A DNA stretch of 64,000 nt from Macrostomum lignano. Its lineage: Eukaryota. The notes below the pieces were generated by a model. The model made no database searches. It was not told the DNA's origin and saw only the letters and a list, made by a program, of their open reading frames with translations. The translations under genes were made by a program, and so were the position numbers. The stretch lies in assembly GCA_002269645.1 (NCBI GenBank), contig NIVC01000032.1:806001-870000 (forward strand), in the 5' to 3' direction. Shown here piece by piece: positions 1 through 64,000 of this stretch. Position 1 is the first letter of the stretch, and every line of letters begins with the position of its first letter.

Positions 1-24
1 AGCATTATAGCTGCATTTAATTAC

Positions 25-165
25 GGATTGAACAGCCGTACGCAGCCGTCAGATGCGCTGCGCAATAGCTGCGGCTGAGCTGTCGGTAGCTGGATGAGCT
101 GAAGCAATACAGAGTTTAGTGTCTTGCTCAAAGACACTAACTGTTCCGAGTGGGTCGAGAATACG
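25..165. mobile_element. Fragments of SINE family A
   Basis: GAACAGCCGTACGCAGCCGTCAGATGCGC and AGTGTCTTGCTC segments match the copies at 12830, 13403 and 33278. Confidence 0.65.
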
Positions 166-444
166 CCGCTCGTAATACTAGGCTATTTGTGTTGTCTTGT
201 TAGGCTGGATGCTATCAGTTCTTATTTAGCTACCTTAGCTTGGCGCTTTGCTGCTCCGTCGGTGAGTCAAGCTGGCAGGTACTCGTAGAATCTTCCGCGC
301 AGAGTCGTTCTGCCCATGGCCGGTGCTCACCGCGCAGCTTCTTCTTGAAGTCTGCTTCTCTTCACAAATTGCTTCTAGTGGTTCGAAGAATTTATCTAAA
401 AAAAGTCATAATTTATGTGATACCTTCATCAGGGGGGCCGTAGC

Positions 445-792
445 CCAGCGGTAGCGCAGCTGCTCTGGTGTGCCGCGACCCAGGCTCGATTCCAAGTGCA
501 GCCACATTAATTTGGGGCTGAATTGGAATTTCGGCTTGGCTCGCTTGTGCAATTAACGGCCTTGAGAGCCAACCCCCCAAGGCGCAGTGAAGTGTACATG
601 CCTAACGATAAAATAAAGTTAGGGCCGCTGTACACTCCTGTGTGAGTGAGTGCCTGCGTACGTATCCGCGCGCTTGTATGCCTGCTCAGGGGAGTCGGCG
701 GAATGGGCAGTAATGCCTCTCGCCGGTTGTGTGCCTATGTCGCTTAAAGTGCGCCAGGGTGCACACAACCCCCCTGCCTCTAATAAAAAAAA
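445..792 (+). mobile_element. tRNA-derived SINE, family B
   Basis: A-box-like TAGCCCAGCGG, B-box-like GGCTCGATTCC, A-rich tail. The body recurs at about 30505-30715. Confidence 0.7.
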
Positions 793-1248
793 TAGATACC
801 TTCATCAACTCAAACACTGATTCGGAATTCCAATTGTCATCTCAGTTTTCATTTTGCTACTCAGTTGGAATTTTGGTCGCATAGAAATGCAAAACACTCG
901 TACTTAGCAAATATTGAATTAGGGCTCATACGGAATGAACAATTAAATCAATAAATCTATGCTTCCGTGTTTACTTTGCATGCGACCCGGCGGAATAACG
1001 GGGTAGGTTAATACGGATAGAAATACAAAGGGTATAGATGGCCTCTCTTCCTCACTCTTCCTGCAAGCACGCGATTGCCAAAATAATTGGCTATATTTTC
1101 ATTGCTGGAATTCTAGACTGCCTCACTGTGCCACAAATTCTACTAGGTAAATATAACATGAAAGCCCCAGTCATGAAACTGCTTAAGCAGGGATGAAGTG
1201 GTCGCTGCCACCACTGCACTTGCTTCGGCCTGCTTCTCTCCACCGATA

Positions 1249-1262
1249 GTTACCATAGCAAC
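1249..1262. promoter_or_regulatory. RFX X-box GTTACCATAGCAAC upstream of the DEG/ENaC gene
   Basis: Matches the X-box consensus GTNRCC(N0-3)RGYAAC and lies 185 nt upstream of the ATG. Confidence 0.55.
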
Positions 1263-1446
1263 TAATAAAACAGCATATAACAGCTAGGGGAGAGAGAAAT
1301 GTTTGGGGTAAAAAATAGAAGCAAGAGAGAAGTATACCAGAGAGATTTCTGCTCCCTATATAAGCTGTTTAATCCCTGGCCCGATTAACTGACTAACTAT
1401 ATCGTCCGAATCTGACTCGCACAGATCATTATCTTGCACTAAAGCC

Positions 1447-2437
1447 ATGACTGCGGACGCGTTGAATTCATCCAGACGGCCAAGAAGTTGCTGCGACAAA
1501 TCTTGGAGGTCGGCTAGGCGATCGGTACTAAGCCAGGCAGCCACTGAGTCCACTGCTCACGGTTTGTCTCGAACGGTAGGAGACAGGCACTGGGTCGTGC
1601 GAATGCTCTGGCTATTGGCATTCCTAGTTGTGGTGTCGGTACTATTGAAACTTCTAGTCGACGCTGTGAATCGCCTGGCTAGTCAGCCGGTGAGCACGGC
1701 TGTGTCACCAAATTTGGAAAAGTTTGCATTCCCCGATATTCATATTTGCTCCTATCCGATGGTATCCGCAAGCTACTCCGCCACGATGTCAGACGCTGAG
1801 CTAAATTACACCAACTGGAAGATTAATCGCATTATGAACGTACTACACCAGGCAAACATTACCGGAGAGGAGTTGGTTCGACTAGCTGCTCAAATCTTTG
1901 TTGGCAGCGTTCCATACAGCTTTCTCAGTCGGAACATGGGCATGCGGATGGAGCAGACGATTATTGGCGCAACTGTCATGCCAGTGACGCATAATCTTGT
2001 CCTTGACGTTGACATTATCAAACTGAATCACTACAAATTTCTTAACTGTTTCACGATACGCCCAACGACAAGCACTGCCCAGAGACTGCTTAGTTACGTG
2101 GCCGGACACCTAGACATAACCTTGTTCGCCGACGCGACTTATAATAAAACCCTCAAGCTAGGGAACGATACGATCGATGTCAGAGGACTCGGCTTCATCA
2201 ACTATGAACTGCTGATTGGGTCCGGGTTCAGGATTTATTTTACCGAGCGAGGTCGCTATCCGGATGAGTACAGCACCTCCGTCGCGGTCAGTCCGGGTTT
2301 CCATCACCAGATCAGTCTCAGCATGAGGGTCAACTCCCTAGCCAAGGACAAGAAGCAGTGCGTCAGCGACAAACCGCTAGAAAATATTTACGACCCTGAG
2401 ACGGGAAAAGGGAACAAATATAACTACAGTCTTGGGA
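1447..2437 (+). CDS. DEG/ENaC/ASIC-family sodium channel subunit, exon 1
   Basis: ATG at 1447; N-terminal HG motif (STAHGLSR); TM1 (WLLAFLVVVSVLL); FPDIHICS resembles the FPAVTICN motif; FLNCFTI resembles GNCFTF; GFRIYF and AVSPGFHHQISL motifs. GTAAG donor at 2438, phase 1. Confidence 0.9.
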
Positions 2438-2530
2438 GTAAGTTCATTCATTCTCTTTGGGTTGTTTTTTTTTACTTTTTTATCAAAGACAATACGGAAG
2501 TTTATTGCTAACCGTTAATTTACATTTTAG

Positions 2531-3321
2531 CTTGCTACGCGAAATCGTTGAGCAAAATGTTTCGCGAACTGGGCTTGAACTGTTACATTGCTGGCTACAG
2601 TCCGATAATGTACAGCGACAGGAATGTAACTTGCTGTAACAACCTGACCAGCCTTCTCGATGCTTATTACTCGTCATCTATTCCGTTGAAAAGTGTTCTG
2701 CAAGCGATTCACTTCATCCAGAAGCTTTACAATGGCTCTGTTGTTCGAGAAATGGTCGACTCAGTCAGCAAGATGGAGTCCAACTGTCAGTTTAGCAGGC
2801 CTTGCGAAGAGCGAATTTATGAGCCGACAGTGACATCCGTGTTGTTCCCACTGCGCCAGGGACTTCGGACCGAGCTGACAAATATATTTAAACAACTGAC
2901 GCAAGACAGGCAGAAGATGTACTTTGTTCCAGGCAGAGAGTGGATGGTCAACCTGTTCAGCTCCGCTTACGGTCCGAACAGCACCACCGAATCGCAAAAG
3001 GAGCTGGTAGACGCAGCGTCTGAGAACATCGTCCGTCTACACATCCACGCTGGAGAGCTGAGCTCGACGCTACTCAAACAAGATATTTCTTACAATTTCG
3101 AAGATTTAACGGCAGGTATTGGGGGTCTGATGGGGCTGTTCATGGGCGGCAGTGTCCTGACTCTGCTGGAACTGATCGAACTCTTTGCATGCCTGATCCT
3201 GGGCCGACAACTGACTGCTAGAAATGCCGCCAACTCTGAAAGCGATTCGACTGTCACTGATCATGCCGGCAATGCAGAGGTGCAGCTTGAAATCGGCTCC
3301 GACCAAAACACTGTCTTCTGA
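2531..3321 (+). CDS. DEG/ENaC channel, exon 2 (TM2 and C-terminus)
   Basis: TTTTAG acceptor ends at 2530; splicing out the 93-nt intron keeps frame (YSLG-T-CYAKS). TM2 is AGIGGLMGLFMGGSVLTLLELIELF. Joined CDS is 1782 nt, 593 aa. Confidence 0.9.
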
Positions 3322-3977
3322 TGCCCTCTGATAAAAAACAAGAGTTTTCTTGAATTTAATTCAAATTTTAATGTGCAGTACATGTATGTCATGATGTGTA
3401 CCAATGGGTCCTGAAAAAATGTTTTATGATAATTTAAATGACCTAATACTTTTATCTCGGATACATTGTCAGGATTCGCGATAAAACTTCGTCAAAATTA
3501 GTTGTCCATGACGTACCAGTAAGTGTGGTGCAATCATTAAAACAAATTAATTAGTCGAAAGAACAATAAATTTTGGCTTAATTATTAATAGCCTACCGGT
3601 CTACAATTTATTGATTGCACTTATTACATGTATGGCTAATTTTTTAACTGGATAGAAATTATGTGCAATAATGATCAATTCGCGACCTTCGTTGTCAGTA
3701 CGCACGGCCTTAACGATCGAAACAGGGACCGCATTGGCCAAGTAGAGAGGTCCCTGTTCGTCATATTCAATGGTCGAACGTTTCGCGGTCTCGCGGTTTG
3801 AGTGCTAGCAGCTCTCGCTTGACGCAGTTGAAGTCTTGCACTGTTTCCATGTCTCTTGATTTTAGAAAAATTTGCAGATACGGGCGCTTGATGCTCCGGG
3901 CTGGTTCTATACCCGAGAGTCTCAATAATTTTTTGTTTTAATTACACGATAACAAGCTTTTTACGGAGTTATCGTTA

Positions 3978-4472
3978 TCAGGGATTCTGGAAAAATGAAC
4001 ATTTGTTCCTATTTTCGGGTGCTGGCGTTGGAGGTGTGTTGAAATCCTTGCTCCAAGTTGATGGTAGTTCAAGCTTTGGCGGTCTGATCCTCTTTGTGCT
4101 TTGGCAACCAAAATTCCAAATCTTTTGTTGCTCCTCCCACGACGGATTATACAGATCTTGATGGTTCCGAAAACGTATTTTTTGGCGATGCTCCTCACTT
4201 AGTATCGGAGCCAGTAATCTCTCCATTCGTGCTAAATCAGCTTCGAACCTCATTTTGTCCCGTAGTTGCACATTTATCCTGGCTGCTGCGTAGTCTTGGC
4301 TGTCGAAGGGGCCTTGATCAATTTCCTCGACCTTGGCATTGAAGGTGACTAATCGCTCAGAAATCGATTTGCATTGGCAAATGCACAACCAGTCAGCAGA
4401 TTTTTTCAAGGCCTCATATTCGTCTTTTTCTTCGTTCGATAATAGGAGGTAGTCTCTGGAAATCCAGCTCAT
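3978..4472 (-). CDS. Hypothetical 164-aa protein
   Basis: ATG-initiated open frame with ordinary amino-acid complexity; no family recognised. Confidence 0.35.
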   Translation of the reverse strand: MSWISRDYLLLSNEEKDEYEALKKSADWLCICQCKSISERLVTFNAKVEEIDQGPFDSQDYAAARINVQLRDKMRFEADLARMERLLAPILSEEHRQKIRFRNHQDLYNPSWEEQQKIWNFGCQSTKRIRPPKLELPSTWSKDFNTPPTPAPENRNKCSFFQNP

Positions 4473-7400
4473 TTCTTGTCAAACACTGCATTGTCCACAT
4501 GATTGGGGTGTTATTTGAGCTTGGTGAAATTAGCTAGAAAACGGCCGAGAATCCGAATTTTCATTATTTATAGTTTGCTGTCTGAACAAAATTGGCCGGG
4601 AATCGTATTAAACGAGAGTATTTCATGCGTAGAAGTTGAATCAAGTTTTTTAGAAGTTTAATCAAGTATTTTCAGACCTTGATGATGTGTCTGGCTATAA
4701 AGTTAGCATTGTGTCTCGACCGGGTTGTTGCGTAACACTGCTGGTAGATATAGCGGGCCGCGCAGGGCAGAGGGGTGGACAACGGCGATTTACTGGCTGA
4801 CTGACTCATGCCTCCGCGCGGGGCCGCCAATTAATTGCGGGGGGCGACAGAATATGAAGATTTTCTTGGATGGGTGGGCGCTAATTCTGCGTACACCAAT
4901 TTTGAGTGTATGGACAGTTAATATGGACATGGAAAGTTATGGATGGGTGCAGGCGCGCTAATTCTGCGTACGGTACACCATTGCATTGAAACTTGGGGGC
5001 TGGGCGCGCGCTTCTGCGTACAACAACAGCTACAGTAGAGTAGCTAGGGGTGGCCGAGCGCTAATTCTGCGTACTATATTTGCACTGGTCGCTTCTGTAC
5101 GACACAATTATGTACAAATATGAGTGTACACTGATTACATGTATAATTAGATTTACATGAGAGTTACATGCATGAATATCTCATATAATATGACTTACAT
5201 GAATCATAATGAAGGTCTGGACCAATTAGAAGAGGTCTAAGGCGTTGAATTTTGCATTGGCTCTGACACCCACCTCACCTCCAAAACCCAGCTCTAACTG
5301 CGCGTTACGTAGTGTCAATTCGTGCGCCTCGTTCAATATACACGTATTGACTTTGTTGCATCTACAAGTTAACTTACTAAAACTGTAAACCTGTGTTATG
5401 AGGTAAATGTGTTATGCCAGCTAGCATGACATGATCTAGCCACATGATGTACCTGCAAATTCACCTTGACTACACGCCCCGTGTAATATAATCATCAGTC
5501 AGAATAAAATGGTGGGGATCTTCAAACAGCAAAGAAATCTTTTACAGGTTTAACAGTTTTGTATATTCACATAAATTCAGGCAATTATATTATGTACGTA
5601 TCCAATTTTAGGATGATCGATAAGCTAGTAGGATGAGTAAAATAATGAAAGTAGCTTTTCTGAAATATGCTAAGATCTAACAAAAAAGTCAATAATCCGT
5701 CACACCTACACTTTACTAGGTGTGTAATACACATCACACATGAAATCAGTCTATGTTTATGCACGAATTTCGCCAGTTGTCAGGTTGATTTCGCCATGTC
5801 CATGATTTAAATTTTTAAGCAAATTGGTAACGCACACTAGTATTAACTTTTAACTTTAGATTTATTTTAATTTAAACTCCAGAAATAGAGCAACTCTCGA
5901 CTTGATATAGTTGTTGCTGTTGGATATTTTTATAATAGAGCCTTTGTTTAAACTAGTATAAACGTTTTAAAATTTAAAACAGCCGAATATGGCGTTTTTC
6001 TTTATTGTTAATTACGCATACTTTCTGGATTTACTCATGATGGTAGTAAGCGAGCATAGGCTGCATAGCATAGTAAGTAAGGCTGCTTATCAGGCCACGA
6101 TCATAATGATAGCCTGAAGATGACGCGATTGTTAATTTTCGTGTTTCGTTAGACGTCATTTTTCCGTGGTTTGTAAAAAATCTATTGGTTTTAGACTTTT
6201 AGGCGTGTTCAATCATTCAATGGAGGAAAGAAAGGTGTTTATTTTTTAATTTAATTTTGTTTAGGCCTAGCTGAGGTTCGTCAAAATGCATATTTATAGG
6301 TTTTCTGCTAAATTTATGATCGACCCCTTACATAATAAATAAGACTAGCTTACTAGCTATTCGGCCCTATATTAATAAAAATAATTATCACAATATTATG
6401 GTTTTATTATAACTAGGCCTAGGCCAATGATTATATGTCAAGTGTGTATTTTAAAGGGTATACCAAGCCTCTCTAAATGCCAATTGGTATGCCAGATCCC
6501 TCTATGCCAGATTTTTTTGTGTACATTTGGGGTTATACATAATCAGAAGCATGATCATAAAATGATTTCACAATACTTTTCATAACCCTGACTTATGGAA
6601 TTTCAACCTGTGATTGTGATTTTCTGGTTTCTTTGAATTCAATTTTTTATGGAATTATAAAGTGTTCTAGTAGAAATGATGAAAGAATAGGCTATATTAA
6701 GTGCCTTTTTATATTTAATTTTTAGCTCAATTTTTAATAAGATTGCATAAAGTTTATTCTTGATTTTCAAATGTTAAAATGTTCATAAATTATATAATAT
6801 TATATTGTATAAAATGTTCAAATATGTAAACATAAATAGAAGTACTATTTTAAGTTGTTAGCTTTGTCTTATTTAAGCTACACTTCGGATCATGTAGATG
6901 TAGTATATGCCCAAAAATTTGGGCATGCATTGGCCTTGCACACCAAAATTAGGCGTGCACAGTTGGCGTGCATCACTCCTAAGAAAATAGTATGCATGCA
7001 CACCTGGCATGCACTTTATAGAATCACGCGGAAGAATTATTGTGAAGTAGAAAAAAGATGAAAAAAGTTCATTTTTAAGTGCAAATTTCAATGTTTCTGG
7101 TTTTTTCAAGCTCTTAAAAAAGCATTTAAACAAATCTTTTCATGTATAAATTTTCCACTGTAAATAGTATTGCCAAAAAAGCATAAAAAGCAACCAAATT
7201 ATCTAGTAATAAGGGTCTATTATTAGGGCTTGGATGGGATCAAAATTTTCGGGCGGGATCGGGATTGAAATTTTTTAATGGGCGGGATTCGGGCAGGATT
7301 AGTCGGGAGTATACTGTATTGCAATATTATATATATATATATTATATTACTAATTTACTATCAATATATAATATATATTATATATTATTATTATTATTAT

Positions 7401-10400
7401 TATTGTATAGATTATATATTATATATATGATCTTAAAATTTTAATATATATATACTACAGATATAGTCAATACTAGCTATAAGTTATAACTAGCTATCTA
7501 TAACTTCGTTCTAGCCTATATTAGCTATATAGTTACTTATTAAGTTATTATTATTGAATATTGATAGTTGGATAATAGATACTAGTAGTTGTAGTCTTAT
7601 AGACTAGATGATTATTGATATTATGCTTACCTATATCAGCTAAATGGCATGTACTGATTCACTGAACCTATTAGTATTATTATGCTTTATAATTTAGATA
7701 TAGCTAGGCCTATAAGAAAAGAAATGAATATATTAGTTTGTTTTGTATTGCATATCATGTTACTATATATATTGGAAATTGAGTAAATTGACTAATTATA
7801 ATTGATGAATAATTTGTGCGACGTCTGTGCGCCACTTCACAAGTAGAGTTTTCTAAGAAAGGCAATCGTATGAAAAGTCTTTTTTAAATATTACGAATAT
7901 TTTCATTTTAAACAAACTTAAATTATGCTTACAAAAAGTGTAATGCGAAATTAACGTTCTATACAAATGCAAATACTAGTACTATACTATACTAATACTA
8001 TACTACTATACAATACTATACTAATACTAGTACAAATACTATACGTGAAGCAGTACGTGAAGCAAAAAATTCTTATGTATCATTAAAACAAAATTAGTTA
8101 CAATATCCAATATTCTTATTTTCACAAAATACATTTGCAAGAAAGTTACCTTACCTGAGATTTCCGAAACACTGCATCAAAAAGTGCAAATATTCCCGAT
8201 TCCCGACGGGTCACAAACTCTGGATCGGGATCCCGAAAAAATTGTTGCAATGCTGGCATATTTTTAAGAATGGGCGTGCACTACACTTTTTTGGCGTGCA
8301 TTTGTAATTATTCAATTTTTGTTCAGGCGTGCACCCAGCATGATCTGGACTATGGTATTTAAGTTTTTAGCTTTATTAGGCTTAGCAAATAACATTGCCA
8401 TTGGCATTAATTTTCATGATCACAGTCACCAAACAAAATGAAATCACAAATTTTCATGCAGTATTCATGAAATCTCTAGTATATATGTATTTTTTTGGTT
8501 ACAGATTATGGTTGTGGTTAAAAAGGGCAGTTATAGAATGACAATGGGATTATAACCAAGAGGATACTTCATGGATTTTCCCATAATGTAGGGGGCCTAA
8601 TTGTTGAAGTTAAATTTTCTCAATACAAATTGTTGCATAGTCATTTTTTCTTGCAAAAAGTATAAAGTAGGCTTATAATATTTAAAAAAGTAAATCTCTA
8701 GTTTTTTAGCCTGTCATGTTTAAAATGAATATAAGTTACCAGTAGTTTGTTTAAATTGAGAAATTAATGCTTGCATTTCAAAGTAATTTTTGTTTCATTC
8801 TTTTCCTAATTCATTTTTCAACTTTGCGCCTTCAATGAATGATTGAATGCAATATCTTATCTGGTGAATGTGACATTATTTATTGGATTAGGCATATCTA
8901 TGTGGTGTGTTACAAATCCACATGTTTGTTACATTGTTTTCCTTACTATTCTCAATTTTTGTTATATTATGGCCACGGTTATAGGAAACTATGAGATTAA
9001 AGAAATAGACACCATAATGGTGGTAAAATTTGGGTATAGTTAGGCAACCAAAAATTGGTTATAGTTACAATTACAGTCATAGAGACTAACGGCAGTGGAA
9101 CACTACTTTTAACAAATTATAGAAGCTTTGAAGCTTTATTATTTATATTGAGTATTTTTTAATAAAAATGACTATGTTCACCTTATTAACTTCTATTTTA
9201 TAGTTTTTGTTACATATTTTTTGTTTAAAATAATAATTACCTAAAAAATATAGCCATTCTTTTATAAATTTAATTTTTTATTGACAATAATTTTTATCAT
9301 AGCTTCATTTTATGTTTTATACAAAAAAGTACTTATTTAATACTATGAAACTTTTATTTTAAATTTATATAGTTATATGGTTTAATTTATTTAAAAGCAA
9401 AAAAAAGTTTTTTATCTATACTATGGCTATAGGCCTATATTTATATTTTTATTTTATTTCATTTTATATATAATTTAGGTTTCAATGTTAGCAGTTTTTT
9501 AAACTATTCATTCTAGGTTGTTAGACCCCCTAACAAATATCTATAAAAGTGTCATTTTTAATGCAAGCCAATATGTCTAGCTATAAATTAGACTTATTGG
9601 TATATTTTACATATTTGATATTTCTGGCATATAGTAACCTATGCAAATTGTTTTTTATATAATAAATATAATAAACAATAACTATTATCTAATTAAAATA
9701 TAGATTAAAATTTCCTATTTTAAAATGTTTGCAACATTTTCCATAAGACATTTATAGATTATATCTATACATATGCTTTTGCAAATATTGTAAAATAATT
9801 ATTTTGCAAATTGATACCATGGCAACAAGAGCTGGGTTTTTGGCCATACATAGTTTTTTGGCCCCTTGAAAATCTTATTGACAACTGGATTTTTGGCACC
9901 AAAGGCCAATCTGGCAACTTTATTATCCCCATGCCCATTGCCAATATCAAAAAATGAGTTATAGGTATAAAGAACATTTATATCTATTAAAACTGGCTTA
10001 AATACTATGTTGCAAAAAATTGACAATGGTAATAACAAGTCCCAGACAGTTTCATTCCCACAGTCATATAGTTTATATATATGTTTAATAAGCCTTGGAA
10101 ATATCCATCCTTGAGAATTTAGCTAGTTGCCAATAGGCAACCAAAAATAGCCATTGGCAACTGGATTTCCAACCTTAAAAAACCCAGAATAAGAGTCAAA
10201 TAAAAAAGTTTCACATTTTTAAGACTCATAAAAAGTCTTTTTCTTTAATTTCTGTTTTTAACTTTTTGCAACTATTCAGCTTAAGTTTTGACCATGTGGC
10301 AAAAATTACTGTGGTTTTTGACACAAGGCAGGAATAGCTATGATTCTATATTAAGACTAAATGCCTTGTCATCTTATTGGTATTATATTTATTTTTGGTA

Positions 10401-10967
10401 GGTATTTTTGCCACTTACCTTGGCTAGGCCCTTGCCAGCTGGCTGGATTGTCAACCCAACTAGGTGTTGCGCATGTACGCTTGTATACAATAGCTATACA
10501 CTATCTTAAGGGGCCAGGTAATATTAAACAGCTTTTATTAGCTGCATAGAATAGCCAAATTTATAATATAATTAGGCTAGTAATTGCCTTTGCCTAAGAT
10601 ATAAGTATAATATAATAATATATTATAAGTATAATATATAATAGTTAATAAGCTCAAAATTTTGCATCACTTGACAGACAGTTACAAGGCATTTTGAACA
10701 TGTAAAGTTTTGTGTTTGTTAAAGCATCCCAATTAAACTACTATGTCTAACAGAAGCCCTAATTAGAGTCAAACATGTTTATATTTGTCTGAGTCAGAGT
10801 AAAAGTTAATGGAGAAAACTGTAAATTAAGTTCAATTTTGGCATCTTGAATATGGACCCTGGATACCAAATGGCACTGCAATTCTGATGCTTAAAAAACA
10901 ACAGGTTTCACGATATGCATTAATATAATAGAAATTTTACTTCATTTTATTGCATGCCGTTGCTCGA

Positions 10968-11297
10968 ATGCAGACGGAGGAGGAAATCCAGGACGGGCCG
11001 TGGAGTCTGAAAGATGATGAGGAGCAGCGACGCAACCGGCGTCGGTCGCACGCGGCCGACCTGCTCTCAGCTGCGTCTGGCGGCGCGAGCGGACTGGCCG
11101 GGGCTGAAGGCAACAAAGAGAACGCACCAAATAAAGGCGCTCTGCATGGCATGTCCGCTAAGCAGCTCACTGAGCACTATGAGGACTGCATTAAATTGTC
11201 TGCTGAAGGGAAAATTTCTGCAAAGAATGCCTTCGCTCTGCATTTGATTGACTATCTGGATGGCATGGTTAAACAGGAGAACTTTGGCGGCTTCCAG
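10968..11297 (+). CDS. NCAPH: Condensin I kleisin (CAP-H/barren), first recognisable coding exon
   Basis: KDDEEQRR...[28 protein letters not shown] matches the CAP-H N-terminal motif; GT donor at 11298. The start is either ATG 10968 or an acceptor CAG at 10971-10973 with an unseen upstream exon. Confidence 0.88.
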
Positions 11298-11339
11298 GTG
11301 TGTGGCATTCGCTTAGAATTTTAAATTTGTGTTGCTTGT

Positions 11340-11762
11340 CCTCAGTTGCTGGGCCAGCCTCCCAGATCCTCAGTTGCTGGGCCAGCCTCCCAGATCCTCA
11401 GTTGCTGGGCCAGCCTCCCAGATCCTCAGTTGCTGGGCCAGCCTCCCAGATCCTCAGTTGCTGGGCCAGCCTCCCAGATCCTCAGTTGCTGGGCCAGCCT
11501 CCCAGATCCTCAGTTGCTGGGCCAGCCTCCCAGATCCTCAGTTGCTGGGCCAGCCTCCCAGATCCTCAGTTGCTGGGCCAGCCTCCCAGATCCTCAGTTG
11601 CTGGGCCAGCCTCCCAGATCCCCAGTTGCTGGGCCAGCCTCCCAGATCCTCAGTTGCTGGGCCATCAGCCTCCCAGATCCTCAGTTGCTGGGCCATCAGC
11701 CTCCCAGAGTGTCAGTTGCTGGGCCAGCCTCCCAGATCCTCAGTTGCTGGGCCAGCCTTCCA
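11340..11762. repeat. 28-nt minisatellite (CTCAGTTGCTGGGCCAGCCTCCCAGATC), about 15 copies, NCAPH intron 1
   Basis: Direct reading of tandem units. Confidence 0.95.
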
Positions 11763-11848
11763 GAATAGATTACACAAATAAAGAATCCGCAAAAAATGCA
11801 TAGCAACCAAACTAACGAGTCTCCTGAAATCACCGCCGCAACCGCCAG

Positions 11849-12771
11849 GTGGCCTCCAGCTCCCTAGACGCTGGCGCCAAAATCTACGCCGGTCGGGTAG
11901 ACGCAGTCCACCACGAGGCCTACAAAGTTCTTGGCGGGCTTGGCCGGTCCACAACTTCTGCAGAGAAAAAATCCAATGACAACGACATCAACAGCGACGA
12001 TGACGGAGGCAACGCTGGCGAGGCCGACGACGATGACGACAGGCCAATGTCGGGCAACAGGCGCAAAGCTGCGGCCGAACGGAAGCGCCGCCAGAAAGCT
12101 GTGATCGCATCTAATCTGGCTCGGATTCGCTTGAAACCGGCCAGTTTGAGATTTGACGTTGATCCGCTCTTCCAACAGCAGGCGTCCGCTTATGACGATG
12201 GCGGCACGGGAGAACTAAGACTCAACAATGTCTACGTGGTTGACAATGCGTGCGAGATTCTGCTGGATAGCGACGCGTCAGTTTGTATTGGCGCTTGCGA
12301 GTCGACTAATCAAGACACGTCTTCTTTTTCTAACAAGCAGCTATGCCGATTGGAAGATGTTGACATTAGTAACCGTTTAGCAACGGTTGCTAATCGCCTT
12401 GACAGCAGCGTCCTACAAGAAGAAGACGAAGACGAAGCAAATAACGAGTGGCTCTGCTTTGCGTTTAGAAGATTTTCTTTCCTACGTCGAAATGGCGGCG
12501 GCCTAAACGACGTCACATTCGGCGGCGGTTTTGGTGCAGCAGATCAGAGCGCCGTTCTGGCCGATTTTGTTGCCAGACTGCCGCCGCCAGAGGATGATGA
12601 CTATCCCGAGCAGCCGCCTGCTGATCACCTAGACGCGGACGATGATAATCACGGCGGATTCATTGACGAGTGCACTATGGATGCCGGCGTCGGGATGCAG
12701 ATCGACATGTGCGGCGAACGCAACGCTGTGGTGGTTAATACGGCGGATAGTAAACTGGCTGGAGAGAGCTT
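11849..12771 (+). CDS. NCAPH: NCAPH exon 2
   Basis: VASSSLDAGAKIYAGRVDAVHHEAYKVLGGLG is the conserved CAP-H motif; FDVDPLFQQQASAYDDGG also conserved. CAG acceptor ends 11848; GTAAG donor at 12772, phase 2. Confidence 0.9.
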
Positions 12772-12829
12772 GTAAGCACTGGTGGCTTGAATTGGCTGGT
12801 ATTGCTGATGTCAGATGTATTGTAGCCTA

Positions 12830-13055
12830 GGGGGTTGCAGCCTAGTGGTCAGAGCTTCGGACTCACGACTTGAAAGATCGGGGGTTCGATTCTCGATCCC
12901 ACTGGAACAAAATGTGTCCTTGAGCAAGACACTTGCCAGCATTAGCTGGGGTATTTGAGGGTGGCGACCCCCCCCCCCCCCCCAGTCCTTGGACTGAACA
13001 GCCGTACGCAGCCGTCAGATGCGCCGCGCAAATAGCTGCAGCTGAGCTGTCGGTT
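12830..13055 (+). mobile_element. tRNA-derived SINE family A (CORE/Meta-like central domain), internally deleted
   Basis: A/B-box head (GCCTAGTGG...GGTTCGATTC); GTCCTTGAGCAAGACACTT core; shared 3' body. Confidence 0.8.
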
Positions 13056-13402
13056 TATAGGATTTGTCTATTTTAAATTTAACAAGAGGAAATCGCCATT
13101 CTATTCATGAATAGCATCCAATCATAAAACCTGAACACAAACTGATACCTAAACTATCCGATTTTTAGAAATACGAATTTTTAGTTTCTTAGAAGCATAA
13201 GGCTATTCGATTCTTAGAAACTTATAGTTAACGTCCGATTCCTAAAATAACAAATTTATCCGTTTCTAAGAAGAAAATGCGGGATTTTTAGAAGCTTAAG
13301 TTATCCAATTTGAAAAAACACGAATTTCGTTTCTAAGAAATTTAAGCTATCTGATTCTTAGAAACAAACTGTTGATTCTTAGAAATAGAAACTTCCGATT
13401 CT

Positions 13403-13719
13403 TAATAATAATAATAATAATAATAACTGATTACACCTGCCCTAATGGGCAGATTTGCAACCGACAGCTCAGCCGCAGCTATTTGCGCGGCGCATCTGAA
13501 GGCTGCGTACGGCTGTTCAGTCCAAGGACTGGGGGGTCGCCACACACCCTCAATTACCCCAGCTAATGCTGGCACCCATTTTACAGCTGGGTGAACTGAA
13601 GCAATGCAGTGTTAAGTGTCTTGCTCGAGGACACAAACTGTTTCGAGTGGGATCGGGAATCGAACCCCCGACCTTCAAGTCGTGAGTCCGACGCTCTGAC
13701 CACTACGCTACAACCCCCC
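13403..13719 (-). mobile_element. SINE family A, reverse orientation, with (TTA)n tail
   Basis: Reverse complement of the 33278 copy, including head, core and tail. Confidence 0.85.
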
Positions 13720-13873
13720 GATTTTTAGTAAGATGAAAATTATCCAATTCTTAGAAACGTGAATGATCTGATTCTTAGAAATTGGCCCTAACATAATTTC
13801 TATTTCTTAGAAACAAATTCCCACAGAAAATAACACATAAATCCCAATTTCAAAACCGATTTCTCAACCGCAG

Positions 13874-14441
13874 CCATCCGAACGCCAGTAGAAATTTTGT
13901 GGAAGCAATTCGCGATCTGCTCTCTGATCGCTATGCTCATTTGAGCGCCAACGGCGCCGCTAGCAGCGGCAGTGGAGTCGCCGGCGGCCGACTTACCGGC
14001 GGAGAATTCTTCCGTCTATTCGCTGACCCGGCTAATTGGAAGAGGAAAAAGTGCAAGTTAACTGCGCTATTATCGAAAGCGACAACTGCGTCTGCGGCTT
14101 GTTCAGCAGCGGCGGCGGAGAAAAGAGACGGCGCCGTCGCAGGCGCGGCTTGTTCTGCCGCAGCTCCGGCAGCTTCAACAGCTCGCCGACGCCAAGCAGC
14201 TAAAGCCGCCACGGATCAGTTGCTGACTGACAGCCCTGCAGATTGGCGAAAGAAATTAGCTGTATCTAGATCTGGGTTAAAGCTATCCGATACTGTTATT
14301 AGCAGGCATATGCAATCAGAATTTAATTTGCCGCCCGTGATGGCGCCTGTTCAATCTGGCGTTGTTGGAGACTTTGCTGGTCGTTGCGTCAAGCAGAACC
14401 TGTTAAATTTGATTGCAGATAATCGGCATTGCTTCCAGAGT
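13874..14441 (+). CDS. NCAPH: NCAPH exon 3
   Basis: CGCAG acceptor ends 13873 with matching phase 2; FADPANWK resembles WAGPxHW; GTGAGT donor at 14442, phase 0. Confidence 0.75.
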
Positions 14442-14461
14442 GTGAGTCTTGGCTGCTTTTT

Positions 14462-15300
14462 TAATTATCTCACTTCCGGTCTCAATTATCTATATTTTTC
14501 AGCGGATTATCGCACTTCCGGTCTCAATTATCTATATTTTTCAGCGGATTATCGCACTTCCGGTCTCAATTATCTATATTTGTCAGCAGATTATCTCACT
14601 TCCGGTCTCAATTATCTATATTTGTCAGCAGATTATCTCACTTCCGGTCTCAATTATCTATATTTGTCAGCGGATTATCTCACTTCCGGTCTTAATTATC
14701 CATGTCTTTCCGTGTATTATCTATAATTTTCGGCGGAATATCTCACTTCTGGTTTTAATTATCCGTGTTTTTCAGCGGAGTATCTCACTTCCGGTTTTAA
14801 TTATCCATATTTTTCAGCGGATTATCTCACTTCCGGTCTCAATTATCCATATTTTCAGCGGATTATCTCACTTCCGGTCTCAATTATCTATATTTCCATG
14901 TCTTAATTATCCATGTCTTTCCGTGTATTATCTATAATTTTCGGCGGAATATCTCACTTCTGGTTTTAATTATCCGTGTTTTTCAGCGGAGTATCTCACT
15001 TCCGGTTTTAATTATCCATATTTTCAGCGGATTATCTCACTTCCGGTCTCAATTATCTATATTTGTGAGCGGATTATCTCACTTCCGGTCTTAATTATCC
15101 ATATTATCAGCGGACTATCTCACTTCCGGTCTCAAGTATCTATATTTTTCAGCGGATTATCTCACTTCCGGTCTCAATTATCCATATTTTTCAGCGGATT
15201 ATCTCACTTCCGGTCTAAATTATCCATATTTTTCAGCGGATTATCTCACTTCCGGTCTCAATTATCCATATTTTCAGCGGATTATCTCACTTCCGTTTTC
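14462..15300. repeat. 42-nt minisatellite (ATTATCTCACTTCCGGTCTCAATTATCTATATTTTTCAGCGG), about 20 copies, NCAPH intron 3
   Basis: Tandem units; explains the 14-aa periodicity in the ORF track. Confidence 0.95.
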
Positions 15301-15364
15301 TAATTTTCCATGTCTATCCGTGGATTATCTTATTTCCAGTTCTCAAAATCCGATTTCATCGCAG

Positions 15365-15682
15365 GCCTCATCAGACGCGGACGCCAAGAACCACTCGCAG
15401 ATCAACGACTCCCTATTATCAGTCGGGCAGGCTGACGATAACGAAAATGTCGACCCGGCTATCGCGCACGATCTGGACGATGACGCCGATTTAAACAATT
15501 TTGGCGACGACAACGCGGCCGCTTACGACGCCGATCAGCAGCAGGACCCTGTCGGCGGACTGACGGCAGTTGATCAGCCATTTGCCGATGCGTTCACGCA
15601 GGCTGTGGGGCAGTCTACTCAACTGCCGTTCTCTCAGGTGCCTGGATCGCAGCAGCTGCAGCCGATGCAGGCCCCTTATAAG
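15365..15682 (+). CDS. NCAPH: NCAPH exon 4
   Basis: CGCAG acceptor, phase 0; acidic region ending QAPYK, which joins exon 5 to give APYKVNQVDIAYAKTAK (human APQKVNKIEIHYAKTAK). Confidence 0.8.
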
Positions 15683-15744
15683 GTGCGATTTTGCTCAAAC
15701 ATATTAGTATTCTAAGTTACTAGGACGTACCGTCATACCAGGAT

Positions 15745-15796
15745 CCCAGAGTGTCCTCAGATCCCATAGTGTCCTCAGATCCCAGAGTGTCCTCAG
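15745..15796. repeat. Left remnant of the 18-nt GTGTCCTCAGATCCCA(G/T)A minisatellite, split by the LTR element
   Basis: Same unit as 26478-27657. Confidence 0.9.
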
Positions 15797-16871
15797 TGAT
15801 GTGTTCCTTATTACCAGTCCTCAACTGTAATCAAGGAACAATCACTTCTAGCTCTGTAGCTAGGCAACCCAGTAATCAAATGAAGGTATTCAATTACCTT
15901 TGAGTCCTTAAATGAGAGCTCTCGTAATAATCCTCGTCCGTAGTATCGCGATCAGTAACTTTCCTTTCCTTCAGGAAGTTTAGGCGCCTGGTAACAGTTG
16001 ATCTGGTCCGTTATCTCCTTTGTCCTCTTGACTTTTTGCCGGCCGGTATCTGTAGTTCGGACCAATAAGAAGCTTCCAAATTAACAATGGGTACCCTGCG
16101 CCAAACTGCGGTTTAATATAAGCCTACTCCTTCTAGCAGTGCCTCTATGCACTCTAGGTATAGCTCCGGAAACCACTGATAGTCTTCTAAGATCTATCAG
16201 GGGCAGTCCTTCTGGAGACTGCAACCAGTAGAGTCTAAACAGACTCAAGAGTCTCAGCAGACTCAAATAAACTCAAGTCTCAATAGACTTGAGCGAGACG
16301 TCTCAACCAACGGGCGCAAATGAGTAAGGCTTACCGCAAGAACTCGTCCACGACGCGAGTTTCTTCAGGAAGGCTTCACTAGAGCTTCCTCTTCGGAGCT
16401 TCTCTCTCTTGGAGATTTTCTGGCTCCGGGTCCGTTCCGGACCACTTGTATTTATAGGCGTTCAGACCTCTCTCGAGGTCGTACATCACTGTCTTCGCAA
16501 ATGTCAAAGGGTCACGATTCGGTGGCTGTCAAGCATGACAGGGTAGAAAGTTGCGCAACTAGTCTACTGTAAAAGCGCATGATTGGTTACCGTAGCTGGT
16601 AGACTTTGATTGGTTCATCCGGGTGCAACCCGAGTGCAAACAAAATGATGACTTGAAGGTGGGGTTTGAATTGACAGTTGTTGGTCGCACGTGATTGGGT
16701 GATTTCTAAAATTAGCATGCTCGAGGTCTCTCTCTTCCTATTGGTTAGTCCGAATATACTTATAGTTCAAAGCATACCTTTATTCATGCTCTTCAATTTA
16801 CTACTAAATAAAATGTGTGAGTAGTACATTAACACTTTTATGTCTTCTTACGGGAGGTAGAACACTCTACA
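15797..16871 (-). repeat. 3' LTR
   Basis: Matches 25403-26477 at a constant offset of 9606 at the start, middle and end; no mismatch seen in spot checks. Confidence 0.97.
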
Positions 16872-17089
16872 AAATCTCCCATGTTTACAAAAAACTCGTC
16901 CCGAGTTTTAAATAGAGGATTGAAACGCATAAAAAGTTCAAGCATGTCTTTATAATAATCATTTGTCACAAGTGTTACAGGTATTTAGTAATGGGTAGTT
17001 AAGAGCGTTGGTTATAAAAGTTATTTAAAGGTAAGTATACGCATGCAAATAAAATGTTTTTGGTTACAGTATTGACATGTGCGCCAAGA

Positions 17090-17302
17090 CTAACAATAGG
17101 CGCACTGCCGCAAACTACTTCTACCTATCGGGCAATTCTGCCAGAGCTGAATATAATGTGAGTCGCTTAAATATTGTCCGCATATGCGATGTCTGTTTTC
17201 ACAAATAATTGGTGGCTTGACAGCCAAGTCATCAGTTAAACATATTGGGCATTCGTAGAGTTGCTGTAGTTGGGGCGCCTGTTTGGACAGTGCGTTGCCC
17301 AT
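17090..17302 (-). CDS. Accessory 70-aa ORF: MGxxxS N-terminus and degenerate C3HC4-type RING finger
   Basis: MGNALS; CPIC-x12-CENRH-x2-CGQ[Y]-x12-CPI[G]R; strong Kozak context ACAATGG. Confidence 0.6.
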   Translation of the reverse strand: MGNALSKQAPQLQQLYECPICLTDDLAVKPPIICENRHRICGQYLSDSHYIQLWQNCPIGRSSLRQCAYC

Positions 17303-17413
17303 TGTCGTCGTCGCTTGAAGTTTGAAGTCGCTCAGATTAGTCGCCTCTTACGACAAGCTTGCGAAGCTGTAGAGCTATTCTGACCCGGTCTCTACACGGG
17401 TTGTTTTCGCAAC

Positions 17414-17664
17414 TTAACGAGGTCGCAGATTGTAGCCATGGTGCTGGTTCTCGGTTGATGTTTGTGTCTCCTCGTGTTTTGTTGCGATGTGGCGGTTCGC
17501 CGAACGCGTGCGATCAGCGTTGTCTAGTGACGGTAAAAACGTTGTCGTGTCAGTGTTGATCTTCTTTAGTCGATGAATGTGCACGTAGAATTGGTGCTGA
17601 TGAGGATCTTGCACATTGGCCAGGCGTGCCGTTGTCGGTGACGTTAGTTGGACCACTCGATATG
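17414..17664 (-). CDS. Integrase C-terminus (GPY/F module) in a shifted frame
   Basis: YRVVQLTSPTTARL...VHIHRLKK...GYNLRPR*. Adding one C at about 17664 restores KYKGPYRVVQ. Confidence 0.8.
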
Positions 17665-20600
17665 TCCTTTGTACTTCTGTGCGTGTTTGTGCGTCTGTTG
17701 CGGCGGATAGTGCAGGTAGACGATGTCGCCGGCTGTCAGAGTTGTCGATCTCGTGTCGGTGCTGGTGGTTAGAGCCACCTGATTGTCGATGTTGTGCTTG
17801 GCTACTTTCCATGCGAGGTGTAGTTGCGTGACGAACTTTTGAATGGACGTCGGGACTTCCACATATTGCGATGGTAGTAGTTGCTGTGCCAATAGGTTTG
17901 GCGGCTGGAAGTCTCGCCCAAACATTAGAAAGAATGGCGTATTGTCCGTTGATCGATGAATAGCGCTGTTGTAGGCCATTGTTACTGCTTGCAGATAGAT
18001 GATCCAGTCGTCCGGTTGTTGATGCGCGAAGTGTGTAATCATCTCGTGTAGGTTGCGGTGAAACCTTTCAACCATGTTCGCCTTCGGATTGTAGGTCGAT
18101 GTGTAGATCTGCGTGATGTTGAGGATCTTCACCACTTGCTGAAAGAGTTGAGACGTAAACTGCGATCCATTGTCCGATGTGAGGTTCTTTGGCGTACCGT
18201 ACTTGCAGATGATGTCGTTGAAGAAACCCATTGCCACTGTCTGAGCTGTGATGTCCGGTATTGGTATGGCAATAGCAAACTTTGAGAAAATGTCCAAGGC
18301 TGTTAGGATGTAGGTGTAGGCTATGCCATGGAGACAGCTCGGTGGCAGCGGTCCGGTGATGTCGATGCTGAGACAGTCCATAGTTGTTGACTTTGGTATC
18401 GATTGTAGCTGTGGTTTTTGTCGTCGTCCTGTCTTCGATGCTGCGCATGAGTGGCAGTTGTTGCAATACTGCTTGATGTCGCCATGCATGCTTGGCCAAA
18501 AGTAGTATTGCTCCACTCTTGCAACGGTTTTGGCTGCCGACAGGTGTCCAGCGAGTGGGTTGTCGTGCAGCTCGTTGAGAATTGCCTGCCTAAACGAATA
18601 TGGCATGTAGATTTTAGGTTTGTTGTCACTCATCCAGTAGAGTCGTGACTTGTTGATTGTTAAATGTTGTCGCTGCTTGCGCAGGAATTTTCGTTCCACG
18701 GGGCTGAGCTTGATGTCCTTGTCGTTGTTTTTAACTGCTATGTAGAAGTTGTCGTGTTCCGTCTCATCCACCAATTCCTTGATGTTAGGGATTGGATGAA
18801 TGGCGTTGACTTCGTAGGCTCTTGACAGGGCGTCCGCGGCCTTGTTAGTAATTCCTGGTTTGTAGACGAGCTTGTAGTTGTAGTCCTGGATCTTGAGTGT
18901 CATCCTGATGAGTCGGTTGTTTGTTTGTCCTTTTGTAGTTACGACGTAGGTCAGCGGTGCGTGATCTGTGCGTACTATCGTCTGTAATGGAGATCCATAG
19001 ATGTAGTAGTGAAACTGTCGTAGGGCGAACAGAACTCCTAGTAGTTCTCGTTCCGTAGCTGACCATTTTGTCTCATTCGGTTTAAGTGCTCGACTGACGT
19101 AGGCTATAGGTCGTTCCTTTTTGTCTTCAGTTTCCTGTAGTAGGACTGCTCCGAGTCCCGTTCCTGAGGCGTCTGTCTCGATGATGAAGGGTTTGTCGAA
19201 GTCCGGATGCTGTAGCAGTGCGTCTGATGTCAGCTGTCGTTTGATTTCGTCAAAACTTTCTTGTTGCTTTTGTGTCCAATTCTCCTGCTTCCATTTGTCG
19301 AACTTGAGCAGGTCGTACAGCGGCTTTGCTGTCTTCGCGAAGTTGGGTAAGAACTTTCGGAAGTATTGCGCAAGTCCAAGAAATGATTGGACCTTCGTTA
19401 TGCTAGTTGGCGTAGGAAACTTTTTCACTTTATCCACGTTGTCTGGGTCCGGTGAAATTCCTTTGGCTGTCACCTGATGTCCCAGGTAACGCACGTTGTC
19501 TCGGAAGAATTTGCATTTAGTTGGTTGTAGCTTCAGACCTTGACGTTGTATAAGCGCGAGGGCCTTCTCCGTCGCTTCATAGAGTCGTTCGAAGTCTTCT
19601 CCGTAGGCCAAGATGTCGTCAACATAGTGCAACAGGTTCGTGCATCCTGCAAGCATGTATGCTGTTAGTCGGCTCATCGTTGCTGGGCTGTTGCTGAGTC
19701 CCATCGGCGATCGATTGTACTCGTATACTTGTCCATTGTAGGTTTTGAAAGCCGTGTACTGTCGTGACTCTTTCTCGATTTCAATTTGCCAAAATCCATG
19801 ACGTAGGTCGAACACTGTGAACAATTTTGCCGTGTTGAGCTTTGCTAGTAGTTCGGAGATCTTCGGTAGGCTTTGCTGATCCGTCGGTATGTACTTGTTC
19901 AGCAGTCTGAAGTCACATACGAGTCGTCTTTCGTTAGTCTCCTTCTTTTGCACCAAGAGACATGGTGATGAGTATGCTGAAATGGCTTTGCTGATGATGC
20001 CGTGTTTCAGCATTTTGTCGATAATCTCATCGAAGTGCTGTTGCAGATGCTTGGCGATCGGGTACGGTTTGCACTGAATTGGTTCCGTGTGCGGCAGAAG
20101 TTTGATTTCCTGTTTGATGTCCTTGGCTCGTCCGATGTCGTAGTCATGGTGGCAGAAAGCGTCGTTGTACTTCCACAACAGCTGTCGAACTTTCCTCTTT
20201 TGCTGTTCCGTAATCGGGCTGTCATCCAAATTGATCTTCTTTTGAAATTCTTCCTCTGTTAGTCGTGGAGTCGCTTGCTCAATCAGCATAACCGATGCTT
20301 GGGTGTTGAGATGACCGATGCACATTCCTTGTCGTAGATGAACCGTTTCTGTGTTCGGGTTGAATATTTGTACTGGCAGCTGTTTATCTTTTGCAACCAG
20401 TACTAGTGCCGTAGGCATCATAATTTGGTGTTTAGCCGTGACTCTTCTGTTTGGGTCGAATATCATTGCTTCCTCCGTTGCGTTAGTTGCCTTTGCCTTT
20501 ATCCAGCAGGCGCTCTCCGGTTGGATGATGACATCTTGTTGCAATGTTACTTTTGGTAGTACTCGGATCTGGTTGATCAATGGTTGTTCTACCGAGTCGA

Positions 20601-20960
20601 TCTTAAACGTTTGCTTATTGAAGTCGAAGGTCAATGGTAGTCTAAGCTGCTTGAACGTGTCGATGCCAACAATAACGTCCTGGTTTGGGAGTCTGTCGAT
20701 GACGTACGATGGAACTGTCAAATGTTTATTAGCGATTCTTAAATCAATGTCGGCTTTTCCCAGAATGTTTAGCGAATGTCCTCCTGCTCCTGCAACTGCG
20801 ATTGTTGCTGGCCGTAGAGCAAGTCGTAGCTTGTTGCACAGTTGTTTTGATATAACTGTGATGGAGCTGCCGGAATCGAGTAGCGCTCGACATGGTAGAT
20901 TGTTGATTACCACTTGAGCCATGGCTTTGCCAATTTCGGCGTGTAGAGTACATACGTAGT
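17644..20960 (-). CDS. pol: Pol: aspartic protease, reverse transcriptase, RNase H, integrase
   Basis: LLDSGSS (DSG at 20869-20877); YVDD at 19615-19626; IETDASGTGLGAVL RNase H; HHCC and DDE integrase (SIDITGP, SDNGSQF, VERFHR). Confidence 0.97.
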
Positions 20961-21195
20961 TCTCTGGCCATTTTGGGTCTTGCTGTTCTGCTTGATAGTT
21001 AGGTGGTTGTATTCTTGGTGCCGTTGGTGTTGTCGGAATCGATGGATATAGCCGCGTTGCTAGTGTCGGTTGCCCTTGAACCTCACGATGTGCAGTTTCT
21101 GTTAGTTCTAAACTGTTGTCGCCTTCCGTTGTCGTTCTTTGCATTATGGCATTCACTGTCTTCTTAGCTGTTGGACAAGTTTGACTGAAGCACCG

Positions 21196-22927
21196 TACGA
21201 TTGACGAGATGATGAAGACTGCCGTGACAATCCACACAATGCAAGCACCGTAGAAGATGAATCCTTGATAGAGACTGCCTCTTCCATTGAGCAGCTCCCA
21301 GAAGCTGTTTGTCCAAAATGATTTGATGGCGCTGTCCATTGAAACAAGGACGGGAAATCTTCCTGTCTCGGTTCCTTTGTCCTTTCTTGTGAACAGCTGG
21401 TGAATCATCTTGCGTTGGGTGATGAACGCTTGCAAGAAGTCGTTGATCGTCCATCCTGGTGTTATCTCGTCAAGTTGGATATCGGCGAATGGCGTATACT
21501 TCGTTCTGTTGAATCGGATTTTCAAATCCTCCATGTCGTAGTTTTCGTCGACGATTACTTCCGGTTCTGTGATGTTTGCTGTCGTTCCAGTTGTTTTGAT
21601 GACGTGTAGTGCATTGTCCAGTTGATAATAGTTTGCTGCCGTGGTGCAAGGTCTCGGTATTGCGGTGCCAACGATGATGTTGTGTACCGTGTCCAAGAAT
21701 CCCTGAATTCGTTTTCCTTCGTAGAACGCTTCAATCCTTGGCTTGTCGTAGCAGGTTGTTGACGTGTTCGACGGCAAGATGTTAAAGTGCTGTATCGGCG
21801 TGCACTTGTATATCAACAGATGCTCGTATATTGGAACTGCCAAAACGTTCGTCATTCCGGTGATTTTACGAAAAGTCATCGTAGGGTTGACATAGTAGTT
21901 TTGTCTGGCATAATTTAAGTTGATTGCGTGCATTTTGCAAGTTAGCTGGACCAGTGTTCGATGCAAGTGGTTTAACTGGTTGTGTAGATTGTGATCCAAA
22001 GCCGTTATCTTTGCTGACAGTAGTCGGTTTGACACCAGTTTGGGACGTTCGATGTCACGTCGTCGTCTGTTCTGTTGTTCCTGCTGTTGATACGTTCCGT
22101 TGATGATCGCCAGAAAGGTTTGTTTGTCGTCATCTTTTACGTAGACTGGTATCTCTTGTTCCGAGATGAATAGTGTCTTGTCTGTATCCTTGCATTTCAG
22201 TTTTTGCTCGACTGGTTTCTTTTGAAACGTCAGTGCCAAGTCTCCTGACTTTGCCAAAAACGTGTTTGACAGTAGACCTCCTTCAACTGTGTGATACTTT
22301 TGAAGCTTGCAGTCAATTTCCGGCTCAACTTCCCACGCGAAGAAGTATTGTCGTGACTTAGATGGTTCTTCATATCGTGAGTCGCCTCTGCGTATAATTT
22401 GCCATCGATAGTCTTGATGATATGTTGGACTCAACGGTAAGCTGTATAGTTCCTCATTCCGCAGTATCGGCGTTGGACACCATCCTTTGCTGTATCGGCA
22501 GTCACTTAATTGCAGTTGTAGCGACTCCATTTTTTCAAAAGGATTGTGGTAGAATGGAATATTCCTGATTAGGTAACTGTTTCGTGTCATGTAGTTAGTC
22601 CATGCTTCCGAAAAGTGTACATATCGTCCGTTTGCTGAGTTCTTCGTTCGGTAAAGTTGTGCCTCCCCCACTTTCTCATCCGGTTCTAGCTGACCATCCT
22701 TTGAGAACAGTGTTTGGTTCCATTGTAGACATTCAGCGTGCGACACATGTAGTTCGTGTTGCCAAAATCGAATTCTGTTCCATTGTCCTCGCCAAACTTT
22801 TTCCACTAGGTGCTTGTCTCTAAAGCACACTATTCCGAGTTGTCGATGCTTCTTGATGTTAGCTTTGTAGAGATCAATTGTGATCTTCTTTGGCTTCGTC
22901 TGATTTGTCTTGAAGTAGCTGCATTTG
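21196..22927 (-). CDS. env: gB-like (class III fusion) envelope glycoprotein ectodomain and TM, in frame with pol
   Basis: Furin site RRRR (22057-22068); helix ...VQLTCKMHAINLNY; NPT...A...C motif; CYDKP...G.L...PC; several NxT/S sequons; TM at 21196-21261. Confidence 0.8.
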
Positions 22928-23246
22928 ATGTCGTTGGTATCTTGTAGATCATCGGTTGGATATGCGCATCCGTTGGACATATCATTGGTTTCTCCATTGC
23001 TGTTGCTTTGGTGACTACTGCCGTCAGTAGTATTATGATGATCCAGAATATCCAGAATCGCCATTTTCTGAACGTTGCCGTTGTCTTTGCTGGCATTGGC
23101 TGCGGCTGCCATTCGTTATCTTCTGCGTCCGCATCGTATTCTTCCTCTTGTTCCATTGGCGTTTCCGAGCGCAAGGCATCCGATTCGTTCCGCTGCTTGT
23201 CGTCTTCATCATTTTCTCCTTGCTTTCTTCCGATGTTGTAGTTGTG
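22830..23246 (-). CDS. Bridging frame: acidic linker, internal signal peptide and N-terminus of env
   Basis: Frame open from 23246; RKWRFWIFWIIIILLTAVVTKATA|MEKPMICP has n, h and c regions with an A-x-A cleavage site (22998-23069). Confidence 0.7.
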   Translation of the reverse strand, partial: HNYNIGRKQGENDEDDKQRNESDALRSETPMEQEEEYDADAEDNEWQPQPMPAKTTATFRKWRFWIFWIIIILLTAVVTKATAMEKPMICPTDAHIQPMIYKIPTTSNAATSRQIRRSQRRSQLISTKLTSRSIDNSE

Positions 23247-24730
23247 TCACTCCATTGTCTGCGGTACCCTACTTCGGCCTTGTAGTCGACTGTTTGAATG
23301 TAGGCTTCACCATTTCGTTTATATCGGATCTCGTAGCATTGATCGCTGTCGGAGCTTAGATTTCTTTCTTCCATTCCTTTGTGCCTTCCGTCTTCATGTT
23401 CTTTGTCGGCGGCTTGGTTGTCATCAGCGTCATTCTGCATCTCATAATCGTGATCGCTGCTTTCTTCTTGCTGTTCTTCTTCCATTTCTGCATTTCCGTC
23501 GTTGCTTCTTTCGTTGTCATCCTTCGTTGCCAGTTCTTTGTCGTTGCCTTTGTTTGTTTCTTCTTTTCTTTCATTGATGTCGCTTGGCAATGTTTTTTCT
23601 GTGCTCACTTCTGCCTTTTCTTCTTCGCTGTCAATGTTAGTTTCTTTCATTTCGACCATGCTGATGTTTTTTGTCTTTTCGCTGCTCTCCGCATCGAGCC
23701 AGTCGATTTCATTGATAGTAAAGTCCATTTCTAAGTCGTCTATCGTGAAGACTTGCTGCTCTTGCTGTTCGCTTTCCGGTGTGTACGTGATGGCGTTTGC
23801 ATATCGTTGCATCGCTTGCGTTGGTTGCTTGGGCATGTATCTGGCGTTTCGCGGTCTGTAGCCATTGTTTCCGAAGCGTTTCGTGTTTTGCTGCTGCCAA
23901 TTTTGATGCTGTTGCCATGGTTTTTGCGGCTTCCGTCTGTTGAATGGCTGTCGCGGCATATCATTTCTTGTTGACCGATGAGGACAATTAATTTGGTAGT
24001 GTCCTTCTCGTCCACAGTAATAGCATCTGGCTTGGGCTCGTTCATTTCGTCTTTTTTGTTCGGCGATAACGGCTGTTTGATGTTGCATCAGTTTGTTTAG
24101 TTGCTGTGTCAGTTTCTGCACTTCTGTGTTGCCGGTTGTCATTAGTGGAGCGCTTGCTTCCCACTGCATTCCGCACCGTAAAAGGTCTTCCTCGGTTTCA
24201 ATGTTTTCGCGTAGAAGTCTATCTCGGAGTGACGGCTGTGCATTGTTTATTACGTGCAGAATCAGATTTTGTTCGCGATCCATCAATCGCTGTCGCTCTC
24301 TAGCGGCTAATTCTGCCGCACCCAGAGGTGGTTGGTCTGCAGCTGGCAGTGTTGGCTGATGCAGTGCCTTAATTATCTGACGGATGTCGTCCACAAAGGT
24401 CAGGAAGGATTCGGTTGGCTGCATCCTTCTGTTATGCAACTTGTGCAGTAGCACTGATCTGTTTGTGCCACAGCGGTTGAAATGCGCGCGCAGTTGAATG
24501 ATTAATGCTGGGTAGTTTTGCTGTGTTGCCGCATCTAGTTTACCATAAATCTCTCGTGCAGTGCCTTGGAGGAGTGGTGGCAACAGTTGCGCTTTTTCTG
24601 GATTTTGTAGGTTGTATTCCCTACATACCAGGTCAAAATGATCAACAAAGGTGTTAAAGTCTTTTTCCATAGAAAAGGTGCCAACTGTCTCTTTGATATC
24701 TCTGTGCACCGTTGGATTGCGCCGCGCCAT
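23033..24730 (-). CDS. gag: Gag (capsid, CX2CX4HX4C zinc knuckle, acidic linker)
   Basis: First ATG at 24730 (MARRNP); retrotransposon-gag-like helical region; CYYCGREGHYQINC at 23984-24025; long D/E-rich tail. The frame is open from 24979. Confidence 0.85.
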   Translation of the reverse strand: MARRNPTVHRDIKETVGTFSMEKDFNTFVDHFDLVCREYNLQNPEKAQLLPPLLQGTAREIYGKLDAATQQNYPALIIQLRAHFNRCGTNRSVLLHKLHNRRMQPTESFLTFVDDIRQIIKALHQPTLPAADQPPLGAAELAARERQRLMDREQNLILHVINNAQPSLRDRLLRENIETEEDLLRCGMQWEASAPLMTTGNTEVQKLTQQLNKLMQHQTAVIAEQKRRNERAQARCYYCGREGHYQINCPHRSTRNDMPRQPFNRRKPQKPWQQHQNWQQQNTKRFGNNGYRPRNARYMPKQPTQAMQRYANAITYTPESEQQEQQVFTIDDLEMDFTINEIDWLDAESSEKTKNISMVEMKETNIDSEEEKAEVSTEKTLPSDINERKEETNKGNDKELATKDDNERSNDGNAEMEEEQQEESSDHDYEMQNDADDNQAADKEHEDGRHKGMEERNLSSDSDQCYEIRYKRNGEAYIQTVDYKAEVGYRRQWSDTTTTSEESKEKMMKTTSSGTNRMPCARKRQWNKRKNTMRTQKITNGSRSQCQQRQRQRSENGDSGYSGSS

Positions 24731-25382
24731 GTTGTTGATGGGATAGAACGGTAGCTCTAGGTCTGGGTCGATTTGTAATGGATCTTCCAGTGTGGTGTTT
24801 CTTTCGAAATAAACTTCGGTTGTAACTGATTGTCTCGCGGCGCTTTTGACACCTCGGCTTTCGGCTTTTGGCTGCTTTTTCTGACCTCTTATTCGCTGGC
24901 TGATTTTCGCACTTATGCGGCGTCCCGCAAAGTGTATCTTTAAAGTGCTTGAAGTGCAGCTGCTTATTGCTTTTTTCAAAGGCCTTTCTTGTCTTCGTGA
25001 CGTGCCTTGTCACGTTTTATCAAATTTCGGTTTGTTTTAGCTTTCGTCAAGTGTTTTTAATTTCGGTTTTGTTTTAGTGTGTATTGATTATTTTTCGGTT
25101 TGTTTTCAGTGTACCGGACGTTGTTTTCGGTTTTGTTTAAGGTTTACTCTTGCTCGAGCTCGTTAAAAACAAAAATTTAACACGCGTGCTCAAACGTTAC
25201 TCAAAATTGACAGGTACTCAAGCCTGTATATCTAAACTTTTACTCGAGTTTCAAATCGTACAAAAATCGAAAAGTGTCGAAAAGTGTTACCTCTAACACG
25301 TGCGCGCAAAATTAATGAAGTCGCTCTTTCGTCACTTTACAATAGCTTGGCCAGGCTATTGCTCAAAAGTTTGAGTAGTGCC

Positions 25383-25400
25383 GAGAGGGCGAGATCACCA
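25383..25400 (-). other. Primer-binding site TGGTGATCTCGCCC
   Basis: TGG starts 2 nt inside the 5' LTR boundary and is complementary to a tRNA CCA end; the tRNA is not assigned. Confidence 0.7.
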
Positions 25401-25402
25401 AT

Positions 25403-26477
25403 TGATGTGTTCCTTATTACCAGTCCTCAACTGTAATCAAGGAACAATCACTTCTAGCTCTGTAGCTAGGCAACCCAGTAATCAAATGAAGGTATTCAAT
25501 TACCTTTGAGTCCTTAAATGAGAGCTCTCGTAATAATCCTCGTCCGTAGTATCGCGATCAGTAACTTTCCTTTCCTTCAGGAAGTTTAGGCGCCTGGTAA
25601 CAGTTGATCTGGTCCGTTATCTCCTTTGTCCTCTTGACTTTTTGCCGGCCGGTATCTGTAGTTCGGACCAATAAGAAGCTTCCAAATTAACAATGGGTAC
25701 CCTGCGCCAAACTGCGGTTTAATATAAGCCTACTCCTTCTAGCAGTGCCTCTATGCACTCTAGGTATAGCTCCGGAAACCACTGATAGTCTTCTAAGATC
25801 TATCAGGGGCAGTCCTTCTGGAGACTGCAACCAGTAGAGTCTAAACAGACTCAAGAGTCTCAGCAGACTCAAATAAACTCAAGTCTCAATAGACTTGAGC
25901 GAGACGTCTCAACCAACGGGCGCAAATGAGTAAGGCTTACCGCAAGAACTCGTCCACGACGCGAGTTTCTTCAGGAAGGCTTCACTAGAGCTTCCTCTTC
26001 GGAGCTTCTCTCTCTTGGAGATTTTCTGGCTCCGGGTCCGTTCCGGACCACTTGTATTTATAGGCGTTCAGACCTCTCTCGAGGTCGTACATCACTGTCT
26101 TCGCAAATGTCAAAGGGTCACGATTCGGTGGCTGTCAAGCATGACAGGGTAGAAAGTTGCGCAACTAGTCTACTGTAAAAGCGCATGATTGGTTACCGTA
26201 GCTGGTAGACTTTGATTGGTTCATCCGGGTGCAACCCGAGTGCAAACAAAATGATGACTTGAAGGTGGGGTTTGAATTGACAGTTGTTGGTCGCACGTGA
26301 TTGGGTGATTTCTAAAATTAGCATGCTCGAGGTCTCTCTCTTCCTATTGGTTAGTCCGAATATACTTATAGTTCAAAGCATACCTTTATTCATGCTCTTC
26401 AATTTACTACTAAATAAAATGTGTGAGTAGTACATTAACACTTTTATGTCTTCTTACGGGAGGTAGAACACTCTACA
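25403..26477 (-). repeat. 5' LTR
   Basis: Begins TGTAGAG and ends CACATCA on the minus strand; followed by the PBS. Confidence 0.97.
26055..26062 (-). promoter_or_regulatory. LTR TATA box (TATAAATA) with four upstream CCAAT boxes
   Basis: Plus-strand TATTTATA at 26055 (16449 in the 3' LTR). ATTGG at 16582, 16609, 16694 and 16740 (add 9606 for the 5' LTR). Confidence 0.65.
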
Positions 26478-27657
26478 TCAGATCCCAAGAGTGTCCTCAG
26501 ATCACATTTTGTCCTCAGATCCCAGAGTGTCCTCAGATCCCAGAGTGTCCTCAGATCATAAAGTGTCCTCAGATCCCAGTGTCCTCAGATCACAGAGTGT
26601 CCTCAGATCCCATCGTGTCCTCAGATCACAGTGTCCTCAGATCCCATAGTGTCCTCAGATCCCATAGTGTCCTCAGATCCCAGAGTGTCCTCAGATCCCA
26701 TAGTGTCCTCAGATCACATTTTGTCCTCAGATCCCAAGAGTGTCCTCAGATCACATTTTGTCCTCAGATCCCATAGTGTCCTCAGATCACAGTGTCCTCA
26801 GATCCCATAGTGTCCTCAGATCCCATAGAGTCCTCAGATCCCATAGTGTCCTCAGATCACAGTGTCCTCAGATACCATAGTGTCCTCAGATCCCATAGTG
26901 TCCTCAGATCCCAGAGTGTCCTCAGATCCCATAGTGTCCTCAGATCACATTTTGTCCTCAGATCCCAAGAGTGTCCTCAGATCACATTTTGTCCTCAGAT
27001 CCCATAGTGTCTTCAGATCACAGTGTCTCAGATCCCAGAGTGTCCTCAGATCACATTTTGTCCTCAGATCCCAAGAGTGTCCTCAGATCCCAAGAGTGTC
27101 CTCAGATCCCAAGAGTGTCCTCAGATCCCAAGAGTGTCCTCAGATCCCAGAGTGTCCTCAGATCACATTTTGTCCTCAGATCCCAAGAGTGTCCTCAGAT
27201 CCCAAGAGTGTCCTCAGATCCCAAGAGTGTCCTCAGATCCCAAGAGTGTCCTCAGATCCCAGAGTGTCCTCAGATCACATAGTGTCCTCAGATCACAAAG
27301 TGTCCTCAGATCACAGGGTGTCCTCAGATCCCAGAGTGTCCTCAGATCACATAGTGTCCTCAGATCACAGGGTGTCCTCAGATCACAGGGTGTCCTCAGA
27401 TCCCAGAGTGTCCTCAGATCCCAGAGTGTCCTCAGATCCCAGAATGTCCTCAGATCCCAGAGTGTCCTCAGATCCCAAGAGTGTCCTCAGATCCCAGAGT
27501 GTCCTCAGATCCCATAGTGTCCTCAGATCACAAAGTGTCCTCAGATCACAGGGTGTCCTCAGATCCCAGAGTGTCCTCAGATCACATAGTGTCCTCAGAT
27601 CACAGGGTGTCCTCAGATCACAGGGTGTCCTCAGATCCCAGAGTTTCCTCAGATCCA
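26478..27657. repeat. 18/19-nt minisatellite GTGTCCTCAGATCCCA(A)GA, about 65 copies
   Basis: Direct reading of tandem units. Confidence 0.95.
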
Positions 27658-27753
27658 AAATTGTATTGATACGAATGTAGAATTCTAAATTTTATTTTAC
27701 TGTAACTATTTTTAATATTCCTAAATGCCTTCTCTAATTACGACAAAACACAG

Positions 27754-28095
27754 GTGAACCAAGTGGACATTGCCTACGCTAAAACTGCCAAGCGGATCAA
27801 CATCAGCCGCCTCAAGCGGTCAATGTGGCAATTGCTAGAAACTGACGGCAGTCCCGCCGCTGCTGTCACAGCCATGGAAGTGTGCAGCCAGGACAACTCT
27901 TCAACTCGTCGAAACAGTCAGAAAGAAGACGAAATTGTTGGCAACAACGATGCAAATAATGAGGCATTGTTTAATGGCGAAAGATCATTTGCCAGATTGT
28001 TGCAACAATTGCCGCCGAAAGTTGGCGCAACCACTGCTCAGGATCTGTCTGTGTCTATTGTATTCAGCTGTCTGTTGTACCTGGCTAATGAGAAG
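27754..28095 (+). CDS. NCAPH: NCAPH exon 5 (C-terminal winged-helix region)
   Basis: VNQVDIAYAKTAKRINISRLKRSMWQLL and LSVSIVFSCLLYLANEK motifs; CAG acceptor and GTTAGT donor, both phase 0. Confidence 0.92.
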
Positions 28096-28181
28096 GTTAG
28101 TATTGATTGCATGTTTTTTTCTTCTACTGTAAGTAGTATAAAAACCCAGCTAACAAATAGAAATGTTATTCAATTTGCCAG

Positions 28182-28391
28182 ACCCTGCACCTAACTAGCA
28201 GTGAGAACCTGTCGGACATGAGCATAACACACGGACTGCCAAAACACGAAGTCGATCTCAGAGTGGCTTTAAACCCGCGATTGAAACAACAGCAGCAGCA
28301 ACAACAATCGAGCGAGCAGGCAAAACGCAAGCGTCAGGCCACCATCCAGGAGCTGTGGGGGGCGGACAGCGATGAAGACGAGGATTTGTAA
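28182..28391 (+). CDS. NCAPH: NCAPH terminal exon
   Basis: CAG acceptor ends 28181; TLHLTSSENLSDMSI resembles human NLKLEGTEDLSDVLV; TAA at 28389-28391. Confidence 0.85.
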   Translation, partial: TLHLTSSENLSDMSITHGLPKHEVDLRVALNPRLKQQQQQQQSSEQAKRKRQATIQELWGADSDEDEDL

Positions 28392-28646
28392 TTAAAATGT
28401 AATATTATATCACTGACTATTGTTATTCTATTGTAGTTTTTTTCCAGTTTTTTCTCATTTATTCTGGTGCATGTAGCTGGTATTTTTGCACTATACTCAT
28501 CATTGTATATTTCATAGGGAAGTGTTTTTTTGTATTTATGGGACTGGCATGGAATATATATCTGTTTACCTTGTTTATTGTCTTGTGTTGTTCTGTACAA
28601 TATCTTTTTTGTGTGTATTTCCCTGTCTAACTCTTCAAATTGAGAT

Positions 28647-29548
28647 GGTGAGGTCATTACCAACCCAATGACCATTAGGTGAGGTCATTACCAACCCAAT
28701 GACCATTAGGCGAGGTCATTACCAACCCAATGACAAGTAGGTGAGGTCATTACCAATTAGGTGAGGTCATTACCATCCCAATGACCATTAGGTGAGGTCA
28801 TTACCATCCCTATGACAAGTAGGTGAGGTCATTACCATCCCAATGACCATTAGGCGAGGTCATTACCATCCCAATGACCATTAGGCGAGGTCATTACCAT
28901 CCCAATGACCATTAGGCGAGGTCATTACCATCCCAATGACCATTAGGCGAGGTCATTACCATCCCAATGACCATTAGGTGAGGTCATTACCAACCCAATG
29001 ACCATTAGGCGAGGTCATTACCAACCCAATGACAAGTAGGTGAGGTCATTACCAATTAGGTGAGGTCATTACCATCCCAATGACCATTAGGTGAGGTCAT
29101 TACCATCCCTATGACAAGTAGGTGAGGTCATTACCATCCCAATGACCATTAGGCGAGGTCATTACCATCCCAATGACCATTAGGCGAGGTCATTACCATC
29201 CCAATGACCATTAGGCGAGGTCATTACCATCCCAATGACCATTAGGCGAGGTCATTACCATCCCAATGACCATTAGGCGAGGTCATTACCAACCCAATGA
29301 CCATTAGGTGAGATCATTACCACCCGAATGACCATTAGGTGAGATCATTACCAGCCGAATGACCATTAGGTGAGATCATTACCACCCGAATGACCATTAG
29401 GTAAGGTCATTACCACCCGAATGACCATTAGGCGAGGTCATTACCATCCCAATGACAAGTAGGCGAGGTCATTACCAACCCAATGACAAGTAGGCGAGGT
29501 CATTACCAACCCAATGACAAGTAGGTGAGGTCATTACCAACCCTATGA
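28647..29548. repeat. 31-nt palindromic minisatellite GAGGTCATTACCATCCCAATGACCATTAGG(C/T)
   Basis: Tandem units containing the GGTCATT/AATGACC inverted pair. Confidence 0.95.
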
Positions 29549-30504
29549 CCAGTGGGAGATGATGTCAAACATGTCAAATCGCTTATTATTCTCAAATTTA
29601 GTCAAATTTATGTTTAGGTTTTTGTCAAATTACTTAGTCATAATTTCAGTCTGCAGTTGATAAAAAACTATTTTTATAGTTTAAGTTTTTTGTAACTTTT
29701 TTTCTAATTGCATTTTCAATTACCATTTTCCTACTTTTTTCGTGTAGCTGGTGCTGCAAATATTTTGCTAACTGTATTCAATAATCTTCAAAGTAATCTT
29801 AGTCGAATTTTATTTTGCTCAATTATTATTAAACAGTTTACACGCTAATTTGTAGATACTTTCTTGTGCAAATAAGGCTAATGTATGAATAGTATATATA
29901 CATATTTTATTTTAGTAATTATTATTAGTTTAACTTATCAATTATAAGTTGAAACTTTACCAAATAAAAGTGCTACGAAGTCTCAATGAATTTGCGTTTG
30001 TGTTTCCGGTAAAATCAGTTAATAATTGTTGGTTCATTTTTGTAAATAAATATCCGCTTGAACTGCCTCTGCGCTCTCCTGACCGGCCGGCAAAGTAACC
30101 TTAAATCTAAATCTACCTCGTAAAATAAGATATTTATTGAGCTTCTCGTTTGGAAAATTAAAATTCTATGTTAATATTTTAGTCTACGTACATTCCCTGT
30201 ACCTAAAAAATCATATAAAAATGCATGACACGGCTGCAAGGTTCATTGGCTTTATCTATAATATCGTACACTAAGAATTACAAAATAGATTCTTAAAACC
30301 AATAAGCCGAGCCGTGCCATTTTTAAGACTTTAAAAAAATGAATATTGGATCTGCCTCCTGTCGATAGCAATGACAATTTTTGTGCTGGACATAAATAAG
30401 TAATTCCAATCGCCGTAGTGTATTTTTAGGATAAACCTGCCTTCTAACATGTTCCAGGAAAGGTAGTTTACCTTCCTACTTAAGCAGTCTTTGTTAACAG
30501 CCTT

Positions 30505-30715
30505 AATTAAAGGCCAACCCCCAAGGCACAGTGAAGTGTACATGCCTAACGATAAATAAAGTTAGGGCCGCTGTGCACTCCTGTGTGAGTGTGTGCCTGT
30601 GGTATGACTGCGTTCGTACGTATCCGCGCGCTTGTGTGCCTGCTCAGGGGAGTCGGCATAATGGGCAGAAATGCCTCTCTATGTGCTCTGTCTAATTGAA
30701 AATAAATAAAATTCA
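30505..30715 (+). mobile_element. 5'-truncated SINE family B copy
   Basis: Matches 570-720 (CAGTGAAGTGTACATGCCTAACGATAAA...GCCTGCTCAGGGGAGTCGGC). Confidence 0.75.
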
Positions 30716-30840
30716 TATTTCCGTAAATTTATAGATTATTTTGTCACCTTTCAGATCGTCATCTGATTAAAATTTGAAATCTACACCAGTAGTTAGTTGC
30801 GAGCATTGCAGTTAAGAAAGCAAATATAACTACACTAAAA

Positions 30841-31551
30841 ATGGTTTCAATTGACAGTCTGGTCAAAGGCCTGGACAGGGACGATCTCCGCTATCTAAGC
30901 AGCTATCAAACCAAGCCGTTTCGCCTATTTAAATCCGATTGCCTCGCAAAACTGCCGCCTGACATAATGCCAATTACTAAGCGAAGCGAAGTGAATCGTG
31001 CCAAAATACGTTGGTCCTCAATGAGCATTGAACAGAAGCTATACTATTGTCAGAGAGCTGATTGCTTTCATTCGCGTACTAAATTGACTATTATTAGGCG
31101 GTGCAAATTCCCTGGCCCGCTGGATCTGGCTGCTGGATCTGATGCTACATCAACTGCGAACAAGTGTCAAGCAATTACTCCGAGGATTAAATTGTTGAAA
31201 TCTGTCACCTCGACTGCTGACAACGCTGCGTTGTCGGCTGTCAATGCTAATAATAATAATTTAGTTGTGTCTAACAGTGTCGCATCGAGTTGCGTGCCTA
31301 ACTATTTAAATTATTATTGGTCTCCGACACAAGTTATGTACTTTGGATTGCCGCCACCAATGCTGTTTGATCCTCGACAGCAGGTACCGTTGCTGCACCC
31401 GATGCTGCAGCAGCAGCAGCAGCAACCGACTCCGGCAATGATGGCGGCACAGTCTTACTATCGCGGATTAACAGCTGGACCCACATCAGCTATTGGAGGG
31501 CACCAAATGCTGCCATTTTTTGTCGGAAATAGTGCTAACCAGTCTGGATAG
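30841..31551 (+). CDS. Intronless divergent HMG-box-like protein with Pro/Gln-rich C-terminus (236 aa)
   Basis: KPFRLFKSD...P...SEVNRAKIRWSSMSIEQKLYYCQRA follows the HMG-box pattern (F-x-x-F, P, E, W-x-x-M/L-S-x-E-x-K-x-x-Y-x-x-x-A). Confidence 0.55.
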   Translation: MVSIDSLVKGLDRDDLRYLSSYQTKPFRLFKSDCLAKLPPDIMPITKRSEVNRAKIRWSSMSIEQKLYYCQRADCFHSRTKLTIIRRCKFPGPLDLAAGSDATSTANKCQAITPRIKLLKSVTSTADNAALSAVNANNNNLVVSNSVASSCVPNYLNYYWSPTQVMYFGLPPPMLFDPRQQVPLLHPMLQQQQQQPTPAMMAAQSYYRGLTAGPTSAIGGHQMLPFFVGNSANQSG

Positions 31552-32104
31552 TTTGTTGAAAAGTTTGTCGCTAGTGATGCTTGATCCGTTGATTGAAACC
31601 AAAAATTGCAAAACGGAAAGTTCTTCTTCAAATTATAAGTTTATCGGGCAATTTAATAAATAATAACACAAAATAGCAAGAAGCAGCCGACAAATTTATT
31701 GGTTTTATAATATTTTCAGTAATCACTGCCGAATCTTTTGTACGTGTTTTTAACGAAATCCGTCAGCTTTGTCGAATTTACAAGTTCTGTTTTTTTCAAA
31801 TTTGTTGTTGTGTGTTGGTTCAGCTGTTGTGCAGTTTTTTCTAGCTTTTTTGCTTTTACGAGTATTTACAGATACTAGAAGAGCTGAATAACTCGCCCGT
31901 GATTAATGCTATGAAAAAGCAGAGTGTCTACTCTTTTCAGTAGTTTTTCTGCGTAGTCTCGCTTAAATTTTATTGGCACCTAAAATTTCCTTTCCTTTGG
32001 GATTTGCGGCCTCAGAGCATAATAATGAACAGCAATCATTTAACTCGATGTACAAATGAACATAAGACGGCCGAAACTCAGTCTAGGAGGGAGCAGGTCC
32101 AATC

Positions 32105-32535
32105 TACGAGTAGCTCAGCCAATGAGAGAGCAATAAGGAAGAGAGGGCAAAGTCAGACGGACAAAGCTGAACCTCAACCTAGGGGACAGGCCTAATCTAG
32201 CTCAGCCAATGAGAGAGCAGTAAGGAGAGAGGTCAAAGTCAGACAGACTGAGGAAGCTCAGCCCAGCGGGCAGGCCCAATCTAGCTCAGCCAATGAGAGC
32301 AGTAAGGAGAGACGTTAAAGTCAGACGGACGAAACTCAGCCTAAGGGGGCAGGCCCAATCTGGCTCAGCCAATGAGAGATGACCAAGTTAGACGGACGAA
32401 ACTCAGCCCAGCGAGCAGGCCAATGAGAGAACAGTAGGGAGAGAGGGCAAAGTCAGACGGACGAAGCTCAGCCTAGGGAGCAGGCCCAAGTTAGCTCAGC
32501 CAATGAGAGAGCAGTAGGTAGAGAGGTCAAATTCA
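32105..32535. repeat. About 80-nt degenerate tandem repeat, 6 units, each with (A/G)GCCAATGAG
   Basis: Motif at 32117, 32204, 32288, 32367, 32418 and 32498. Confidence 0.85.
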
Positions 32536-33277
32536 GACCAACTCAAGCGGGCTAGAGTAAAGCCAAACCGTTTATAGGTCTGGCTGGGGGCTAGGGCGTC
32601 ACCTTGCTATGCACACACAGGATTTTGGCTTTTTAAGTTTTCCTGCAAATTTCAGTCTTATGTTTATTTTTAAATAATTTCCAGTCGGATTTAATTTTGC
32701 TAATATTAAATATAATATAAAGACAAAAAACGCTAATTTTGCTACTGAAAAAGAGTAGATAAGCGGAGGTAATTTAGTTAATCTGGTATCTGTGCTTTTA
32801 TCTGAAAACAATTTCCTGCAATTCGCGCGCTCAGTTGTTTTTAATCAATTTTGGCTTCCATCCACCAAAGACGCTTCCATCCTTATTTTGTCCCATTTTT
32901 TCTTGCCATTTTTGGCAGAAATACACTTCGCAATATCATAAAATTAATATTCTTGCTGCTTTTTTCTGTTTTCTTAATAAAAGTAAAATATGAAGTTGCT
33001 AGATTTTGTCTTCAACATTTTTTCGAAAATATTGTAATAGAAATAGCTATATCATCGACATTCCTGTTGGTAACTGTGATAGGGTGATTGGTCAAGGTCG
33101 AACTGATCAATTATATCAAATACAGTACTAACATCTCTGCCCTGCCCTTTACACTATCGAGCCTCTTTAGCGCACAAGAGTTGACAATTGTTTCATAACC
33201 ATTTTCCAAAATTAATAGAGGACAAGGGAACACGTTCCATGTTAGGTTAATTCTGATAGCTTGTAAGAAGGCGTAGA

Positions 33278-33560
33278 GGGGGGTGGCAGCCTAGTGGTTA
33301 GAGCATCGGACTCACGATTTGAAGGTCGGGGGTTCGATTCCCGATCCCACTCGGAACAACTTGCGTCCTTGAGCAAGACACTTAACTCTGCATTGCTTCA
33401 GTTCACTCAGCTGTAAAATGGGTGCCAGCATTAGCTGGGGTAATTGAGGCTGTGTGTGGCGACCCCCCAGTCCTTGGACTGAACAGCCGTACGCGCATCC
33501 TTCGGCTGAGCTGTCGGTTGCACATCTGGCCCAATTGGGGCAGGCATAATCAATTATAAT
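33278..33560 (+). mobile_element. SINE family A, most complete copy
   Basis: tRNA-like head, then GTCCTTGAGCAAGACACTTAAC...CAGCTGTAAAATGGG core, then 3' body. Confidence 0.85.
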
Positions 33561-34364
33561 ATGTTTTAATTGTCAAAGCAATTGAATTATATTATACGTT
33601 TTGCTTTTTTAGTTATAGTTATCGAAATATCAAAATTTCACAAATAAAGCTTTGCTTGCATCATCGGAACACAATGAATCTGGCGAACCCAAAAGTTTCT
33701 AAGAAATATACGTCCTACTTGAGTCGTCCCATCGTCCAATGCTCTAGGTAGGTTGTAATCGTAGCCTCGTGCAAGTGTATGTGCGCTGTGCTGGCTTGTT
33801 TCCCAAACCCTGAGGGACTTCGCGGATGCAAGACATGACAGACAATCGTTATTTATTAGTGGACAAGGCGATGCGCATATCCATGAGAGCCCACGCTTCG
33901 CTGAGCAGCTCTGTATCTCGAGCTGCTGCTGCGTTCGGGTCTTCCAATCATACGCTTGACTTGACAGCTCTGTATTGAAGTGCTCTGACCGAAGTAAGCT
34001 GCCCTGTGCTTGCATATTGTCCCCTATGTGTGTTTTTTGGTTGGAGCAGGATGGGTTGTGTCTAACGGAGCTTCATCAGGTTATGAATTACAACAAGTTG
34101 ATGAAATCTGGTAGACATCGCAGAGCCTGTTCTGTAGTTAGCTTAGCTATTTTTAGTTGTCAGTAATTACGAGTACATTAGTAGCTTGTATTACTTATTT
34201 GAAATCAAACATTATTATCCTCCACTTCGCATTGTAAGTGTTAATATTTGTACGTGTGTTAATCAGGGGTCGAAAAAACTCTGGCCTGCGAAGCCTCTAT
34301 CCGGCCATCGGGTCCTTTGAAACTGCACAATAGCTATCCGGGCCGCTCATGGCTTGTGTCTCTT

Positions 34365-35600
34365 CTCAGCTCTCTTCTCTCCCCTCCTCTCTTCTCTCCA
34401 CTCTCCTCTCCCCCCTCCCTCCTCTTCTCCCTCCCCTCCCTCTCCTCTTTCCTTTCCTCTCCTCTCTCCCTCCCCTCCTCTCTTCTCTTCTCTCCTCTCT
34501 CTCTTCTTTCTCTTCTCTCCTCTCCCCCTCCCTCCTCTTCTCTCCTCCCCTCCCTCTCCTCTTTCCTTTCCTCTCCTCTCTCTCTCCCCTCCTCTCTTCT
34601 CTTCTCTCCTCTCTCTCTTCTTTCTCTTCTCTCCTCTCCTCCCCTCCTCTTCTCTTTCCTTTCCTCTCCTCTCTCTCCCTCTTCTCTCTCCTGTTCTCTG
34701 TCTCTCCCCTCCTCTCTTCTCTCCTCTCCTCTCCTCCCTCTACCTCTCTCTCTTCTCTCCTCTCCTCTCCTCCCTCTACCTCTCTCTCTTCTCTCCTCTC
34801 CTCTCCTCCCTCTACCTCTCTCTCTTCTCTCCTCTCCTCTCCTCCCTCTACCTCTCTCTCTTCTCTCCTCTCCTCTCCTCCCTCTACCTCTCTCTCTTCT
34901 CTCCTCTCCTCTCCCCTCCCCCTCCTATTCTCTCTCCTCTCCTCTCCCCCTCCTCTTCTCTCTCCTCTCCTCTCCCCCTCCTTTTCTCTCTCCTCTCCTC
35001 TCCCCCTCTTCTTCTCTCTCCTCTCCTCTCCCCCCTCTTCTTCTCTCTCCTCTCCTCTCCCCCTCCTCTTCTCTCTCCTCTCCTCTCCCCCTCCTCTTCT
35101 CTCTCCTCTCCTCTCCCCCCTCTTCCTCTCTCTCCTCTCCCCTCCCCTCTTCTTCTCTCTCCTCTCCTCTCCCCCTCTTCTTCTCTCTCCTCTCCCCTCC
35201 CCCTCCTCTTCTCTCTCCTCTCCTCTCCCCCCTCCTCTTCTCTCTCCTCTCCTATCCCCCCTCTTCTTCTCTCTCCTCTCCCCTCCCCCTCCTCTTCTCT
35301 CTCCTCTCCCCTCCCCCTCCTCTTCTCTCTCCTCTCCCCTCCCCCTCCTCTTCTCTCTCCTCTCCCCTCCCCCTCCTCTTCTCTCTCCTCTCCCCTCCCC
35401 CTCCTCTTCTCTCTCCTCTCCCCTCCCCCTCCTCTTCTCTCTCCTCTCCCCTCCCCCTCCTCTTCTCTCTCCTCTCCCCTCCCCTCCTCTTCTCTCTCCT
35501 CTCCCCTCCCCCTCCTCTTCTCTCTCCTCTCCCCTCCCCCTCCTCTTCTCTCTCCTCTCCCCTCCCCCTCCTCTTCTCTCTCCTCTCCTCTCTCCACTCT
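34365..35600. repeat. Almost pure polypyrimidine (CT-rich) array
   Basis: About 1.2 kb of C/T with very few purines. Confidence 0.95.
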
Positions 35601-36169
35601 CTTTTTATCTCTTTAATCTTCTCATCTACTTTTTTGCCTCCCATTTTCTCTCTTTCGTCTCCTTTCCCCTCATCTGGCCCGCAGTCATGAGCTGTATTAT
35701 TTATCCATGTGGCCATTGAGGTAAAAAATATTGTCGACTTCGATATATCTTTTGAAATAATGGCGTACCTTATTGAATCTTCTAACGACAAATAAATATC
35801 ATTACGGCTACTTTGTGTAACAAACTAGATTTCTGGTCTTAGCCGTTATTTGTCTGAGAGGTTATATGGTTGGCCATAGCTAAATAATGCTGATAAATGA
35901 TGTTGGGAGATTAATCCCGAATTCGTAGCTACACTGCAGCCTCGTCGTAGCGCGATCTAAACGATCCGATTGGCATTAGGGGTATGTGGTTATATATGCC
36001 CTTAAATTAATGGCACTTGATATATCATAATGGGAAAAATTGATGGCCACAATGAGCAGCTCAATTCTGTAATTTAGCTTATATTTGGCAAGAAATACTG
36101 CATTTTATAGAGAGCCAGCCAAGGTCTGCTTGAGTGTAATTTTATTTTCATGATCAAATTGTGCTTGCA

Positions 36170-36812
36170 TTTTGGCGTCGCAGGCACTCATTTTGGCGCC
36201 ACAGCAGGCACTCATTATGGCGCCATAGCAGGCACTCATTTTTGGCGCCACAGCAGGCACTCATTTTAGCTCCGTAGGCACTTATTTTGGCGCCACAGCA
36301 GGCACTCATTTTTGGCGCCACAGCAGGCACTCATTTTGGCTCCGCAGGCACTCATTTTTGGCGCCACAGCAGGCACTCATTTTAGCGCCGCAGGCACTCA
36401 TTTTGGCGCCACAGCAGGCACTCATTTTTGGCGCCACAGCAGGCACTCATTTTTGGCGCCACAGCAGGCACTTATTTTGGCTCAGCAGGCACTCATTTTG
36501 GCGCCACAGCAGGCACTCATTTTTGGCGCCACAGCAGGCACTCATTTTTGGCGCCACAGCAGGCACTCATTTTGGCTCCGTAGGCACTCATTTTGGCGCC
36601 ACAGCAGGCACTCATTTTTTGCGCCACAGCAGGCACTCATTTTTGGCGCCACAGCAGGCACTCATTTTGGCTCCGCAGGCACTCATTTTTGGCGCCACAG
36701 CAGGCACTCATTTTAGCGCCGCAGGCACTCATTTTGGCGCCACAGCAGGCACTCATTTTGGCTCAGCATGCACTCATTTTGGCACCACAGCAGGCACTCA
36801 TTTTGGCTCCGC
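36170..36812. repeat. 24-26-nt minisatellite GGCACTCATTTTTGGCGCCACAGCA, about 25 copies
   Basis: Direct reading of tandem units. Confidence 0.95.
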
Positions 36813-37299
36813 ATGCACTATATTTTGTCGCGATGAAGCAAAATTATTGATTTTCATAACGGGTCACAAGCTGGGGGGACAAAGCATTGGCATGCCCCCC
36901 ATAGCTTTTACTGGGGGACATGTCCTCCCTCCGAACCCAATTCATCACTTCATTACTTCATCACTTATACATGTAACAGCTCTACACATACTTACATGTA
37001 TGTAATTATAATATCTGGCAATATACTCGTATATTGATATACATACGAGCCTCTACAACGGGAACTCCTCAAACTGAAAGTGAGACAGCATATTGATTTC
37101 TTCAAGATTTTAGTAGACTCCACTCAGCTAATGGACATAATTGCCCATGTTGTTAAAACATCCCTGCATTTAGCTTTGTACAAGACTGTCAATATTTTGG
37201 CGTCACTCTTTCCTGTCAATTTGTAGTCTCCCAGTGTCATGATACTCTGCTTTCTCAGTGCGCTTGTTAGCAATCTTTACCCTCAATATCTGACCCTCT

Positions 37300-37830
37300 C
37301 TACCGCCTTATTTCTCTTTCTTAATTATAAGCTTCCTTTTTACCCCCATCTTTCTCACTTTACCACCTTATTTCTCTATTTACCCTCCATGTCTCCCCCC
37401 CCCCTTGCCCTCTATGCCTCCTTCTTTACCTTCTTTTTCCTTTACTCTCTATGCTTCCTTTTTACCCACTTCTTTCCCTCTTTACCCTCATTCTTTCCCT
37501 CTTTACCCTCATTCTTTCCATCTTTACCCTCATTCTTTCCCTCTTTACCCTCATTCTTTCCATCTTTACCCTCATTCTTTCCCTCTTTACCCTCCGCGCC
37601 TCCCACTTTACCCTCCGCACCTCCCTCTTTACCCTCCGTGCTTCCCTGTTTACCCTCCATGCCCCCCTCTTTTCTCTCAATGCCTCCTTCATCACACTCC
37701 CTCTTTCTCTCTTTACCCTCCATGCCCCCCTCTTTACCCTCCTTCTTTCATTCTTTAACTTCTTTCTTTCCCCCTTACCCTCCTTCACTCCCTCTTTTAC
37801 CCTCTTTCACTCCCTCTTTACCCTCCTTGT
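37300..37830. repeat. CT-rich repeat built on CTTTACCCTC (related tract at 38830-38935)
   Basis: Direct reading. Confidence 0.85.
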
Positions 37831-39116
37831 CGCATTTTTGTCAAGTATTTTAACCCTCAGCCTACTCGGGTCTATCAGAAAAACAAAGTAGTTTTCAATC
37901 TTACCCATATGTTAACAAGTACCTTAGTAGTAGACCATGCATATTTCAATTGAATTCAAAGAAATAGCCAGATTTTAACATTTTCGGCGAAATCTGTTCA
38001 CCAGATGGTGCTTTTTGTTCTTTTACGTATAAAAAGCAATATAATTCATATTGTAGTAATTAATATATATTTATGTTGATATATTACAGTTCGAGTAAGG
38101 TCAAGTACATTTAGCGATTATTCCAAGAACTGGGCTTACAAAAAAGATACATTCTTAACGAGTTTAAGCTTACATACAAGCTATAATTATATCAGATTAA
38201 GAAGATTAAGATAACTATATATTACAACTCGAATACTTAAAAAATTATACTGTAGTAAATGTATCGGGATCTCGGATAGAAAAGCTTAAATTAACTTTAA
38301 TTTTGATGCTTTTGCACCCCTACATTCTCGTATGTAGCGAATTTGTGACAGGACAACAGTGAAAGCGAAATCTTTGTTGGCGCCATAAATCAATCAATTT
38401 ACAACGATTATTTTAGAGCTCAATAAAAATATGTCAAAGCTTAGAGCGTTGAAAAAATAATATTGCAAGATAAATCACAGTTTAAATTATCCCGTCTCGA
38501 TGTCAGGAACATGCTGTTTAAACAGAAATGTGGAACGTTTCTTTGTTGAACTTTTGAAAATTCTTTTAGACCAATTTGATCTTAACGTGGTTAATCCATA
38601 GCTCGTACAGATACATGTAGTTCAAATGCCAAGTAATTACAAGCCGGCTTTGCTCTCTGATTTTAGCTGAATTTCTCGAATTATTGATTTTCATTTCTGC
38701 AACATTTGCTGATTTTTAATGGAATCACCCTCTTGATTGGTTTTCTATAGTCTATGGCCGAGAGCAGTTCAGTGTCAGTGGGGATTCCACAGAATGGAGA
38801 GTGAGGATTCTTCATTTGATCGGCTTCACCTTCTATGCTTCCATCTTTACCCTCCTTCTTTCCTTCTTTACCCTCCATGCCTTCCTCTTTACCCTCCATG
38901 CCTCCTTCTTTACCCTCCTCTCTCTTTCCCCTCCAAAGCAATAGATACAGAATTTCTCAATTCATCAGGGTTTTGATTATAGACTCATACTCAATCAAGA
39001 GCCTAGAGATCTCGGGGCGTAAGGGGTCAACTGAAATTTTGGCTTTTTAGGGACAAGTTTTTTTAGGGAACTGCTTGATACAGTCAGTGGTATAATATAT
39101 CGCCATTAACCTTTTA

Positions 39117-39745
39117 TTACACAAAGCTTGTCTCAAAATAGGTACTTTTCAAGGACTTCTTTGGACTGTAGAGTTGATCAGCATTGTTCACAACGGTGCC
39201 GCCCTGTTGAAGTCTTTGGTAGTTCGGCTGTCCGGGATGCTGCTGCTGCTGTTGCTGTTGCTGTTGCTGTTGCATCGGTGGAGCCTGCTGGAGATTATGC
39301 CGGTTCCTCAGCTCAGCAAACGGATCGATAGTCTGATAGCCGCATCCGCCGCTGTTGTTGCTGTTGCTGGCGCTGTTGTCCAGACAGCAGTCCAGCTCGT
39401 CGCAGCTGTTCGCTCGCTGCGCGATGGTCATCTTCCTGGGGCCCAGGCCGGCGCTGCCAGGAGGCTGCTGCTGCTGCTGCTGACGTCGCAGAGTCAGCGA
39501 CGGTCTCGACATCAGGGTGCCGCCAGTCAGCTGGTCGGCGTTGCACCACACTTCGTAGCGTCGATGCCTGGAGGCGTTCAGCGTTCGATCAGTCGCCGCG
39601 GCGGTGGTGGTTTCAATGCCGTCTGGGTCGTCTTCAGATGAGCCGGCTGTGCAGCAGCGCTGCGGATCCCGACGGTGACTGTTGGAGTACAGCAGCTGCT
39701 GCTTGTGGGGTGGTTTGGGGCGGTTTGGGTGGCTGCCAAAATACT
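39117..39745 (-). CDS. Probable terminal coding exon of the protocadherin (cytoplasmic tail ending ETSFV)
   Basis: Frame is open from about 39745 to TAA at 39117; Gln-rich; C-terminal PDZ-ligand-like SFV; CTCAG acceptor in phase 1 matches the phase-1 donor at 54251. Linkage to the protocadherin is inferred. Confidence 0.5.
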
Positions 39746-39771
39746 CTGAGTGTCGGAATATGCTCCCAGAT

Positions 39772-40800
39772 CCCTAATGTCACTTCTAGATTCCCAATGT
39801 CACTCCTAGATTCCTAATGTCACTCCTAGATCCCTAATGTCACTCCTCGATTCCCAATGTCACTCCTAGATTCCAAATGTCACTCCTAGATTCCCAATGT
39901 CACTCCTAGATTCCCAATGTCACTTCTAGATTCCCAATGTCACTCCTAGATTTCCAATGTCACTCTTAGATTCCCAATGTCCCCCTCTAGATTTCAAATG
40001 TCACTCCTAGATCCCCAAAGTCACTCCTAGATTCCCAATGTCACTCCTAGATTCCCAATGTCACTCCTAGATTCCCAATGTCACTCCTAGATTCCCAATG
40101 TCACTCCTAGATTCCCAATGTCACTCCTAGATTCCCAATGTCACTCCTAGATTTCCAATGTCACTCCTAGATTCCCAATGTCACTCCTAGATTCCCAATG
40201 TCACTCCTAGATTCCAAATGTCACTCCTAGATTCCCAATGTCACTCTTAGATTCCCAATGTCCCCCCTAGATTTCAAATGTCACTCCTAGATTTCAAATG
40301 TCACTCCTAGATTCCCAATGTCACTCCTAGATTCCCAATGTCACTCCTAGATTCCAAATGTCACTCCTAGATTCCCAATGTCACTCTTTGATTCCCAATG
40401 TCCCCCCTAGATTTCAAATGTCACTCTTAGATTCCCAATGTCCCCCCTAGATTTCAAATGTCACTCCTAGATTCCCAATGTCACTCCTAGATTCCCAATG
40501 TCACTCCTAGATTCCCAATGTCACTCCTAGATTCCCGATGTCAATCTTAGATTCCCAATGTCACTCCTAGATTCCCAATGTCACTCCTAGATTCCCAATG
40601 TCACTCCTAGATTCCCAATGTCACTCCTAGATTCCCAATGTCACTCCTAGATTCCCAATGTCACTCCTAGATTCCCAATGTCAATCTTAGATTCCAAATG
40701 TCACTCTTAGATTTCAAATGTCACTCCTAGATTTCAAATGTCACTCCTAGATTTCCAATGTCACATTTAGATTCTCAATTTCACTCTCAGATCCTCAATC
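39772..40800. repeat. 20-nt minisatellite TCACTCCTAGATTCCCAATG, about 50 copies
   Basis: Direct reading of tandem units. Confidence 0.95.
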
Positions 40801-41439
40801 TCACCCCTAAATCCTCTGTCTCTGTCCCAGATTCCTAATCGATCTCTACAAAACTAGTTGAATCCTTCTGAACCTCAAGCGTTGGCCCAAAAATTAAAAA
40901 GCAATATTCCACCGGGCCCAGGGGAAGCGGTGCGCAGAGGCAATGGTAAAAGGAGAAAAAAGGTAAGTTATAAAATGCGAATCAAATTGTAGCAAATTCG
41001 ACTTTCTTTTTCTCTACTTCACTTTCTTTCCTTCTCTGCTGCTTAATTCGCAAAAGAAGAAATCAAGCTGATGCAGAAGAAGAAATATGGCAAAAAGGGG
41101 CTTTAATTCCTTAATACGGCGCCGACAGAAGAAGTTGCAGAAGAGAAAAGCAATTGCTGGTGGCTTCAGATTTCCTTTTATTGTAGCAGGCAGCGGACTC
41201 TGCGTGTGCGCCGGTCCCTCTGTGATCCGCGTTCGCCAAATTAATTAGAAGAGATTGAGTGACCGACTCAGCTCTAAACTACTGAGTCACTTCTGTCTGA
41301 CTCGGCTTCCCTTTGCCGTTCGTCTTTTTATCATTCACTGCAGTTTTATTACTTATTATTATAATTCTGATTGCTGCAAGTTTGCGTTGGGAATTGCCTC
41401 TCCGACTGGTCACTGTCTACTTTGCCTACTCAGCTGAGT

Positions 41440-41530
41440 GTCTGCCTGTCTCTTAGTGTATGTCTGCCTGTCTCTTAGTGTATGTCTGCCTGTCTTTTAG
41501 TGTGTCTGCATCTGTCTTAGTGAATGACAA

Positions 41531-41563
<33 letters not shown>

Positions 41564-41579
41564 GTGTCTGTCTGTTTAT

Positions 41580-41625
<46 letters not shown>

Positions 41626-41628
41626 TAG

Positions 41629-41685
<57 letters not shown>

Positions 41686-41688
41686 TAG

Positions 41689-41745
<57 letters not shown>
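41440..41745. repeat. (TGTC)n microsatellite
   Basis: Direct reading. Confidence 0.95.
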
Positions 41746-41748
<3 letters not shown>

Positions 41749-42185
41749 CGACTCTTCAGTTGTCCCCTAACTCATCTGTTAGTCAGCACGGATCCGCTCC
41801 GCAGTCTGTACGAAAGCAGTTCGCATGGCATCGTCTGTTACTGAGCCCTAAGATTTTTTTTACAACTTCTAAACGATACGATGAAAAATTCATCGGGAGA
41901 CTGCTATCGTAACAGGTACGGGCCGCTGCGGCAGCAAACCCGTGGATTTGCAGGTGGGGGGGGGGGCGGCTGCAGGTCCAGTAGCCCAGCTGTGCCACTG
42001 CTTGGCACGCACTGCAGGCAGGGACGGCAACGACACAGAGACAGTTAAGGCGCCTGCAAGTCTGCTTGTTTACTGCCTGCTGCTCTTATGTAGATCTTGC
42101 TCTGATCAGATTTTGATGCGGCTGATAGCGACTCTTATATTGTATGCACGCCAGCCTTTGCATTTCCTAAGCCACAGTTTTGCCC

Positions 42186-42186
<1 letters not shown>

Positions 42187-42253
<67 letters not shown>

Positions 42254-42258
42254 GAGAG

Positions 42259-42289
<31 letters not shown>

Positions 42290-42290
42290 G

Positions 42291-42337
<47 letters not shown>

Positions 42338-42338
42338 G

Positions 42339-42373
<35 letters not shown>

Positions 42374-42386
42374 GAGATAGATAGAT

Positions 42387-42442
<56 letters not shown>

Positions 42443-42467
42443 GAGATAGATAGATAGATAGATAGAG

Positions 42468-42502
<35 letters not shown>

Positions 42503-42534
42503 GAGATAGATAGATAGATAGATAGATAGATACC

Positions 42535-42603
<69 letters not shown>

Positions 42604-42628
42604 GAGATAGATAGATAGATAGATAGAG

Positions 42629-42683
<55 letters not shown>

Positions 42684-42704
42684 GAGATAGATAGATAGAT
42701 AGAG

Positions 42705-42783
<79 letters not shown>

Positions 42784-42804
42784 GAGATAGATAGATAGAT
42801 AGAG

Positions 42805-42870
<66 letters not shown>
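42187..42870. repeat. (GATA)n microsatellite
   Basis: Direct reading. Confidence 0.97.
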
Positions 42871-43509
42871 CCCTGGAGAGGCGGTCTCACTGGCGTCGTT
42901 CTGTCGCTGAGAAGCCTCAGCCCGCCCCAACAGAACAGAACTCTCTCCAGCCAATGTCAATTCCTTCCCCCTGTCAGCTACTCCAAACTGTCGGCAGGTG
43001 GCGCCCACAAGAGGCTCTGTGCCATTCGCTACTGATGCCAATGATGCTGGAGGCTGGCAGCGGCTAACACAGTCTCATAGTCTTGCATGCATCTGGACGA
43101 CAGTGGGTGATCAATCAATGGACTCAAAAATGGCCGACTTATTGCAGCAACCCATCCCTAATCTGCATGCCTTAGCCTGCGCCGCCCTCCTCATAGCAGT
43201 CCCGCTGCCAAATTGAGCCATCAGCCCTGTGTCCTCTGGAGCTTCCTTTCTTTGACTTTGACTGGTCTCTGTCTCTCTCTGTCTCTCTGTGATCTTTTCC
43301 GCTCATTAAGCAACCGCTCAGGTAATGGTAAACAGCCTTTGTAGAGCGGCCTTCAGCTGCATGCATTTACCTGTATACATGGGGAAATCTTGATTAGATT
43401 TTCTCCAAGCTAAACAACCTCAATTCCCAACATCAGCAGTCCTTCTTAGAAGCGGCGGAAATGCTGCTGAAATTTTATCATTGTTCTATCATCATTTTTA
43501 TCATCATTT

Positions 43510-44440
43510 ATCCTCCCGTCTCATTCAATGTCTCCCCCTCTCTCCCATTCACTGTCTCCCCTCTCTCCCATTCAGTGTCTCCCCTCTCTCCCATTCACTG
43601 TCTCCCCTCTCTCCCATTCAGTGTCTCCCCACTCTCCCATTCAGTGTCTCCCCTCTCTCCCATTCAGTGTCTCCCCTCTCTCCCATTCAGTGTCTCCCCT
43701 CTCTCCCATTCAGTGTCTCCCCTCTCTCCCATTCAGTGTCTCCCCTCTCTCCCATTCAGTGTCTCCCCTCTCCCATTCACTGTCTCCCCTCTCTCCCATT
43801 CAGTGTCTCCCCCTCTCTCCCATTCACTGTCTCCCCTCTCTCCCATTCAGTGTCTCCCCTCTCTCCCATTCAGTGTCTCCCCTCTCTCCCATTCACTGTC
43901 TCCCCTCTCTCCCATTCAGTGTCTCCCCTCTCCCATTCACTGTCTCCCCTCTCTCCCATTCAGTGTCTCCCCCTCTCTCCCATTCACTGTCTCCCCTCTC
44001 TCCCATTCAGTGTCTCCCCTCTCTCCTCCCGTCTCATTCAGTGTCTCCCCTCTCTCCTCCCGTCTCATTCAATGTCTCCCCTCTCTCCTCCCGTCTCATT
44101 CAATGTCTCCCTCTCTCCCATTCAATGTCTCCCCTCTCTCCTCCCGTCTCATTCAATGTCTCCCTCTCTCCCATTCAATGTCTCCCCTTTTTTATCACTC
44201 TCTCCCCTCTCTCCTCTCTCCTCTCTCACTCTCTCCCTCTCTCCTCTCTCACTCTCTCCTCTCTCACTCTCTCCCTCTCTCCTCTCCCCTCTCTCCTCTC
44301 TCGCCTCTCCTTTCTCTTCTCTCTCCTCTCTCCCTTCTCTCCTCTCTCACTCTCTCCCCTCTCTCCTCTCTCGCCTTTCCTTCTCTTCTCTCTCCTCTCT
44401 CGCTTCTCTCCTCTCTCACTCTCTTTTTCCTTCTACTCTA
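43510..44440. repeat. 23-nt CT-rich minisatellite CTCTCTCCCATTCAGTGTCTCCC, decaying into a CT tract
   Basis: Direct reading. Confidence 0.9.
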
Positions 44441-44899
44441 TTAGACAAGTAAACAGTCTAAAATCTATCTAGCAAAGCATGTAAATGATCTTCTATGCAT
44501 AGGATATTTTGTATATAAGTCTGCTTCATATATACGAGTATTTCAGTAAATTTGCATCATTCCAACCCTAGCCATTGTCTTTGACATTCACCGCCACTTC
44601 AGTATCCTCAACAGCCTCTCTGCATCCGATGCAGCGGCAGGGGTTCCTCTGCTTTTTTTGTCTTTCATTCCTTCCTTTGAGAATTCAGAAAGCAATCGTA
44701 TGTGATAAAACAGAAGCATTGCTGTTTTCCTAGAGACAATGGAAGGCACTTTAGCTGGTGACAATAAAACACTGCTTGAGGCGGCACATCTCATCTGGGA
44801 CCTGTGGAAGCATTTGCTGTGTTTACTGCGCTCTGCACAGCTCAACAGAGTCGAAATTATAATTACACATGCGAGAATAAAAGTGCAAACTCCCTGTCT

Positions 44900-45862
44900 C
44901 TGTCTGTCTACTGCGTCTCCCTTCTCTCTCTACTGTGTCTCCCTTCTCTCTCTCTACTGTGTCTCCCTTCTCTCTCTACTGTGTCTCCCTTCTCTCTCTA
45001 CTGTGTCTCCCTTCTCTCTCTACTGTGTCTCCCTTCTCTCTCTACTGTGTCTCCCTTCTATCTCTACTGTGTCTCCCTTCTCTCTCTACTGTGTCTCCCT
45101 TCTCTCTGCTGTGTCTCCCTTCTCTCTCTACTGTGTCTCCCTTCTCTCTCTACTGTGTCTCCCTTCTATCTCTACTGTGTCTCCCTTCTCTCTCTACTGT
45201 GTCTCCCTTCTCTCTCTACTGTGTCTCCCTTCTATCTCTACTGTGTCTCCCTTCTCTCTCTACTGTGTCTCCCTTCTCTCTCTACTGTGTCTCCCTTCTC
45301 TCTGTACTGTGTCTCCCTTCTCTCTCTACTGTGTCTCTCTTCTCTCTCTACTGTGTCTCCCTTCTCTCTCTACTGTGTCTCCCTTCTCTCTCTACTGTGT
45401 CTCTCTTCTCTCTGTACTGTGTCTCCCTTCTCTCTCTACTGTGTCTCTCTTCTCTCTCTACTGTGTCTCCCTTCTCTCTCTACTGTGTCTCTCTTCTCTT
45501 TGTACTGTGTCTCCCTTCTCTCTGTACTGTGTCTCTCTTCTCTCTCTACTGTGTCTCCCTTCTCTCTGCTGTGTCTCCCTTCTCTCTGCTGTGTCTCCCT
45601 TCTCTCTCTACTGTGTCTCCCTTCTCTCTCTGCTGTGTCTCCCTTCTCTCTGCTGTGTCTCCCTTCTCTCTCTGCTGTGTCTCCCTTCTCTCTCTAATGT
45701 GTCTCCCTTCTGTCTACTGTGTCTCCCTTCTCTCTCTGCTGTGTCTCCCTTCTCTCTCTGCTGTGTCTCCCTTCTCTCTCTACTGTGTCTCCCTTCTCTC
45801 TGTACTGTGTCTCCCTTCTCTCTGCTGTGTCTCCATTCTCTCTGTACTGTGTCTTGTCTCTC
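44900..45862. repeat. 22-nt minisatellite CTACTGTGTCTCCCTTCTCTCT
   Basis: Direct reading. Confidence 0.95.
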
Positions 45863-46364
45863 TACTGGAAAAATTTGGAAACAAAAGAAACAACATGAAA
45901 ATCGAGATATCTTCGCAGCAAGGCCACTCTCAGGTGCTGCTCATAAGACACCCAAAGAACCCAGAAACGCAGCTCTTGTATTCTAATTAACTAAACAAAG
46001 CACACAATATTTTGGCATATTGAATTTCTGAACTTCATTACTAATTCAAAATTCAAGGCACCTTGTTGAGAGTGAAACAAGACACGCTCGGTTTTAAGTA
46101 TCAACTGCAATAAATTAAATCACAATGCATGACTAAACCACTTGACTTTTAAAATGAAATTCGAATCAGTGTACTACGCTCGTAAAATACCGGCGTGCTG
46201 AAATGCCCTGGACGCCGAGGCACCGGTCTCATTTTGTAACTAAACATTTCCTTATTTATTGAGATTTATTTGAAGCTTTGAAATGAGTCACGATTTGTTT
46301 AAGTTGGATTTTTTATGTTTTAACTGCTTCAAGCTAAAAAATCGAGCTAGTCGATGCTATCAAT

Positions 46365-47975
46365 CTCCCATCCTCTCTCATTCTCTCCTTCCTTTCTCCT
46401 TCTCTCCCATTTTCTCTCCTTCTCTCCCATCCTCTCTCATTCTCTATCCTATCCTCTCGCCTTCTCTCCCATCCTCTCTCCTTTCTCCCACCCTCTCTCC
46501 TTCTCTCCCCCTCTCTCTATTCTCTCCCATCCTCTCTCCTTATCTCTCATCCTCTCTCCTTCTCTCCCATCCTCTCTCCTTATCTCTCATCATCTCTCCT
46601 TTTCTCCCATCCTCTCTCCTTATCTCTCATCCTCTCTCCTTTCTCCCATCCTCTCTCCTTTCTCCCACCCTCTCTCCTTCTCTCCCCCTCTCTCTATTCT
46701 CTCCCATCCTCTCTCCTTATCTCTCATCCTCTCTCCTTTCTCCAATCCTCTCTCCTTTCACCCACCCTCTCTCCTTCTCTCCCCCTCTCTCTATTCTCTC
46801 CCATCCTCTCTCCTTATCTCTCATCCTCTCTCCTTCTCTCCCATCCTCTCTCCTTCTCTGCCATCCTCTCTCCTTATCTCTCATCATCTCTCCTTCTCTC
46901 CCATCCTCTCTCCTTATCTCTCATCCTCTCTCCTTTCTCCCATCCTCTCTCCTTTCTCCCACCCTCTCTCCTTCTCTCCCCCTCTCTCTATTCTCTCCCA
47001 TCCTCTCTCCTTATCTCTCATCCTCTCTCCTTTCTCCCATCCTCTCTCCTTTCTCCCACCCTCTCTCCTTCTCTCCCCCTCTCTCTATTCTCTCCCATCC
47101 TCTCTCCTTATCTCTCATCCTCTCTCCTTCTCTCCCATCCTCTCTCCTTCTCTCCCATCCTTTCTCCTTCTCTCCCATCCTTTCTCCTTCTCTCCCATCC
47201 TCTCTCCTTATCTCTCATCCTCTATCCTTCTCTCCCATCCTCTCTCCTTTTCTCCCATCCTTTCTCCTTCTCTCCCATCCTTTCTCCTTCTCTCCCATCC
47301 TCTCTCCTTATCTCTCATCCTCTATCCTTCTCTCCCATCCTCTCTCCTTCTCTCCCATCCTTTCTCCTTCTCTCCCATCCTCTCTCCTTATCTCTCATCC
47401 TCTCTCTATTCTCTCCCATCCTCTCTCCTTCTCTCCCATCCTCTCTCATTCTTTATCCTATCCTCTCTCCTTCTCTCCCATCCTCTCTCCTTTCTCCCAC
47501 CCTCTCTCCTTCTCTCCCCCTCTCTCTATTCTCTCCCATCCTCTCTCCTTATCTCTCATCCTCTATCCTTCTCTCCCATCCTCTTTCCTTCTCTCCCATC
47601 CTTTCTCCTTCTCTCCCATCCTTTCTCCTTCTCTCCCATCCTCTCTCCTTATCTCCCATCCTCTCTCCTTATCTCTCATCCTCTCTCTATTCTCTCCCAT
47701 CCTCTCTCCTTCTCTCCCATCCTCTCTCATTCTTTATCCTATCCTCTCTCCTTCTCTCCCATCCTCTCTCCTTCTCTCCCCCTCTCTCTATTCTCTCCCA
47801 TCCTCTCTCCATATCTCTCATCCTCTCTCATTCTCTCCCATTCTCTCTCCTTCTCTCCCATCCTCTCTCATTCTCTCCCATCTTTTCTCCTTCTCTTTCA
47901 TCTTCTCTCCCTCTCTCCCCTCTTTTTCCATCTCTCCATTCCTCTACCTCTCTCCCTCTCTCCTTATTTTGAACT
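46365..47975. repeat. 20-nt CT-rich minisatellite CTCTCTCCTTCTCTCCCATC
   Basis: Direct reading. Confidence 0.95.
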
Positions 47976-48562
47976 CTCTTCCCCCTGAGGATAAAATTCT
48001 TTTCAAATCCCCATCCATGCGGGATGCAGTCAAGACACCCGATGGGCAGCTCAAACATTATCAAATGTCGATTTTCACCAACAAAAAACAAACCCAGATG
48101 CCCAGCAGTCGAATACTAAGTTCAAGCGGTTGCCCTCTTCATCCACAGCGGCAAAGCAATCTGCCACTGATTTTACAAGCAGCCACATGTGCTCATATGT
48201 CTGGCATAGATGATGCTTACATAGTGTCATTCTTGCTATACTACAAACCTACACCCACCACTACAAACCTTGTTATTACTGTGTTTACTCAAGACGCGCA
48301 ATCGTATATAATGTTGATTCTTATATGCTCCGGACTATATGAGATCAATCTGCGTTCTACCTCTGCTTCTACCAAATCTCGCGTATGTTTGTTTTGGATC
48401 CCTTGGCGGCCTGTAGCGGACCCTATCAACTGAGGCGAGGGGGGAGTCGTGCAGTGCTAAAACCCAAGCTTGTGCATTTCCTAACTTCGTGTGAGAGAAG
48501 GATTGATCCCCCGGTTATGGATGGATGACCGTGTCCCCGGCTTCTCCAATTTCCGTCAGTAA

Positions 48563-49262
48563 ATCTCCTCTCCTCTCCTCTTTCTCCCCTGTCTCCTCTC
48601 CCTCTCTCCCCTGTCTCCTCTCTCTCTCTCCTCTGTCTCCTCTCCCTTCTTTCCCGTCTCCTCTCCCCTCTCTCCCCTGTCTCATCTTCCTTGTCTCCTC
48701 TCCCCTGTCTCCTCTACCCTGTATCCCCTGTCTCCTCTCCCCTCTCTCCCCTGTCTCATCTCCCTTGTCTCCTCTCCCCTGTCTCATCTCCTTTCTCTCC
48801 CCTGTCTCATCTTCCTTGTCTCCTCTCCCCTGTCTCCTCTATCCTGTATCCCCTGTCTCCTCTCCCCTCTCTCCCCTGTCTCATCTCCCTTGTCTCCTCT
48901 CCCCTGTCTCATCTCCCCTCTCTCCCCTGTCTCATCTTCCTTGTCTCCTCTCCCCTGTCTCATCTCCTTTCTCTCCCCTGTCTCATCTTCCTTGTCTCCT
49001 CTCCCCTGTCTCCTCTATCCTGTATCCCCTGTCTCCTCTCCCCTCTCTCCCCTGTCTCCCTCCCCTCTCTCCCCTGTCTCATCTCCCTTGTCTCCTCTCC
49101 CCTATCTCATCTCCCCTCTCTCCCCTGTCTCCTCTCCCCTGTCTCCTCTCCCCTGTCTCCTCTCCCCTGTCTCCTCTCCCCTGTCTCCTCTCCCCTGTCT
49201 CCTCTCCCCTGTCTCCTCTCCCCTGTCTCCTCTCCCCTGTCTCCTCTACCCTGTCTCCCCTC
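48563..49262. repeat. 14-nt minisatellite CTCCTCTCCCCTGT
   Basis: Direct reading. Confidence 0.95.
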
Positions 49263-49292
49263 CTACTATGGCTACTCAAATGAAAAGCTCAC

Positions 49293-49472
49293 CTCAGTCA
49301 TGAGCGGCATGGCTTCCGCCAGTGTGCCGCCGCCTCCTGGATGATGCTTTCCAACAGTTCCAGACGAATTTGGTACCGCAGTTGCCGACTGACCTTGAAG
49401 CGGCATCGTGACGGCTTCGGCTTCGAACTCTGTGCGGAAATTTAGGAACAGGTCTTCTTTGCCTTCTTTGCA
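49293..49472 (-). CDS. Candidate internal exon (180 nt, phase 0-0), possibly protocadherin cytoplasmic domain
   Basis: GC-rich open frame between ACAG and GTGAG, isolated among repeats; no homology recognised. Confidence 0.35.
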
Positions 49473-49584
49473 CTGTCTACTTAGTTTTATAGCTTTTAGG
49501 GGCATTACTATGGTAATACGTCACGGGCTATGATCTCATTTCTGCAGTGACAGCTGGAATGACTACTGGATGTTAGGACTGTTA

Positions 49585-49815
49585 TGGTTGCTATGACTGT
49601 TATGACTGTTTATGACTGCTATGACTGTTTGTGATTGTTATGACTATTTATGACTGTTTATGACTATTATAACAATAGATGACTGTTGACTATTTATGAC
49701 TGTTGTGATTGGTATGACTGTTTATGATTATTATGAATGTTTATTATTGATATGACTGTTATGATTACCATGCCTGTTATGGCTGTTTATGACTGTTATG
49801 ACTATTTATTATGAC
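49585..49815. repeat. Degenerate (TATGACTGT[T])n repeat
   Basis: Direct reading. Confidence 0.85.
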
Positions 49816-50419
49816 TTTTCTAAGTTATCGTCAATCTTACTTGATTATTTAAGATTGCAATGAATGTTTATGAATAATAAGTGTAAATAGCTATAATATG
49901 CAATATTGGATGCTACTTTTATAATCCAAATTATAGCCATCGAAATGTGTAATCGAAATTTAGACTTTTTATCACCGTAGCAATCGGCAATTGCATACGT
50001 ATTCTCTGACATCAGAAGACAAATTTCTTCACCAGACCTTTAACCTTCTCTTGCGTCCTTTTTGGCACAAAGTCTGCTAGTTTAAAATCCGACTTCCTGT
50101 TTGTTTAAACCTAAACTAAAATGCTTTCAGCACGCGAAGAAGTTTGGACCATCTGCGCATCTGCTGAAGCTTTCTATTTCTGTCTCTGTTCTTTCGGGGC
50201 CCGGGTGGTTCGTTACTAGCAATTGCAGCTTGTCGTCGCCCTTTCTAACTTGTCTCTGCGTTTGTTTGATGCAGCAATTCTTGACCAGTAATAAACTAAC
50301 TCTATCAAATTGTCAGAATCTGTTTTGAAACGACTAATTGAAATTGGCAATGCTGCAGTGATGCACAGGTATTTGGCCTTGTACTTGAACCATTTTCGTA
50401 CTGATGTCCTTAACGTGAT

Positions 50420-51460
50420 GTCTTTAGTCTGGACAGGGTGTCTTTAGAATGGACAGTGTCTTTAGTTTGTATAAAGTATCTTTAGTTTGGACAGTGTCTT
50501 TAGTTTGTATAAAGTATCTTTAGTTTGGACAGTGTCTTTAGTTTGTATAAAGTATCTTTAGTTTGGACAGTGTCTTTAGTTTGTATAAAGTATCTTTAGT
50601 TTGGACAGTGTCTTTAGTTTGTATAAAGTATCTTTAGTTTTGACAGTGTCTTTAGTTTGTATAAAGTATCTTTAGTTTGGACAGTGTCTTTAGTTTGTAT
50701 AAAGTATCTTTAGTTTTGACAGTGTCTTTAGTTCGTATAAAGTATCTTTAGTTTGGACAGGGTGTCTTTAGTTTGAATAAAGTGTCTTTAGTTTGGACAA
50801 GATGTCTTTGGAATGGACAGTGTCTTTAGTTTGGACAATGTGTCTTTAGTTTGGACAAGGTGTCTTTAGTTTGGACACGATGTATTTCGTTTTGACAGGG
50901 TATCTTTAGTTTGGACAAGGTGTCTTTAGTTTGGACAAGGTGTCTTTAGTTTGGACACGATGTCTTTCGTTTTGACAGGGTATCTTTAGTTTGGACAAGG
51001 TGTCTTTAGTTTGGACACGATGTCTTTAGTTTGGACAAGGTGTCTTTAGTTTGGACACGATGTCTTTCGTTTTGACAGGGTATCTTTAGTTTGGACAATG
51101 TGTCTTTAGTTTGAATAAAGTATCTTTAGTTTGGACAATGTGTCTTTAGTTTGGACAAGGTGTCTTTAGTTTGGACACGATGTCTTTCGTTTTGACAGGG
51201 TATCTTTAGTTTGGACAAGGTGTCTTTAGTTTGGACAAGGTGTCTTTAGTTTGGACAATGTGTCTTTAGTTTGGACAAGGTGTCTTTAGATTGGACAGTG
51301 TCTTTAGTTTGGACAGGGTGTCTTTAGTTTGGACAAGGTATCTTTAGTTTGCATAAAGTATCTTTAGTTTGAACACGATGTCTTTAGTTTGGACAAGGTG
51401 TCTTTAGTTTGGACAAGGTGTCTTTAGTTTGGACAAGACGTCTTTAGTTTGGACAAGTTG
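50420..51460. repeat. About 20-nt minisatellite TGTCTTTAGTTTGGACAAGG with variant units
   Basis: Direct reading. Confidence 0.93.
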
Positions 51461-52185
51461 CTGAGCTAACACAAAAAAGCAGAGCTACCACTATTAGACT
51501 TAGACTATTGCAGTGTCCATCAGAATTCTTGAGTTCATTGTCGCAGTTCAAGGACCACCTCACGGCAACTTAAAGATTCTTAAATAAGCGCACAGAAAGC
51601 ACCTGATTGAAGCTAAATATGAGTAGCTTGAGCTCAGCAATATGAGGAGAGAATGTGACAAAAGAAATGAACTTTTTCTTTAAGTGGCCTTTTAAGTCGG
51701 GGTTGAAAAGCTCACTCAGACTGGCAAGATGAAGAGGACAGAAGTGATTACTGACGGTGGGCAGAGGTGTGACGACCGCTGGTCCATCCAATGAGGCCTC
51801 TTGTTTTCTCGGTGCAGCCATGCAGACCCAAATTCATTCAACTGAATTGCTGGCTGACTGCCTTGCCATTGTGGCCGGCGGTGGGATCCGAGAGCGAAGA
51901 GGCTTTAGTGGACACTTTAGGAATCCTACAGTGGGATCCATCTGTGCCTATAATTGCTTTGATTCTCACCTTTGTACACAATTTGCAGTAAATTTGTATT
52001 GGCCCCCGGCCAGTTAGGGTTCTCTCTAACAGTAGGTGCAGCGGACAGGAAATTAGCGATGATTTTTTGAGAGACCAAATTGGTAAAGAGAATTTCTTCT
52101 GGACTTGATTTATGACTCAACTGGCCGCTATTGCGGGACTAGCGCTCACGCGGGTGTGCTAAGCTAGAGGTTTCTAGAGTTAGCG

Positions 52186-53142
<957 letters not shown>

Positions 53143-54251
53143 GCTAAGACAAAGAGCTAAGACAAAGAGCTATTTAGTCTCCCATAAATCCGAAGGCAAG
53201 CTATTTACCAACCATCCCAGCTTCTCCGCGTTCTACGAGTAATCCGTCTCTCTCGCCTTGAGGCCCTGCCACATCATCGCCGATCCATTCAGTAGAGAGC
53301 GAACAAAGCCGGACTAAAGCCATAATCCGAGTGAGGTGGCCCCAGACCCCTGCTCCCATCCAGTTTTAAAGCAGATGAATTCGTACTTGCTTCGTTGGCG
53401 CTAATAAATCCCGATTAGAAAATAGAATCGAAAAAAGCTCGCCGGTTAGAATGAGAAAAAGAGCTCCTCTGTTCCGGCGAGATGCAGTTTTGAAGAGTTT
53501 CTCCAGCCCATGAAGCAAGTGTGCAAGCGGAATTGGGCTTAACCGCATGGCGCAGGGCCGGAATCTGATGGATGATGGCCTCACATGTGCTATTTGGCAG
53601 CGATAGAGATTTCCGCCTCCCTGGCTCTTTCTCAATTTCTCTTCCTTTCACACTGGGCTGGGTGGAAGGCCACGGGATCAAGCTAACAGCAATATCCCAA
53701 TGAGCCCCAGCGATTCCAGGCCACGAAGCGGCACCATGCGCTGCCGCTGGTCAGTCATCAATCAAGAGGGCCGGTTCTGCCTCTATTTTTCGTCTCCCGC
53801 TCTCCCCTCTTACTTAAAAAGCCCCTTATTCTCAAGCTAGAGCCTCACTCTCTATACCGCGTCCTTCCTGCGCTCTTCAATGTCGGCAAAAAAAGGATGC
53901 ATGCCATCTCATCCATCGACTTTCCTCAACAACATGAATTGAGAGGAGGGGGCAGGCAGGCCAATTTACATGGCGAATCAAAGAATTCATTTCCAGCCGT
54001 TATGTGGCGGCACAGCGGCTATTCTCACAGAGTCTTCTGGCTTAATAGAAGCAGCGGTGCAGCCACTGAGATTTGGCCACTTATGCCTGAAAGCGATGCT
54101 ATAGCAGCCTATTCAAACTGAATCTCAGGATCTCGTATCCGAGAGACCGGTTATTAGTCTTAGATGATTGTTTGCAAAGCGGTAAAGTCAGATTGTGACC
54201 CGGATGAATTTAAGCCCATGAATTGTAGATAAGCGAGATTTCTTTGCTCAC

Positions 54252-57162
54252 CTTTATTGTCGATAGATCTATCGATTTTCTTGACGTAGAAAAACAGCAC
54301 GAAGGCGAACACGATGACAATGATGAACACAACTACGGTTACCAGGGTTACTATGATGACGAAATTGCGGCGTTCAACGGGACCTTCGTCCAGTCTGTTG
54401 ACGGTCCTATGGCCGCCTCGCTCGTAGTTGTAGTTGCCACCGACTCCGCCGGCTTGGCCGCCGCGTCCGCCGTTGACGTCGCCGCCAAGGACCGGCGGTT
54501 GTGGCCTTGTCCGCACAATTGTGACAACGCAGGGATATTCACGGCGATGGCGCGGCTCGCTCGGATCCTCAACTCGAATAATCATCTCATAGATCTCTCG
54601 GTCAGCTTGCCTGGCCGGCAGTCTCTGAATGCACAGCTGCTGACTGTCGAAGCGGAACTGCACCGAGCCGTCCGTCACCGCATGACGCGCTCCCTGTCGC
54701 AGTTCAGTGATATTCTCCAACGTCATCACGGCTTTCGGCTGTTGAAAACCGGACGAATCGGCGAAATCATCCGGGTCGCGAATTTCGTAATCGAACAGAG
54801 TGCACCGGTGTTCCTCGGGGAGCACCTGTCGGTTGTAGAAGATTCCGCTGTCAATGAACTGCACTCGCAGCAGCTGCGGCGGCTCGTTGCAAGTCTCGCG
54901 TGTCTGCTGGCCTCCAACGCTTGACAGAGTCTGGCAGAGTCGCGGTGGGTGGTCGTTGATGTTGGTGACGTAGACAGTAACGGTGGTGACTGATGGAGAG
55001 CCCGGTTCGCTAGCCGATAGCCTTGACGAACCGGGCGCCAGAACTAGTGAGCTGGGGTTTTCTGCTAGAACCCGGAACTGGAAATACTGGTACTGCTCCC
55101 TATCTATCCGGGCCACCACGCGCACGTCTCCGCTATTGGGATCAATTCGGAAGTAGCGATCCGCTTCCCGCCGACCAAATCCGTCCAGGCCGCTGCCATC
55201 GGCCGTAAGAATACGAAAGTTCACGCGACTATTCTCCGGAAGTGTGTCAGCATCCGTGGCGTTGATACGACCGATGATAATGTCGCTTATTTCCTCCTGA
55301 ACGTTGAACCGGTAGCCTTTGTCGTATTCTACTATAATAGGCGGATTATCGTTGACGTCAATCACGTCAATGACGACTCCTGCTACACTGCGCATCGAAG
55401 CGTTATTCTCGTTGACGGCTGTCACATTGAATCTGTAGCTTTTCTGGTGCTCGTAGTCTAGCTCGCCATTGACGAGAATGTTGCCTTGGACGTCGATGCT
55501 AAATGGTGCCGCCCCAGGCCCCTGTAGTTTGTAGACGATACGATTGTTGGGAAAGGCGTCCCGATCAACGGCTTGAATCCGATTTCCGGCGTCCATTTGT
55601 ACAATTTTGCGTCTGGACGAGTTTTCCGGGACGCTGCCGCGGTACAGCTGTCGGCTGAATTCCGGCGGACAGTCGTTGACGTCTGAAATCGTTACAGTCA
55701 GAGTTGCTGTGGAAGAAGCCGCTGAGTTCATACTGTCCTGACAGGCCACAACAACGCGATGCTCGTCGCGTTGTTCTCGGTCAAATACAGCCACTGTTCG
55801 CAGATTGAACTCTTTTGTTAGTCCAAATACTTCTTTTTCTTCTAAGCGGAAGAGGCCCGCTCCACTGGTCAGGGTGCAATGGAGTCTTCCATATTCGGAC
55901 TTGAGCTCTAGGTCGGGGTCTTTAACCTCGACCGAAGCAATCTTCAGACCTGACGGGCTGTTCTCAAGAAGCTCCACTCTGTCACGACGATCCCCGGCGT
56001 TCCAAAAGGTGATGCTGATCAGATGGTCGTCAATGTTCTGCACGATGATAGACACGGAGACACTGCTTGAATGTCTTGGCATACCGAAATCGCTAGCAAC
56101 GATGTGGAAACTGAAGCTCTTGACCTGCTCGTAGTCTATGGCCAATAGAGTTTTCAATTCCCATAGATTAGGACCGCCTGACATCGGCTTGACTTCGAAG
56201 TACCGATCAGCTCTAAGTCGCGGCTCCACGCTTGGCGGCGGCTTGATGTCGCATTTCACTCGTCCGTTATCGTTGCTGTCTCGGTCTTCAACGCGAAACC
56301 GCGCCACCTGTTGCCTGCTGTAACTCCCGCCGTGGAACGAAGTAGCTGTCTCGTTCAACCGGATGGTGTAGCCAGGTTTGAAGTCGACAATCCTAGGGGT
56401 GTCGTCGTTCACGTCCTTGATTTCAATGAGAACAGACAGACTGCCAGTTAGCTGGGGCTCTCCCCCATCGACAGCTAGAAAAATGAAACCCATCTCTGGC
56501 GTCTCTTCGCGATCTATCGGCAGTGTTAGTCGAAGCTTCGGCGTTAGTGGCCACTGACTGTCGATGAGCAGGAAGTGTCTATCAAAGGTGACATTGCCCG
56601 GCAGCTTGTTGGAGATTTTGTACTCCTTGACGCCATTCTCAGGCGTGTCCGCGTCCGATGCTGCCGGCAGCTCCAGCTCGTATCCTGGTCGGCTATCCTC
56701 GCTGAGGCTTAAGTACACCCGATCGATGTGGTTCTCAAAGTTCGGCGGTGAATCGTTTACGTCATCGATGAGCAGACGGATGTAGAACTCCCGGGTTTGG
56801 CTAGTCGCTAGGCGGACTTCAATTCGCAGGAGTTTGCAGCATTGCTCGGGACACGGCGAGCCGGAGCGGCACACCTGTTCGCGGTCCAGCGCGCCCTGCA
56901 GGCCGATCTGCCCGTCGCTGAGTATGTGAAACGGGTAGGCCTCTTTCTCCTTGAAGAATGAGATGCGCCTAGCGCTGTCTGCTTGAGCGTCGCCCAGTTG
57001 GCTGCGCAGCAGAGGCATCAGGTCCATGCGGAACGTCGTTGTGCCCTCTCTGACGGTTCTGGTTGCCAGCAATGGCGGGCTGTACACTGAATGGCAGGGA
57101 AGGAACTGCAGGAAGTTTAGGATCACTAGCACCAGAGAATGCTGCACTGCTAACGTTTTCAT
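54252..57162 (-). CDS. Protocadherin: signal peptide, 7 cadherin repeats and TM in one large exon
   Basis: ATG at 57162 (MKTLAVQH...); EC1 with the DREQVC...C protocadherin motif; DxNDxxP linkers and DRE/DYE motifs; TM FVIIVTLVTVVVFIIVIVFAFVLFFY. Acceptor TTTCAG before 57193; GTGAG donor at 54251, phase 1. An unspliced read-through would stop at 54160. Confidence 0.93.
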
Positions 57163-59219
57163 GCTTCTTTTATGCTCCTGTGTTAGTGGCGATCTGAAAC
57201 AAAACAAAACGTGTTTTGATTAGTTCCCATTCTTCATTACATCGCCTAAGAATTTTAAAGGCATGGAATTTGAAAATTATACACTTCAGATCTTCTACAC
57301 TTTGTCACTTAGTCATTCTGTCTGTCTTTCACTTCTCACTTCATTCCGGCAGCAGAGAGGGCTGTCTAATTTTCCTGGCCTCTCGCAGTTCACTTCCTAT
57401 AGCTACCTCGGTAAATTTCTGCGCACTGGGGCATACCCTCCTTCCCCACGCCGCCCCCGCCTCCTAATGATCCAGTCGGGGAGCAGGCCTTCAATTTTGC
57501 GAGCATAAAATTTGCTCGCCCAGGCCATTAAGCCCTCCCCTTAGCCGTGCCCGCTAACCCGGACTCAAAGCGGTGCGGTTCTCGGGTCTATCCATATATT
57601 TATCCATCTATATTCTCTCGCTCGACTGCTGACAATTATGCTACTTCCCTCGTCTATATTAAACAGCTATACGGACCCTGGTGGCAGGCTGAAACTCGGG
57701 AGAATGATGCAACGAATGGCAGCGCGGTGCATGTTTATATACTTGAACGTTCTGCCAGCTTGGGAACTCTCTGATTTACGAGTATATTGCGCTCAGTAAG
57801 ATGAGCGTAAGTAGAATGGCCAATTGCCAGTTTAGAAACTCTTAGCCTAGTAGCCAGGGGCGGATAAAAAATAGGCTGAGAGGGAGTAAAATTCGATTTG
57901 CCCTAGCAGAAATTGCCAGAGTGTGAGCACAGATATTGCATCTGCGCTCAATAGGGGCCCTCAGCTTCTCCACTCGATTCAGTCTCCGCTCACACTTTCT
58001 CCTCGATGCCGACGTCTACTCGCTTTAGCCGAAATCCCTGAAATCTTTCCAAATAGTTTTGCGCTCTATTCACTCCAACTGCCCCCCAGCAGTCCCAACC
58101 CCCTGTTTTCCATCTACCCGCCTCTCCCGCTTCGCTCCCCTTCTCTCTCTCTCTCTCTCTCTCTCTCGCCGTGTCCGCCATCGCTGCCGCCCGATGTCCA
58201 TCGAATCGGCAAGCCGCTGAAATTAAATTGCTCGATTGCATCCACTCTAGCTCTATATATCGCTTCTGTGTGTTGTATTGCATGCGTCTGTGTGTGTCCC
58301 AGAGGACTTTCTGCCTCTCTCTCTCTCTCTCTCTCTCTCTCACAGGCTCTGTCTTTTTCGCTTGGTCAAGCTGGGGGCAAGAAAATATGATTCACCGGAA
58401 TAGTGAGGTGCCAGAGAGGAATGTTTCACCGAATCCAGTCCAGTTTCGAGTTCAAAGTGTTCGGGTTGATGAGGGGGATCGACAGTTCGTGCGAAAATTC
58501 CCCGTTTTGCAAGATCGGGGGGGATTTGCTACAAAAGCGTTGCGGCTTGTTTTTGCAACAATCAAAGAATGAAACGTTACTATTTCTTGGGAGCGCGTCT
58601 GCTTCTGGCTTGCGCCTTGTAATGTCAATACTGTGCAGCACGAACAGAGCAAGAATTTCAAAGTCTCCTAAGACCCATATAGGCTTGCTTTTAGCATGAC
58701 AATTGTGACACGTGGAACCGTGATGACGAAAGGACGGCATATTTTCTCCTGTGGTGTTTGCTCAGTTCCCCGCGGCGTGACTTCATCACAATTTCTCTTA
58801 TCTATCAAATATAAACTTCATCTAGCCATTGCGTGTCTTCGATTGCGGCAATCTGTCTATCTGCTGACAAGGCGATATTTGTAACGCGTACAGTAAGTTT
58901 ACCCAACTGGCATTGACAGGATCATGGATCATTCCGGGCATTGGGCAGGCAATTCTCTGAAAGTCAAATGTTGCAGCGAAGGTTGGAAAAAACGTTTTGA
59001 TGGATTACAAAAAACACAACCAGTCGTCTGGTTAAAGAAATTAAAGAAATTGGAAATCTGATACGGGATGAGTCTGCTCAGCTCAAACGATTCCGTGTCA
59101 CTGATATCCAAGTGTACAGACTGATTTGACACCCTTTTTTCATGCGCAGACCTGATACAGTATTCATCTTTAGTGCTACTGATGATGTTGTTGGTAATCT
59201 GTAGTCTTGCCAACCATTC

Positions 59220-59358
59220 CTGTCTGCCTGTCTGTCTTAGTGTCTGTCTGTCTGTCTGGCTGTCTATCTTAGTGTCTGTCTATCTTAGTGTCTGTCTGTC
59301 TGTCTGGCTGTCGATCTTAGTGTCTGTCTATCTTATTGTCTGTATGTCTGTGTGTCTG

Positions 59359-59427
<69 letters not shown>

Positions 59428-59472
59428 GCCTGTCCGTCTGTCTATCTGTCTTTCTGTCTGTCCGTCTGTCTT
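59220..59472. repeat. (TCTG)n microsatellite
   Basis: Direct reading. Confidence 0.93.
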
Positions 59473-61094
59473 TCTATATCTGTTTATTGCCTATCTACAC
59501 AAATTTATCAAGTTTCAAGTGTATTACTTCATTCGAACAAGCGTGCTATCAATATTCAAGCTAAGGAATAGCAGAGCAGTGTGGGCCTGAGCTATTCCAG
59601 GCAACCACCTACGCATCAGACCTTCATGTAAATAGCAACGTCATACATAAATTGAGCTTGCTCAAATTTATATCCTAATTAAGATCCCATTCAAGATTCG
59701 GACAGGGACTTAGCTTTGACAAAGTCAAAATAGCCTTGGACTTGGAGCGCTTTGAATTCGACGCGATATGTAGAACACTGCTCAATCAGTCAATATAAAA
59801 ATATCTATCCAAGATTGTAAAACCTATTCTCATTAGTTGGCAATCCGCCCACCACTCTAAAGTCATGAAGTGCCTTACTTATCTCTCTGCAGTTGTTGGA
59901 AACTTCAATATTAGCTGAGGCCGGAAAGTCAGGTCAAAGAGGGAGTTGGTTATAAAACCGCGTTCTAGTCTGCACTCTCATTTCCTGCTTGCAATGGAAC
60001 GTAGAAAAAACTCTTTGCAGATGTGTGCTGGGTTTGTTTGGACAACAAAATGCTCTTTAATGGTAGTGATAGGCATTTGGACTTTTGAATGTCTTTAGTT
60101 GGACAACCAGAAATAAGGTGCCAGTTCAAAAGAGACGCTGGCATAAGGATGGCTTAATCGATGCATGCTCCGAGCCTTCGTCACGTGACTTTGACCCCTT
60201 GTCTACTTTTCCCACCTTAATTGCTAGCTACTTTGACAAATGAGCTAATAATTCTTGTAGGTTATCTCGCAGTTCATATAGTTTCATTGCTAATTAGGCT
60301 AATTATATTAGCCTGCATATTAGGATAGCTAGAGCAATGTAAATGGAGATATCCAATAAGTAATAGAACCTGCTAAATGATTCTTACCTGGCAAATCTAG
60401 AGAAAGTTGGAAAAGTCCAAACGAGAGCTATACCGTTTTCTAGATCTTTCTTTGAACTAACCGCGTCAATTCAATTGTACAGTTGCATTTCAAACTCTCG
60501 CTATATTAGCTGTACCGTTTTGATGAAATCGCGAGCTGGTTCGGCCCAAATTGAAGACTTGGCTGCCTTATTCCAACAGATTTTTTACTCTCTCCGTATC
60601 TGTGCCTTTGAAAAGGCTTTGTGGATGGAAACGTGTTTAGGCTTGAAAGCTCGTTGATTGGCTAAGGAATTCTGACAACCAATTGGGTCGATTTGTTAAA
60701 AACGTTACTTGAATAAATGTGAGATCGCGGGCCCGATGGCTATCATCCCGATAAATAGTTTGCATTTTGTAAAACTTGGAGATTTCAATTTTAAAAGATT
60801 TGTGATTTTATAGTGTCTAATTTAAATGCTTTTTCGTTTTATTGCTTCGTAATTTTGATTAAAACGTCTGATTCTTACCTAACACGCTTATCTTGCTACT
60901 TGTAATAAGTAGAGATTTTAGCATTTTCCTGCCCTTTTTACGACTTGCGAAAATGACTAAATATACGTTCGTAGATACTTGATACAATAAAAATCCATTC
61001 AAAGGCAAAATTCAGCGGTGTCTATGGGCTTACCAACTTACAAACTAATTTGTCAACCTGATTGGCTTTATACGAGCTAGTCTATATGGTCGAG

Positions 61095-62405
<1,311 letters not shown>

Positions 62406-63350
62406 TTAATTAACTGGCTACTGACAGTAGTTGATACGACAATACGCGATGTTTTCAAATAAAACCCAATTAAAAATAAACAAGTATGCTAATTCGTCCG
62501 TTCGAAATCAGATAGACACCAGAGAGTCTCAGGAGACTCTTTGAAACAAAACTAACGAACAATTTCGATTTCAAGCCGTCAGAGCGGGATTAGCGGATTA
62601 GTAGATGTGATCAGCTGACTTGTAGCGATGGCAGTTAACTCGAAAATCATGCATGTAAGTCAATAGTATTTCTAGTCAGCTTTGTGTCGACTGGGCAGAC
62701 TAACAGTCGTTCGTAAAATAAATCAACTTTGGCGCTAGCATAGAAGCCAATATACGTAACAGCCCTGCACAGTGACCCAATCAGGCTAATGTAGCGTCCA
62801 ATCCCTGGCTTATCGTCACACATCTCGATTTCTCCCTAGCTGCTAGCTGGCCCAGCAACTAAAAAGGCTCCCAAAACCAGATTGATTTTTACACTTAACT
62901 GGCCGTAGCTCTGCACTGACCAGGTGAGTGCTTCTTCAACTCTGGTTGTTTTAATTGTGTCCATACGGCATAGTTAAAATTTCTTGTGAAGCTCCAAAAC
63001 AACAGCAGAAACCGCGGTCAACTGACCCCAATTACCGACTGGCAGAGAGACAATTGCATCAACATTGCTATTATTATCATAAATTATGCTAGATTAGAGC
63101 TCGCGTTTAATCAATTTGATCGATTGTTCTCCAAAACTTTTCTATTAATTTGGCAGTAGTCGCGTGTACGGAAACTGGACTGCGGATCACGGAGCAAAAG
63201 CCAACTCAGCGGCCGGTGTATAGTTGTGTACCAAACACAATTGCTTGATTCAATTAGCGATCCAGTTAAAGGCGGAAAAGGAGGGTGAGAGTTGAGAGAG
63301 TGATTATAATAGATTGGCGCGCACGCGTTTCGTTGGTCCTACGTTGCTTC

Positions 63351-63364
63351 GTCGCCATGGCAAC
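63351..63364. promoter_or_regulatory. RFX X-box GTCGCCATGGCAAC
   Basis: Near-perfect X-box palindrome centred on ATG 63357. Confidence 0.5.
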
Positions 63365-63716
63365 GAAGCAAAATAGTAGCCAGTCCTGGCAGGCTACGGA
63401 TGTGGAGGATAAAAGCAGACAGCTTGAGAGTTCTGGTCAGGAGAAGAAAGCGTTCCCAGCTCGAGCAGATATAAGCAGAACCGCCGTTGTCTACAGCGGC
63501 ATGTCACTGTTCAAGAAGACCAACACTGTTGGAACGAAAGTTCAAACGGCGATAGCTATGCCGTCGACCGGACCTGCTGGCGGCGAGCACGCCGCCCTCG
63601 CTGCGACCGGCGCTGCCGTTGCGCCGACGATAAAGTCGAACCCTGGCAGCGACGTTAACATGCAGCTGCTGTCGACTAGCAGCTTGCCGAATGACACGGC
63701 GGCTCACTTGTTCAAG
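63357..63716 (+). CDS. First coding exon of an unknown gene that runs beyond the window
   Basis: GC-rich open frame with GCCATGG Kozak context (alternative ATG at 63501); GTAT donor at 63717 followed by AT-rich intron-like sequence. Confidence 0.5.
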
Positions 63717-64000
63717 GTATACATAATATTTGTGACATATTTCCTTTAGTACTTTTCGAGAATTACCACAGGAGTACTTTTTATTCTGTTCCATTCTTTA
63801 TTTTGTATTTGTGTATGTTTTTGGGTGTTCTAGCTCTTTTATCAGATAGACCATGCTTTTTTACTGAAAATATGTAAAGGTAGCTAGCTGTAAATAGGAA
63901 GCAGAATACTTCTGCTTTAGTGATGCAATAAAATATAACTTCAGCGGGTGATGCAATTTTGGCGGATACAGGGGATGGTCAATGGGGTCGGCTGACCCGG

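Follow-up and report, generated by a model that had tools for sequence, protein, structure and literature searches.

The window (the whole 64,000-nucleotide stretch of DNA analysed here, whose host is most likely the flatworm Macrostomum lignano) carries a recent insertion of a Ty3/gypsy (Metaviridae-type) element that is young, present in multiple copies and of the GAG-ENV-POL, gB-type kind. The host assignment follows the database labels of proteins with 96% identity. We consider it likely that this family produces one membrane-threaded Gag-Env-Pol polyprotein and, through the steps proposed below, a particle which would bud from one cell and fuse with another.

Overall structure of the element

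The element spans 15797-26477 on the minus strand, beyond the limits of 17414..24730 given in the first-pass annotation, and is bounded by identical 1,075-bp LTRs and a 4-bp target-site duplication. The insertion lies in a tandem repeat of 18 bp, between exons of a condensin Cnd2 gene. Like other Metaviridae, the element has two direct LTRs that end in TG...CA, a short target-site duplication and Pol enzymes in the order protease-RT-RNase H-integrase. The parts of the element are as follows.

15793..15796, second copy 26478-26481, no strand: target-site duplication, 4 bp
25403..26477, minus strand: 5' LTR, 1,075 bp, TG...CA ends, 1,075/1,075 (100%) identity to the 3' LTR
25389..25400, minus strand: primer-binding site (PBS) just inside the 5' LTR; the 12-mer is the PBS listed for Platyhelminthes_Rhabditophora_Mlig_errantivirus_2
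23960..24730, minus strand: Gag, capsid-like region directly from the Met, one CCHC knuckle (24025-23984)
23076..23959, minus strand: acidic, fast-evolving linker between Gag and signal; window-copy frameshift near 23.2 kb
22998..23075, minus strand: predicted internal signal peptide with basic n-region, h-region (23057-23013) and Ala-x-Ala cleavage motif
21265..22997, minus strand: Env ectodomain, modelled as a gB-like class III fusogen; window-copy frameshift near 22.9 kb
21196..21264, minus strand: predicted Env TM anchor, hydropathy 2.4, with basic residues and cysteines after it
17414..21195, minus strand: spacer (predicted cytosolic) and Pol enzymes and tail; window-copy frameshift near 17.7 kb
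20916-20631, minus strand: protease (Pfam)
19950-19470, minus strand: RT (Pfam)
19278-18879, minus strand: RNase H (Pfam)
18603-18084, minus strand: integrase (Pfam)
17090..17302, minus strand: accessory gene remnant of 70 codons (Met-Gly at its start, Ser as residue 6, RING motif decayed)
15797..16871, minus strand: 3' LTR (LTR comparison)

The family comprises at least 40 env-bearing matches of 92-100% identity, with 40 of 91 candidates scored. Yeast Ty3 is the best of the solved relatives of the RT (E 1e-65), followed by caulimovirus (6e-44) and foamy virus (6e-41), and Peptidase_A17 is absent from the Pfam search of the element; by these matches, the RT is of Ty3/gypsy type, neither BEL/Pao nor retroviral. 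No tRNA genes are present in the window and Rfam has no match over 15500-26800. Since the LTR contains no canonical heat-shock element, the element lies, by the pattern described in PMC12801592, outside the heat-induced families of that paper.

Gag, linker and internal signal

Gag (pN/pS 0.05) does not have Gly at position 2. It matches zf-CCHC (E 4e-4) and DUF1759 (E 2e-3) in Pfam and, weakly, nucleocapsid structures in the PDB. The linker consists of 33% Asp/Glu over 152 aa and is only 46% identical to the sister subfamily, as against 92-99% in the other parts.

Directly after the linker lies a signal-peptide-like segment, as the first reading of the sequence had proposed, with h-region hydropathy of up to 2.2. 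The segment is kept in the sister subfamily and a similar one is present in all 12 of the 12 homologs with a knuckle upstream of Env. In the window copy it is located in a short ORF (22830-23246), in another frame than the long Env-Pol ORF. Both the signal and the TM calls are based on hydropathy only, supplemented by the cleavage motif in the case of the signal.

The Env glycoprotein

A single-sequence PDB search with the Env ectodomain gave no match and its single-sequence fold is poor (pLDDT 30.6). With a 32-sequence alignment, the AlphaFold2 model reaches pLDDT 75.5 and the profile matches gB with E 1.4e-10. The model itself, a monomer, matches gB in Foldseek with E 1.9e-17 and a TM-score of about 0.41-0.48, and the fold also matches nyami-, chu- and rhabdo-like G proteins. 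Upstream of the TM there is a match to the viral fusion glycoprotein family PF24664 (E 1.8e-5, below the curated cut-off), and the ESM Atlas yields no more than leads for Env (0.89, PF24664). A furin motif at 22068-22057 and the gB-like fold are in line with the furin-cleaved fusogen proposed earlier, and the ectodomain contains six N-glycosylation sequons.

With a pN/pS of 0.14, Env is under purifying selection across the ectodomain. Two features of the gB-type class, env between gag and pol and an HSV/gB-type ectodomain fold, are present in the element, and the third, an ectodomain flanked by signal and TM, is indicated by hydropathy and motif. Uninterrupted ORFs, also a feature of that class, occur in some siblings but not in the window copy as assembled. 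The evidence supports a class III fusogen-like Env that has a predicted signal, a furin site and a predicted TM.

Reading frame of the window copy and of the family

The long ORF of the window copy (17644-23115 on the minus strand, with 1,823 codons from stop to stop and its Met at 23112) runs as originally described, from a glycoprotein-like part through a TM helix into the protease, RT, RNase H and the integrase, uninterrupted by a stop, and its single strong hydrophobic helix is located at 21264-21196. The glycoprotein of ~570 aa assigned to its beginning is present, but the first ~60 codons are not glycoprotein because Env starts in the other frame. The proposal of one in-frame polyprotein holds for Env and Pol of the long ORF and for the family, but not for the whole window copy as assembled, which is split by three frameshifts near 23.2, 22.9 and 17.7 kb and does not carry Gag, signal and Env-Pol in one ORF. 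These frameshifts are not common to the siblings (19 of 20 are without the 23.2-kb break).

A single stop-free Gag-Env-Pol frame of about 2,480 codons is uninterrupted in 3 of 22 siblings; all 15 landmarks fall in one such frame in 2 of 20, and Gag through integrase do so in one of the two sister-subfamily copies. As assembled, 18 of 20 siblings have broken frames, as does the window copy. At every one of the seven junctions the frame continues in 11-18 of the 20 siblings, the breaks have no preferred place, and 92 of the 112 frame-changing bins occur in a single copy only. A break between TM and protease is present in 8 of 20 siblings, five of them at one site directly after the TM; since this site falls on a short homopolymer and the break does not track kinship, we infer a recurrent error there and deem a programmed frameshift unlikely. 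The assembly has numerous one-base differences among copies, and short-read contigs from four runs cross from TM to spacer without gaps.

Env occupies one and the same position in every sibling of sufficient length, as well as in the diverged subfamily, in a second Macrostomum family (2,852 aa) and in nematode proteins, which supports env between gag and protease as native to the family. Among 39 distant homologs, 12 have the knuckle-signal-ectodomain chain and 10 have a protease after Env in the same chain (Pfam), some of these homologs being eukaryotic gene models able to splice over breaks and one (P0001) being plainly chimeric. As Gag, Env and Pol share a stop-free frame in three of the 22 siblings, the predicted product of the family is a single Gag-Env-Pol polyprotein. 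Such a frame fixes the Env:Pol ratio at synthesis only, not in particles.

Accessory RING genes

Downstream of pol and ahead of the 3' LTR, where the window copy has no more than the 70-codon remnant, some members of the family contain two tandem double-RING ORFs (222 and 212 aa), the first of which begins with a myristoylation-type start. Their Pfam RING matches are below the curated cut-offs and protein searches with them gave no homolog. The titles and abstract starts of the literature searched hold no report of RING accessory genes in LTR elements, and these genes look undescribed in searchable papers to that extent.

Proposed processing and alternatives

With Gag, Env and Pol in one frame in the family, the reading that fits best is a polyprotein threaded through the membrane, and a plausible scheme for its processing can be put forward from sequence. 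A full-length RNA would be translated into one Gag-Env-Pol polyprotein, of which Gag would be synthesised in the cytosol. The internal signal would then direct the ~575 residues that follow it into the ER, with the signal cut by signal peptidase, until the TM helix halts transfer and Pol emerges in the cytosol. Gag would stay membrane-bound via the signal remnant and Pol via the Env tail, and this anchoring could replace the matrix domain which Gag apparently lacks. The element protease would release capsid and enzymes while furin cleaves Env, and Env trimers may finally provide a budding particle capable of fusion with a second cell in that animal, for example germline or stem cells.

A more elaborate version, which we offer tentatively and regard as rather unlikely, combines this threaded chain of a matrix-less element (Gag held on membranes via the signal remnant, Pol via the Env tail) and cell-to-cell passage by a stand-alone gB-like fusogen with the two double-RING proteins, one of them lipid-anchored; these would serve as a budding adaptor of the arenavirus Z kind or, as ubiquitin ligases, counter host defence. 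If true, a laboratory flatworm would harbour a complex virus with accessory genes.

Among the alternatives, it is possible, with a low probability, that the single frame exists but splicing, ribosomal frameshifting or internal starts yield unequal protein amounts, leaving the flavivirus-like polyprotein as a minor product. Capsids need Gag in large excess over Pol and Env, the linker and the vicinity of the protease contain slippery-type heptamers, and the frame change just after the TM is common to five copies. However, nine heptamers in 7.3 kb are unremarkable, the breaks are scattered over all junctions, and no polypyrimidine-AG acceptor lies upstream of the signal or of the protease. Contigs of four short-read runs (three presumed RNA, one of uncertain kind) contain no canonical splice joint, which is uninformative on splicing.

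Still less probable is that Env is made and processed as modelled but serves intracellular steps, such as assembly in a membrane-anchored state or transfer inside a single cell or syncytium, with no intercellular infection. The full class III fold, the furin motif and the ectodomain-wide purifying selection are hard to explain without fusion, and related RNA-virus G proteins function alone. In favour of such a role, herpesvirus gB depends on partner proteins for entry (PMC13524379, discussion). An origin of the glycoprotein segment as a nested or passive insert, or through faulty assembly, to which the one-base differences among assembled copies might point, is refuted by Env at the same place in the siblings, the diverged subfamily, the second Macrostomum family, nematode proteins and the short-read contigs of four runs, and by the purifying selection on the segment.

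The single frame raises the question of how the family sorts Gag, Env and Pol across the membrane and balances their amounts. With a transgenic laboratory model as the likely host, and copies in it that were recently mobile, entry by a gB-type Env becomes addressable in the animal.

Comparison with known systems

Drosophila gypsy is an Env-bearing Ty3/gypsy errantivirus that moves from soma to germline. It resembles the window element in being a Ty3/gypsy element with Env, and differs in having env after pol, with an F-type Env made from a separate spliced message. In the structural polyproteins of flaviviruses and alphaviruses, a capsid is followed by an internal signal, a luminal glycoprotein and a stop-transfer segment, with cuts by host and viral proteases, and in flaviviruses the enzymes come after. 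The likeness to the proposed one-chain topology is by analogy only, as these are unrelated RNA viruses with class II fusogens.

The gag-env-pol order, noted in the first-pass annotation, is already published, including a Macrostomum entry: nematodes, bryozoans and flatworms have been found to carry GAG-ENV-POL gypsy elements with gB-type Env (Chary and Hayashi, eLife 2026, PMC13524379). These share with the window element Ty3/gypsy pol, env between gag and pol, multiple copies and a gB-type Env with signal or TM segments on its flanks. They do not form one clade, and how their Env mediates entry is stated there as unknown. The flatworm Env rows include six Schmidtea elements. The main text does not contain 'polyprotein', 'single ORF', 'splic', 'in-frame', 'RING' or 'accessory'. 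In the literature searched, the phrase 'gag-env-pol' and similar ones occur in one paper only; signal-peptidase processing of such a polyprotein was not found in titles and abstract starts, and the accessible part of PMC4604429 has nothing on the window element. What remains of value beyond the catalogued order is the single frame, the question of gB-type entry and the apparently undescribed double-RING genes.

The Macrostomum lignano entry of the PMC13524379 table, Platyhelminthes_Rhabditophora_Mlig_errantivirus_2 (RT clade S), is probably the window family or its sister. The two are alike in PBS 12-mer, Env type and species label. Because the start-to-start LTR spacing differs (9,727 versus 9,606 in the window element, by 121 bp), the entry may be a sister subfamily.

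A continuous gag-env-pro-pol ORF with a nyamivirus-like Env is reportedly present in non-canonical ERVs of nematodes. The window Env matches nyamivirus G by fold and some of its homologs are nematode proteins; however, those ERVs are defined by a nematode host and an RT clade of their own, whereas the host here is most likely a flatworm, from which the closest named proteins come. The env and pol of those ERVs are described as flipped (Sacco et al. 2022, doi 10.1099/jgv.0.001739, as cited in PMC13524379). Atlas virus of Ancylostoma ceylanicum (Belpaoviridae) has a 2,828-residue polyprotein including Env, no stops or introns and identical LTRs (PMC9094657). The window element is alike in its identical LTRs and, as predicted for its family, in one polyprotein containing Env, whereas Atlas virus is a BEL/Pao element of Gag-Pol-Env order with a class II phlebovirus-like fusogen, and with Env last its Pol need not recross the membrane.

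Insertion and surroundings of the element

The Ty3/gypsy retroelement occupies minus-strand positions 26477 to 15797, and its insertion is very recent, since its two LTRs (1,075 bp each, with TG...CA ends) are identical at every position and a 4-bp target duplication borders both. The site of insertion is an 18-bp tandem repeat located between exons of a condensin gene:

10932-28194, plus strand: host condensin Cnd2 gene, whose introns contain several tandem repeats and the element

Gag starts at 24730 and contains a capsid-like region and a single CCHC knuckle. The best solved-structure relative of the RT is yeast Ty3 (E 1e-65). Elsewhere in the window, two long ORFs of an amiloride-sensitive sodium channel (DEG/ENaC) gene are located at 1393-3321 on the plus strand, and the region from 28500 to 64000 is densely packed with short, unrelated tandem repeats whose periods range from 8 to 31 bp.

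Reading frame of the element and its copies

The first-pass annotation placed an envelope gene between Gag and protease, in frame with Pol through integrase. The Gag-Env-Pol description is correct, but in the window copy Gag, the signal and Env-Pol occupy three frames, and the integrase tail is in a fourth ORF. We compared the frame with the 20 closest genomic copies of sufficient length (siblings) and two copies of a diverged sister subfamily. The window frameshifts near 23.2 and 22.9 kb are absent from 19 and all 20 of the siblings, respectively, and that near 17.7 kb from 18, the other two stopping short of the site. Short-read contigs disagree with the window at these three positions in 3/4, 4/4 and 4/4 runs; because such contigs lose rare variants, they fit assembly error and a mutation private to the window copy equally.

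Most siblings are broken at sites other than those of the window, and 92 of 112 frame-changing bins are found in a single copy. At each junction, 11-18 of the 20 copies are continuous, with within-domain junctions no better than between-gene junctions. Two siblings hold all 15 landmarks within one frame of 2,480 codons, and in one of the two sister-subfamily copies a frame of 2,487 codons keeps this signal, furin motif and TM. A break between TM and protease is present in eight siblings, five of them at one site; we read this as recurrent error, since the site is at a short homopolymer and the five carriers are not mutual closest kin. The nematode elements described in 2022 by Sacco and colleagues reportedly have one continuous gag-env-pro-pol ORF.

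Among 39 distant Env homologs, some of which are gene models that may be spliced across breaks, in 12 the Env match is preceded by a knuckle in the same chain, with a hydrophobic segment between the two in all 12, and a Pfam protease follows Env in 10. The Gag-signal-Env-Pol layout is therefore old. Homologs with the knuckle-Env layout include nematode proteins and a second Macrostomum family (2,852 aa). Env comes last in one distant homolog, a BEL/Pao element. The second, distant Macrostomum family (P0004, P0042 and P0043; 2,852-2,859 aa annotated) has a Gag-signal-Env-TM-Pol chain and an Env 28% identical to that of the element.

Variation among the siblings is mosaic. Compared over window positions 16880-25400, six copies have about 100-120 differing sites in Env and hardly any in RT, while three have 75-100 in protease-RT-RNase H and few in Env; this copy-by-copy concentration of differences points to frequent recombination between copies. 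The acidic linker (23270-23959) shares 46% identity with its counterpart in the sister subfamily, as against 94-99% for Gag, Env and RT.

Structure and maintenance of Env

Single-sequence structure prediction gave no usable fold for the Env ectodomain. A search over 1.84 billion representatives yielded 40 homologs, and the profile of an alignment of the window ectodomain with 31 of them, picked for shorter length, matches herpesvirus gB (E 1.4e-10). The AlphaFold2 model (mean pLDDT 75.5) matches gB structures in a structure search (E 1.9e-17, TM-scores 0.41-0.48), and also nyami-, chu- and rhabdo-like virus glycoproteins. The modelled ectodomain is a class III fusogen fold. One homolog (P0007) has a NADAR domain upstream of its Env-like region.

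Env is a real and native part of the element: besides the gB-like fold, the segment has at least 40 genomic matches (92-100% identity; 40 of 91 candidates scored) and a pN/pS of 0.14, beside 0.12 in integrase and 0.05 in both Gag and protease-RT-RNase H, the values being pooled from 20 non-independent pairwise comparisons with the window copy as reference. The low ratio means that Env is maintained by selection and is no passenger.

Proposed membrane threading

Beyond the order, fold, motifs, selection and single frame in some copies, which are directly supported, we propose that the Gag-Env-Pol chain would be threaded co-translationally through the membrane. Basic residues before the signal and after the TM of Env fit a cytosolic Gag and Pol and a luminal Env. 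Env would be processed by signal peptidase and furin, and capsid and enzymes would be released by the element's own protease. Gag seems to be without a matrix domain, since its second residue is not Gly and the capsid-like match already starts near residue 23; a remnant of the signal may hold Gag at the membrane instead. A single frame sets the Gag-Env-Pol ratio at synthesis only. Particles require far more capsid than enzyme or spike, and the ratio therefore has to be corrected by turnover or by an RNA form not seen here.

Double-RING accessory genes

The window copy retains, in the interval from pol to the 3' LTR, a decayed gene which is intact at another locus (L031):

17090-17302, minus strand: accessory-gene remnant, an ORF of 70 codons that opens with Met-Gly, has Ser as its sixth residue and contains a RING motif that has decayed
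L031:1501-2169 and 2224-2862: intact double-RING pair between pol and 3' LTR, the first protein with a myristoylation-type start

Fourteen siblings carry the short form of this ORF and three a longer form, while three have no match in the available stretch. All three long-form loci examined contain a pair of ORFs (222 and 212 aa) followed by LTR sequence, each with two RING-type Cys/His motifs and 29% identical to one another; relative to them, the window's subfamily is missing about 1.1 kb of the pol-LTR interval. The RING assignment is based on the pattern of the motifs, on scores of 0.91 from Atlas, and on Pfam and PDB matches that fall below threshold. We take the start of the first protein to be a myristoylation motif, and the double-RING proteins presumably resemble arenavirus Z. 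Since the window copy moved recently without them, intact RING genes are dispensable in cis.

The RING gene has at least 151 genomic matches (150 of 226 candidates scored), many of which directly follow a family copy, and some are clustered locally. Several diverged copies lie within tens of kb on contigs C2121, C1130, C87, C272 and C4009 of the searched genome (G000); these clusters may represent arrays of host genes, nested elements or traps resembling piRNA clusters.

Comparison with published elements

The element is genuine and well formed, it belongs to a known kind, and its gene order is already published. According to the text of Chary and Hayashi (PMC13524379), every env-bearing gypsy element from Nematoda, Bryozoa and Platyhelminthes has a gB-type Env and the GAG-ENV-POL order, the nematode case being credited to Sacco et al. 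2022. A table there gives 16 copies of Platyhelminthes_Rhabditophora_Mlig_errantivirus_2. The PBS 12-mer of that element is identical to the 12-mer at window 25389-25400, and database proteins labelled Macrostomum lignano are 96% identical to our Pol. The likeliest host is therefore this flatworm, and the catalogue probably already contains the family or its sister.

Polyprotein processing is not discussed in the main text of PMC13524379, whose figure supplements may show ORF layouts. RING accessory genes in such elements are not described in the literature searched, including the main text of PMC13524379, and no RING is present among the extra ORFs of rotifer elements in the part of PMC5408684 consulted. 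The proposed threading across the membrane and the accessory RING genes go beyond the published order, and both are observable in a laboratory animal. Atlas virus (PMC9094657; preprint 10.64898/2026.03.22.711591) provides a precedent for an Env within a single retroelement polyprotein, although its Env is last in the chain (PMC9094657), whereas that of the present element lies between Gag and Pol.

Follow-up and report, generated by a model that had tools for sequence, protein, structure and literature searches.

A selected cluster of late-domain motifs in the Env tail of a known kind of Ty3/gypsy element from Macrostomum lignano, with a predicted role in budding

How might an env-bearing retrotransposon of a flatworm leave its host cell? 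The question is raised by a locus of Macrostomum lignano at which three short motifs of the late-domain type lie between the transmembrane segment (TM) of an Env protein and the protease that follows it. Env-mediated transmission is still elusive for most such elements outside Drosophila (PMC13524379). According to the available part of PMC8402826, P(T/S)AP binds the UEV domain of TSG101, YPXnL the V domain of ALIX and PPxY the WW domains of the NEDD4 family, and these motifs are exchangeable and often combined; the ELM class names used for them are found in PMC8728146. In this work we studied a stretch of 64,000 nucleotides, referred to as the window. The initial annotation had reported the three motifs within 20 residues and proposed that budding is driven from the glycoprotein tail or from a p6-like peptide. 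Positions 20992-21054 of the minus strand indeed encode exactly the 21 residues quoted there, with the three motifs between the TM and the protease.

The motifs belong to an element with the following features, given by position in the window.

15793-15796 and 26478-26481: 4-bp target duplication, TCAG
25403..26477, minus strand: 5' LTR, 1,075 bp, with TG...CA termini on the minus strand
15797..16871, minus strand: 3' LTR, 1,075 bp
25389..25400, minus strand: primer-binding site, a 12-mer shared with the listed Platyhelminthes_Rhabditophora_Mlig_errantivirus_2 (PMC13524379, supplement, seen in part)
23033..25009, minus strand: gag frame with a single CCHC knuckle (zf-CCHC E 0.0013, below the cut-off)
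22998..23057, minus strand: hydrophobic helix 1, a putative signal anchor preceding the Env ectodomain; its frame in the window copy is a separate one (22830-23246)
21274..22880, minus strand: predicted gB-type (class III) Env ectodomain, from a weak PF24664 match and a fold search, with approximate boundaries
22068-22057, minus strand: furin-like RRRR within the Env ectodomain
21196..21261, minus strand: hydrophobic helix 2 (Env TM), then cysteines and basic residues, from hydropathy; seen in all local families
21145..21156, minus strand: VNAI segment, candidate site of the element's own protease, from residue conservation
21037..21051, minus strand: LYPSI, a short LYPxL-type (ALIX V-domain) motif
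21016..21027, minus strand: PTAP (TSG101 UEV) motif
20995..21006, minus strand: PPNY, a PPxY (WW-domain) motif
20641..20916, minus strand: aspartic protease (PF13650, E 3.4e-10)
18085..19950, minus strand: RT, RNase H and integrase in Ty3/gypsy order (PF00078, PF17917/PF17919, PF17921, PF00665)
17090..17302, minus strand: short accessory RING-like ORF, truncated in the window copy

On its domain order and the published family, the element is assigned to the Ty3/gypsy LTR retrotransposons (Metaviridae): it has LTRs with TG...CA termini, a target duplication, a primer-binding site and the pol order protease, RT, RNase H, integrase. The two LTRs are identical over all 1,075 bp, so the insertion is recent. 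The env gene lies between gag and pol, as in the GAG-ENV-POL errantiviruses; elements of this arrangement with a gB-type Env were described in Nematoda, Bryozoa and Platyhelminthes by Chary and Hayashi (PMC13524379, seen in part). The element is a GAG-ENV-POL errantivirus of the HSV/gB type, a published kind of element and hence already known. A 94%-identical protein is assigned by its source to M. lignano. It is inserted in an 18-bp tandem repeat, apparently within a condensin subunit 2 gene, with a PF05786 match on its left (11828-12775, plus strand) and, on its right, a frame that resembles a later exon (27706-28194, plus strand). The remainder of the window, from 28500 to 64000, is dense in simple and tandem repeats with units of 8-31 bp and strong strand skews.

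The env-pol frame (17644-23115, minus strand) is 1,823 aa long. In it the fusion match is followed by the helix and the motif linker, and these by the protease, RT, RNase H and integrase. The Monjiviricetes_fusion match upstream of the protease is weak and sub-threshold in Pfam (E 4.4e-5, 22 bits against a cut-off of 27). A model of the region from env to the protease had herpesvirus gB ectodomains in every match listed by Foldseek (best E 4.5e-9, probability 1.0), with TM-scores of only 0.16-0.30 for a model of pTM 0.29 and mean pLDDT 65 built from an alignment of 25 sequences. As modelled, the Env of this element folds like herpesvirus gB, with a class III ectodomain between two hydrophobic segments.

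Despite the LTR identity, the reading frame of the window copy is broken near 23.2, 22.85 and 17.65 kb, so that as assembled this copy cannot make the full precursor. These breaks are either assembly indels or real decay; open frames of up to 2,538 aa are found in sibling copies, many of which have scattered breaks too. The Gag knuckle and Env share a single frame at both own-family loci examined and at 3 of 5 loci of other families (of the remaining two, one starts after the knuckle and one is broken). At both own-family sibling loci helix 1 shares the frame of Gag and Env; among the loci read, it lies above the hydrophobicity threshold in L083, L084, L086, L088 and L089 and below it in L085. 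The single frame of the siblings thus reads Gag, helix 1, gB-type ectodomain, helix 2, tail, then protease, RT, RNase H and integrase. A WP dipeptide lies just before the protease (20965-20975, minus strand). It recurs in the local families and in many distant tails, often with a V/I-x-x-I/L segment after it.

An accessory ORF lies between the integrase and the 3' LTR (L111-L125). It is at most 216-222 aa long, has two RING-like cysteine clusters and occurs in the siblings and in a related family at ~55% identity. It has 104 matches in the genome, is shortened to 70-124 aa in many copies and is accompanied by a second RING-like ORF nearby at some loci. Its product is possibly a ubiquitin ligase. 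Its N-terminus is of the myristoylation-like form MGxxxS in the element's own family and not in the ~55% family. A role as a matrix protein like arenavirus Z was considered and is rejected for now, as no late motif was found in any ORF read and the N-terminal MG is missing in the ~55% family.

Within the env-pol frame, the motifs occupy residues 689-707, about 50 aa past the hydrophobic helix (residues ~619-640) and about 40 aa ahead of the protease active-site motif (residue 745). The stretch falls inside a segment with pLDDT below 50, which we read as a probable disordered linker. The tail runs in frame into Pol without ending, and the segment is therefore both an Env tail and an N-terminal leader of Pol. 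PTAP and PPNY follow the late-domain patterns exactly, and neither the gag nor the env-pol frame has any further P[TS]AP or PPxY match. LYPSI carries I in place of L; we take the ELM short-class LYPxL pattern to permit I at the last place. Contigs from four of four runs span the cluster without an indel (region compared, 20600-21600), and their sole difference within it is at 21013, a third codon position; the cluster is thus not an assembly artefact.

Motifs this short may also arise by chance in a disordered linker that is rich in proline and threonine. In shuffles of the 81-aa tail, any one of them is found at a rate of 6% (PTAP 1.8%, PPxY 4.0%, PhiYPx[LI] 0.4%), whereas all three together appeared in none of 200,000 shuffles. 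Conservation and occurrence in relatives bear on the same point.

A search of the genome gave 124 matches, and 74 loci were read (30, plus 8 of which 3 repeat a place, plus 36 hand-picked across the range of identities). Among the 50 loci of the element's own family, P[TS]AP is present in 47, the exceptions being one PPAP, one locus out of frame and one that lacks a protease match; PPxY and [LM]YPSI are each present in 48, the first place of the latter being L or M among siblings. At the codon level, 45 in-frame own-family loci representing 24 DNA haplotypes were compared. Among the 10 motif-defining positions there are 6 synonymous variants, and only 1 position is changed, in a single copy; in the spacer, 21 of 36 positions vary (Fisher p=0.008). 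In the PPxY motif, P, P and Y are fixed among siblings, and four residues (N, T, I, G) occur at the free position. By these sequence comparisons, the motifs are under purifying selection within the family.

In the family at ~55% identity (6 loci), PTAP is found in 5 and IYP[KR]I in all 6, and none of the 6 tails has PPxY. In the families at 24-36% identity (18 loci), PSAP is present in 17 (one is broken) and LYPTL in 2, and PPxY is likewise absent from all 18 tails. The order of the motifs is YP then PTAP here and is reversed in the ~55% family and in L053, and the spacing varies as well; such differences are what motif turnover would look like in sequence. P[TS]AP was kept in all six local lineages tested, although their tails are only 23-56% identical. 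The shuffle chance of P[TS]AP is 0.018-0.089 per local lineage, and these values do not multiply since the lineages are kin. As far as the loci read tell, the three-motif cluster is restricted to the element's own family.

More distant relatives were sought with phmmer, which returned 138 proteins; the M. lignano proteins P0001, P0003 and P0011 were set aside, and so was P0004. P0001, the sole match of a profile search and considered as a longer homologue, turned out to be a chimeric gene model in which splicing passes over the motif cluster, and it was excluded as evidence. Twenty of the distant proteins were checked for their origin, of which 1 is from Haemonchus contortus and 2 are from M. 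lignano. Env was matched in 51 proteins; after removal of 14 with no TM found, a truncation or a tail shorter than 40 aa, 37 tails remained. Nine of these carry P[TS]AP, PPxY or PhiYPx[LI] against 1.5 expected, and the env-matching proteins have 11 motif matches in 4,158 aa of tails against 11 in 43,578 aa outside them. For proteins found by the ectodomain alone, the count was 6/24 tails against 0.9 expected. A further 83 proteins matched by the protease only, 39 of them with enough upstream sequence. Where a TM was present upstream, 6 of 14 carry a motif (0.4 expected); where it was not, 2 of 25 do (0.7 expected), and both resemble fragments of env tails.

Pooled, 16 of 51 distant tails have a motif against 1.9 expected, an enrichment of about 9-fold. 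The distant tails are not independent, because motif-bearing rows (17/51) group on a quick env tree, with 9 changes against 14.3 after shuffling and at least 6 forced by strong branches. After clustering, with P0009 dropped and a motif-less member taken where possible, 11 of 38 tails still carry one (1.5 expected, p<=0.0003). Each motif class is enriched separately, and two classes occur together in 3 distant tails against 0.04 expected. The YP pattern was broadened to [LMIVF] post hoc, after IYPKI had appeared in the local family; with the strict [LM]YPx[LI], 1 match against 0.14 expected was left after clustering, which is not significant (p=0.13). Permuted decoys mostly score 0-2 in the distant tails. 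The decoy [TS]APP scores 5 against 4 for P[TS]AP, and 3 of its matches are the same sites, read as P[TS]APP. Given the 0/200,000 triple, the selected positions, the distant enrichment and the low decoys, chance is largely refuted and hardly credible any longer.

The initial annotation had named as a check whether all three motifs are conserved in related elements while the flanking tail diverges. This held for the defining positions, which are conserved within the family as the flank changes, for P[T/S]AP across the local families and, as enrichment, for the three classes in distant tails. It did not hold for the cluster as a whole, which is confined to the own family, for PPxY, which is missing from the other local tails, or for the 35 of 51 distant tails that are motif-free; placement in the tail is therefore not general. 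Nor is the tail the only site of such motifs, as PSAP or PPxY is also found in the Gag of other local families. The Gag frame of the own family has no P[TS]AP or PPxY, its only related match being a YPAL without a hydrophobic residue before the Y. In the ~55% family, whose tail lacks PPxY, this motif stands at the end of Gag directly before helix 1 at both loci read. Between them, the Gag parts of L083, L084, L085 and L086 hold PPPY and PPAY directly ahead of helix 1, an additional PSAP and one PPRY; all these Gag matches are raw counts. A PPxY on the Gag side where the tail has none would agree with what is known of late domains, which are portable (PMC8402826).

Lentiviral p6 lies directly ahead of the protease. 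The segment, which has the same position and is perhaps bounded by protease sites, might thus be a p6-like C-terminus of Gag that was pushed out of place by the insertion of env between gag and pol, and kept by descent or as a freed peptide instead of as part of Env. Ordinary junctions between a Gag knuckle and the protease in env-less, protease-found proteins carry a motif in none of 12 cases, a small control set (Fisher p=0.026). Moreover, the type and order of the motifs change among lineages, which argues for ongoing selection in place. We regard such a relic as very unlikely.

Functions other than the binding of ESCRT or Nedd4-type proteins have to be weighed as well, namely protease cleavage at an aromatic residue and proline (Y-P or W-P), binding of SH3 domains to proline-rich sequence, or trafficking by way of YxxPhi. 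Retroviral proteases typically cut at aromatic-proline sites, each of the six local lineages keeps WP directly ahead of its protease, and YPSI also matches YxxPhi. These functions leave P[TS]AP and the free x of PPxY unexplained, the domain junctions of the element look like V/I-x-x-I/L and not like aromatic-proline, and YxxPhi without proline is at chance in the distant tails (22 against 21.3 expected). We hold them to be most improbable. The 20-aa cluster very probably represents selected host-ligand sites.

Candidate partners are encoded by the host. The M. lignano genome has a TSG101 UEV domain (E 1e-44 to the human domain) contained in one exon (L076:1474-1875), an ALIX V domain and matches to the HECT class as a whole. 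Compared with human TSG101, the host UEV has H for Y at position 63 and V for F at position 142, two positions that presumably line the PTAP pocket. For host Hrs, the helical domain was found; no in-frame PSAP lies within the exon range read, and the upstream exons are outside that range.

We propose that the job of these motifs is probably particle budding, the cytosolic linker between Env and Pol acting as a late-domain module. The Gag-Env-Pol polyprotein would cross the membrane twice, at helix 1 and helix 2, with only the ectodomain between them in the lumen. Gag, and the motif-bearing tail together with Pol, would by this topology be cytosolic, and Pol would be packaged through Env. For membrane scission, the tail would bring TSG101/ESCRT-I (by PTAP), ALIX (by LYPSI) and Nedd4-type ligases (by PPxY) to the site of assembly. 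Since the Gag of the own family lacks PTAP and PPxY, it would be the Env-Pol linker that supplies ESCRT recruitment.

More weakly, the protease of the element may cut on both sides of the segment, at VNAI behind the TM and at VCTL ahead of the protease, so that a p6-like peptide of 60-70 aa is released and Env keeps only a short tail. Seven residues around VNAI are invariant in the 24 haplotypes despite synonymous changes, the same four residues recur at the RNase H/integrase junction (18810), and the domain junctions of the element resemble V/I-x-x-I/L. The p6-like peptide suggested in the initial annotation thus gains some support from this invariant segment; the cleavage itself is what we infer from it.

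The same ligands might also act on Env as cargo, through ubiquitination and sorting to multivesicular endosomes, with scission independent of the tail; turnover, targeting to an assembly compartment and exosome-like export would all come under this. Every conservation and enrichment result fits it equally, many relatives keep Env without motifs, and the cellular adaptors HRS and ARRDC1 also use P(T/S)AP (PMC8402826, seen in part). Sequence data cannot separate budding from sorting. Against sorting, plain endocytic signals, of which the dileucine type counts 6 in the distant tails against 5.0 expected, are not enriched there, and where PPxY is missing from the tail it is found in Gag. In addition, three classes within 20 aa of a structural polyprotein is the retroviral pattern, as in MLV with PSAP, LYPAL and PPPY (PMC8402826). 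Sorting as the sole role is in our judgement unlikely, and budding remains the function that we favour.

As a tentative and somewhat doubtful extension, an ESCRT route organised by the fusogen may be how many GAG-ENV-POL errantiviruses bud, in flatworms, nematodes and other invertebrates. The precursor would span the membrane twice, the signal anchor would tether Gag, Pol would be packaged via the Env tail, and exchangeable late domains in that tail would be freed by the element's own protease as a combined p6/R-type peptide. If this is true, late-domain budding in the style of retroviruses arose separately in Ty3/gypsy elements, on a different protein. The selected motifs offer a concrete exit route that can be tested, as well as independent evidence for enveloped particles in env-bearing retrotransposons outside insects, and their placement in the Env-Pol linker instead of Gag suggests an assembly logic unlike that of retroviruses. 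A laboratory flatworm as host, with many recent copies, makes host-side tests practical.

In sum, the motif cluster is real and selected; the element that carries it is of a known kind, its location seems not to have been reported before, and its function is a prediction. No report of late domains on a Ty3/gypsy Env tail was found in the part of the literature covered, which does not extend to Sacco et al. 2022 on nematode elements. PMC13524379 deals with ectodomains and pol; in its available main text the terms 'late domain', 'ESCRT', 'cytoplasmic' and 'polyprotein' do not occur, and PTAP has no match in the available supplements, whose sequence rows are ectodomain alignments and so say nothing about the tail. 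PMC7923801 gave no match for 'glycoprotein' or 'retrotransposon'.

Among known systems, the closest in kind is Platyhelminthes_Rhabditophora_Mlig_errantivirus_2, which likewise has a Ty3/gypsy pol, a gB-type env between gag and pol, a flatworm host and the same 12-mer primer-binding site, and is multicopy and recent (PMC13524379, seen in part). Its LTRs are listed at ~864 bp against 1,075 bp here, in a comparison by description and not by sequence (PMC13524379), and on this difference the window copy may belong to a sister subfamily. In the available part of PMC8402826, the late domains of HIV-1 p6, EIAV p9, MLV MA/p12 and HERV-K are of the same three classes, clustered, set in a disordered segment and exchangeable in position, as here. 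They are carried by Gag or matrix (PMC8402826), whereas the present cluster follows the Env TM in a Gag-Env-Pol frame and is known from sequence alone.

Another resemblance is to the gammaretroviral R peptide, a cytosolic piece of the Env tail that is removed by the viral protease at maturation; the corresponding cleavage here is only a candidate. We know of no late domain in the R peptide and of no enzymes after it. For late domains on a glycoprotein, bluetongue virus NS3 is a precedent by analogy: in this viral membrane glycoprotein, PSAP and PPRY bind TSG101 and NEDD4 for egress (PMC7409164, seen in part). NS3 differs in being a non-structural protein of a non-enveloped dsRNA virus, and it is neither a fusogen nor fused to Pol.
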